Positions 1-34,942 of a stretch of DNA of 34,942 nucleotides are shown here, in pieces (the first letter of the stretch is position 1; the number at the start of each line of letters is the position of its first letter). The stretch lies in the sequence record SRR20825006_1652; one strand, written 5' to 3'. The position numbers were made by a program, and so were the translations under genes. The notes under the pieces are model-generated. The model had not been told where the DNA came from, did no database searches, and saw nothing but the letters and a program-made list of their open reading frames with translations.

Positions 1-71
1 ATCAAAATCTTTCCGCGGCTCTTCTTTTGCTTCGCCAGGGTGTTCGCTTCGAGCACCCCGAGCTTCAAACC

Positions 72-1208
72 TCAGATCGTGGCCGGAGGCTTGCCATCAG
101 CCTCGCCATCGGGCTGAGCTGGTTGCTCGCTCGGTTGGTCAGGCGACTCCACCGAGGTATCAGGAGCTGGATCTGTGGAGGGCTCGCTCACGTTCGGCAC
201 GTAGTTGTCCGGGAGGATCGGCGTGAAGCGCCAGATGCGCTTCTCGCCATCGCGCCAGGAGGTGAAGTAGATGTAGTTCTCGGATGACCAGTGCGGCTCG
301 ATGTCATCCTTGGGGTGCGTCGTGAGCTGGGTCATGCTGCTGCCATCGGAGTTGATGACCCAGAGGTTGTTGCCCGCGGTGGTAGGCGCGCGCTGCGAGC
401 CGACCTCGGAGACAAAGCGACCCGAGGCGCCCTTACTCGAGACGAACACGATCTTCTTGCCATCAGGCGACCAGTTCGCGTCGATGGCGCCCCATTCATC
501 CGAGGCGACGAGCTGCGTGCGGCTCCCGCCGTTGAGATCCATGGTCCAGAGGCTAAACCACTTCTCCCCCTGCTGGCTCGCGCGCTGGAAGAGGACCTTG
601 TTGCCATCTGGCGAGAACTTGGGGCGAATGCCCGGTCCCACCTGGATGTTGGCGTTGGTCTCGAGGTTCTTGAACCAGATAAACGGCTCGTCATCGATCT
701 CGGACTTTCGCGTGTAGGCGATGAGCTTGCCATCCGGTGACCAGTGCGGCGCGTAGTCGACCGCCGACGTGTCGGTGACCTGCTGCTTTGCCGTGCCGCC
801 AGCCAGGCTCATGATGAAGATGTCGTAGTTGCCGCTGCGGTTCGAGGTGAACGCGATCTTACTCCCATCGGGAGAAATCGCGGGGTTGATATCCATCGCG
901 CCGTGCGTGGTCAACTTCTGGACCGCGGTCGAGGTCGGCGATGACTTCAGGTACAGATCCCAGTGATTCTCGCGGAAGCACTGGAAGACCACCTCGCCTT
1001 TCGCGTTCGTGTCCGCCTCATCACAGGCGCCGAGGTTCTCCGTGATCGCGGTCAGGTTCGAGAAGCTCTCTCCCTGCGCGACGAGGCCAACCTTGGGCTT
1101 TGTCTCCGTGGGGGGAGGTCCGTTGTTATTGGAGCAAGCGAGGATCGATGCGCCGAGTAAGATAAGCATCCCGGTCGGGAGCCAGAGCGAGTGTTTTCTT
1201 TTATCCAT
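72..1208 (-). CDS. TolB-like beta-propeller (PD40-repeat) lipoprotein
   Basis: Repeated PxxSPDG(S/K/N)K/LxxF motifs (PAISPDGSKIAFTSNRSGNYDIF, PHWSPDGKLIAY, PKFSPDGNKVLF, ANWSPDGKKIVF). Hydrophobic leader ends in the lipobox ILAC; Pro/acidic C-tail. Start is uncertain (1208 or 1220). Confidence 0.85.
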   Translation of the reverse strand: MDKRKHSLWLPTGMLILLGASILACSNNNGPPPTETKPKVGLVAQGESFSNLTAITENLGACDEADTNAKGEVVFQCFRENHWDLYLKSSPTSTAVQKLTTHGAMDINPAISPDGSKIAFTSNRSGNYDIFIMSLAGGTAKQQVTDTSAVDYAPHWSPDGKLIAYTRKSEIDDEPFIWFKNLETNANIQVGPGIRPKFSPDGNKVLFQRASQQGEKWFSLWTMDLNGGSRTQLVASDEWGAIDANWSPDGKKIVFVSSKGASGRFVSEVGSQRAPTTAGNNLWVINSDGSSMTQLTTHPKDDIEPHWSSENYIYFTSWRDGEKRIWRFTPILPDNYVPNVSEPSTDPAPDTSVESPDQPSEQPAQPDGEADGKPPATI

Positions 1209-1338
1209 ATGTATTCTCATTTCTCCAAGAGGGTCGAGGTGCGCAAACACCCCCTCGGGATTCGATATTTCAAAAGACGGCGCACCCTATCATCGAAGCG
1301 AGCGCGCTTCCAATCCAGACCTTCGAGTTCTTTTGCTG

Positions 1339-1983
1339 TCAGCCGCGGGAGCCGGTCATCAGCGACCACTCCCACGAGTATTTGAAGAGGTAGGCGAGCG
1401 TCTCGACGTTGCGCTTGGCCTCGAACGGGGTCTTGCCCCAGGTGTAGAAGCCGTGGCGCAGGATGTTGACGCATGGCACAGGCCAGCGACCGCGATCCCC
1501 GTCGAGCCACTCCTTGACCGCCGTCGCCAGCGTGGGGATGTGCGCGTGATTCGGGAGGATGGGGACGTTGATGATCGCGGCAGGGTCCCAGATGTCGAGC
1601 CCCTTGATCATCTCGATGCCGCTGAACGCGGTGTGCTCCTCGTCCTTGTCCCGCGCGCTGCAGAGCGCGGCGTAGGGCTCGTGGACGTGATACACCGCGC
1701 CGACGTGCTCGAAGCGCCTGTAAATCACGCAGTGAATCAGCGTCTCGGCGCTCGGCTTGTTCCTCGACTCGGCGTCGATCGCCTTGCCATCGAGCCCGCA
1801 CGCCAGGAAGTCCTGCTGCGTGAGCCTGCCCTTATCCTTCCCGCTCGCGGTGATGATAAAGGTCTCGGCGTCCACACGCGTCGAGAGGTTGCCGCTCGTT
1901 CCGAGCAACCACCCATGGTCATAGAATGCCTTGGCATCCAGGATCGTCGTCTGCACGTTTCGTGCGATCACTTCCTTGTTCAT
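1339..1983 (-). CDS. mtnB: Methylthioribulose-1-phosphate dehydratase (class II aldolase family)
   Basis: Motifs GWLLGTSGNLS, ITASGKDKG, KPSAETLIHCVIY, YHVH and LRHGFYTWG are typical of MtnB. SD GAGG lies upstream of the ATG. Confidence 0.88.
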   Translation of the reverse strand: MNKEVIARNVQTTILDAKAFYDHGWLLGTSGNLSTRVDAETFIITASGKDKGRLTQQDFLACGLDGKAIDAESRNKPSAETLIHCVIYRRFEHVGAVYHVHEPYAALCSARDKDEEHTAFSGIEMIKGLDIWDPAAIINVPILPNHAHIPTLATAVKEWLDGDRGRWPVPCVNILRHGFYTWGKTPFEAKRNVETLAYLFKYSWEWSLMTGSRG

Positions 1984-2036
1984 CTCGAACCTCGCTTCAC
2001 GTCATCTTCGCCACAGTTCCAGAGGATCACTGCCGA

Positions 2037-3422
2037 CTACTCCTTGCACGCCGCCTCGCCATCGATCAAGGCGCGCGTTCCGAGCGCGACCCCTTCAGAC
2101 GGCGTGAACTCCGCCTTCTTGGCCAGCGTCACGTTCCCCTTCTTGTCGAAGGTTGCCTCGAGGCCGGACTTGCTGTTGATCGGGAGCTTGTCGTTGACGA
2201 GATCCTTGGGCAACTCGTCATCAGGTATCGCGCCGATGCGGCCGCGGTAGTACGTATAGGACTCGATCATGTCGAGCATCAACATCGGCTTGCCACCCTG
2301 GATACCGAACACGGTCAACTCCTTGGTGGTGGAGTCCTCCTCCTCGTCGAGCCCCATGTCGGTGTCGCGGCGCGCGTGCTCGGTGCGCACGATAATCTCT
2401 GGCTCGCCGCCAGGAACCAGCTGCTCGAAGCTGACCTCGAGCTCGTCGAGATCCTCGAAGATGCCGAACGCCCCGGGGTTGTAGACCCAGACGAGCGGCG
2501 TGGCATACCAGGTGTTGTCATACTTGATCGCGAGCATGTGATAGTCGGTCATGTCATCATCGAGGCTCATCACGAAGGTCGCGACCTCGGTGAGCTTGGT
2601 GCCGCCGGGGACCTTCTTGATCTCTGGCGCGGTCTCCTCGCTGCCATACATCACCGAGAAGCACTTTGGCTCGGGATCGAGGCCCTTCGCCATTTTACGA
2701 CATCCCGCGTCGAGGTCGGCGCCGAGCGGCGCCATCGTGCAGCGGCCAAAGAAACTATAGAGGTCCTTCTTCTCGGGCTCGCTGTCGCCTCCCTGCGTTT
2801 TCACCTTCGCCAGGCGCTCGCGCACGGTCTTGTTCTCGCGGAACGTCAGCGAGCGCTCGTAGTAATCGGCCGCCTTGCTCATATCCTTTTGCGCTTCCGC
2901 GACGCGGCCCAGGTTGTAGAGGCTCGCCCCCTTGAGCTTGTCCTCCTTGGCAAAGCGCACCGAGTCGTTGTTGGCCTGGATAGAGCGCTCGTAATCGCCC
3001 GCCAGGTACGCCGCCCAACCGATCTCGGAGAGGATGCGCGCGTTGTTCGGATCGATGGCGCGCGCCTTCTCGAAGACCTCGAGACCTTCCTTGTACTTCT
3101 TGCCCTGGACGAGCTTTCGTCCCTCGCGCAGATGCTCGCGGTATTGCTTGTTCAGATCGCGCGAGCGCCCCACGTTCTTGCTCGCGACCTCGCGGTTGGG
3201 CGCCTTCGCGGCGGGAGTTTTCTCGGCCTTCGGTGAGGTCTCGGCGCCATCCCCCTCGCTCGATGCGGAGGTCTCCGAGGTCTCTCCCTTTGGCGCCTCG
3301 GCGGTCGTCGAGTTCGAAGTGTCGCTCGAGGCTTCCTTCTCGCTCTTCTTCGAATCACAACCCGATGACAGGGCAAACAAAACACAAAGACCTATGGCGG
3401 TCACACAGCACGGACGTGTCAC
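2037..3422 (-). CDS. TPR-repeat lipoprotein
   Basis: GTG at 3422 is preceded by AAGGAG. Lipobox LSSGC, a low-complexity linker, then about 3 TPR units (FEKARAIDPNNARILSEIGWAAYLAGDYERS; SLYNLGRVAEAQKDMSKAADYYERSL). The C-terminal beta domain is unassigned. Confidence 0.8.
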   Translation of the reverse strand: MTRPCCVTAIGLCVLFALSSGCDSKKSEKEASSDTSNSTTAEAPKGETSETSASSEGDGAETSPKAEKTPAAKAPNREVASKNVGRSRDLNKQYREHLREGRKLVQGKKYKEGLEVFEKARAIDPNNARILSEIGWAAYLAGDYERSIQANNDSVRFAKEDKLKGASLYNLGRVAEAQKDMSKAADYYERSLTFRENKTVRERLAKVKTQGGDSEPEKKDLYSFFGRCTMAPLGADLDAGCRKMAKGLDPEPKCFSVMYGSEETAPEIKKVPGGTKLTEVATFVMSLDDDMTDYHMLAIKYDNTWYATPLVWVYNPGAFGIFEDLDELEVSFEQLVPGGEPEIIVRTEHARRDTDMGLDEEEDSTTKELTVFGIQGGKPMLMLDMIESYTYYRGRIGAIPDDELPKDLVNDKLPINSKSGLEATFDKKGNVTLAKKAEFTPSEGVALGTRALIDGEAACKE

Positions 3423-3494
3423 TCCCAGCTCCTTTCTGGTGAAGTTATCGGTACGCGCGCGAGGATACTCCAGCATCGCCTCGAGCAAAAGGCT

Positions 3495-6400
3495 TCACTC
3501 GATCGATACATGATAGCGCGAGCGAGACTCGACGCGCACCAGGTCGCGCTTGACCAGCTCACGCACCGCTGGTGGCAGCACCGTCACCTCGGCGTAGTCC
3601 CCGCGTATCACCGCGACCAGGGCGGCGAAGATCTTTGGCGAGCCTCCGAGTTGCCGCGCTCCCTCGGCGTGCAACCTCGCGAGCGCGTCGGCGCTCGCGC
3701 TCGCGTGCTCGTCGAGCAGCCCCGCGAGCGCATCCGGGATCGCCTCGCCAGTCACCGCGAGCAAGTGCACGAGCGCGCGCCGCGTGTGCGCGAACTGCGT
3801 GGCGAGCGCGCTCGTTTCGTGCTGCCGCAACGTCGCGAGCTCTCGCTCGACCTGCGCCTGCGTCGGCATGTTCATCAATGTCTCGGTGTTCCATGGCCCC
3901 GACGAAGGCGCGATGGGAGGCAGCGCGCTCTTGACGTCCGCGCTGCTCGCGGCCGAGGAGGGCGCCATCGGTCGAATCGGCCCCTGCGCGCCAACCGCCG
4001 CATCGAGCGGCATCAGGGCAGGACCCGTCGCGCTCGGCAACACCACGAGCGAGACGAGGTGATCCGGGTTCGCCACGACACCCTCGTCGAGCACCCAACA
4101 CGAGGACACCATCGCCGGTAACCCCAGGTGCCTCAGGATCTCGGTCAACACCGTGTTCAGCTCGTAACAGATCCCTCGCCCCTGCGTCTCATCATCCCTC
4201 GATGCGTGCAAAATCTCGAGGTGGTGGTTTCCTTCGCCAGCCCGCAACCTCGCCTTGGCCTTGGCGACCTCCGGGATCTCCATAAACCCATCGTCATAGA
4301 TGTAATTGGTCTGCACGAACGCCTGCGCCGAGAGCGCCAACTCCCAGGATGACATCGCGCTGTTTCGCTTGGATTCGATGAACCTTCGCGTCGTCGGCGG
4401 CAACTCTCGAAGCTCCAGGGTTGGCTGCAAGAGCGCATCGGGCGGGTCCAGATGTCCCACGTCGCTCGTCAGAATGGGAGGCTCCAGAAGATCGATCGTG
4501 TAGCTGATCTTGACCGGTTTATCCGCCTCGAGGTGCAGCCAGAGCGACCCGTCTTGCCGCTGCTGCGCGCGCATCGAACCTTCTCCCTCGATGATCCTCG
4601 GCGCGCCCGATGGCCTTGCGTATAGCGGCAGCGGGAGCTGGCTGATTCCCGGCGCGATTGTCCCGTGGAAGAGCACCTCTCGCCCGAGAGGTCTCGACTT
4701 CCCGTACCAATCGACAGGCGGTGAGCCTGCCGGCAACCAGTGCTGTGACGCCTCGTCGAAGGTCGCGCCCATCACCTGCGGCGCATAAAGGTGTGGTTTG
4801 GGCAACACCCTCGGCTCGAACCGCAGCGCGATCTCGAGCGGCTTCTTCGAGATGTTTCGGATGCTCTCCTGATTGACCCAGAGCTGAGGTTGGATCGTCG
4901 TCTCGGGCCTCAGCGGGTTCGTCCCTTGCTTTGTCCAACTCGGCGCGTCGACCTCTGGCGCGGTCCCTGCGTTAAAGCCCAACCAACGCTTGAACCTCCC
5001 CCAGGTCGAGTGATCCTCGGGCCGGAGTTGAGGCTCGGGCGCGCTCCGCACCGCTGGGAGCGTCTCCTCGATCACGCGCTCGAAATCAGCGGCTGCTTCC
5101 GGGTTCCTGGACTCGTCCACATACGTCGCGACCCTGGATTGTGGCGCGTCGAAATCACTCGAGTCATTCGACGCGGGCGCTCCCATATCACCGAGCAATT
5201 CTTCGATGAGCTGCGCCGAGGACTCCGAGGACATGATCCCTTCTGCCCAGGATCGATCTCCAGAGGGCGCGAGGACCTGCCCTGGATCGGGCGCCGACGT
5301 TGGCGTCAGCCCGCGATCTTCTGGTCTTGGCGGATGCTCGAGCTGCTCCTGTTCTGTCATCTCGGACGCTGGCGCTTGCTTGACGCTCTCTTCCAGCCAG
5401 TCTGTATCGCTGGTGCTCGCGCGATCGTCAGGATCTTCGAACAGATCGGTAGGGATATCATCGAGGCGCTTCGCCGCCAGGATCGTGGTGAGCGCGTCGA
5501 GCAGTGACTCGCCAGGTTCCTCCACACCCAACATCGCGAGCAAACCGGGCGACACCTTTGCCGACCACGCACCGCGCCCGTTCTCATCCGTTGGAAGCAG
5601 CGCCGCAGTTGCCTCGCGATCTCGCCAGCGCTCGAAGTCCTTGCCCTTGAGCACCGGGAAGCGCTTCACGAGCCGACGATCGAGGTTGTAGTCGAGCACT
5701 TGCCCGAGCCGCTCGGCGAGCTCGTCTGAGGGTTTGCGCGCGGCCGCGACGGCGGGGTAGTGGCGCCTGTCGAGGTGCATCTCCATCTTCTCGAAGTCGC
5801 CGAGCGTCAGGAGCAAGGTCACGACCTCGATCACAGCGTCTTGCTCTGGCCCCTCGTAGATCGCTGGCATCAACCCGAGCGCGAGCCCGGTGGCGCGATC
5901 TCTCGGCGCCACGAGCGCCTCGATATCGACGAGCAGCGCCTTGTTCGCGGCATCCCAGACCGCATCACTGTCCGCGCTGGCGCGCCCGATCCCATCGAGC
6001 ACGTAGGTCACCTCCAGCGAGGCGATCGCGCGGATGGGAGAGGTCGTCGCCAACCCCGCCAGCCGATCCTCGATCCTCCATCTGCCGCGCGTGCTCCCGA
6101 GCTTGAGCTGGATGCGCGGCGCCACCTCACTCAACGCGCGCAACAGCCCGCGCAGAGGTCTGATTCTTGGCAGGAACTCTTCTGTGCGATCCTCTCCAGC
6201 GTTGGCGTTGGTCTCGACGCGGTGCGCCTCGCGCAGCAACCTCAACCCCACGCGTTGATAATAGCGATCGACATCCTCTTGCTGGCCTCTCGCGCCAGAG
6301 CGCGCGACATAGAACGTGGACGTGCTCGCGAAGAGATCCTCCAGGTCCGGCGTGTCACTGCGCAGCAAGAGCTTGTGGTCAGGTGGGAGCAGCCGCCAGC

Positions 6401-9400
6401 TCGCCGCTTTATCTTCTGTGTTCGGTCCCTTCCTCGCGCATAGAATCAATGTCTCGTGTGGGCGATGAAGCGTGCTTGTCTTACCGAGGTAGGCGTAGTT
6501 CGCGAGCAGCATCGCCGGGATCGCGCCATCCGAGAGCACCTCTTTATCCCCCGAGTTCGCCACCTGCGCGCTGATCTGTGCCAGAAAACGATGCACGAAA
6601 GCAGGGCTCGGCTCGCGCTCGATGCCAAACGCGCGGCACAACGTCGGGTAGTTCGATAACCCCTGGCTCCAGTAGCCTCGCCGCGCGCCGAACATCTCCA
6701 TATGTCGACCGCCCAGCACGTCCAGGTGATGAAAGTGCTGGCCGTCATCGGTGTAGACCCAGGCGAGTTCAGCGAGCGTCTGAGTGAGGTGCTCGCTGGT
6801 GAGCTTGTTCTCTTTCAGGCAGAGCTCGAGCCATTGATACACGGGAGGAGGCACCGCGGCGCTCCGCGTCTCGCGATCGGCCAGGTGTCGCCTGACCTGC
6901 TCGAGCGTGACATCGCGCGTCGTCTTGAACCCGATCCTCCTCGCTAGATCCTCGCCCAGGCGCTCGGTGATGTCGGTGTGGGCGTACTCCTCCTTGAAGT
7001 CTCCGATGAGCGAGCGGGCGTTGAGCGAGTCGATAAACACCTCGCCAGGGCGCCTCAAACAGCGCGTTCCATCGAGCACCCACGGGGTTTGATGGAGCGC
7101 CTGTAGCGTCGTGATTCCCTCGACGCCGCGGTCGTTTAGCCTCGCCAGTAAGGTCGAAAGCCCCAGCGCGGTCTGTTCGCTGATATCGCTCGTCGCGAGC
7201 ACGTGCTCGATGTCTGCCAGCGCAGGCATCTCGCGCACACCGAGCACGGATAACAACCCGAAGTCATCCTGGTTGTATCGCTTCGGGTTGGGGACGGGTT
7301 GCCTGGCGCCCCAGATTTGATGCGTGGCCTCCTGCATCGCGCGGGGCACCGCGAATAGCGCATTCGCGCGCACGAAGTCCCCCGTCATGCTCTCGACCTC
7401 CAAGCCATGCCTGGAGAGGATGCGATACATCTCCTTCTTCCCGACGCGCTCGATGCGACCGGCGAGGTAAGAGAAGATCTTGTAGGCGGCCTCGTGGTCC
7501 TTGTCTTGGGTCGCCTCCTTGTAGGTGGGGACCAGGTGCTCGTCACACAACTCTTCGAGCCCCACGGCATCATCCAAACCGAGGTGTCGCGACAGCATGT
7601 GCACGATCTCGGCGGGGATCTCGCCAGAGGGTCGCCAGTCCACGCCGAGGTCCGGCAAGTTCGGGTCGAGGACGAGGTTGCGCGTTGGAAGCAAGCTCCC
7701 ACGTTCAGTGGGGAAGAGCTTGCCTTGCTCGAGCATCTGGCGACAGTCAGGATCCGAGAAGATCTCGCGTTCGTGGTGCTCAAGCCATGCATACAGATTC
7801 TCACGGCGCGTCTTGTCACCGAGCACGGGGTGTTGATCGACGCGCTCCGCGCTCTCTTCTCCCTGACGCAGCGCGGCGATGACCGACTTCATCTCGAGCG
7901 GCTTCCCGATCTTCTGTGCCAGCTCATCCCCGAGCGCCTGCGCGAACTCGGGCGCCATGAGCGTTTCACTCGCGGGGAGCTTCTCGAGGAGTTTGCTCGT
8001 CGCTTCGCTCGCGATGGATAGGCGTTGCTTGACCAGCCTCCCGCGCACGTTGATTTGCGGGAGTGTGGTCTTTTGAGTGATGGCGTCGCGAGCCATCGCG
8101 ATGGCTTTCGCCAGTGAAGAGGCGTTCGAGAGCAACCCTCGCTGCTGCCTGAGTGGTTTTCCAGGCTGTGCGTTGTTCTCGAGCAATTCTAGCAAGAATT
8201 CGGACGCGGACCTCGTCTCGAAGAGTTGGGATAGCGAGAGCAGCGTCTCCGGGGTCTTCGCGCTGACGCTGTCCACCAACGGACGCTCCAGGGCATCCTC
8301 GGGGATCAACTCATCGAGCACGCCTGGTGTGATAAGTTGCGAGGAGCATGTCACACCACCTGCGCGCGTCTCCCAGATCATCAGGTTGGAGAGGGGAGCG
8401 CCTCTGAGCCCGGCGAGTTTCCTGGCGTGTTGTGTAAGCCATGGGAGGATCGCGTCGAGCGCTTCCGGTCGCTGGAGAGGATTCGCGCGCTCTTCTTTCG
8501 GCGCGATTCGGGGGAGCGTGGCGAGGTTTTGGAGCAATCCTTCGAGCCCCATGACCTTTTGCCTGGCGCTGGCGAGCAACCCCTCGATCTTGGAGCGGGT
8601 CGTCGCAGAGAGGCGCCTGTAACCCGCCGCAGCCATGACAGGTGCAGCGTGCGAGTTGAACTGATAGAGCCTGTCCAGCTCCAGCGGTTGCTCCGAGCTC
8701 CAGTCACCGAGCGCTCCGAGCTTTCCGTCATCCCCGACATAGAGCGGCGTGTCGAACAAACGCGTCAGATCCTCGCTCCCGAGCTGGGCGCGGTTGGCCT
8801 CGAGGTAATCCAGGGCATCGCCGCGCTTCGGGCCGAGCAGTGGCAGGTCATCTGGAGATGTCGCCGCGAGGATGGCCTCTCTCTCTGCCCAGAGATCATG
8901 CGCCAGTGATTTCGCGTTCGCCTCCTGGAGAAAGAGGTCGAGCCCGAACGCTGCGACGACGCGCCTGCTGGTGCTCTCTCGCTCGATGAAGTGCCTCGGC
9001 GCTCCGGTTGTCGGGGGCTTGTGATAGAGCGCGCGAAGCTCTGTCGGGGCGTCATGCAGCTCGAGGAGCCGCTTGATACGTCCGCGATCATCGAGAAAGA
9101 GCGGGAGCGTCTCGAGCAGGGCGCGAGATCTGGTCCCGAGCTTGACGTCATCTCCCAGCAGGAGCGCGTGGAGCGCGTCGATGAGCTCGGGGGATGATGA
9201 GACGCGCAGCGGCGCGCTGGCGTCAGGCGCAAAGCCTGACAGCACCGCCGCCGGTCCGAGCACCTCTGCGCCCATCTCGCGCACGTGCGCCATGGCGCAC
9301 ACTTGCTCGTCGAGGAAGTTCGCGTCCGGGAAGAACGCCTTGACCTCGAGCGGGGAGGGGAGGAAGGCGCGCTCTTCTGCGGGCACTCCCTTGAGCTTCC

Positions 9401-12245
9401 TCGGGTTTCCGTCGCTGTCAGGCCAGATGTCCAGCGTCGCGAACGCGTCGCGGGTGGTGTCCGCGATCTGTCGACGCGAGGCTTCGAGCAACCTCTGGAG
9501 CGCGAGCAACGTCTCTCTATCTCGGGTGATGAAGCCCGCGTGTCGCAAGTCTGCGAGCAGGATCTCGAACCCGAGCGCCGGAGGATTGATACGCGCGAGC
9601 AGCGCATCCTGAGCTTCGGAGACGCCGAGCGTGACGAGCGGACGGCGCATCCCATAAAAGCTCGCGAGCTGCGCTTGCTCCTTCGGCACAACCAGGGCGC
9701 CGACGCGATCTGTAGGATCGCTCGCGAGCCTGTGGAGCTTTCCATCTTGTGCCACGAACAGCGGTAACTTCGCGGCGCGCATTTGCAGCGCCCAGTTCGA
9801 CCGAGAGAGCCACGCCTGGATCGCCTCGAGCTTCTCGAGCGATCCTGGAAACCCCACAGCGTCAGCGCTCTCGAGCATGTCTGCCTTGCCGATGACGTGC
9901 TCCAGATCCTTGAGCAGTTGCTCGCCGGTCAATCGCGTCACCCCGAGCCGCGTCAGCAGCGCCGTGGTGCGCGAGGTGATGGAGTTATTGTCAGCGTCTT
10001 CATCGCTCTGCTCGGGAGTTCGTGCGGGGTCGGTATCACTGGCGAGGTCAGGGTGAAGCATCTGCCGCACGCCTTGATAAATCGTCCTCAAGCCAGGTTC
10101 TGGGACGAGGATACTCTTCGCGTCGTGGAGCTTTCCTCTCTCATCCGGGAAGAGCGCGATCTCTCGGAGCTTCTTCTTGAGCGAGATCGCCTGGAGCGAG
10201 TTCTTGCTGCGGTCGAGCTCCTCGAAGCCATCGAGCAGGATGTCATGGATGCGCGAGATGAGCTCGATGTCACCGGCTCGCGCGGCGGCGAGGGGTCTGT
10301 TGTCATCGGCATCCGCAGCGAGCGCGTGCGCGATGATCCCGATGAACCCGTCGAAGTCGAGCTCGCGCACGCCGAGCTGCAAGGCGACCTCGCGCTCTCG
10401 TGGTGAGAGCGTCTCGTCGAGCAACCAGAAGGGGTGGTTGTTGTTGATGTTGGAGAACTTCGAGAGCGCGCCGAGCGGGAAGCTCGCGCCAGGTTCGAAC
10501 AGCGCGCAGATTTCTGGCGAGGCCACCCTGAGCTGGATCGCCATGCGAAGCGTCCCATCTCGGGCGGGAAGGATCGCGCTGCTGGCGAGCTCCCTGGTGA
10601 TCTTTTCCGGGAGCGGCTCGAAGACCTCGGATTTGATCTCGCGCGCGAGAGGCAGCACCGACAGGATGCCTCGCCCGAGGTTTGGTGGTTGCTCCTCGCG
10701 CTGGATGATCCTCTCGAGCGCGCGGCGGATTTGCGTGGGCACGTTGCTCACGATCCATTGATTCCAGTCAGACTCCGGGTTCACGCGCTCGCGATCGACG
10801 GGGACATCGAAGTGTCCCTGGACGAAGAAGCGAAGCCCGGATTGCTCCTCGGTCGGGAGATAACTGTAGACCGTGGCGCTCTCGGGCGGCGCTGGTATCG
10901 GCACGCCGTGCTCGTCGAGCGAGACGCCGACCATGATCAGCGTGCTGTCCGCGCGTCCTGCGGCGCGTTTGCCGCGCGTGTACTTGTAGACATCATCCTG
11001 GATAATGTAGCGCCTGCGCAGGTTCGCCGGGCGCTGTTCGATGGTCGAGATCCCGCGCTCGTCCGGCAACTCCTCGACCGCCGCCCATTTTTGCGGGCCT
11101 CCTTCGACGCGTTCGGTGAGCTCGATCGTCAGCAGGTCGACCCCGCGCAACGTGAACAATACGCAAGGATCGAGCGCGCGCGCCATGGCGTGCAACCTGG
11201 CAGGCGTGCGCGCTGGATCATCGGGATCTTTGAGGGGAAGGATCAGGACGGTGCCATCCTCGGGGAGATCTGCTGGGCGATCACGCAGCAGCTTTGGCAC
11301 GGACACATCGGCGATCTCGAACTGGAACGCGTCCGAGTAAATCCTCGGCCGCGCGGTGACTTCGTAGACCGACTTGAAGCCGACGCCAAAGAAGCCGATC
11401 TGATCCTTGCGCTTGGTGGTCTGGCCGATGCTCGTGACGCCGACGAGATCGCGAGCGTCGAACGGGTTGCCATCATGCCAGACGATGATCCTGTCCACGT
11501 CAAAGATCACGCGCCAGTGCTTCGCGCCCGCGTCCTCGGCGTTCTGGAGCAGCTCGATAAGGAAGTGTCCTGGGTCGGTGTAGACGCGCGTGGAGAGGAG
11601 CTCCTCGGCGTTCGACTGCGAGATCGCCTTCGGGGCGTTCCCGAGCGTCTCGATGACTGCCCTGGCCATGGCCGCGCGCGCTGTGTCGAAGCCCTCGAGG
11701 CACTCCTGGGAGTGCGCCCTGGCGATCTCTCGAAGCTCGGGGACCGCGCGACCAGATAACTGCGCGAGCATATCACTCGAGAGCGCGCTGAGGTCTCCTG
11801 TTTGGAGCGCATGTCTTGTGGCTTGAATGATGTTTGCCACGTGCGCATCCCGCGCCTCGGAAAAGTTGTGCTTCAGGGAGCGATCGATCAGACACATCGA
11901 CGAGATGCGCTCGACGGGCACGACGCGCAGCATCTCGAGCAGCGCTTCGCACAGATCCTGGCCGCGCTCGGAGGACTCGGAGGCGCGCTCGAGCATCGAG
12001 CGCACCACCCGGTGGACCGCGGTCTCTGGCTGGTCGAGCAAGAACTTCGAGAAGACGACGCGGTGCTCGTTGTGCGCGAGCCAACCCTTGGCAAGCAGCT
12101 CACCACAGAGCCAGGCGAGCGGCGCCCAGTCGCGGATGCTCGCCGCCAGTTTGAGCAGCTCCCCGGCGGGCGTTTTGTCAAAGTTTCCAGAGAGGTGCTC
12201 GAGTTGTTCGTCGAGCGGTAGTGCGGCGAACGCATCAGGTGTCAT
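3495..12245 (-). CDS. Giant (~2,916 aa) protein: sacsin-type GHKL/Hsp90-like ATPase, internal repeats and C-terminal transglutaminase-like domain
   Basis: GHKL motifs ELLQNAEDAGA, HDGNPFDARDLVGVTSIGQTTK and IGFFGVGFKSVYEVT-x-PRIYS, plus the sacsin-like FFVQGHFDVPVDRE-x-WNQW. The C-terminus has GICYELN...PDHLVSLV...PLDAA. ATG 12245 has GAGG 7 nt upstream (the ORF track starts at 12284). Confidence 0.85.
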   Translation of the reverse strand: MTPDAFAALPLDEQLEHLSGNFDKTPAGELLKLAASIRDWAPLAWLCGELLAKGWLAHNEHRVVFSKFLLDQPETAVHRVVRSMLERASESSERGQDLCEALLEMLRVVPVERISSMCLIDRSLKHNFSEARDAHVANIIQATRHALQTGDLSALSSDMLAQLSGRAVPELREIARAHSQECLEGFDTARAAMARAVIETLGNAPKAISQSNAEELLSTRVYTDPGHFLIELLQNAEDAGAKHWRVIFDVDRIIVWHDGNPFDARDLVGVTSIGQTTKRKDQIGFFGVGFKSVYEVTARPRIYSDAFQFEIADVSVPKLLRDRPADLPEDGTVLILPLKDPDDPARTPARLHAMARALDPCVLFTLRGVDLLTIELTERVEGGPQKWAAVEELPDERGISTIEQRPANLRRRYIIQDDVYKYTRGKRAAGRADSTLIMVGVSLDEHGVPIPAPPESATVYSYLPTEEQSGLRFFVQGHFDVPVDRERVNPESDWNQWIVSNVPTQIRRALERIIQREEQPPNLGRGILSVLPLAREIKSEVFEPLPEKITRELASSAILPARDGTLRMAIQLRVASPEICALFEPGASFPLGALSKFSNINNNHPFWLLDETLSPREREVALQLGVRELDFDGFIGIIAHALAADADDNRPLAAARAGDIELISRIHDILLDGFEELDRSKNSLQAISLKKKLREIALFPDERGKLHDAKSILVPEPGLRTIYQGVRQMLHPDLASDTDPARTPEQSDEDADNNSITSRTTALLTRLGVTRLTGEQLLKDLEHVIGKADMLESADAVGFPGSLEKLEAIQAWLSRSNWALQMRAAKLPLFVAQDGKLHRLASDPTDRVGALVVPKEQAQLASFYGMRRPLVTLGVSEAQDALLARINPPALGFEILLADLRHAGFITRDRETLLALQRLLEASRRQIADTTRDAFATLDIWPDSDGNPRKLKGVPAEERAFLPSPLEVKAFFPDANFLDEQVCAMAHVREMGAEVLGPAAVLSGFAPDASAPLRVSSSPELIDALHALLLGDDVKLGTRSRALLETLPLFLDDRGRIKRLLELHDAPTELRALYHKPPTTGAPRHFIERESTSRRVVAAFGLDLFLQEANAKSLAHDLWAEREAILAATSPDDLPLLGPKRGDALDYLEANRAQLGSEDLTRLFDTPLYVGDDGKLGALGDWSSEQPLELDRLYQFNSHAAPVMAAAGYRRLSATTRSKIEGLLASARQKVMGLEGLLQNLATLPRIAPKEERANPLQRPEALDAILPWLTQHARKLAGLRGAPLSNLMIWETRAGGVTCSSQLITPGVLDELIPEDALERPLVDSVSAKTPETLLSLSQLFETRSASEFLLELLENNAQPGKPLRQQRGLLSNASSLAKAIAMARDAITQKTTLPQINVRGRLVKQRLSIASEATSKLLEKLPASETLMAPEFAQALGDELAQKIGKPLEMKSVIAALRQGEESAERVDQHPVLGDKTRRENLYAWLEHHEREIFSDPDCRQMLEQGKLFPTERGSLLPTRNLVLDPNLPDLGVDWRPSGEIPAEIVHMLSRHLGLDDAVGLEELCDEHLVPTYKEATQDKDHEAAYKIFSYLAGRIERVGKKEMYRILSRHGLEVESMTGDFVRANALFAVPRAMQEATHQIWGARQPVPNPKRYNQDDFGLLSVLGVREMPALADIEHVLATSDISEQTALGLSTLLARLNDRGVEGITTLQALHQTPWVLDGTRCLRRPGEVFIDSLNARSLIGDFKEEYAHTDITERLGEDLARRIGFKTTRDVTLEQVRRHLADRETRSAAVPPPVYQWLELCLKENKLTSEHLTQTLAELAWVYTDDGQHFHHLDVLGGRHMEMFGARRGYWSQGLSNYPTLCRAFGIEREPSPAFVHRFLAQISAQVANSGDKEVLSDGAIPAMLLANYAYLGKTSTLHRPHETLILCARKGPNTEDKAASWRLLPPDHKLLLRSDTPDLEDLFASTSTFYVARSGARGQQEDVDRYYQRVGLRLLREAHRVETNANAGEDRTEEFLPRIRPLRGLLRALSEVAPRIQLKLGSTRGRWRIEDRLAGLATTSPIRAIASLEVTYVLDGIGRASADSDAVWDAANKALLVDIEALVAPRDRATGLALGLMPAIYEGPEQDAVIEVVTLLLTLGDFEKMEMHLDRRHYPAVAAARKPSDELAERLGQVLDYNLDRRLVKRFPVLKGKDFERWRDREATAALLPTDENGRGAWSAKVSPGLLAMLGVEEPGESLLDALTTILAAKRLDDIPTDLFEDPDDRASTSDTDWLEESVKQAPASEMTEQEQLEHPPRPEDRGLTPTSAPDPGQVLAPSGDRSWAEGIMSSESSAQLIEELLGDMGAPASNDSSDFDAPQSRVATYVDESRNPEAAADFERVIEETLPAVRSAPEPQLRPEDHSTWGRFKRWLGFNAGTAPEVDAPSWTKQGTNPLRPETTIQPQLWVNQESIRNISKKPLEIALRFEPRVLPKPHLYAPQVMGATFDEASQHWLPAGSPPVDWYGKSRPLGREVLFHGTIAPGISQLPLPLYARPSGAPRIIEGEGSMRAQQRQDGSLWLHLEADKPVKISYTIDLLEPPILTSDVGHLDPPDALLQPTLELRELPPTTRRFIESKRNSAMSSWELALSAQAFVQTNYIYDDGFMEIPEVAKAKARLRAGEGNHHLEILHASRDDETQGRGICYELNTVLTEILRHLGLPAMVSSCWVLDEGVVANPDHLVSLVVLPSATGPALMPLDAAVGAQGPIRPMAPSSAASSADVKSALPPIAPSSGPWNTETLMNMPTQAQVERELATLRQHETSALATQFAHTRRALVHLLAVTGEAIPDALAGLLDEHASASADALARLHAEGARQLGGSPKIFAALVAVIRGDYAEVTVLPPAVRELVKRDLVRVESRSRYHVSIE

Positions 12246-12331
12246 CGGATGACCTCTTGCAACAACTTGTGCTGTGACAGGCATCCTTGATACACCATGG
12301 TGTGCCTCGGGGCGATCATGGATTCGAGGGC

Positions 12332-12370
12332 AAAAGAGGAGGGCGGGTTTGTGAATACAAACCCGCCCTC
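12332..12370 (-). terminator. Intrinsic terminator after the pirin gene
   Basis: 14-bp perfect stem GAGGGCGGGTTTGT/ACAAACCCGCCCTC (12339-12370) with a 4-nt loop, followed on the minus strand by CTCTTTT. Confidence 0.75.
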
Positions 12371-12398
12371 GACAAGTTTTCGCGAAGTTTCCTGAGGG

Positions 12399-13097
12399 TT
12401 ATTGAAGGTCAAAGACCAGGATTTCGCTGTCCGCGATCCCCTTGAATTCGAGCGCGTCCTCTTCGGCGACAGCGAGCCCATCGCCCTCGGTCAATTCGAC
12501 GCCGTTGACCTCGAGGCTCCCCTTGACGACTTGCACCCAGGCGTTGCGCCCTGGAGGAAGCTCGAGTGTTGCCTCTTCCCCCTCGTCGAACAGGCCGCCG
12601 AGGATCCTCGCGTCCTGATGAATCGGGAGCGAGTCCTGCTCGCCATCAGGGGAGATGAGCACGCGCAGCTTGCCGCGTCGCTCGTCCCAGCCAAAGCGCT
12701 TCTGATCATAGCGAGGTTTGATGCCTCGCTCCGCTGGCGGAATCCAGATCTGGAGAAAGCGCACGGGGTTCTTGCTCGAGGGGTTGAACTCGGAGTGCGT
12801 GACGCCTGTGCCCGCGCTCATGATCTGCACATCGCCCGGCTCGATCACGCTGCCCGTGCCCATGGAGTCCTTGTGCTCGAGCTGACCCTCGACCACATAC
12901 GAGATGATCTCCATATCGCGGTGAGGGTGCGTGCCAAACCCTTGACCCGGCGCCACGCGATCGTCGTTGATCACGCGCAGCGTGCTAAAGCCCATCGCGT
13001 TGGGGTTGTAGTAGCTGCCAAAGGAGAAGGTGTGTTTGGAGTCGAGCCAGCCGATCTTGGTCTTGCCTCTCTCGTCTGCGCGGATGACCTGCATCAT
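12399..13097 (-). CDS. Pirin family protein (YhhW-like, quercetin 2,3-dioxygenase-like cupin)
   Basis: WLDSKHTFSFGSYY, LRVINDDRV, GFGTHPHRDMEIISYV, HKDSMG, MSAGTGVTHSEFN, FLQIWI. Strong SD AAGGAGG before ATG 13097. Confidence 0.93.
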   Translation of the reverse strand: MMQVIRADERGKTKIGWLDSKHTFSFGSYYNPNAMGFSTLRVINDDRVAPGQGFGTHPHRDMEIISYVVEGQLEHKDSMGTGSVIEPGDVQIMSAGTGVTHSEFNPSSKNPVRFLQIWIPPAERGIKPRYDQKRFGWDERRGKLRVLISPDGEQDSLPIHQDARILGGLFDEGEEATLELPPGRNAWVQVVKGSLEVNGVELTEGDGLAVAEEDALEFKGIADSEILVFDLQ

Positions 13098-13248
13098 GAT
13101 AGACCTCCTTTTCTCAGGGTCTTGTTCGTTCCATTTATTAGGTTTCACGGCCACATGCTCGTGCGCCGGTGACGTTTTCTAATTTGGACGTTGACGCCGT
13201 GAAGTGAAGGCCTCAAGTTCTCATTGTACTGTTGACTCGGAGGAAACG

Positions 13249-14142
13249 ATGGGACGTCTGGATGAACTCGAGGCCTTTGTGAAGGTCGTCGAGGTGGAGA
13301 GCTTTTCGGAAGCTGCCAGGCAGCTTGGCATCTCGAAATCATATGTGAGCAAGCAGGTCTCCAGGCTCGAGGACAGGCTCGGCGCGAGGATGCTCAACCG
13401 CACGACGAGGCAGCTCACGTTGACGGATGTGGGCGCGGTCTTCTACGAGCGCTGTGTGGCCATCCTCGATGAACTCGAGGAAGCAGAGCTCGCCGTCAAC
13501 GACCTCCAATCAAGACCTCGCGGGACGCTGCGAATGAGCGTGCCGATGTCATTTGGCGTGCAGTATTTGTCCAAGATGGTCTCGGAGTTCATGAGCGAGC
13601 ACCCGGATCTCGACGTCGAGCTCTCGCTCTCGGACAGGGTGGTCAATATCGTCGACGAGGGCTTCGATCTGGCGATTCGCATCGGCACCTTGAAGGATTC
13701 GAGCCTGATCGGACGCAAGCTCACCTCGATCGGCTCGCGCGTCGTGGGGAGCCCCGAGTACCTCGAGGAACATGGCACGCCACAGCACCCGCGAGATCTC
13801 AAGAACCACGAGTGCCTGCGCTACGCCTACCTCTCTACCGGGACCATCTGGCACTTTAACAACAACGGCGAGGAGGTCTCGGTCAAGGTCGATGGCCGCA
13901 TGACCGCGAATAATGGGCACGCGCTGCTCGAGGCAGCGCGTCAGGGTGTGGGGCTCGTGCTGCTGCCTGACTTCTTTTTGCCCGATGCGTTGGCGTGCAA
14001 GGATCTTGTCCATGTCCTCTCTGAGTGGGACTGCGACACGGGCGCCATCTGGGCGCTCTATCCTCATAACCGACACCTTTCGGCGAAGGTGCGATTGTTC
14101 GTCGATTACCTGATCGAGCAGTTCGAGACGCCTCCCTGGTAG
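13249..14142 (+). CDS. LysR-family transcriptional regulator (CrgA-like), divergent from pirin
   Basis: N-terminal HTH (SFSEAARQLGISKSYVSKQVSRLEDRLGARMLNRTTRQLTLT), EGFDLAIRIG and LSAKVRLFVDYL. SD GGAGG precedes ATG 13249. Confidence 0.93.
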   Translation: MGRLDELEAFVKVVEVESFSEAARQLGISKSYVSKQVSRLEDRLGARMLNRTTRQLTLTDVGAVFYERCVAILDELEEAELAVNDLQSRPRGTLRMSVPMSFGVQYLSKMVSEFMSEHPDLDVELSLSDRVVNIVDEGFDLAIRIGTLKDSSLIGRKLTSIGSRVVGSPEYLEEHGTPQHPRDLKNHECLRYAYLSTGTIWHFNNNGEEVSVKVDGRMTANNGHALLEAARQGVGLVLLPDFFLPDALACKDLVHVLSEWDCDTGAIWALYPHNRHLSAKVRLFVDYLIEQFETPPW

Positions 14143-14177
14143 GTCGGCGTTACTGGCTCGACTATACGTCTCGCCAG

Positions 14178-14263
14178 GCAAAAAGAAGCCGCCGCCACAT
14201 GATGCTGGAAGGAGTCAGACGACTCCAACCTGTCAGCATCATGTGGCGGCGGCTTCTTTTTGC
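14178..14263. terminator. Long hairpin (30-bp perfect inverted repeat), probable bidirectional terminator
   Basis: 14178-14207 is the exact reverse complement of 14234-14263. Inner hairpin GGAGTC/GACTCC; A-tract and T-tract at the base; lies between convergent genes. Confidence 0.8.
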
Positions 14264-14288
14264 GCGCGGAGCGCACTGCATCGAGGAG

Positions 14289-15170
14289 TCAATCTCGTGC
14301 CGGAGGCGCCATCATGGCGAGCAGGCGTTGTGCGTCCTCGTCCTCGGGGTCCTGGCCGATGTGAAAGCGGAGTAGCTCGGAGGATTGCCGCTCCATCCCG
14401 GAGAAGGTCATCACGTAGGCGCGAAGAAACAACGCGCGCCGGTTGTCTGGATCGTTTTCTGGTGTGGTCGCGAGGCGCTCGAGTTGGTGGAGGAATGGCT
14501 TGTAGTGATCGCCCAGATCGCGCAGGTCGAACTCGAGCTTTGTCAGATGCGGCACCGCGCGCACGCCGAGCCTGAGCCACTCGTAGGCGGTCGCGTCATC
14601 CTCTAGCAACAGCATCGCGTGGCCGTAGTAGAGCACGGCCAGGTGGAAGGTCTGGATGCCTCCTTCGCCTTCCTCTCTGGCGAACAGCTCGTGCGCGATG
14701 TTCGCCGCGGTGCGCAGCGTATCCGCGCTCCCGCCATAGTCACCGCGCAAGAAGGCGTCCTCGCCAAGGCGTACGAGCCATTGCACGCGCTCGCTCTCGA
14801 CCTGTTGCGTGACGACGGTCTTGTCGAACGCGTGGCGAAGCATCCACGCGGACATGCGAGGATCATCACACGCCTCGGCGCGATGCAGTGCCCTGAGCAG
14901 GTCATCGATCAACTTGTCGGTTTGTTCGCCGATCGGGTACTTGCGCGAAGCTTCGATGATCTGGCGAGTGGTCAGGTCGTAGAGTTCGTAGCAACCCTCT
15001 TCGTCACCGTCGTTGTAGATCCCTGCGCCAAAGGAGATGGCGGTCTCGATCAATTGGGCGACGGTGGTGATGGTGACATGAGGGGGCTGGTCAAAACGAC
15101 CTGCCTGGCGGCGAACTTCCGCGCGCCCAGCTTCGAGCGGGGAGTGTTCCAGAGTATCGGCGTCGCTCAT
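14289..15170 (-). CDS. Hypothetical protein with a helical N-terminal domain and TPR-like C-terminus
   Basis: Open frame with coding-like composition. Motif LIETAISFGAGIYNDGDEEGCYELY...AWMLRHAFD, then TPR-like helices (LGEDAFLRGDYGGSA; DPDNRRALFLRAYV). The start at 15170 is a best guess. Confidence 0.7.
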   Translation of the reverse strand: MSDADTLEHSPLEAGRAEVRRQAGRFDQPPHVTITTVAQLIETAISFGAGIYNDGDEEGCYELYDLTTRQIIEASRKYPIGEQTDKLIDDLLRALHRAEACDDPRMSAWMLRHAFDKTVVTQQVESERVQWLVRLGEDAFLRGDYGGSADTLRTAANIAHELFAREEGEGGIQTFHLAVLYYGHAMLLLEDDATAYEWLRLGVRAVPHLTKLEFDLRDLGDHYKPFLHQLERLATTPENDPDNRRALFLRAYVMTFSGMERQSSELLRFHIGQDPEDEDAQRLLAMMAPPARD

Positions 15171-15451
15171 CTCAGTCTCTGCATCAGTCCACGGGTGGTG
15201 CAACCTGGAGCATACTCGTTTTGTGGCATTCTGTCGCGCAGGCATTGAGTTCACAGGAGAAGTTCGCCTTCGGGCTGTTCGCGCAGAGGTTCTACGGGGC
15301 TTCTCGTCGCGAAGCGTGCGCGCGGCGAGAGTTTTCATGTCGGTTTGACGACCTCGATGCAATACGTTAGCAAGAGGTCGCGTTGCACTATCGCGCATTT
15401 GCGCCCCCTGGCTTTCCCCAAGCGATCCAAAGAACATTCAGGAGGAAGTTC

Positions 15452-17011
15452 GTGTCAGTCCGTACTCGTATTGCACCATCGCCAACCGGCGACCCACACG
15501 TGGGCACAGCCTACATCGCGCTCTTTAACTACTGCTTCGCCAAACAGCACGGCGGAGAATTCTTGCTGCGTATCGAGGACACCGATCAGGTGCGCAGCAC
15601 GCGCGAGAGCGAGGAGGCGATCCTCGAAGCGCTCAAGTGGTGCGGGTTGCAATGGGATGAAGGCCCCGATGTCGGCGGTCCGTGCGGACCATACCGTCAG
15701 TCCGAGCGCAGCGATCTCTACGCCGAGCACGCCAAGATCTTGCTCGACAAGGGGCACGCGTTCCATTGCTTCTGCACCTCGGATGATCTGGACGCCTCGC
15801 GTCAGCGCCGAAAGGAGGCTGGCGAGAACCCCTACGGCTACGATGGCAAGTGCCTCTCGCTCGGCGCGGACGAGGTGCAAAAGCGCCTCGACGCTGGCGA
15901 GGAGCACGTCATTCGCATGAAGGTCCCGCGCCACATCGACTCGATCAAGTTCAACGACCGCCTTCGCGGCGAGATCGATTGGAAGACCGATGAGATCGAC
16001 ATGCAGGTCCTGCTCAAGTCCGATGGGCTCCCTACGTACCACCTCGCCAACGTGGTCGATGATCACCACATGAAGATCACGCACGTGATTCGCGGGGAGG
16101 AGTGGATCTCGTCAGGGCCAAAGCACAAGCTGCTCTACGATTACTTCGGCTGGGAGATGCCCGAGCTTATCCATATGCCGCTGTTGCGTAACCCTGATGG
16201 CACGAAGCTCTCCAAGCGCAAGAACCCCACCGGGATCCTCTACTTCAAGAGGATGGGGTACTTGCCAGGGTCGCTGCTCAACTACCTCGGGTTGATGGGG
16301 TGGAGCTTGCCGCGTGTGGATGATCAGGAGCCCGAGGAGATCTTTAACCTCGAGACGATGGTCGAGAACTTCAGCATCGATCGCGTCTCGCTCGGCGGGC
16401 CGATCTTCGATGTCATCAAGCTCGACCACGTGAACCATCAGTGGCTCATGGGCCTCTCCGAGGACGAGTACGCCGCCGCTGTGTGCGATTGGGCGCTCAA
16501 CGAGGAGTACCTCAAGCCGATGATCTCGATGGTGCAGCAGCGCGCCAAGAAGTTCACGGAGTTGGTGGATTGGGTCACGCCGATGTTCTCCACTTCTCCA
16601 GGAGAGGACTTCGAGATCGACATCAGCAAGGCCAAGGGCATCGACGACAACGATCAGTTGCTCGAGGTCCTTCAGTTTACGGTCTGGCACCTGGAGCGCT
16701 TGCGTACCTGGGATTCTCAGGTGATCGGCGATCAACTTCGCGAAGCCTCGGAGCTTTGCGAGATCAAGTTTGGCAGCCTGATGAAGGTCGTCTACCAGAT
16801 CGTGACGGGCTCGACCTCGGGACCTCCGATGTTCGATACGCTCGCACACATCGGCCCTGATATGAGCCGCGCGCGCTTCCGTGATGCGATCAACAGCAAG
16901 CAACTCGGCGGCGTCGGCAAGAAGAAGGAGAAGAAGCTCTCCAAGAAGTACGACGCCGCGCTCGCTGCGTTGGAGGCAAAGCGCGCGGCCGAGGAGGAGG
17001 GTGATTCCTGA
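15452..17011 (+). CDS. gltX: Glutamate--tRNA ligase
   Basis: VRTRIAPSPTGDPHVGTA (HIGH-like), LRIEDTD, GPYRQSER, PTYHLANVVDDH, ITHVIRGEEW and KLSKR (KMSKS-like). The anticodon-binding domain is present. GTG start with SD AGGAGG. Confidence 0.97.
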   Translation: MSVRTRIAPSPTGDPHVGTAYIALFNYCFAKQHGGEFLLRIEDTDQVRSTRESEEAILEALKWCGLQWDEGPDVGGPCGPYRQSERSDLYAEHAKILLDKGHAFHCFCTSDDLDASRQRRKEAGENPYGYDGKCLSLGADEVQKRLDAGEEHVIRMKVPRHIDSIKFNDRLRGEIDWKTDEIDMQVLLKSDGLPTYHLANVVDDHHMKITHVIRGEEWISSGPKHKLLYDYFGWEMPELIHMPLLRNPDGTKLSKRKNPTGILYFKRMGYLPGSLLNYLGLMGWSLPRVDDQEPEEIFNLETMVENFSIDRVSLGGPIFDVIKLDHVNHQWLMGLSEDEYAAAVCDWALNEEYLKPMISMVQQRAKKFTELVDWVTPMFSTSPGEDFEIDISKAKGIDDNDQLLEVLQFTVWHLERLRTWDSQVIGDQLREASELCEIKFGSLMKVVYQIVTGSTSGPPMFDTLAHIGPDMSRARFRDAINSKQLGGVGKKKEKKLSKKYDAALAALEAKRAAEEEGDS

Positions 17012-17907
17012 AACGGCGCACCCTCAAAGAGCACACCTATCGGTTCTTCGAGCTGATATGGGATGCGATCCTCGAGTACGTCGAGCACAAGGGGTCGCGG
17101 CTCGCCGCCGCGCTCGCTTTCTACTCGGTGTTCTCGCTCGCCCCCTTGCTGGTGGTCGCCGTCGCCGTCGTCGGATTTGTCTACGGTGATGAGGCCGCCA
17201 GCGGGGAGGTCTTTAACGAACTCAGCGTTCTGGTGGGCCCCGAGGTCGCGTCCATCGCCGAGGGGCTCGTCTCGCAGGCGAGCTACGGGGGTGGTGGTTG
17301 GTGGGCGACCATCTTCGGGTTAGGGACCTTGCTCTATGGGTCCTCCAAGGTCTTTGGCGCGCTCCAGGACACGCTGAATATGATCTGGCGCGTCGAGAGC
17401 AAGAAGACCGCAGGCATCAAGGACGCGATCAAGGGCTACGCGCTCTCGTTCGCGTTGGTGCCTGGGTTTGGCGTCCTCTTTTTGATCATGGTCATCAGCT
17501 CTGCGATGGTCGCCGCGTTCGGCGAGGCGATCGATCAGGTGATGGCCATCCCCAAGATCGCGACGCGATTGACCGACGCTGGATTCTCCTTCGTGTTCAT
17601 CACCGCGATGTTCGCCTCGCTCTTCAAGATCCTCCCCAACAAGAAGATGAGCTGGCGCCATGTCCTCGGTGGCGCCGCGGTCACGGCTGCCTTGTTCGTG
17701 ATCGGCAAATCACTCATCGGGTTTTACCTGGGGGTGACGACCACAGGGTCTGTGTTTGGCGCCGCGGGTACACTCGCTGTGTTGCTGATGTGGTTTTACC
17801 TCTCCGCCCAGATTTTTATCTTTGGCGCCTCCCTGACGCATGTCTGGTCCAGAAAGATCGATGAAGAGGACTTCCGAGCTTCGCAGGAGGCAGCCGAAGA
17901 AGAGTAG
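17008..17907 (+). CDS. YihY/virulence factor BrkB family inner-membrane protein
   Basis: SRLAAALAFYSVFSLAPLL, FGALQDTLNMIW and SVFGAAGTLAVLLMWFYLSAQIFIFGA. The conserved N-terminal motif lies upstream of the first GTG (17128), so the start is proposed at CTG 17008, overlapping the gltX stop. Confidence 0.9.
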   Translation: MKRRTLKEHTYRFFELIWDAILEYVEHKGSRLAAALAFYSVFSLAPLLVVAVAVVGFVYGDEAASGEVFNELSVLVGPEVASIAEGLVSQASYGGGGWWATIFGLGTLLYGSSKVFGALQDTLNMIWRVESKKTAGIKDAIKGYALSFALVPGFGVLFLIMVISSAMVAAFGEAIDQVMAIPKIATRLTDAGFSFVFITAMFASLFKILPNKKMSWRHVLGGAAVTAALFVIGKSLIGFYLGVTTTGSVFGAAGTLAVLLMWFYLSAQIFIFGASLTHVWSRKIDEEDFRASQEAAEEE

Positions 17908-18005
17908 GTAGAGAGCGCTTACTTTCCGAGCTGACGAAACATCCCGGGGCTTTCTGCCGAAAACCCTCTCGAGCGCCAATGCAGGCGTGTCGTGAGGGTT
18001 TTTAT

Positions 18006-19019
18006 ATGTCCAAGAGCGCAGATTATGATGGGGCGTACCGGCGGTTGTTCTCCAACCCCGAATTGTTGGAAGACCTGGTCCGTTCGTTTATCGGTGAGGA
18101 GGTCGCGGCCAAGCTCGATTTTGGCGAGGTCGACGCGATGGAGACGACCTCTCGCACACCGGACCTGGAGAAGCGGGAGGGAGACCAGATCTGGCGCATC
18201 CGAAGAGTGGATGGCGCTGACTTTTATCTGTTTCTCTTCCTGGAGTTTCAATCCAGCAATGATTTTACGATGCCCGTGCGTCTTTTTTCTTACACTTCGA
18301 GGTTTTATGATGTGTTGATGAAGCAGCAGGGCGATGTCGAGTCACTGCGCTTCTCTCCCATGTTCGCGGTGGTGATTTACAATGGCGTCTCGAAGTGGAG
18401 CGCGAAGGAGTCCTTTGAAGAACTCCTCGATGTCGACGAGTCCTCCGAGCTCTGGGAGTATCAACCGAAATTAAGGTATCGCCTGGTCGATGCGGCCAGA
18501 GCGTTACCGGACAAGGAGAGCATGACATCGCTGATCTTTCAGCTCGAGCATGCATCGAGCAAGGAGGCTGTCGGCAAGCGCCTCGATGAGTTTCGAGAGA
18601 AGCTGGTCGCTTCGGGAAACGCGAGTCTCATCGAGGATGTCGCGATATGGATCGAAGCTGTGTTGGAGCGTAAGCCTCACGGGCATAGCCCGACAAAAGA
18701 ACAGATCGAACACTTTTTGGAAGGAAGTACGATGGGGACACACAAACTCGGTATCGACCTGCTCTTTGACAGGTTGGAAGAAGAGGCGAGCGAGAGGGGG
18801 CTCGCGAAGGGGATGGAGCAAGGTCTCGAGCAGGGCCAGAAGTCTGGGATGCGTCAGGTGCTCGGGACGCTCCTCGAGCAGAAGTTCGGGGAGGATAAGG
18901 AGCGCGCCGCCCGGCTCGCGCTCCTCGATGAAGATGCGCTTCGGGCGGCGTCCACGTTGATCCTCGGCGCTGAGACTGAAGATGTCTTCTGGTCCGAGCT
19001 CGATGATGCCCTGAAGTAG
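18006..19019 (+). CDS. Rpn/YhgA-family PD-(D/E)XK nuclease (recombination-promoting nuclease / putative transposase)
   Basis: YDGAYRRLFSNPELLEDLV, REGDQIWRI, FLEFQSSND-x-MPVRLFSY, VVIYNG-x-W, and the C-terminal ERGLAKGMEQGLEQGQKSG repeats followed by LLEQKFG. SD GAGG before ATG 18006. Confidence 0.88.
   Translation: MSKSADYDGAYRRLFSNPELLEDLVRSFIGEEVAAKLDFGEVDAMETTSRTPDLEKREGDQIWRIRRVDGADFYLFLFLEFQSSNDFTMPVRLFSYTSRFYDVLMKQQGDVESLRFSPMFAVVIYNGVSKWSAKESFEELLDVDESSELWEYQPKLRYRLVDAARALPDKESMTSLIFQLEHASSKEAVGKRLDEFREKLVASGNASLIEDVAIWIEAVLERKPHGHSPTKEQIEHFLEGSTMGTHKLGIDLLFDRLEEEASERGLAKGMEQGLEQGQKSGMRQVLGTLLEQKFGEDKERAARLALLDEDALRAASTLILGAETEDVFWSELDDALK
18732..19019 (+). CDS. Putative in-frame internal small protein (RpnS-type antitoxin, 95 aa)
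   Basis: In-frame ATG 18732 is preceded by purine-rich GGAAGGAAG (18719-18727), just upstream of the E-x-G repeats. This is where internal starts occur in characterised Rpn genes. Confidence 0.55.
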   Translation: MGTHKLGIDLLFDRLEEEASERGLAKGMEQGLEQGQKSGMRQVLGTLLEQKFGEDKERAARLALLDEDALRAASTLILGAETEDVFWSELDDALK

Positions 19020-19025
19020 ACAGGT

Positions 19026-21440
19026 TTAGCGGCCGAGCGCGACGACCTCGTGCTCGGCGAACAGGGTGCTCCACATGATCAGCGCGTCCCCTGGCAGCTC
19101 GCTCCAGCGCGCCGGTTTGATCGTGCAGTTTGCAGGCAAGCGCGCCACATCATCTCGGATGTCCGCGAGCGAGCCATCCTCGCAGACACGAACAAACTTC
19201 ACGTGGCCGCCACGGTCGTCTTCGACCTGCCAGAGCACACGTTGGCGACGTGATCGAATCACCGGATGGTTTAACCCCTGAACCCATTCGAAGCGTTTCC
19301 ACTCGGTGTTTTCTGCCATCGCTTCGAGCAATAACTCGGTGTACACCTTCGACAAGCGCTCGACCTCTTTTTTGGCTCGTCTGCGCGCATGAGAATGCGC
19401 CGAGTTAGGGTGATAGATCGACACTTCGCGCCACGCTCCTTCGCGGTATTGGCTAAGGAGCACATCATCGTCGCCGTCGAGTTCGTAGCAAAACGAGATC
19501 CCCTCTTCCTCGAAGTGGCATTTGCCGTTTCGCGCGATGCCCAACTCGGGGAGCATGTTCTCGATCATGCCGAAGTAACTCTGGCCTCGCTCGCGCGCGG
19601 CGCGCTCGAGCGCGCTGTCTCTCCACACTGCAGGCCGACGCTGCTTGCGCCGCCACATCCAGTCATCGAACAGCAGCCGCAGCCCCTCCGAGTCAGGGTG
19701 ACAGGAGAGGGCGCGTTGGACCCACCGAGGTTGCTCGGCGTAGTAATAATAACTTCCTGGCGAAGCGCCGCGCTGGTGCATCTCCGAGCGCAGCATATCG
19801 ATCGCCGTCTCCTGCCCGAGCAACGCCCCTGCGGTCACCATCCATTGATATTGGCTCGGAGAGTCCTGGCATGCCCAGATGCCTTGCAGGATGAGCGCCA
19901 ACAGGTCACGGGAGTCCTCGGTGAAGTAGGCGCGCATCATCTCGACTTCAGGGCGGTTGCGCTTTGACGCCTCCTGCAAGAGGCGCATGACGCCAAGCAT
20001 CGCTTGCTTACCAAGGTATGCGCCTTCCTCGGTTTCGAGTGGTTCGATGGCGGTCTTTGGTAAGGACGGCGGGTAGGGCGCAGCGAGCCCTCGTTTGCTC
20101 CAGTACTGGAGCCAGTCAGGCATCTCCTCGTATGTCAGCTCTCGATGTAGTTTCAACGCGCGCCTCTGTGGTCTCTCGATCCGTTCGAATATCTCGTGAT
20201 CTCCTTTCAGGTGCTCTCTTAACAGGTCTTCGTGACCTCGTTCTGCGTAGGATACGAGGATCTCGGCAGCGAGGTCCTGGTGTGCCGAGGAGTCATCGAG
20301 CAAGTGCTCGACGAGCGTGCTCACAGCGTTCGCTCCTTCGCGTCGGAGCCAACGCAATGCTCTGCCATGCATGCGGTCTTGTGGGGCGACGCTCGAGGCG
20401 ATGACCTCGAGCACGAGCGGTGTCACCTCTGGCATATGCAGATGGAAGATCAGGTTCCAGTGCTCCTTGCCCCACCTGAACGCGAGTCGTTTTTCGATCT
20501 GCGCGAACAAGGTGCCGCAGTCCTCCAAGCCCCACCTGGCGATCTGGGTGAGCGCCGTCAATGGTTGAAAGTGAGCGATCGCGGGGCTCTCGTAGACGAA
20601 GTGATCGAAGAGCGCGCGATCTTCGATGATGCGCATCAAACGAATGTAGAGCTCTCCCAGTTGGGGCATTCGCGGGTGCTCGCAGAATTTCTCCAGCACG
20701 ATGGCGAGCCCTTCCTTGCTTGGCAGGCTTTCGACGACCCGAGTGAGGAGCGCGACCGAGAGATCCTCGACATCGCGGTGTTCTCGCATGGCATCCGCCA
20801 CGATCGAGCTGATGCGTGCTTTGGCCCTGGCATCCAGAGGTCGCAGCTTACAATTCTCGAAGTCGACCTGTCGCAAGAGCAGCTCAGAGAACGGGCCTCT
20901 GAGCGCGAATTCGAGCACATCGTCTAGAGGATAGAGCCTCGAGAGCACGAGCACCGGGAAGATAACCAGCGCGTGGATCTGTGTGTGCTGGTGTTTGCTC
21001 GGATCAAAACACTGCGCGCGTCGATAGTGCGAAGCTGTGAGCTCGAAGGCATCTTCTGCTGTGAGCGTAGCGTCTTCATCGAGTTTCTCGATCCAGGCGG
21101 AGTCCTGCCGGTCACCTTCGAAGATGCGAGGATGTGTCAAGAACCGGAGCAGCAGTCGCAGCTCCTGTGGGGAGACCACCGCGGCGCGGGTGTAGAGGTG
21201 ATGAGCGTGCCCGTGAATGCTCATGTAGTGGCCCGAGTGAGTTTCGGGGGGGCGTTCGTAGGTCTGCCTGAGCTGGTCGATCACCGCTTCGCGATCAAAG
21301 GGCACCGTCACGATCGAAGACGGAAACTCCTGTGATGGGAGGCGTAGCCTGGTTTCCGAGAGTGTGTGGAAGCGAGTGATCTGCGTGGTGAGCAGTGTGC
21401 TCGTGATCGGTGTGTTGTCTGTCTTTTTTCCTGTCATCAT
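19026..21440 (-). CDS. DUF4132-like domain-containing protein
   Basis: The C-terminal LLEAMAENTEWKRFEW...HPVIRSRRQRVLW...FVRVCEDGSLADIRDDVARLP...ELPGDALIMWSTLFAEHEV resembles DUF4132. The N-terminal part is helical and unassigned. Confidence 0.68.
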   Translation of the reverse strand: MMTGKKTDNTPITSTLLTTQITRFHTLSETRLRLPSQEFPSSIVTVPFDREAVIDQLRQTYERPPETHSGHYMSIHGHAHHLYTRAAVVSPQELRLLLRFLTHPRIFEGDRQDSAWIEKLDEDATLTAEDAFELTASHYRRAQCFDPSKHQHTQIHALVIFPVLVLSRLYPLDDVLEFALRGPFSELLLRQVDFENCKLRPLDARAKARISSIVADAMREHRDVEDLSVALLTRVVESLPSKEGLAIVLEKFCEHPRMPQLGELYIRLMRIIEDRALFDHFVYESPAIAHFQPLTALTQIARWGLEDCGTLFAQIEKRLAFRWGKEHWNLIFHLHMPEVTPLVLEVIASSVAPQDRMHGRALRWLRREGANAVSTLVEHLLDDSSAHQDLAAEILVSYAERGHEDLLREHLKGDHEIFERIERPQRRALKLHRELTYEEMPDWLQYWSKRGLAAPYPPSLPKTAIEPLETEEGAYLGKQAMLGVMRLLQEASKRNRPEVEMMRAYFTEDSRDLLALILQGIWACQDSPSQYQWMVTAGALLGQETAIDMLRSEMHQRGASPGSYYYYAEQPRWVQRALSCHPDSEGLRLLFDDWMWRRKQRRPAVWRDSALERAARERGQSYFGMIENMLPELGIARNGKCHFEEEGISFCYELDGDDDVLLSQYREGAWREVSIYHPNSAHSHARRRAKKEVERLSKVYTELLLEAMAENTEWKRFEWVQGLNHPVIRSRRQRVLWQVEDDRGGHVKFVRVCEDGSLADIRDDVARLPANCTIKPARWSELPGDALIMWSTLFAEHEVVALGR

Positions 21441-21546
21441 GCCTCCCCTCGGTCGGGGTGGGGCGGTTGTGAAAGAGCGCCGCCGCGGTTCATTTTGAAC
21501 AAGGGGGAAGTGCGGGCGTCAAAAAGAATGGCGCATAGGCTTGGTT

Positions 21547-21574
21547 TTGTTCCCTCGAGATCTCGAGGGAACAA
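21547..21574. repeat. 28-bp perfect palindrome in a divergent intergenic region
   Basis: TTGTTCCCTCGAGA|TCTCGAGGGAACAA with no spacer. Confidence 0.85.
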
Positions 21575-21597
21575 GCGCGAGGGCGTCGCGGGTATTC

Positions 21598-21626
21598 TTG
21601 ACAGCCCTCGGGCATAGGTTCACTCT
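21598..21626 (+). promoter_or_regulatory. Putative sigma70-type promoter for the 21672-26227 operon
   Basis: TTGACA (21598-21603), 17-nt spacer, CACTCT (21621-21626). The -35 is perfect and the -10 is degenerate. Confidence 0.4.
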
Positions 21627-21671
21627 GCGACCCCACACGAATCGACAACCTTTCTTTGGAGTGTGAAGATC

Positions 21672-22772
21672 ATGAGGCTTAGAGACCTCCTGGCAGGCGC
21701 CGCGATGGCGTTGACCTTGACCGCAGTGATTCCCACCGTCGCCGTCGCCGAAGAAGGCGCAGAGGCGCTCGGTGCCATCGATACGAGCACGATCCCTGCG
21801 ACAAAGCATGGGAAGATGTCCTCGGAGCAACGCGCCATTTTCTATGGCGCCAAGGGGGACCCGCCCGCCAAGGAGCTTCTCGGTGTCAACGAGGACTACG
21901 CTGGCAGGAGTTACCTCGCTGGTGATGAGTGGAATTTGCACCTCACCCACGAGCACATCAAGGACGTGGGCGGGATCTACGTCGGCGTCGGCGCTGACCA
22001 GGGATACCTGCTCGCGAGCTGGGCGCAGGCCGAATACGCCTACCTCATCGACTATGATGCTCGCGTTGTCCTGACGCACAAGATCTATCGCTCCTTCTTC
22101 TTGCGCTCCAAAACACCCAAGGAGTTCGTCAACCTCTGGAAGAAGTCCAACTCGGACAAGGCCCTCGCGATCATTCGTAAGGATTACGCCGACGACAAGG
22201 ATCTCGGCGAGCTCGAGAAGGTCTACAAGGAGTGGCGACGACGCATCTACAGCCGCCACACGCGGTTGAACAAAAAGAGCAAAGAGACCGGCATCAAGGT
22301 CTACACCAATGACCAGAAGCTCTACGATTACGTGCGTGGCATGATCGCCACCGATCGTATTCGCCCGATGAGCGGCAACCTGCTCGATGACGAGGGCTTG
22401 ATCGCTATCGGCGAAGCCTCGCGCAAGCTCGGGACGCCCGTGCGTTTGTTCTACGTTTCGAACGCGCAAGAGTACTGGGCTTACCCGGATCAGTACCGCA
22501 AGAATATCGCGGGGCTCAATTTCGACGAGCAGTCGCGGGTCATCCACACGCTCTCGACATGGAGCACGAACAAGGATTACCGCTACGTGGTTCAGCCCGG
22601 CCTCAACTACCAGGAGTGGATGACGGCGGATTGGGTGCGTAAGGTGTATTACATGGTGCCGCGTCGTAAGCTCGAAGGGCCCGAGGATATCGACTTCATT
22701 TACTTCGATCGCGAACTCAAAGAGGTCGAGGCACGTCGCGCGAAGAAGAAAAAGAAGAAGAAGAAAAAGTAA
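21672..22772 (+). CDS. Exported hypothetical protein with a methyltransferase-like Gly-rich motif and poly-Lys tail
   Basis: Signal peptide (LLAGAAMALTLTAVIPTVAVA), GGIYVGVGADQGY...YLIDYD, GNLL and FYVSNAQEY; ends in KKKKKKKKK. It resembles the Leptospira LIC_10091-like family (recollection, unverified). Confidence 0.72.
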   Translation: MRLRDLLAGAAMALTLTAVIPTVAVAEEGAEALGAIDTSTIPATKHGKMSSEQRAIFYGAKGDPPAKELLGVNEDYAGRSYLAGDEWNLHLTHEHIKDVGGIYVGVGADQGYLLASWAQAEYAYLIDYDARVVLTHKIYRSFFLRSKTPKEFVNLWKKSNSDKALAIIRKDYADDKDLGELEKVYKEWRRRIYSRHTRLNKKSKETGIKVYTNDQKLYDYVRGMIATDRIRPMSGNLLDDEGLIAIGEASRKLGTPVRLFYVSNAQEYWAYPDQYRKNIAGLNFDEQSRVIHTLSTWSTNKDYRYVVQPGLNYQEWMTADWVRKVYYMVPRRKLEGPEDIDFIYFDRELKEVEARRAKKKKKKKKK

Positions 22773-22783
22773 GCCGGGGAGAC

Positions 22784-25276
22784 ATGGTCTCGTTCGCAGG
22801 GAAAGAGAGGTTGCTCGGGGTCGGGATCGCCACGTTTGTCGCGTTGGCGTCTTGCACGCAGCACACGTCGAAACAAAAAGCCTCGGGCTCGCTCGAGTCC
22901 GAGGCTGCTGCCTCTCTCGGCGCTTCCCCTTCGCGCAGCGGCGCACCTCCTGCGGCGCCTCCAGCGCCTCCTGAAGCAGCGCCCGATACAGCACAGACCT
23001 CCCCGGAGACCCCCGGCGAAACCGCGCCGCAGGCCGTTCGCGAGCCTGTGCGGTTCGCGGATGCTCCCGCGTCATCGACCACCTGCCCGATGCCATACAA
23101 GGCGTCGGAGAAAGCGGGTGAGCCCGACCAACTCCGTCCAAAGTTCGAACGCTCACAGGAGACGCTCTGGGTAGGTAAGGGTGCCAAACCAGGCGCCGCC
23201 TTTTCTCGAGGTGTGTGGACGCGAGACGCGGATGCGTTGCGTCCTCCTCCTTCTACCGCAGAACCAAAGCCAGAGTCCGAGGAGGAGCCAGCGCCAGGGG
23301 ATGTCCCCATCGCGCCTCCTTCGGTGTTCTGGGCGCCCGCTTCGAAGAAGGCAAAGCTCGGCGATGGTTTTGTTCGCGCGCGCTTCTCGATCATGGGCGG
23401 GCTCGATTACGACCTCGTGTTGCGCGGCCAACTCGACCCCGATGGGAAAAAGATCATCGATGGCTGGGGAGTGATTCTTCGTGATGGGGTGACCTGGGTG
23501 GTTCGCTATGGTGGAGACCGCCCCGGTGAGCAGCGCACGATGCTCGAACGCCTCTACAAACTCGAGAAGCGCGAGGAGATCGAGATCCTGGCGTATGCGT
23601 TTGGAAATCGACTGCATGTTCAGGTTCACGATGCACGCAGCGGCGTCGAGCTGATCTCTTCTCAAATCGAGGATTCGACGATCCCTTCCTCCGGAATGGT
23701 CGGCGTCGCGGTACCACCCGAGCACGAGAACGGTCCTGGGGCGCTCCTGACGCACCTCTCACAGCGCGAGCTGTGCAAGGCAAAGATCCCGGAGATGCCC
23801 GAGCAGCGCCCACCGCGCGTGTTTCTCACGCTATCCCCCTCTCAATGGGAGGCCACGCCAGCGCCCGTGCGCGCGATGTTGCTCGACCTCGAGCCAGCGG
23901 AGAGGCCGGAAGGGGCGAGGCGCTATCAGACGGACAGCGTGGGGATGGAGGCGCTCTTTTGTGCTGGGGTTCGGCCCATCGAGAGCACCGCCGAGATCCC
24001 CTGGAAGTACGTCGACGAGGAGTATATGGCGAACAAGCACAGCCTCCCGGTCAAGGATGAGACCGGGATTCGCGTGGACCTGAGCTACAAGAATCCCGCG
24101 ATGGTCGAGACCTTGATGCGGGCCTTTCACGAGGCCTACCCCGAGGTCACGAGGCTCGAGGTGATCGGGACCTCGCACCAGGGGCGTCCGATCCTCGCGA
24201 TGGCGATCGCGGACAACCTCGTCTCCGATGATCCCAGACCATCGGTGTTGCTGAACGGCGCGCATCATGGAGACGAGCCGATCTCGACCGAGATCGTGTT
24301 CGACGCCATCGAATATCTGCTCGACGAGCGCATCGAGGATCCTCGCAAGGCATTGTGGCGAGAATCATTCGTGACCTGGGTGGTGCCGCAGGTGAACCCG
24401 GATGGCGCGCACGCTTTCCTCGAGCAGTCGTTTCGCATGGGGCGAAAGAATGGACGGGAGGTCGACGGCGTCAGCGGACATCGACGCGATGAGGGCGTGG
24501 ACCTGAATCGCAATTATCCGTTTCGCTGGCACTCGCTGGGAGAGGAAGGTTCGAGCTCGGAGGGTGAGTCCTCTTACTACCGCGGCGCGAAGCCCGGCTC
24601 CGAGCCAGAGACCAGGGCGATGATGGCACTCGCCGAGCGAGAACGCTTCATCGCCTCGATCTCGTATCACACGGGCACGGTGTGCATTCTGGCGCCTTAC
24701 ACCATCGACGAGGTCGAGAACCCCTCGCCCAACGAGGCGTGGGAGATCGGCGGTGAGATATCGCGCGCGATGCCGAGGCACCCCGAGGGGAGGTCCTTTC
24801 GGTTGCGCAAGAACCTCTATCCTGTCGATGGGACGGATCAGGATTGGTTTCGCGCGGAGCATGGGACGGTCGCGTTGCTCGTCGAGGCGGTGCGGCGCAC
24901 GCCTCGTAACTTCTGCGCCCGTCGACCTGTGGTCGAGGCGAACCGCCCATCCTGGATCTTGCTCTTTGATCGCATCCTCGAAGGCCCGACGCTTCTGGGG
25001 CGTGTGGTGGATCGCGAGGGCAAGCCGCTCGAGGCCCACGTCGAGATCCTCGAGCAAGAGGTTCGCGCTGGTGAGGTCTGGACGAGTCGCCCGCGAGATG
25101 GCAGGTTCGCGCGGATGTTTGTTTCGCCCGGAACGTATACGGTGCGCGCCAGCGCGGATGGTTACGTTCCTGTGACCCGAAAGGTGCGCGTTGGCGCGAA
25201 GAAGAGCCCTGACAAGGGCGCCATGACGCGGGTCGAGCTCGTGCTCGAGCCCGCGGATTCCCCGAAGAGCGAGTGA
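22784..25276 (+). CDS. M14 zinc carboxypeptidase lipoprotein with an N-terminal jelly-roll-like domain and C-terminal carboxypeptidase regulatory-like domain
   Basis: Lipobox LASC; IGTSHQGRPI, GAHHGDEP (HxxE), VNPDG, GVDLNRNYP, SEPETRA, ISYH and LLVE. C-terminal GRVVDREGKPL...PGTYTVRASADGY. Confidence 0.88.
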   Translation: MVSFAGKERLLGVGIATFVALASCTQHTSKQKASGSLESEAAASLGASPSRSGAPPAAPPAPPEAAPDTAQTSPETPGETAPQAVREPVRFADAPASSTTCPMPYKASEKAGEPDQLRPKFERSQETLWVGKGAKPGAAFSRGVWTRDADALRPPPSTAEPKPESEEEPAPGDVPIAPPSVFWAPASKKAKLGDGFVRARFSIMGGLDYDLVLRGQLDPDGKKIIDGWGVILRDGVTWVVRYGGDRPGEQRTMLERLYKLEKREEIEILAYAFGNRLHVQVHDARSGVELISSQIEDSTIPSSGMVGVAVPPEHENGPGALLTHLSQRELCKAKIPEMPEQRPPRVFLTLSPSQWEATPAPVRAMLLDLEPAERPEGARRYQTDSVGMEALFCAGVRPIESTAEIPWKYVDEEYMANKHSLPVKDETGIRVDLSYKNPAMVETLMRAFHEAYPEVTRLEVIGTSHQGRPILAMAIADNLVSDDPRPSVLLNGAHHGDEPISTEIVFDAIEYLLDERIEDPRKALWRESFVTWVVPQVNPDGAHAFLEQSFRMGRKNGREVDGVSGHRRDEGVDLNRNYPFRWHSLGEEGSSSEGESSYYRGAKPGSEPETRAMMALAERERFIASISYHTGTVCILAPYTIDEVENPSPNEAWEIGGEISRAMPRHPEGRSFRLRKNLYPVDGTDQDWFRAEHGTVALLVEAVRRTPRNFCARRPVVEANRPSWILLFDRILEGPTLLGRVVDREGKPLEAHVEILEQEVRAGEVWTSRPRDGRFARMFVSPGTYTVRASADGYVPVTRKVRVGAKKSPDKGAMTRVELVLEPADSPKSE

Positions 25277-25282
25277 TTGGTT

Positions 25283-26227
25283 ATGCGTGAGTCGATCGTG
25301 TTGTTGTCTGTGTGCGCGTTGTTGCTTGGCTCGCTCTCTGTGGCCAGCGCCCAGGATGCTGGGAAGAAGTCAGCCGATGATGTCAGCAAGAAGGACGTCG
25401 TGGAGGACGCTGCTCCCGAGGGTTACAGTGAGATCCCTTGTGGTGATGCTCCCGAAGGGATGAGCTGTGTTCCTGGAGGGGCGTTTCTGCGTGGGCATGA
25501 CTCGAAGGACAAGAACGCCAGGCCGCAGCAAAAGATCTGGCTGACGACGTTTTATATCGACCAGCGCGAGGTCACCAACGCCGCCTACAAGGCGTGCGTC
25601 AAGGCGGGCAAATGCGATGAGGCGGGGCCTCGATACCGAGGTTACAGCGATGACGAGCAGCCGATCACGGGCGTCAGTTGGTTTGACGCCAGGAAGTTCT
25701 GCGAGGCGCAAGGGAAGCAGCTCCCGACCGAGTCTCAATGGGAGAAGGCTGCGCGAGGCACAGAGGGCGAACTCAATCCCTGGGGGAACGAGGCGGCGAC
25801 GTGCGAGCGCGCCGTGATCAAGAACAACAAGGGGAGGGCGTGCGGCGTCAAGAAACCAGGAAGTAAGCCCGAGGCGGGGCGCATCTGGAAGGTCGGAGAG
25901 AAGCCCGCAGGCCGCTACGACCTCTACGACATGTCCGGCAACGCCGAGGAGTGGACGCTCGACTGGTACTCGCCGAGCTGGGAAGCCTGCGGCGAGGCGT
26001 GCCAGGGGCTCGATCCGAAGGGCCCCTGTGATGGTGCAAAGAGTTGTAAGGGGTATAACAAGCGCGTGCTGCGCGGAGGATCGTGGTACTGGCCAGCGGC
26101 CAATGCGACGGGGATTCATCGCCGCGCGAACGTCCCGAGCAATCGGCCCTACCATCACTTCGGGTTTCGATGCGCGGCGACCGTGGAGCAGGCCAAGGCG
26201 TTGACCGCGAGCGGCGAGAAAAAGTGA
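25283..26227 (+). CDS. Exported FGE-sulfatase (SUMF1/formylglycine-generating enzyme-like) domain protein
   Basis: FYIDQREVTNAAY, PITGVSWFDARKFC, LPTESQWEKAARG, LYDMSGNAEEW, RVLRGGSW and GFRCA, with a signal peptide. It lacks the catalytic Cys pair after RGGS that true FGE has. Confidence 0.9.
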   Translation: MRESIVLLSVCALLLGSLSVASAQDAGKKSADDVSKKDVVEDAAPEGYSEIPCGDAPEGMSCVPGGAFLRGHDSKDKNARPQQKIWLTTFYIDQREVTNAAYKACVKAGKCDEAGPRYRGYSDDEQPITGVSWFDARKFCEAQGKQLPTESQWEKAARGTEGELNPWGNEAATCERAVIKNNKGRACGVKKPGSKPEAGRIWKVGEKPAGRYDLYDMSGNAEEWTLDWYSPSWEACGEACQGLDPKGPCDGAKSCKGYNKRVLRGGSWYWPAANATGIHRRANVPSNRPYHHFGFRCAATVEQAKALTASGEKK

Positions 26228-26251
26228 CCTCGTGAACCACCAGCGCGGCGC

Positions 26252-26334
26252 GCGAAAGAAGGGGCCGCCCCATTTTGGTGAACGTCATCGTTCGGATGAA
26301 CCGGGTATCAAAATGGGGCGGCCCCTTCTTTCGC
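26252..26334. terminator. Long hairpin (26-bp perfect inverted repeat), probable terminator
   Basis: 26252-26277 is the reverse complement of 26309-26334. Inner TCATC/GATGA hairpin; lies between convergent genes. Confidence 0.75.
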
Positions 26335-26366
26335 TCAGCACGAGCGCGGCGTGCCAGAGAGCAAAG

Positions 26367-26394
26367 GAGGGGCGCGGCTAAAGCCGCGCCCCTC
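26367..26394 (-). terminator. GC-rich hairpin, probable terminator of tpx
   Basis: GAGGGGCGCGGC-TAAA-GCCGCGCCCCTC, followed by CTTT on the minus strand. Confidence 0.6.
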
Positions 26395-26437
26395 TTCGCG
26401 TCGTTAGGATCGGTGGGCCGAAGAAGCGGCCCGTGGA

Positions 26438-26944
26438 TCATGCTCCCTGGAGCGCGTTGAGCGCCGACTCATAGTCTGGCTCCTGCGCGATCTCGGGGAC
26501 ATGCTCGGTGTAGACGACCTTGTGGTCTGCGTCGAGCACGACGACGGCGCGGGTGTAGAGGCCCTGGAAAGGCCCCTGCTCTGCGCCGACGCCGTAGGCG
26601 TGTCCGAACTCACTGTCGCGGAAGCCAGACAGCATGACGACATCTTCGATGCCCTCTGCGGCGCAGAAGCGGCCCATGGCGAAGGGGAGATCCTTGCTGA
26701 TGGTGAGGATCTTGGTGTTCTCGAGCGATGCAGCTTCTTCATTGAACTTGCGCGCGCTCGTGGCGCAGACGCCAGTGTCCACGCTGGGCACGATGTTGAG
26801 GACGAGCTTGTGTCCTTTGAAGTCATCGAGCGTGGCGGGCTTGAGATCTTGCTTGGCGAGGTTGAACGCGGGGGCCTGGGTGCCCACTGCAGGAAGATCG
26901 CCGACGGTCTCGAATGGGGTGCCTTGAAGGGTAATGGTCGCCAT
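26438..26944 (-). CDS. tpx: Thiol peroxidase (atypical 2-Cys peroxiredoxin)
   Basis: MATITLQGTP, VLNIVPSVDTGVCATSARKFN, ISKDLPFAMGRFCAAEGI and EIAQEPDY. Confidence 0.95.
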   Translation of the reverse strand: MATITLQGTPFETVGDLPAVGTQAPAFNLAKQDLKPATLDDFKGHKLVLNIVPSVDTGVCATSARKFNEEAASLENTKILTISKDLPFAMGRFCAAEGIEDVVMLSGFRDSEFGHAYGVGAEQGPFQGLYTRAVVVLDADHKVVYTEHVPEIAQEPDYESALNALQGA

Positions 26945-27136
26945 GAAGGTAGCCTCGTTGGGAAGAATACGTGGGGGCAAGTGATAGATTCTCCCCCAAG
27001 TTGCGCGCGTCGCGCGCAAAGTCAACCGACCTCGGGAAAAACGTGCTCGCCGATCGATTTGGCTAAATGATCCTCTCCCGCTTGTCGATACCTCCTCTGG
27101 ATGTGGTGCTATCAAACCAGGTATATAGAGGTAGAC

Positions 27137-29269
27137 ATGCAAAGCATCGAGATTAAAAAAAGGTCTGTCTTGATGGTCATTGCCACGGCGGCGATTTCCA
27201 TCAGCGGTTGTGTAGATTCGGGTGACGAGGCGGGGACACAGATCGAGCCTCCGCGCACCATTGTCAACGCGCTCGAGGCAGGCCAGGGCGTCGATGTGAT
27301 CGTGGAGTTTTCCATGGCGCCAGAGCTGACGCTCTCGCAGAACCTGGAGCGCCCATCGCTCTCGCTGCAGCAGGTGCAGTTGCCGGTCAGGAGGACCTTC
27401 GAGAGGTTGCCCGTGGCCACATCAAGGTTGAGCAAGACCGAGGATCTCACGCGCTTGCTGAGTGCTCCCGGCGTGGTCGCCGTGCACGTGGACGAGCGGC
27501 TCCCGAAGCACGCCATCGACGCGGCGACCTTCATTCACCAACCCGAGGCGATCAACCGAGGGTTCGATGGCTCTGGGACGGCCATCGCGGTGCTCGACAC
27601 AGGGGTCGATCTCACGCGCGCTGCGTTCGGGGCGTGTTCGAGCGCGGGTGGTCAGGGATGCAAGGTGGTCTTCGAGAAGGACTTCGCGCCCGAGGATAAC
27701 GACCACGACATCGACGGCCACGGGACCAACGTGGCTGGTGCCGTGCTCCAGGTCGCGCCCGGAGCTGACATCATCGCGCTGGATGTCTTCGACGGTGACA
27801 CCGCGAGGAGCAGTGATGTGTTGGCGGCCATCGACTGGGTGATCCTGAACCGACAGACCTACAATATCTCGGCGATTAACCTGAGCATGGGGAGCGGCAA
27901 GTTCGCCACGGCGTGCTCGAACAGTGTCTTCTCGACCGCTATCACGACCGCGAGGCAGCAGGGCGTGTTGACGATCTCTTCCTCTGGCAATGATGGCTAC
28001 ACCGACGGGATCGGCCAGCCTGCCTGCGCGCCCGACGCGGTAAGCGTCGGCGCCGTGTATGACCGCGACATGGGGCCGCGCATCTTCTCGTCGTGCGCGG
28101 ATACCTCGACGGGACCTGACAAGGTCGCCTGCTTCTCGAATACGGCGGACTACATCTCGATCATGGCGCCGGGCGTCTCGATCCAGGCGGCTGGGATCTC
28201 GATGAGCGGGACGAGTCAGGCGGCGCCGCTTGTCGCGGGTGCTGTCGCCGTGTTGCGCTCGGCTTACCCGAACGAGACGATCGAGCAGATCGCGGATCGC
28301 CTGATCGATCGCGCGCCGGATATCAATGAGGCACGCGTCGGGCGACAGCTGCCTCGCGTCGACCTCGAGGCTTCCCTCGACCCGCTGTCCGTCGAGTGCG
28401 AGGTGAGCTTCTCGGCTGAACGCATCGTCGCCTCACCTCAGGGGGGAACGTACACGGTCGATGTGCAGACGGGCGCGGCGTGCGACTGGATCTTTGGCAA
28501 AAACGTGGGGTGGATCGATCTGAAGGATAACAGCGGCACAGGTCCCGGGACGATCACGGTGGTGATCGAGCCGAACGCGGGCTCGACGCGCGGCGCGATG
28601 ATTTCGAGTAATGCGGGCGCCTCTATCCCGGTGGTCCAGCAGAAGTCTGAGGACAACGCGCCAGAAGGGTTCATCTCGATCGACTTCGGGAGCGCCGTCA
28701 CGCGCAGCTCTTGGTTGACGCTCGAGACCACGATCACGTCCGATCACAACGTCACCGAGATGTGCGTCGGCGTTGGCGCGCGATGTGAGAATTGGCAGCC
28801 CTTTGCTCCCGTCACGTTGGTCGAGGTCCCCGATTCGGATGGCTGGAAGTTCCTGCGTGTCTGGGTGCGAGATGACCAGGGTTACCTCTCGGACGCGATG
28901 GAGGAGCATATCATCCTCGACCGCACGCGCCCCATCGATGGGAGCGCGAGGATCTCGCCTGGCGTAGGAGCGGTCACGATTCAGTGGTCGCAGGCGCTCG
29001 AGTTCGGCAGCGGCGTGATGTTCTACCGCGTGGTCGCTCGAGATGGGAGCATGCCAAGGGATTGCGAGGTCGAGGAGCACGGTCGCCACGATGATCGCGA
29101 GGGTGAGGAGGTCCGTCACCGCGAGCGCAATCAGTTGGTGTATCAGGGGCTCTCCCGAAGCTTCGTGGATGTGCGCCCGGACAAGAAGATGCGCTACTAC
29201 CGAGTTTGCGCGATGGACTACGCCTTCAACATGTCCTCAGGCAAGACGGTCGCGGGCGGAGCGCGCTGA
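27137..29269 (+). CDS. S8 (subtilisin-like) serine protease lipoprotein with BACON-like and FN3-like C-terminal domains
   Basis: Catalytic triad motifs IAVLDTGVD, GHGTNVAG and SGTSQAAPLVAGA; oxyanion SSGNDG; lipobox ISGC. C-terminal W...W...SGTGPGTITVVIEPNAGSTR is BACON-like. Confidence 0.92.
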   Translation: MQSIEIKKRSVLMVIATAAISISGCVDSGDEAGTQIEPPRTIVNALEAGQGVDVIVEFSMAPELTLSQNLERPSLSLQQVQLPVRRTFERLPVATSRLSKTEDLTRLLSAPGVVAVHVDERLPKHAIDAATFIHQPEAINRGFDGSGTAIAVLDTGVDLTRAAFGACSSAGGQGCKVVFEKDFAPEDNDHDIDGHGTNVAGAVLQVAPGADIIALDVFDGDTARSSDVLAAIDWVILNRQTYNISAINLSMGSGKFATACSNSVFSTAITTARQQGVLTISSSGNDGYTDGIGQPACAPDAVSVGAVYDRDMGPRIFSSCADTSTGPDKVACFSNTADYISIMAPGVSIQAAGISMSGTSQAAPLVAGAVAVLRSAYPNETIEQIADRLIDRAPDINEARVGRQLPRVDLEASLDPLSVECEVSFSAERIVASPQGGTYTVDVQTGAACDWIFGKNVGWIDLKDNSGTGPGTITVVIEPNAGSTRGAMISSNAGASIPVVQQKSEDNAPEGFISIDFGSAVTRSSWLTLETTITSDHNVTEMCVGVGARCENWQPFAPVTLVEVPDSDGWKFLRVWVRDDQGYLSDAMEEHIILDRTRPIDGSARISPGVGAVTIQWSQALEFGSGVMFYRVVARDGSMPRDCEVEEHGRHDDREGEEVRHRERNQLVYQGLSRSFVDVRPDKKMRYYRVCAMDYAFNMSSGKTVAGGAR

Positions 29270-29310
29270 TTCTCGCAGGTAGCTTTGCTCCCCGATTCGC
29301 CGGTTGATAT

Positions 29311-29346
29311 AAACGCCCCTGATGTTTCGTCAGGGGCGTTTCTTTT
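29311..29346 (+). terminator. Intrinsic terminator after the S8 protease gene
   Basis: Stem AAACGCCCCTGA/TCAGGGGCGTTT followed by CTTTT. Confidence 0.75.
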
Positions 29347-29366
29347 GCCGATGAGGGAGGTTTGCG

Positions 29367-30713
29367 ATGGGTTATGTGAGGATTATCTGGCTCGTGTCGA
29401 TGCTCGGGTTGTTGTCAGGGTGTGAGCCCAAGAAGGAGCAGAAGTCAGACGCCTCCTCGGGCCAGACGGCGGCCACGACAAAGGATGGTGGCAACAAGGC
29501 GGGGCCAGAGAGCGCGCAGAAGGAGGATGTCGGCGAGGAGGATGTCGATGTTCACCTGCGCATCTTGCGAGATTTGCAGGGGTGTGACGCCAAGGCTGAG
29601 GAGTTCTGGTGTGGCGTGGCGAGCGCGATGGCAAAGCGGCAGGCTGGGGCGTTGCCCGATGCCTCGATGGTGCAGCTCGGGTGGACGGTGTTCATCCCCA
29701 CGCAGGCCAAGCCAGAGGCTGCCAGGCTCGCTGGCGAGCCGATCGCGTTGGGGCTAAACCTCAGCAAGGATCAGGAGCCGCGCGCGCAGGTCACGCATGT
29801 CATCGCGCGAAATCCCGAGAACGCCAACAAGATCAAGGGCCTCGGGAAGCAGGTCGGAGACATCCTGAAGGGGAATCAACCCCCCAGCGAGCCGGTCATT
29901 GTTCACGATCCACAATTGCTCGCCTACCTCCAGGATCAAGCAGCGCGCGCCACGAACGCGATCTCCAAGGAAGGCAAGGGGTGGTCTATCGCGGACGAGA
30001 AGCACACGAGGCTCTACCAACTCGCGGGCGGGAAGTGGGCGAGCGTCCACAGGGTGAGGCCGAGGCCCGAACGCCCGGACGGGATCTGGCTCTCGGTGTA
30101 TACTCCAGTGGAGTTATCTGGCGAGGTCGCGCCGAAGAAGGAGATCGATCTGGCGGCGGTGACGGCCAAGTTCGACTGCACGCATAATGCCGTGCAAGTC
30201 AAGCTGTGTAAGGGGTTCTCACGCTTTGAAGACGCAAAGAAGCCCGAGGCGATGACGGGCAAGGTCGAAGGATTGCGCGTATACTTTGGAGAGATCCAGG
30301 ATTCCGAATCGCTGCCATCTCCAGAGACGATGTATGGCGCGTTGTTGATTCGCGGCGGCGAGGATGGCGCCGAGATCGCGTTCAGCGTGGTGATTCCCAG
30401 CAGCGACGAGGAGCGCGAGGCGCTCGAGGCGTTGCAGAAAGGGGTCGAGAAGGGAGAGGCGATCCAGAAGAACGCGGCGCTCGACTACCTGATGGGGATC
30501 ACCAAGCACCCCTCGGCGTTCGGGAGCGTGACTCAGAGCGAGGGGACGAGCGCGTTGGTGCTGCGTCGAGGGTTGTTCCAGGGGGGACCTGACGAGCGAA
30601 CGATCTCCTATTTTCGAGCCGAGGGCGATCGATATCTCGCGGTGACGCACGAACATATCGGCGGAAAGGTGTGGTTCTGGGATCTTGGCCCGGTCAAGCT
30701 GCCGGGCAAGTGA
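29367..30713 (+). CDS. Hypothetical lipoprotein with an apparent internal domain duplication
   Basis: SD GGAGG and lipobox LSGC. Two similar halves each open with a C-x8/9-C pair. Confidence 0.75.
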   Translation: MGYVRIIWLVSMLGLLSGCEPKKEQKSDASSGQTAATTKDGGNKAGPESAQKEDVGEEDVDVHLRILRDLQGCDAKAEEFWCGVASAMAKRQAGALPDASMVQLGWTVFIPTQAKPEAARLAGEPIALGLNLSKDQEPRAQVTHVIARNPENANKIKGLGKQVGDILKGNQPPSEPVIVHDPQLLAYLQDQAARATNAISKEGKGWSIADEKHTRLYQLAGGKWASVHRVRPRPERPDGIWLSVYTPVELSGEVAPKKEIDLAAVTAKFDCTHNAVQVKLCKGFSRFEDAKKPEAMTGKVEGLRVYFGEIQDSESLPSPETMYGALLIRGGEDGAEIAFSVVIPSSDEEREALEALQKGVEKGEAIQKNAALDYLMGITKHPSAFGSVTQSEGTSALVLRRGLFQGGPDERTISYFRAEGDRYLAVTHEHIGGKVWFWDLGPVKLPGK

Positions 30714-30726
30714 CCCGATTTTGAAT

Positions 30727-30749
30727 TTGTCTGTACTTTTGTTCAGTCT
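30727..30749 (+). promoter_or_regulatory. Putative LexA (SOS) box overlapping a candidate promoter
   Basis: CTGTACTTTTGTTCAG (30731-30746) fits CTG-N10-CAG and matches 15/17 of the Myxococcus LexA consensus CTRHAMRYBYGTTCAGS (recalled). It sits within TTGAAT-N17-CAGTCT (30721-30749). Confidence 0.6.
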
Positions 30750-30837
30750 TTTGTTTAAAGTCGAGGGATGAGACATGCCTCGTGACAGGGACGTTTGGGG
30801 TGTAGGAGGAGGTCGCGACTCACGAGAGGAAGGAACG

Positions 30838-31956
30838 GTGATAGAGATCAAGAGCACGAAGCAGGTGGTGGATGATTTTGGGCTCAAAATCCTGGTGCAT
30901 GGCCCTCCCGGTGTGGGGAAGACGCGCCTTTGCGTGACCACGGGGGACATCGATAACACGCTTATCATAAGCGCCGAGGGCGGGTTGCTCTCGATCAAGG
31001 ACTGGGATGTGGATGTGGCGCAGGTGCGCAACGTCAATGACGTCTATCAGGTCTACGAGTTTTTAAAGCAGGGCGAGCACGATTACACGTGGGTGTGTCT
31101 GGATTCGATCTCCGAGATCGCCGAGGTGATCTTGCAGGGGGAGAAGCTTCGCAACCGTGATGGTCGGCGCGCGTATGGCGAGATGGCGGACACGGTGTTC
31201 GACCTGCTGCGAGGGTTTCGCAACTTGCCATACCACGTGGTGATGACGGCCAAGCAGGGGCGCGAGGAGATCGATGGTCGCGTGCTGCACGCGCCGATGT
31301 TGCCTGGTCGTCAGCTCACGCTGAACATCGCCTATTTGTTCGACGAGGTCTTCGCGTTGCGCGTGGAGACGAACCAGGAGGGCGAGCTTATTCGCGTGTT
31401 GCAGACGGGGAAGAGCCGCTCGTTCGAGGCCAAGGATCGCTCCGGCAAGCTCGGGATGTACGAGCAGGCAAACCTCGAATCGATCCACCGCAAGATCGCC
31501 GGGTTGCCCGAACTCGTGGTCGAGGAGGACGAGGAAGAGGAGATCGTCCAGACGAACAAGGAGGGGGACGTCAAGCGGATCGCGGTGCCTCCGGCGACGG
31601 ATAGAAAGCGCGTCACCTCGAGCGGGGATGGCGAGACCAAACGCATCGGCGGTGGCGCAGCGAGCGAGCTGCGTCGCACGAACCTTCGCCGCAAGCTGTT
31701 CATGTTGCTCAAGGAGGCGGGCATCAAGAACGCGATGATCACCGAATACATCACCGCGCGTTGCGAGCGCGAGGTCGGCGTCGAGGGGGTCAATGATGTG
31801 CCCATCGAGATCCTCGAGCTGTGGGCGCAGGAGCTCGATATCCCCTCGAAACCTGCCGATGGCGCCAAGTTCTCACCGCGCAGGATGCATATCAACGCCA
31901 CCATCAAGCTCTGGAAGGAGTGGAAGGGGAACCAGCAGCAACCCGCCTCGGCCTGA
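30838..31956 (+). CDS. Phage-type AAA_24/Sak4-like P-loop ATPase with a C-terminal helical extension
   Basis: LKILVHGPPGVGKT (Walker A), IISAEGGLLSI, WVCLDSISEIAE (Walker B), AYGEM, YLFDEVFALRV and AKDRSGKL. GTG 30838 has SD GAGGAAGG. Confidence 0.85.
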   Translation: MIEIKSTKQVVDDFGLKILVHGPPGVGKTRLCVTTGDIDNTLIISAEGGLLSIKDWDVDVAQVRNVNDVYQVYEFLKQGEHDYTWVCLDSISEIAEVILQGEKLRNRDGRRAYGEMADTVFDLLRGFRNLPYHVVMTAKQGREEIDGRVLHAPMLPGRQLTLNIAYLFDEVFALRVETNQEGELIRVLQTGKSRSFEAKDRSGKLGMYEQANLESIHRKIAGLPELVVEEDEEEEIVQTNKEGDVKRIAVPPATDRKRVTSSGDGETKRIGGGAASELRRTNLRRKLFMLLKEAGIKNAMITEYITARCEREVGVEGVNDVPIEILELWAQELDIPSKPADGAKFSPRRMHINATIKLWKEWKGNQQQPASA

Positions 31957-31977
31957 GACCGACACTGATTTTTGCTT

Positions 31978-32565
31978 ATGACTGATTTTACCGCGCATAC
32001 GCTCGCAGATGGCGAGCACGAGGTGTTGACCGCCCGCTTGCCCGAGGACTTGCTCGCGCGAACCTCGTTCGACTTCTGGTGGTCGCTTCACCCCGAAGAG
32101 TTCTCACAGATCATGATTCATGGTCGCATGGTCGAGATCCCGCGTTGGCAGCAGGCGTATGGCAAGGATTATCGGTTCTCCGGTACAGTCAACGAGGCGC
32201 TCGACCTCACCCCCGAGATGGAAGAGGTGCTCTCCTGGTGCCAGGAGGCGATCGATGGCCGCCTCAATGGGTTATTGTTCAACTGGTATGATGGCGCGCA
32301 GGATCACTACATCGGCGCGCACCGGGACTCTCGCCAGGGGCTTGTTCAGGACACGCCGATCGTCACGATCTCACTCGGCGAGGAGCGCCCCTTTCGCATG
32401 AGACCTTACAGGCAGAAGGGCTTCGAGGATTTTATCGTCGGTGATGGGGATGTGTTGGTGATACCGTGGGAGACCAACCTGACGCATACGCACGAGGTCC
32501 CGAACGCGGCGCGATACACCGAGCGTCGCATCTCGATCACAGCGCGTGCGTTCGAAGATGATTGA
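31978..32565 (+). CDS. AlkB-family 2OG-Fe(II) dioxygenase (ALKBH2/3-like)
   Basis: IPRWQQAYG, LFNWY (NxY), IGAHRD (HxD), ISLGEERPF, HTHEVP (distal His) and RRISITAR (RxxxxxR). Confidence 0.88.
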   Translation: MTDFTAHTLADGEHEVLTARLPEDLLARTSFDFWWSLHPEEFSQIMIHGRMVEIPRWQQAYGKDYRFSGTVNEALDLTPEMEEVLSWCQEAIDGRLNGLLFNWYDGAQDHYIGAHRDSRQGLVQDTPIVTISLGEERPFRMRPYRQKGFEDFIVGDGDVLVIPWETNLTHTHEVPNAARYTERRISITARAFEDD

Positions 32566-32574
32566 GTTTTCGCG

Positions 32575-33207
32575 ATGCCCACCGAATCAGATCCGCTCCT
32601 CGGCTTTCTAAGAACACTGGCGCGCGAGCGCGATGATTTCTTCGCGCACCTCCAGTTCCAACGTGTCTTCGATGTAAGCGCCGCCCCGAATGTTCTCGTC
32701 TTGCATCTCTGTGCGCCGGGGCTCTCACCGATCTCGATCGGGCGCACCGATGACCTCTACGGTGATGTGTGTGGCTCCATCCCCGTTCCGTTTGGAGATG
32801 GTCGATCGAGCATCATTTTTGGCGACGCGAACATTTTCGAGAACTGGCAGAACGCCAGCGTGCAGAATGGCGCCTCACAGGAGGCGACCGCGGTGCTGTT
32901 TTGGAGCGAGGAAGGGGCGGATGCGGTCACTGATATGTGGGCATCTTTCGGGATCGCTGGCAACACCGTTCATTCCTTCGAACATGCGTTATACCCGCGT
33001 TATTTGGGGTCGCGGCGAGTCTTTCGAGCAAGCTCGAAGAGCCCCTGGGGAGATGTGCTCGATGGATTGGGGGCGTTGGTTGCCATGTGGCGCGATGCCC
33101 CATTCGAGCAGCGCTGGAGGCAGGATCATGGCGAGCAGGGGAACGGGTTCTCTGTGCTCCGAGTCGGTGATCGGGGCGTGTTGTTGGCGCTGCGACTCGG
33201 GGGTTGA
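32575..33207 (+). CDS. Hypothetical protein
   Basis: 210-aa ORF starting 9 nt after the AlkB-like stop and filling the gap. No recognisable motif. Confidence 0.5.
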   Translation: MPTESDPLLGFLRTLARERDDFFAHLQFQRVFDVSAAPNVLVLHLCAPGLSPISIGRTDDLYGDVCGSIPVPFGDGRSSIIFGDANIFENWQNASVQNGASQEATAVLFWSEEGADAVTDMWASFGIAGNTVHSFEHALYPRYLGSRRVFRASSKSPWGDVLDGLGALVAMWRDAPFEQRWRQDHGEQGNGFSVLRVGDRGVLLALRLGG

Positions 33208-33246
33208 GTGGGCGTGCGTATTTCTGCATGACCTGCGTCGTGCCGA

Positions 33247-33328
33247 GCAAAACAAGCCGCGCAGAAGTTTTTGTGAACGGTCGAGATGACTGGAACGTCC
33301 ACAAAAACTTCTGCGCGGCTTGTTTTGC
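33247..33328. terminator. Long hairpin (29-bp perfect inverted repeat), probable terminator
   Basis: 33247-33275 is the reverse complement of 33300-33328. Small inner GTC/GAC hairpin; ends in TGTTTT. Confidence 0.75.
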
Positions 33329-33337
33329 GGGCCGAGG

Positions 33338-33360
33338 TTGTCGGCAAATTTGTTCAGACT
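33338..33360 (+). promoter_or_regulatory. Second putative LexA-type box, upstream of the macrodomain gene
   Basis: TTGTCGGCAAATTTGTTCAGACT shares 18/23 nt with 30727-30749. Its core 33342-33358 matches 15/17 of the recalled Myxococcus consensus. Confidence 0.5.
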
Positions 33361-33399
33361 CTCGGTGTTCATCGAGGTGGATTAATCGAAAGAGGTAGA

Positions 33400-33858
33400 A
33401 TGAAGGTTATTCGAGGAGATTTGCTGGCGTTGGCGATGGATGGGACCTTCGATGTGATCGTACACGGCGCGAATTGCCAGTGCACGATGGGCGCTGGGAT
33501 CGCCAGAGCGATCAAGGAGCTGTTCCCGGCAGCCTATGAGGCGGACTCGAAAACCACCGCTGGCGATGGCGACAAGCTCGGGACGCTCTCGTGGGCCGAG
33601 GTCACGCTGTGCGGCGGTGACGCACTCGTCGTTGTGAATGCCTACACGCAGCTTCACTGGCGAGGCCGAGGGGTCAAGGTCGACTATGACGCTGTGCGTT
33701 CTGCGATGCGCGCGGTGAAGGCGAAGTTTTCAGGTTCGCGCATCGGGTATCCGCGCATCGGCGCGGGTTTGGCTGGCGGTGATTGGGACGTGATCGCTGC
33801 GATCATCGACGAGGAGCTCGCTGGCGAGGATCATACGCTCGTCGAGTATGCGCCTTGA
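33400..33858 (+). CDS. Macrodomain protein (Poa1p/TARG1/phage-like ADP-ribose-processing family)
   Basis: IRGDLL, IVHGANCQCTMGAGIARAIK, VVNAYTQ and YPRIGAGLAGGDW. SD GAGG before ATG 33400. Confidence 0.9.
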   Translation: MKVIRGDLLALAMDGTFDVIVHGANCQCTMGAGIARAIKELFPAAYEADSKTTAGDGDKLGTLSWAEVTLCGGDALVVVNAYTQLHWRGRGVKVDYDAVRSAMRAVKAKFSGSRIGYPRIGAGLAGGDWDVIAAIIDEELAGEDHTLVEYAP

Positions 33859-33861
33859 GCG

Positions 33862-34941
33862 TCAATGCGCGTGGACATGGCCGTGGTGATGATGGTGCCC
33901 GTGATTCCCCTGGTTTTTGCCCGGTTCGAGCGCGGCGCATTCGCACTGCTCGCACTTCTCGCCCTCGCGCTCGACCTGGATGGTGATATGGTCGAGATCG
34001 AAAGCATCCTCGAGCGTCGAGATAGCGAGGCGCCGCATCTCGGGCTCATCGCATCGATCCTCGATGGTCATATGAAAGGTCAGGATGGCGCGGTGACCGT
34101 CGAGCGTCCACGCGTGCAGGTGGTGGATGTCGCTGACGCCATCGAGTGAGAGCAGCGCCTCTTCGATCTTCTCGACCTCCAACCTGGCTGGTGCAAACTG
34201 CAAGAGCACACGCGATGAATCGCGCAGCAGCGCGATCGTCCCCCACAGGATCAGCACCACGGTGAGGAGCGAGATGATCGGGTCCGCGAGCGGGAAGCCG
34301 AGGTAGAGGAACAGGGCCGCAAAGATCGCGCCGACGGAGCCGAGCGCATCCGCGAGCATATGAGCCAGCGCGCCGCGCACGTTCATGTTCTCGCGATCGC
34401 CTCTGGCGAGGTTGAACGCGCTGCCAAGGTTGATGAGCAGCCCGATGATACCCACCACGAGGATGGGCATCGAGGCGACCTCCGGGGTTTCGCCGACCAT
34501 GCGGTGGATCGCCTCGTGGACGATGAATCCGCAGATGACGAGGAGGGCGACGGCGTTGAGAAACGCGCCGAGGATCTCGGCCCTCACCCACCCGAAGCTC
34601 TTCTGCATGCTGGCGGCCTTACCCGCGGCGATGCTCGCCGCGAGCGCCACGCCCAGCGCCGCGACATCGCCGACCATGTGGCCTGCGTCCGAGAGCAGCG
34701 CGAGCGAGTTGGTGATAAAGCCCACGGTCGCCTCGATGATGAGGAAGCCACCGTTGAGGACCAGCGCCCAGATGAGGGCACGCCGCGTCGCATTGCCTAT
34801 ATCGTTGTCGTGCGAGTGATCATGATGGTCGTGATCCTCGGTATGATCGTGGCCATCATGACCGTGAGCGTGCGCGTGGTCATGGTCGTGAGCATGCTCA
34901 TGCTCACGGTCATGCTCGTGCTCGTGCTCGTGCTCGTGCTC
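33862..34941 (-). CDS. Cation diffusion facilitator (CzcD/ZitB-like) Zn/Co/Cd transporter, 5' end outside the window
   Basis: SLALLSDAGHMVGD, SFGWVRAEILGAFLNA, NVRGALAHMLADALGS, HHLHAW and HITIQVE. The frame stays open to the window edge through a His-rich N-terminal tail. Confidence 0.92.
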   Translation of the reverse strand, partial: EHEHEHEHEHDREHEHAHDHDHAHAHGHDGHDHTEDHDHHDHSHDNDIGNATRRALIWALVLNGGFLIIEATVGFITNSLALLSDAGHMVGDVAALGVALAASIAAGKAASMQKSFGWVRAEILGAFLNAVALLVICGFIVHEAIHRMVGETPEVASMPILVVGIIGLLINLGSAFNLARGDRENMNVRGALAHMLADALGSVGAIFAALFLYLGFPLADPIISLLTVVLILWGTIALLRDSSRVLLQFAPARLEVEKIEEALLSLDGVSDIHHLHAWTLDGHRAILTFHMTIEDRCDEPEMRRLAISTLEDAFDLDHITIQVEREGEKCEQCECAALEPGKNQGNHGHHHHHGHVHAH

Positions 34942-34942
34942 G
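34913..34942. repeat. Hexamer tandem repeat (TGCTCG) x5 or more, encoding (Glu-His)n
   Basis: Five exact copies run to the window end. Confidence 0.9.

Follow-up and report, generated by a model that had tools for sequence, protein, structure and literature searches.

We propose that the minus-strand gene at 3495-12245 of the window, the 34,942-nucleotide stretch of DNA that was analysed, codes for a giant protein in which the chassis of the Tiamat/NO VEIN/sacsin superfamily is joined to a C-terminal end with a transglutaminase fold. We hold this assignment of architecture and homology with high confidence. That the C-terminal end works as a thiol enzyme and is coupled to the ATPase is probable, and a role in defence or conflict is plausible and put forward tentatively; the genomic context gives defence no support. 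Tiamat itself is a validated anti-phage gene. The parts of the reading frame are as follows.

3495..12284, minus strand: whole open reading frame, 2929 residues including the first Met, stop codon at 3495-3497
11643..12245, minus strand: N-terminal family-specific domain, residues ~14-214, conserved among homologues
10335..11642, minus strand: sacsin/Tiamat-type GHKL (Hsp90-like) ATPase with a transducer-like extension, residues ~215-650, from Pfam, NCBIfam and PADLOC
6465..10322, minus strand: ~10-11 tandem cryptic repeats of 100-140 residues each, residues 655-1940, from hhalign
5784..6188, minus strand: putative Wss1-like metalloprotease-type fold, residues 2033-2167, with helical segments following to residue ~2290, from an AF2 model and VIA-align
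4950..5417, minus strand: disordered linker rich in acidic residues, Ser and Pro, residues ~2290-2445 (~150 residues), from composition and AF2 pLDDT
3966..4919, minus strand: TgpA-like module, residues 2456-2773, made of a beta-sandwich (~2486-2600) and a transglutaminase-like core, from AF2, Foldseek and VIA
3498..3965, minus strand: C-terminal tail (residues 2774-2929) with one long helix, a small bundle of helices and, at its end, a beta-hairpin, from predicted secondary structure

The open reading frame is unbroken from end to end in a single frame, and its second Met, residue 14, is encoded by the ATG at 12245, which is where the initial annotation had ended its single gene. A start at this ATG gives a protein of 2916 residues. 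An AAGAGG motif resembling a Shine-Dalgarno sequence lies ~7 nt 5' of it, while no such motif was found at a usable distance from the ATG at 12284, and a database protein that is 99% identical is 2916 residues long. Because of the upstream AAGAGG and the length of this near-identical protein, the true gene is probably 3495-12245, starting at the ATG at 12245. No signal or transmembrane-like stretch was found in the whole protein (the best 19-residue Kyte-Doolittle mean is 1.55 and none is 1.6 or higher), in keeping with the initial view that a signal peptide is absent, and since no such stretch is seen the protein is predicted to be cytoplasmic.

The N-terminal ~200 residues match no known family, the Pfam rows there being non-significant (E 0.11 and 0.24). 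The region that follows was identified as the ATPase by three profiles, namely, Pfam SACS (PF25794; residues 235-326, E 1.4e-13), which matches only once in the protein, NCBIfam P_loop_sacsin (residues 240-316, E 3.1e-22), and the PADLOC profile for Tiamat TmtA (residues 214-652, E 4.4e-49). It carries the motif ELLQNAEDA, with E244 (11555-11553), N248 (11543-11541), and D251, as well as HDG (270-272), GFFGVGF (297-303), and GTVLILPL, and in an alignment of 40 sequences the motif residues show at least 90% conservation; HFDVPVDRER, within the ATPase/transducer-like region, is also conserved. These matches and motifs bear out the intact sacsin-type GHKL ATPase that had been placed at about 10750-11600. 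After the fragments of its own family, the next-nearest relatives of the protein are proteins in which the ATPase is joined to NOV_C, with a gap in E value from 1e-43 to 1e-27. The ATPase region is 29% identical over 398 residues to one such protein of 1055 residues (E 6e-33). Unlike these relatives of ~1,050 residues, the protein described here is two to nearly three times as long, approximately, and has ~10 repeats.

The long repeat region noticed at the outset was confirmed by profile-profile comparison with hhalign. When 11 hand-cut segments of residues 655-1940 were compared, 12 of the 55 pairs reached a probability of at least 85%, the best being 97.5% (E 8.5e-12), and each repeat bears a hairpin-like motif of the form hydrophobic-P-hydrophobic-hydrophobic-x(3-4)-G. 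A BLASTP self-comparison for internal repeats found nothing. Thus, the repeats are real but cryptic because they are seen by hhalign and missed by BLASTP, and the region is the solenoid that forms the body of proteins in the sacsin-repeat superfamily. The PADLOC TmtA profile PDLC03969 aligns to residues 1419-2141. The AF2 model of residues 1700-2330 has a pLDDT of 88.9, and VIA-align matched it weakly to Wss1 (5xbn, Z 6.3; 5ln5, Z 5.7) and then to many zinc peptidases; with Foldseek this model gave no match at E <= 0.001. The motif HExxH occurs nowhere in the whole protein and the Wss1-like fold is, on this account, presumably inactive. No Pfam row for DUF3684 was obtained at E <= 1. Matches of residues ~1800-2020 to the Hsp90 middle domain were rejected as non-specific (Z 3.5-4.1; Foldseek probability at most 0.15). 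From residue ~2290 on, the pLDDT of the 1700-2330 model falls below 50, and in residues 2271-2440 E, D, S, and A each make up 11% and P makes up 10%, so that composition and low pLDDT together uphold the acidic/Pro linker proposed for about 4950-5450.

The fold of the C-terminal module was detected by structure comparison and by Pfam only. The AF2 model of this module (pLDDT 87.8, pTM 0.88) has as its top Foldseek match TgpA (6g49, E 4.4e-9), and VIA aligned it to TgpA 6g4h with Z 15.7 over 259 residues at an rmsd of 4.1, followed by 3isr (Z 9.8) and then Factor XIII, TG2, TG3, LapG, and TglA (Z 6-7.6). TgpA is thus the top match by two aligners and is well clear of the next rows, and structure prediction agrees with the initial assignment of a transglutaminase/papain fold. 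The Pfam domain Transglut_core (PF01841) matches all 26 aligned family members at E <= 0.1 (best 2.8e-12), the window protein's own score being 16-18.3 bits with a gathering cut-off of 23. Searches against PDB sequences with the single sequence and with a 26-sequence profile missed TgpA and returned unrelated proteins at best (E 0.4-1.1). In the ESM Atlas only Transglut_core clusters were found, at 0.87-0.88, which is under the 0.9 level and is no more than a lead that agrees with the fold. No Pfam row for NOV_C/DUF3883 (PF13020) was obtained at E <= 1. The tail beyond the module is shorter in one sub-branch of the family in the alignment; its weak helical matches to XRE/C-protein helix-turn-helix domains (Z 5-6.2) were rejected as non-specific.

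TgpA (PA2873 of Pseudomonas aeruginosa; 6g49/6g4h) shares with the module the beta-sandwich, the transglutaminase core, and the order of the Cys, His, and Asp residues, and its periplasmic domain acts in vitro as a transglutaminase that does not depend on Ca (PMC3507681). However, TgpA is an inner-membrane protein whose catalytic domain faces the periplasm and it has the multi-pass membrane domain TgpA_N, whereas the protein described here has neither a TgpA_N row nor a membrane segment, and the sequence identity between TgpA and the C-terminal module is only 13-16%.

The triad named in the initial annotation was found exactly at the positions given there, namely, Cys2706 (GICYELN, from residue 2704) at 4169-4167, His2742 (PDHL, from residue 2740) at 4061-4059, and Asp2761 (PLDAA, from residue 2759) at 4004-4002. 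In the sequence alignment its order, Cys, His, Asp, is that of the transglutaminase-like superfamily. The triad is also conserved in homologues: among 161 family sequences Cys is present in 158, His in 159, and an acidic residue in 157 (Asp in 149 and Glu in 8). It could be argued that the module is a non-enzymatic binding or dimerisation module, as in Rad4/XPC and protein 4.2, whose transglutaminase folds are inactive, and that it takes the place of the nuclease dimer of Tiamat. Inactive transglutaminase folds are known (PMC10318531), XPC and band 4.2 are among the low-Z VIA rows, and the C-terminal domain of Tiamat is predicted to double as a dimerisation element (10.64898/2026.09.30.754977). 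Against this, the triad is kept at an overall identity of ~30%, and G2702, G2704, E2708, R2718, W2730, and D2741 are conserved equally well. Since the triad and nearby residues are kept despite such low identity, the pattern is that of a working active site, and we consider a non-enzymatic module highly improbable. A homodimer prediction for the C-terminal module (2 x 490 residues) gave no answer, its scores of 0.16 and 0.04 falling short of the 0.32 mark, and was counted neither way.

The family to which this protein belongs is bacterial, sizeable, unnamed, and uncharacterised. The C-terminal module is matched by 188 clusters at 50% identity. A search for the same architecture found it repeatedly, for the ATPase is also present in 91 of the 93 module-bearing relatives of at least 2,000 residues, and the remaining 67 shorter relatives look like contig-cut fragments. 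Going by the 91 long relatives that have the ATPase too, the fusion of the ATPase and the transglutaminase module is obligate. In precomputed annotation all 16 of the near-length homologues have SACS as their sole Pfam label, except that one of them also has PF14446, and Transglut_core is assigned to none. By source name, the family members are found in metagenome-assembled genomes (MAGs) of Myxococcota, Planctomycetota, Obscuribacterales, Eremiobacterota, Anaerolineae, and Pedosphaera. The gene was present in 7 of 301 genomes of a phylum sample, in 1 of 21 genomes of one order, and in 11 of 101 and 9 of 88 genomes of two families, a low prevalence that is in part an artefact of incomplete MAGs. 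It was single-copy in all five genomes checked. We infer that the gene is accessory and is sporadically gained and lost.

The neighbourhood of the gene was compared with seven related loci, which were retrieved from genome contigs with the ATPase region as the query; the C-terminal protein alone as the query of genome contigs retrieved no relative. When the ten neighbours in the window were searched with PADLOC, eight had no match, and the other two were a YhgA-like reading frame with a borderline match (C3a178, E 0.0009) and a DarG-like macro-domain protein ~21 kb away. Nine of ten flanking reading frames from five of the related loci also had no PADLOC match, and the tenth had a generic protein-kinase domain. 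Thus, 17 of 20 flanking genes are without a match and the other three are no sign of a defence system. The flanks hold ordinary genes such as those for pirin, LysR, glutamyl-tRNA synthetase, NAD(P)H-hydrate dehydratase, and NrpR, and the seven related loci contain no homologue of any of eight window neighbours. The glutamyl-tRNA synthetase is 33-49% identical to those of five related genomes, and because paralogues exist no conclusion about gene transfer is drawn from these values. With no defence genes adjacent, location in a defence island was not found, and the claim that this gene is an anti-phage defence candidate gains nothing from its surroundings. The features reported in the initial annotation have held, and its interpretation has held in part: the fold, the triad, and the ATPase stand, and the anti-phage claim is not supported.

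The gene directly downstream encodes an exported TPR lipoprotein with a lipoprotein-type signal, LSSGC; it was rejected as a partner since it has this signal and is absent from the seven related loci. Its presence, together with a papain-clan domain at the end of a giant protein behind a flexible linker, could suggest an exported or contact-delivered toxin of the polymorphic-toxin kind, with a C-terminal transglutaminase/papain-fold toxin domain. However, neither a signal peptide nor a transmembrane segment nor a secretion-system-associated domain was detected in the protein, its N-terminus is a cytoplasmic-type ATPase, no conserved small immunity-like gene follows it, and relatives do not share the downstream lipoprotein. 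The probability of such a toxin is next to negligible.

The ordinary flanks, which lack adjacent defence genes, would suit a factor that has nothing to do with defence, namely, a protein-homeostasis or remodelling factor that acts in bacteria with large genomes as a chaperone or scaffold akin to sacsin, its thiol enzyme trimming, deamidating, or cross-linking the cell's own client proteins, for example in stress or development. The bioRxiv preprints give roles outside defence for two members of this superfamily, human sacsin and plant NO VEIN, searches of plasmids, phages, and viral contigs found no copy of the gene, and architecture and length are very stable among members with a mutual identity of 30-45%. 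On the other hand, the gene is present in ~2-11% of the sampled genomes of its lineages and is scattered, by source name, over several phyla, and low prevalence together with such scatter is unusual for a core quality-control factor; nor is there a conserved partner gene such as a co-chaperone. A core housekeeping function is probably not the role of this gene, and we regard the homeostasis explanation as somewhat unlikely.

The closest comparison is with Tiamat. A recent preprint (10.64898/2026.09.30.754977, October 2026) describes as Tiamat-like those proteins that keep an ATPase and a core of the Tiamat type and have lost or exchanged the nuclease, and lists helicase, HNH-like, Schlafen-like plus peptidase, S1, LOTUS, Het-6, CDK, and SACSIN-type variants. 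It gives a NOV_C/DUF3883 nuclease or a helicase as the usual C-terminal partner in relatives, which agrees with the initial statement that bacterial sacsin-like proteins commonly end in DUF3883/NOV or a helicase. The Tiamat core, the former DUF3684, consists of TPR-like/solenoid repeats and an inactive metalloprotease-like (Wss1-like) fold. Like Tiamat, the protein described here is a single-gene unit with an N-terminal Hsp90/sacsin-type GHKL ATPase with intact motifs, a repeat body, and a disordered tether to a C-terminal effector. Before the effector lies a putative Wss1-like fold that lacks HExxH and matches Wss1 weakly, at the position at which such a fold is reported for Tiamat (10.64898/2026.09.30.754977). 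The two differ in that Tiamat has only 20-42 residues before the ATPase, where this protein has an extra domain of ~200 residues (10.64898/2026.09.30.754977), and in that Tiamat ends in a PD-(D/E)xK nuclease whereas this protein ends in the TgpA-like Cys-His-Asp domain. Without the C-terminal NOV_C/DUF3883 nuclease it is not Tiamat proper; it fits the Tiamat-like definition as worded in the preprint, that is, by description and apart from the authors' HMM-score threshold. The main text of this preprint does not mention the word transglutaminase, and the main text of its companion (10.64898/2026.09.30.755639) does not mention such an effector. The architecture had been put forward as a candidate for an undescribed system, and this needs to be divided: going by the main texts of the preprints, Tiamat-like proteins with a swapped effector are known and the transglutaminase-fold effector would be new. 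Human sacsin and plant NO VEIN also have a SACS-type ATPase followed by solenoid repeats (10.64898/2026.09.30.755639). Sacsin, however, has three ATPase-solenoid units where one SACS match is seen here, and it has ubiquitin-like, J, and HEPN domains, whereas no DnaJ or HEPN Pfam rows were obtained for this protein; NO VEIN differs by ending in a NOV_C nuclease.

Based on the architecture, we propose that the ATPase gates the thiol enzyme. By analogy with other GHKL proteins, two protomers would close at their N-terminal heads on binding ATP, a protein client or ligand would be gripped by the repeat body together with the pseudo-protease fold, and the tethered thiol enzyme would then act on the captured protein; both dimerisation and gating by ATP are transferred from that analogy. 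The chemistry may be cleavage, deamidation of glutamine, or formation of an isopeptide cross-link, among which the fold alone does not discriminate. The most likely role would be in a conflict or stress response, the protein being a Tiamat variant that modifies proteins instead of cleaving DNA. We lean slightly towards this explanation as a whole, in which a Tiamat-like machine, the clamp mechanism, and conflict or stress biology are taken together. Its boldest form, in which the Tiamat-type clamp senses a phage protein or another infection cue and the tethered enzyme covalently modifies proteins, would be a new effector chemistry in prokaryotic immunity and is unlikely. If it is true, this family would be a bacterial counterpart of the protein-cross-linking or protease-based outputs of innate immunity, and the sacsin/NO VEIN chassis would be suggested to be basically a machine that handles protein clients and not nucleic acids.

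Sacsin and NO VEIN, the eukaryotic relatives of Tiamat, are of importance in human disease and in the development of plants. Since routine annotation misses the effector, as the absence of the Transglut_core label from the near-length homologues shows, proteins of this kind would be filed as effector-less. Because this family keeps the Tiamat chassis and swaps the end that cuts nucleic acid for a thiol enzyme that would modify proteins, the chassis may be able to direct very different outputs, and the family is a natural setting in which to ask whether protein clients are what the repeat body handles.

The giant gene is a single unbroken open reading frame on the minus strand at 3495..12284, and residues are numbered here on the 2929 amino acids of this frame. 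The initial annotation had placed the gene at 3495-12245. The ATG at 12245 is the second Met of the frame and has AAGAGG about 7 nucleotides upstream, and no usable ribosome-binding motif is present upstream of the ATG at 12284. A 99% identical database protein has 2916 amino acids, which fits a start at the second Met. Based on the AAGAGG motif and this protein, 3495-12245 is therefore probably the real gene. Between the stop of the upstream pirin gene and the giant gene, at about 12370-12339 on the minus strand, there is a G+C-rich inverted repeat (GAGGGCGGGTTTG … CAAACCCGCCCTC) followed by the T-run CTCTTTTG, which from its sequence looks like an intrinsic terminator. Such a hairpin would make the pirin gene and the giant gene separate transcription units and suggests that the giant gene has its own transcription start.

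Parts of the giant protein (residues; gene on the minus strand)
about 14-214: family-conserved N-terminal domain, kept among homologues
about 215-650: sacsin/Tiamat-type GHKL ATPase, from profile matches and motifs
655-1940: about ten cryptic tandem repeats of 100-140 residues each, from profile-profile comparison
2033-2167: alpha/beta unit, putatively Wss1-like, from an AF2 model and structure search
about 2290-2445: disordered linker rich in Glu, Asp, Ser, Ala and Pro
2456-2773: effector module, from an AF2 model and structure searches
2774-2929: helical tail with a beta-hairpin at its end, shorter in one family sub-branch

The N-terminal domain had no match to any known family. The intact sacsin-type ATPase and the acidic, Pro-rich linker of the initial annotation were both borne out. 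The ATPase matches Pfam SACS (1.4e-13), NCBIfam P_loop_sacsin (3.1e-22) and nine PADLOC profiles of TmtA, the anti-phage protein Tiamat (top match 4.4e-49), and all four GHKL motifs, ELLQNAEDA, HDG, GFFGVGF and GTVLILPL, are legible and at least 90% conserved in 40 homologues. Repeats were not found by BLASTP self-comparison of the giant protein. When 11 segments, cut around a recurring Pro/Gly hairpin motif and thus not blindly, were compared profile to profile, 12 of the 55 pairs reached at least 85% probability (best 97.5%, E 8.5e-12), and by this comparison the long repeat region that had been claimed is real.

The AF2 model of residues 1700-2330 is confident (pLDDT 88.9), and Foldseek with this model gave nothing at E <= 0.001. 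When the unit at 2033-2167 was searched against 48,161 chains, the top matches were the two Wss1 structures, at weak Z values of 6.3 and 5.7; below them came many zinc peptidases. There is no HExxH in the entire giant protein. As described in the main text of the Tiamat preprint (10.64898/2026.09.30.754977), the Tiamat core consists of TPR-like folds, a 'Fold B' and an inactive Wss1-like fold, the last at exactly the position of the unit at 2033-2167, and we read this agreement as support for a shared chassis.

The C-terminal domain models as a transglutaminase fold, as had been proposed. With the AF2 model of residues 2440-2929 (pLDDT 87.8, pTM 0.88) the first Foldseek match was the periplasmic domain of Pseudomonas aeruginosa TgpA (E 4.4e-9, TM 0.61 on the target) and the second a putative cysteine protease of Cytophaga. 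An independent search of all PDB representatives with VIA-align also gave TgpA (Z 15.7, 259 residues aligned, rmsd 4.1), then 3isr (Z 9.8), and then TglA, factor XIII, LapG, TG3 and TG2 (Z 6-7.6). Pfam Transglut_core scores 16-18 bits on the giant protein, under its cut-off of 23; when 26 family members were aligned, every one of them matched at E <= 0.1, with 2.8e-12 as the best value. The predicted catalytic triad corresponds to exactly the Cys, His and Asp codons that the initial annotation had picked out, and it is conserved in the C-terminal parts of 161 family sequences aligned to the family HMM.

Cys2706: kept in 158 of 161; exceptions, two substitutions and one gap
His2742: kept in 159 of 161; exceptions, two gaps
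Asp2761: Asp in 149 and Glu in 8 of 161; exceptions, three gaps and one Arg

G2702, G2704, E2708, R2718, W2730 and D2741 are conserved as strongly as the triad. A family-specific GNHHL…LHA motif lies just ahead of the catalytic Cys (window 4210-4245, residues about 2681-2692), and near it His2693, which is outside the canonical triad, is kept in 156 of the 161 sequences; it could serve as a metal site, in an oxyanion hole or in regulation. According to passages of PMC3507681, the TgpA domain is a Ca-independent transglutaminase in vitro. Since the transglutaminase/papain-like fold also supports proteases, deamidases and acyltransferases, as stated in parts of PMC10318531, the chemistry of the module is not narrowed to one activity.

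When 1.84 billion cluster representatives were scanned exhaustively by HMMER for the 490-residue module, 188 proteins matched at E <= 0.001, and at E <= 1e-30 there were 124. Among 160 relatives, 93 have at least 2000 amino acids and 91 of these also carry the ATPase; the other 67 end in the module, include the ATPase in only one case, and for the most part look like fragments truncated at contig ends. Thus, a transglutaminase module of this kind occurs essentially only in the giant fusion. Shorter proteins were also searched with the ATPase region. The first matches were about 50 fragments of the giant-protein family; E values then jumped from 1e-43 to 1e-27, where sacsin-type ATPase proteins of about 1000-1200 amino acids followed, some with NOV_C; one of these has 29% identity to the giant protein over 398 amino acids. 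Because the precomputed annotation of 16 near-length homologues has SACS only (one also PF14446) and Transglut_core in none, the effector is hidden from routine annotation.

By source name or record title, and with binning errors possible, members come from MAGs labelled Polyangia, Kofleriaceae, Haliangium, Nannocystaceae, Sandaracinaceae, Bradymonadaceae, Planctomycetota, Obscuribacterales, Eremiobacterota, Anaerolineae and Pedosphaera. The module was found once in each of five genomes known to hold a related locus (5/5), in 7 of 301 genomes in an even sample of one phylum, in 1 of 21 in the order of the closest locus, and in 11 of 101 and 9 of 88 in two families, counts that are lower bounds because many sampled genomes are incomplete. 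This incompleteness notwithstanding, the giant gene is clearly not universal in the sampled genomes. Relatives were not found on plasmids, phages or viral contigs. In one related locus (L003, 9287-16635) the ATPase part and the remainder of the gene are in two overlapping frames, with an IS66 transposase upstream (4807-5934), and in one genome (G354, contig C17, about 1536228-1537215) the module is broken across two adjoining short frames. Either these copies have decayed or the assemblies are in error.

The architecture had been put forward as undescribed. Full-text literature searches on bacterial sacsin and transglutaminase and on transglutaminase-like proteins in anti-phage defense gave no sacsin-ATPase/transglutaminase fusion. 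The main text of 10.64898/2026.09.30.754977 has no mention of transglutaminase, papain, cysteine or TgpA, its supplementary tables being a place that could hold the family; the companion NO VEIN preprint (10.64898/2026.09.30.755639) does not mention transglutaminase, and Hsp90, GHKL and sacsin are absent from the classification of papain-like enzymes in PMC10318531. The Tiamat-like kind, in which the nuclease is lost or swapped, has recently been defined. The giant protein is a new effector variant of this kind and represents a sizeable, unnamed and unstudied family.

Co-location with a defence island was not found. PADLOC gave no match for 8 of 10 window neighbours. The two exceptions are the DarG-like macro-domain protein at 33286-33858 and, at a distance of about 5.7 kb, a putative transposase/nuclease of the YhgA-like (Rpn-type) family (17979-19019, plus strand), whose C3a178 match is borderline (E 0.0009). 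Homologues of 8 window neighbours are absent (0/8) from the 7 related loci, where the immediate neighbours are an RlaP-type nucleotidyltransferase, NrpR, a HEAT-repeat protein, NAD(P)H-hydrate dehydratase, an SGL lactonase-like protein, a DUF4351 protein and an astacin-like peptidase. The DUF4351 protein, whose domain is typical of the YhgA-like (Rpn-type) family, is directly upstream of the homologue in locus L007 (7688-8674, minus strand). Further upstream genes there are two paralogues (2558-4813, plus; 5064-7277, minus) with 'effector-associated' domain 2 (EAD2), a Ser/Thr kinase and an FGE-sulfatase domain, one of which, as a generic kinase domain, is the sole PADLOC match among 10 flanking ORFs of the related loci. 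For one of six loci, they thus hint faintly at a conflict system. Another FGE-sulfatase-domain gene is in the window at 25277-26227.

A TPR protein is encoded directly downstream of the giant gene, a few bases past its stop (2037-3488, minus strand); its true start probably lies further in. It was not counted as part of the feature, being exported on a lipoprotein-type signal (…LFALSSGC…) and without a homologue at any of the 7 related loci. The 804-aa protein encoded at 19026-21440 (minus) ends in a DUF4132 domain and is followed by a 545-aa ORF without Pfam or PADLOC match (21519-23156, minus). A same-strand run at 30775-33858 may serve in DNA/RNA repair or in reversing ADP-ribosylation, or may be what is left of a prophage.

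30775-31956, plus: AAA_24 ATPase
31972-32565, plus: 2OG-Fe(II) oxygenase, AlkB-like PF13532 type
32575-33207, plus: 210-aa ORF, no assignment
33286-33858, plus: 190-aa protein matching the macro-domain part of PADLOC DarG (E 6e-13), about 21 kb from the giant gene

The analysis establishes in which order the domains follow, that the ATP-binding and thiol-enzyme motifs are intact and conserved, and that the fusion is obligate; the initial annotation was confirmed as an observation in every particular and right in its structural interpretation, and its defence claim is unproven. If the giant protein behaves like other GHKL proteins and like Tiamat as modelled in the preprint's main text, a dimeric clamp would close upon ATP. 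The repeats and the pseudo-protease fold would capture a protein client, and the tethered Cys-His-Asp enzyme would act on it. The biological role is the least certain layer of this interpretation. That the neighbourhoods are ordinary, and that sacsin and NO VEIN have roles outside defence, favours a non-defence reading; a conflict or stress function of the giant gene is suggested by its relationship to Tiamat and by its sporadic occurrence.

Follow-up and report, generated by a model that had tools for sequence, protein, structure and literature searches.

In Escherichia coli, alkB is a member of the Ada adaptive-response operon. The three alkB passages of a review make no mention of control by LexA. 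The phage HK620 Sak4 protein is stimulated by its cognate SSB (PMC5928155). UV induces the Streptomyces coelicolor gene SCO6735 5-fold, and the encoded enzyme removes thymidine-linked ADP-ribose from DNA (PMC5087735, PMC9411070); for this protein, the literature already contains the idea that a damage-inducible macrodomain acts against toxins that ADP-ribosylate (PMC9411070, PMC11833690). The Deinococcus radiodurans DRB0100-DRB0099(PARG)-DRB0098 genes form a damage-induced operon that encodes both an ADP-ribose hydrolase and enzymes for the repair of nucleic acids, and this operon has been proposed as a defence against toxic ADP-ribosylation (PMC11833690). The SOS box printed for Myxococcus xanthus is CTRHAMRYBYGTTCAGS (PMC9705874).

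Here we describe a locus in a 34,942-nt stretch of DNA (SRR20825006_1652; the window), in which four co-directional + strand ORFs (30838-33858) encode, from 5' to 3', Sak4-long, an AlkB-like dioxygenase, the orphan ORF3, and a macrodomain protein (Table 1). An initial annotation had reported the four genes, their tight gaps, two LexA-like boxes, and a hairpin, all of which are present; of the interpretation given there, the LexA-operator matches and the family assignments stand, and the proposal of a single assembled, cooperating kit is not supported. Judging from sequence comparison, we consider it probable that this marine Bradymonadales-like chromosome carries two separate LexA-repressed units that are independent, lineage-specific members of an SOS regulon and neighbours by chance. 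The first unit is best explained as an operon of a domesticated, elongated Sak4-type ATPase, an AlkB-like demethylase, and an orphan ORF, and the second as a lone, putative macrodomain hydrolase of the SCO6735/TARG1 class. The locus looks like a cluster of damage-response genes rather than a conserved machine, because relatives keep the same genes apart.

Table 1. Features of the locus, with positions in the window.
Feature	Position	Strand	Details
Operator 1, TCTGTACTTTTGTTCAGT	30730..30747	+	18.1 bits, best site of the window; ~90 nt 5' of GTG 30838
Sak4-long, RecA-like AAA_24 ATPase	30838..31956	+	Pfam AAA_24 E 2.4e-23; phrog_124 E 6.2e-49
AlkB-like Fe(II)/2-oxoglutarate dioxygenase, 195 aa	31978..32565	+	Pfam 2OG-FeII_Oxy_2 E 1.3e-14
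ORF3, 210-aa orphan	32575..33207	+	no family assigned
Long hairpin	33247..33328		arms 33247-33285 and 33290-33328, 39 nt, 92% complementary
Operator 2, TCGGCAAATTTGTTCAGA	33341..33358	+	17.1 bits, second-best site of the window; 41 nt 5' of ATG 33400
ALC1/TARG1-like stand-alone macrodomain, 152 aa	33400..33858	+	Pfam Macro E 3.6e-07

Gene families and chromosomal setting

The Sak4-like, AlkB-like, and TARG1/DarG-class macrodomain calls of the initial annotation are upheld by Pfam, PHROGs, and solved relatives. Sak4-long has a RecA-like core followed by an acidic linker of low complexity and, at the C-terminus, a conserved domain of four helices for which there is no Pfam family. The protein carries a Walker A motif (GPPGVGKT, residues 22-29) and a Walker B motif (VCLDS, residues 86-90), and a Foldseek search of the PDB ranks the Sak4 annealing protein 8rc5 first. 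When the 393-aa ORF is modelled with AF2, the four C-terminal helices run from H294-314 to H368-388, and ten-residue blocks over residues 301-380 average a pLDDT of 88-94. The most likely start is GTG 30838, because an M-x-I-K/T start is conserved in an alignment (A1) of 27 long Sak4 forms and AGGAAGG lies 7 nt upstream; ATG 30775, which gives the longest ORF, is disfavoured by the conserved start.

The AlkB-like protein scores above the Pfam cut-off (55.4 versus 31.2 bits), matches the 'alkylated DNA repair' family phrog_21963 (E 4e-15), and contains H115-x-D117, H172 in HTHEV, and R184/R190 in RISITAR; the alignment with its best solved relatives, human ALKBH2 chains (E 5.7e-09), matches HRD, the second histidine, and the R..R motif. 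The macrodomain also exceeds its Pfam cut-off (30.6 versus 22 bits), matches phrog_335 (E 1.2e-51), and has SCO6735 (5e3b), BT1257, DarG, and TARG1 as its best solved relatives. It belongs to the SCO6735/TARG1 class, with Gln84 (NAYTQ) at the position occupied by the catalytic Lys in TARG1 and DarG, and the catalytic motifs of both predicted enzymes are intact. The macrodomain most likely starts at ATG 33400, because the orthologue in G044 begins at the matching MKI, which disfavours 33286 as a start. ORF3 has no match in Pfam (repeated at E up to 10), PHROG, NCBIfam, or PADLOC, and its only relatives among 1.84 billion representative proteins are P0001 (99%) and P0122 (194 aa, 42% identity over the full length). 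Its GC3 is 0.68, compared with 0.75-0.81 in the neighbouring genes, and its AF2 model has a pLDDT of 36.

Within the first unit, gaps of 21 nt (TGA 31956 to ATG 31978) and 9 nt (TGA 32565 to ATG 32575) separate the genes. Tight spacing of this kind, together with common regulation, is also expected of a functional kit. Two contigs from metatranscriptome run X17 bridge Sak4/AlkB (31920-32144) and AlkB/ORF3 (32532-32695) and are compatible with co-transcription, to which they lend weak support, as contigs do not equal a single transcript and RNA libraries can contain DNA. In comparison with strain L019 (99% identical), Sak4-long and the AlkB-like gene are under purifying selection, with 10 and 5 synonymous differences, respectively, and 0 non-synonymous differences in either gene; ORF3 has 5 synonymous and 3 non-synonymous differences.

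The locus appears to be chromosomal rather than part of a prophage, because its gene order is shared with the related genome G001 (thiol peroxidase (-), S8 subtilase (+), Sak4-long (+)), tRNA genes are absent from the window, and the 22 window proteins scanned with Pfam include no integrase or phage structural family, their sole mobile-element match being a YhgA-like Transposase_31 ORF ~12 kb away. The same observations speak against a mobile or conflict islet, composed either of phage or satellite remnants with phage-style SOS boxes or of an orphan anti-DarT antitoxin or immunity macrodomain with ORF3 as a degenerate or novel toxin or partner, which we regard as quite improbable. An islet would be consistent with the phage affiliation of the Sak4 family, the patchy distribution of all four genes, the strain-level indel variation beside the hairpin, and the macrodomain (Tk.4-like) matches found by tblastn in 2756 of 50,697 phage records (46-49% identity, some annotated 'Tk.4' or 'phosphatase'); however, none of these 50,697 records matches the AlkB-like protein at E 1e-5. 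DarG is likewise the best NCBIfam and PADLOC name for the macrodomain, but the NCBIfam score of 47 bits falls short of the cut-off of 250, the PADLOC match (E 3.4e-13) is confined to the macrodomain part, ORF3 has no match to DarT (DUF4433) in Pfam at E up to 10, and PADLOC finds no defence system in the window.

LexA-like boxes and the hairpin between the units

Candidate operators were scored with a weight matrix derived from the lexA upstream regions of 31 other genomes within the bacterium's order. Of 67 candidate 18-mers that end in GTTCA-NN, 61 were distinct, and 52 distinct sequences were kept, and the right half of the matrix is partly fixed by construction because the GTTCA anchor was chosen after the boxes had been seen. 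By our own count, 30 of the 31 lexA upstream regions contain a site of at least 13 bits, usually as a tandem pair at the promoter. The only independent check of the matrix comes from recA, which has a site of 19.2-21.5 bits directly upstream in 3/4 genomes; dinB-like IMS genes have a matrix site in 0/3 genomes. The consensus of the matrix is similar to the SOS box of M. xanthus. Scored in this way, the LexA-like boxes of the initial annotation are very good matches to the LexA operator of the clade, and operator 2 is similar to the CTGCAAGCCTGTTCAG-type boxes that lie distally before lexA in L117 and L121. The third-ranked site on either strand of the window reaches only 9.1 bits, and the 9-mer TTTGTTCAG, common to both boxes, occurs exactly twice in the window versus 0.11 expected occurrences.

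Alternatively, the boxes could be functionless look-alikes, whether by chance or as terminator-side relics, with the genes expressed constitutively or by read-through. A simple sigma-70 scan recognises no promoter hexamers at either box, one site of at least 17 bits occurs in 4% of shuffled windows, and an RNA-library contig from X18 (30623-30824) runs over box 1 from the upstream gene, which fits either read-through beyond LexA control or DNA carry-over. Sites of at least 11 bits are also absent from the AlkB orthologues of G044 and G048 and from the macrodomain orthologue of G044. Two sites of at least 17 bits, however, are found in none of 300 dinucleotide shuffles (2 observed versus a mean of 0.04 and a maximum of 1), and both boxes have the correct strand and position, on the coding strand and directly 5' of genes. 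A box is kept before Sak4-long in three lineages, lying 100-120 nt 5' of the start in the orthologues (L001/L020, 16.8 bits; L021, 15.6 bits) and overlapping TTGAAC-18-TATGGT in L001, and in G001 the AlkB orthologue (59% identity) has its own 14.1-bit box ~25 nt 5' of its ATG at an unrelated locus. Both boxes are identical in L019, with zero substitutions in either intergenic region as against 5-13 differences per gene, and we consider it very unlikely that they are look-alikes.

If the two units are LexA-repressed, LexA is predicted to bind both boxes, and DNA damage would lead to RecA filaments and LexA self-cleavage, the loss of LexA derepressing both units. Sak4-long may then bind or anneal ssDNA, the AlkB-like enzyme may revert 1-meA/3-meC-type lesions, and the macrodomain may release ADP-ribose that is attached to thymidine in ssDNA or to proteins. 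The hairpin, which has a core of perfect 29-bp arms bordered by A- and T-tracts and a predicted RNA fold of -77.1 kcal/mol (z -11.0), probably serves as a bidirectional terminator or insulator that would end unit 1 and guard unit 2 against read-through. Its 24-nt loop is present as the reverse complement in L019.

Distribution of the genes in relatives

The initial annotation had proposed a damage-inducible kit that might counter toxins of prey, competitors, or phage. Taken as one integrated kit, it would have been selected as a unit against such toxins; the AlkB-like protein and the macrodomain would clear alkyl and ADP-ribosyl adducts from ssDNA, which Sak4-long would then re-anneal, with ORF3 as an accessory. 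This joint action would be favoured by the close packing of three genes, the X17 contigs spanning both of their junctions, and the presence of the same operator type on both units. A further point in its favour is that characterised AlkB relatives act on, or prefer, ssDNA. Action on, or preference for, ssDNA is also described for relatives of Sak4 (PMC5928155) and for SCO6735 (PMC9411070). Suitable toxins may exist as well, since DarG-like genes occur in 5/48 genomes of the order and DarT toxins are therefore probably present.

Against a kit of this kind, relatives hold the Sak4-long, AlkB, and macrodomain genes at separate loci, and the co-occurrence in related genomes on which the initial annotation had staked its reading is largely absent. 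Close orthologues of Sak4-long are found in just 2/48 genomes of the order and 2/401 genomes of the phylum. Sak4-long and AlkB lie at separate loci in G001 (AlkB on another contig), each with its own box; in G002 and L021, Sak4-long has no AlkB downstream, the two orthologous loci with sequence beyond this gene being L002 and L021. A macrodomain orthologue is present in 1/48 genomes of the order, and in G044 the AlkB and macrodomain genes are on different contigs, both lacking boxes. No counterpart of ORF3 was found in G001 or G002, P0122 being its only distant relative among the 1.84 billion representatives. Even in L019, an extra opposite-strand gene of 266 aa splits ORF3 from the macrodomain gene, and identity is 97.4% on the macrodomain side versus 99.35% on the left side, which suggests separate histories for the two sides. 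The four-gene arrangement is not conserved, and an integrated kit seems unlikely.

Comparison with described systems

Two separate, LexA-repressed units, the reading preferred here, can be compared with several described systems. Sak4-long shares the AAA_24 RecA-like core and Walker A/B motifs of phage Sak4 proteins (HK620; S. aureus 8rc5), and short phage forms are 50-60% identical to it across its N-terminal 56%; it differs from them in its ~150 additional residues (acidic linker and four-helix C-terminal domain) and in its syntenic chromosomal position with a LexA-like box. No match to an SSB family was found among the neighbouring ORFs scanned. The HxD...H iron triad and R-x5-R 2-oxoglutarate motif of the AlkB-like protein align with ALKBH2, whereas its length of only ~195 aa, the lack of an NCBIfam equivalog, and the LexA-type box upstream set it apart from AlkB/ALKBH2.

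Among solved relatives, SCO6735 (5e3b, E 5.4e-07) is closest to the window macrodomain, and both are stand-alone proteins. Gln84 lines up with the MIGQ glutamine of BT1257, corresponding to the Gln85 type of SCO6735, although sequence identity to SCO6735 is low and the alignment with that protein shifts the window Gln by two residues. The two genes also differ in that SCO6735 is driven by an actinobacterial RecA-NDp promoter, whereas the window gene has a LexA-like box. DarTG shares the macrodomain class, but the window has no DarT gene, and its macrodomain lacks the DarG C-terminal domain and has Gln where DarG has the catalytic Lys80. The Deinococcus operon consists of a ligase, a PARG, and a kinase-phosphatase under another regulator, whereas the window macrodomain gene forms its own separate unit. 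The likeness to the M. xanthus SOS box lies in an asymmetric operator ending in GTTCAG, and, by our own reading of the printed consensus (PMC9705874), each window box fits 15/17 of its positions.

Candidate LexA operators and their conservation

The four genes lie on the same strand, as initially annotated, in a window of ~60% G+C (see the table of features). The first three (Sak4-long, encoding an elongated Sak4-like AAA_24 ATPase; the AlkB-like gene; and the orphan ORF3; together unit 1) are separated by intergenic gaps of 21 and 9 nt, and the macrodomain gene (unit 2) stands alone behind a long hairpin. The flanking genes are ordinary chromosomal ones, with a thiol peroxidase, an S8 subtilase and a 448-aa lipoprotein-like ORF upstream of Sak4-long, a CDF transporter on the opposite strand downstream of the macrodomain gene, and GluRS, peptidases and a LysR regulator farther off. 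The window contains no tRNA gene, and Pfam identified an integrase or phage structural family in none of the 22 proteins scanned. Near-identical DNA was found in 13 runs with at least half of the sampled words, and the labelled runs among these are marine and hydrothermal-vent metagenomes; several runs labelled as single organisms (organisms A-E) also contain the stretch. The 448-aa ORF, which lies between the subtilase and Sak4-long and has no Pfam or PHROG family, is missing from the syntenic locus of G001 (an uncultured MAG), where Sak4-long directly follows the subtilase. Elsewhere in the window, a YhgA-like putative transposase ORF ~12 kb from the four genes adjoins an opposite-strand ORF for a DUF4132 protein of 804 aa, and the sole Pfam match of a giant 2929-aa ORF is a Sacsin domain (E 1.4e-13).

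Features of the window discussed in the text, with coordinates and assignments
Feature	Window position	Strand	Evidence or assignment
Giant ORF	3495-12284	-	2929 aa
Putative transposase ORF	17979-19019		Transposase_31, PD-(D/E)XK type
Lipoprotein-like ORF	29367-30713		448 aa
Box 1	30730-30747		Precedes Sak4-long
Sak4-long	Start most likely GTG 30838, not ATG 30775	+	Alignment of 27 long homologues
Four-helix domain of Sak4-long	31717-32001	+	Residues 294-388 of the 393-aa ORF
AlkB-like gene (gene 2)		+	2OG-FeII_Oxy_2, E 1.3e-14; PHROG 'alkylated DNA repair'
ORF3 (gene 3)		+	210 aa; no family match
Segment replaced in strain L019	33208-33231		24 nt
Hairpin	33247-33328		
Hairpin loop	33276-33299		24 nt
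Box 2	33341-33358		Precedes macrodomain gene
Macrodomain gene	Start most likely ATG 33400	+	Macro, E 3.6e-07; phrog_335, E 1.2e-51

The operator matrix was derived from the upstream regions of 31 lexA genes of order relatives, not from the window's own organism; lexA is present in 45 of the 48 genomes of the order, and the nearest genomes are G001 and G002 (uncultured Bradymonadales). In nearly all of these upstream regions, two sites of the form (T/G)ACA-N3-GTTCAG lie in tandem over a promoter of the TTGAC...TAnnnT type. Of 67 candidate 18-mers (61 distinct), 52 distinct ones were kept in the weight matrix and nine scoring below 8 bits were dropped. The resulting clade motif resembles the M. 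xanthus SOS box, printed as CTRHAMRYBYGTTCAGS (PMC9705874). A strict pattern, CTGTAYNNNNGTTCAG, was also tried as an operator search and gave five matches in G001 and G002: one is the box of AlkB in G001, another precedes a RuvC-like start in G002, a third is intergenic, and the remaining two fall within coding regions and are probably chance. The pattern was too narrow and was therefore replaced by the weight matrix.

Boxes 1 and 2 score 18.1 and 17.1 bits, respectively, and are the best two sites on both strands of the whole window, the third-best reaching 9.1 bits. Sites of at least 17 bits occurred at a mean of 0.04 in 300 dinucleotide shuffles and never as two, and TTTGTTCAG, common to both boxes, occurs exactly twice in the window versus 0.11 expected. 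Strand and distance (90 nt and 41 nt before the gene starts) fit operators. A consensus promoter scan matched no sigma-70 hexamers at either box, and the only terminator-like match of the promoter/terminator scan is a 5-bp stem overlapping box 2. When the matrix was checked on other genes, a site of 19.2-21.5 bits was found directly upstream of recA in three of four genomes (the G001 recA gene having no site nearby), and dinB-like IMS genes had a site in none of three. Because the matrix was anchored on GTTCA only after the boxes had been seen, the recA matches are its sole unbiased validation. Comparative computation upholds the LexA-like boxes of the initial annotation and supports reading them as candidate SOS operators.

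All Sak4-long orthologues with upstream DNA are boxed. The orthologue in L001/L020 (61-62% identity) has ATTGAACTTATGTTCAGT (16.8 bits), overlapping TTGAAC-18-TATGGT, that in L021 (60% identity) has GGTGAACTTGTGTTCAGT (15.6 bits), and the box in L019, a near-identical strain, is the same as that of the window; a putative SOS-box association of Sak4-long is well supported by these orthologues. One of three AlkB orthologues is boxed, namely that of G001 (59% identity), which has its own box, ACTGTATAAGTGTTCAGC (14.1 bits), ~25 nt before the ATG; it lies on a contig other than that of Sak4-long, among unrelated neighbors (Smr-like, Cys-rich and GST-like proteins, named from reading of the translations). 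The AlkB orthologues of G044 and G048 have no site of at least 11 bits, so that a predicted SOS-box association of AlkB is supported in one further lineage. The only macrodomain orthologue found (G044, 70% identity) likewise has no site of at least 11 bits (none of one boxed), and the putative SOS box before the macrodomain gene is specific to the window's lineage.

Gene co-occurrence, hairpins and transcription

Close Sak4-long orthologues occur in two of the 48 order genomes and two of 401 sampled phylum genomes. Next after Sak4-long come deoxynucleoside-kinase-like and MFS-like genes on the other strand in G002 (judged from the sequences) and a secreted-protein ORF in L021; the G001 contig stops after Sak4-long, and AlkB is elsewhere. 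Window queries recovered no ORF3 or macrodomain relatives in G001 or G002. A metagenome scan returned 80 loci, with long forms in three (L019-L021) and matches within the query's ATPase core only in the other 77, none of which has an AlkB, ORF3 or macrodomain match. The four genes are not kept together across genomes, and the integrated kit for ssDNA de-modification and annealing that had been proposed for them is unsupported by gene co-occurrence, since related genomes carry the genes apart. The lesson of this case is that co-regulated neighbors are not necessarily a module.

Strain L019 is 99.35% identical to the window left of the junction and 97.4% identical on the macrodomain/CDF side. 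At L019 8434-9331, ~900 extra bases replace 24 unrelated window bases and hold an additional opposite-strand gene of 266 aa (8453-9253) between ORF3 and the hairpin, with a lipoprotein-like N-terminus and no Pfam, NCBIfam or PADLOC match. Together, the insertion and the drop in identity point to a putative recombination or indel boundary exactly between units 1 and 2.

The hairpin has 29-bp perfect arms inside 39-nt arms that are 92% complementary (-77 kcal/mol, z -11) and is flanked by an A-tract and a T-tract. It resembles a bidirectional terminator, which would end unit 1 and insulate the predicted LexA-controlled promoter of unit 2; in L019 it terminates neither gene because divergent genes flank it there. 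Comparable long hairpins directly precede the boxes of Sak4-long and AlkB in G001. The G001 AlkB hairpin (L003 1321-1372) and the window hairpin both contain the 12-mer GAAGTTTTTGTG and AAAACA...TGTTTT flanks, and among 137 loci this 12-mer occurs only at the window site, the G001 site (the same in L003 and L010) and in L019. The shared design may be a type of terminator common in the clade, or hairpin and operator may move together as one unit. The loop in L019 (9376-9399) is the exact reverse complement of that in the window, with identical 29-bp arms, and therefore represents a small inversion between inverted repeats; either template switching or recombination between the arms probably produced it.

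Expression was surveyed in contigs of four environmental metatranscriptome runs from four studies, without damage treatment. Contigs of at least 99% identity span portions of Sak4-long and of AlkB, as well as the 3'-terminal part of the macrodomain gene. In run X17, the Sak4/AlkB and AlkB/ORF3 junctions are each bridged by a separate contig, and a contig of run X18 extends from the upstream gene over box 1. No contig of the four runs covers positions 32696-33615, a stretch that comprises the hairpin, most of ORF3 and the 5' end of the macrodomain gene. The contigs, which carry no information on strand, transcript ends or induction and may include DNA carry-over, are compatible with an operon and some upstream read-through.

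Predicted proteins

The Sak4-like ATPase of the initial annotation is recovered by Pfam AAA_24 (83.4 bits versus a cut-off of 27; E 2.4e-23) and by phrog_124 ('Sak4-like ssDNA annealing protein', E 6.2e-49), and has Walker A and Walker B motifs. In Foldseek, its model matches the Sak4 annealing protein 8rc5 best among PDB entries; Rad51 paralogues, RadA and RecA come next, and the whole model has RecA-like matches only. Annealing of ssDNA is a predicted activity. NCBIfam phage_P_loop, at 38.8 bits, falls short of its cut-off of 138.75. The family pattern is a core-only protein of ~220-250 aa whose gene sits next to an SSB gene in a phage recombination module. Sak4-long departs from this pattern: with 372 aa it includes an additional conserved C-terminal domain, it occupies a syntenic chromosomal locus, its neighbors are AlkB and ORF3, and Pfam revealed no SSB family among the ORFs scanned around it. 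The C-terminal part consists of an acidic linker and a four-helix domain, in which ten-residue blocks over residues 301-380 of the 393-aa ORF have mean pLDDT values of 88-94 in the AF2 model. This domain is conserved across the long Sak4 clade (~27 metagenomic homologues, 40-97% identical) as ELRR..LRR.L..LLKE...Y..ARCE...W..EL. The longest contigs coding for the long forms P0002-P0028 measure 223,890 and 109,084 bases. It has no Pfam family, and none is named here because the structural matches in the Atlas, to GemA- and ERF-associated phage helical domains, are all sub-threshold (TM 0.43-0.55).

The AlkB-like dioxygenase was also correctly recognized, with a 2OG-FeII_Oxy_2 match (55.4 bits versus a cut-off of 31.2), the HxD...H iron triad (H115/D117, H172) and the R-x5-R pair (R184/R190) when aligned to human ALKBH2. 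Demethylation of 1-meA/3-meC is predicted, within an AlkB-type family that includes enzymes with other substrates; PADLOC CARF_2OG matches the same domain (E 4.4e-09). The AlkB-type demethylase of E. coli is Ada-controlled. The protein has no match in a phage collection of 50,697 records, and a 'phage-type' label was therefore not kept for it.

ORF3 matches nothing in Pfam, even with E allowed to reach 10, nor in PHROG, NCBIfam or PADLOC, and 1.84 billion representative proteins yielded a single distant relative (194 aa, 42% identity). Its AF2 model, built from three sequences, has a pLDDT of 36, and the ESM Atlas gave no usable lead (scores of at most 0.79). A DarT-like toxin role, considered as a candidate, is without support from the Pfam search. 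Relative to L019, Sak4-long shows 10 synonymous and no non-synonymous differences, AlkB five and none, and ORF3 five and three; the pattern indicates purifying selection on Sak4-long and AlkB, while ORF3 (GC3 0.68) looks coding but less constrained than these two.

The assignment of the fourth protein to the TARG1/DarG class of macrodomains agrees with its Pfam Macro score (30.6 bits versus a cut-off of 22), its best solved relatives (SCO6735 (5e3b), BT1257, DarG and TARG1) and its intact ADP-ribose-binding loops (GAGIA and RIGAGLAGG). The catalytic Lys of TARG1 (K84) and DarG (K80) is, however, replaced by Gln84, which aligns with the Gln of BT1257 MIGQ and resembles Gln85 of SCO6735, which is essential there (PMC9411070). 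These residues point to a predicted SCO6735 subtype, not the TARG1/DarG subtype. Compared with DarTG, the protein has 152 aa and lacks the C-terminal DarT-binding domain of DarG, no DarT (DUF4433) neighbor is present, and the NCBIfam DarG score, 47.3 bits, is below the cut-off of 250. Phages commonly encode this macrodomain family, 2756 of the 50,697 records having matches. Separately, DarG-like macrodomain matches (L133-L137; open frames of 355-388 aa, 25-34% identical to the window macrodomain) occur in five of the 48 order genomes (G016, G017, G020, G030 and G045), which suggests that systems of the DarTG type circulate among these bacteria.

A candidate SOS branch and known damage responses

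We regard it as moderately likely, from the sequence comparisons, that the genes are part of a lineage-specific SOS regulon, in which LexA controls them as two independent units. A more far-reaching scenario is speculative and rather unlikely as a whole: a marine Bradymonadales lineage would have recruited a phage Sak4 to the SOS response with a new helical C-terminal domain, and AlkB and an SCO6735-type DNA de-ADP-ribosylase would act under LexA, giving a lesion-erasing branch against alkylating or ADP-ribosylating conflict toxins, with ORF3 an unknown part. Of greatest interest is Sak4-long itself, which is LexA-boxed, domesticated by the host and equipped with a new C-terminal domain; its clade offers a tractable case of host takeover of a phage recombinase. 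A literature search, with most subscription journals outside its scope, found no published description of a LexA-boxed Sak4/AAA_24 gene and nothing on the SOS response in Bradymonadales. No description of a LexA-boxed AlkB gene was found either, and the alkB passages of one review are silent on LexA control.

If LexA truly controls these genes, the SOS regulon of a little-studied marine group would gain three members that are unreported for the M. xanthus regulon (PMC9705874): a host-domesticated annealing ATPase of phage type that has a new domain, a demethylase of the AlkB type, and a DNA/protein de-ADP-ribosylating macrodomain. For the SCO6735 class, damage-inducible control and the proposal that the macrodomain shields DNA from DarT-like toxins are already published (PMC5087735, PMC9411070 and PMC11833690). 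LexA control of the window gene would provide a second, independently evolved case of damage-inducible control in this class (RecA-NDp in Streptomyces versus LexA here) and would strengthen the view of these enzymes as genome protectors. In D. radiodurans, a damage-induced operon that unites an ADP-ribose hydrolase with repair enzymes has also been described (PMC11833690).
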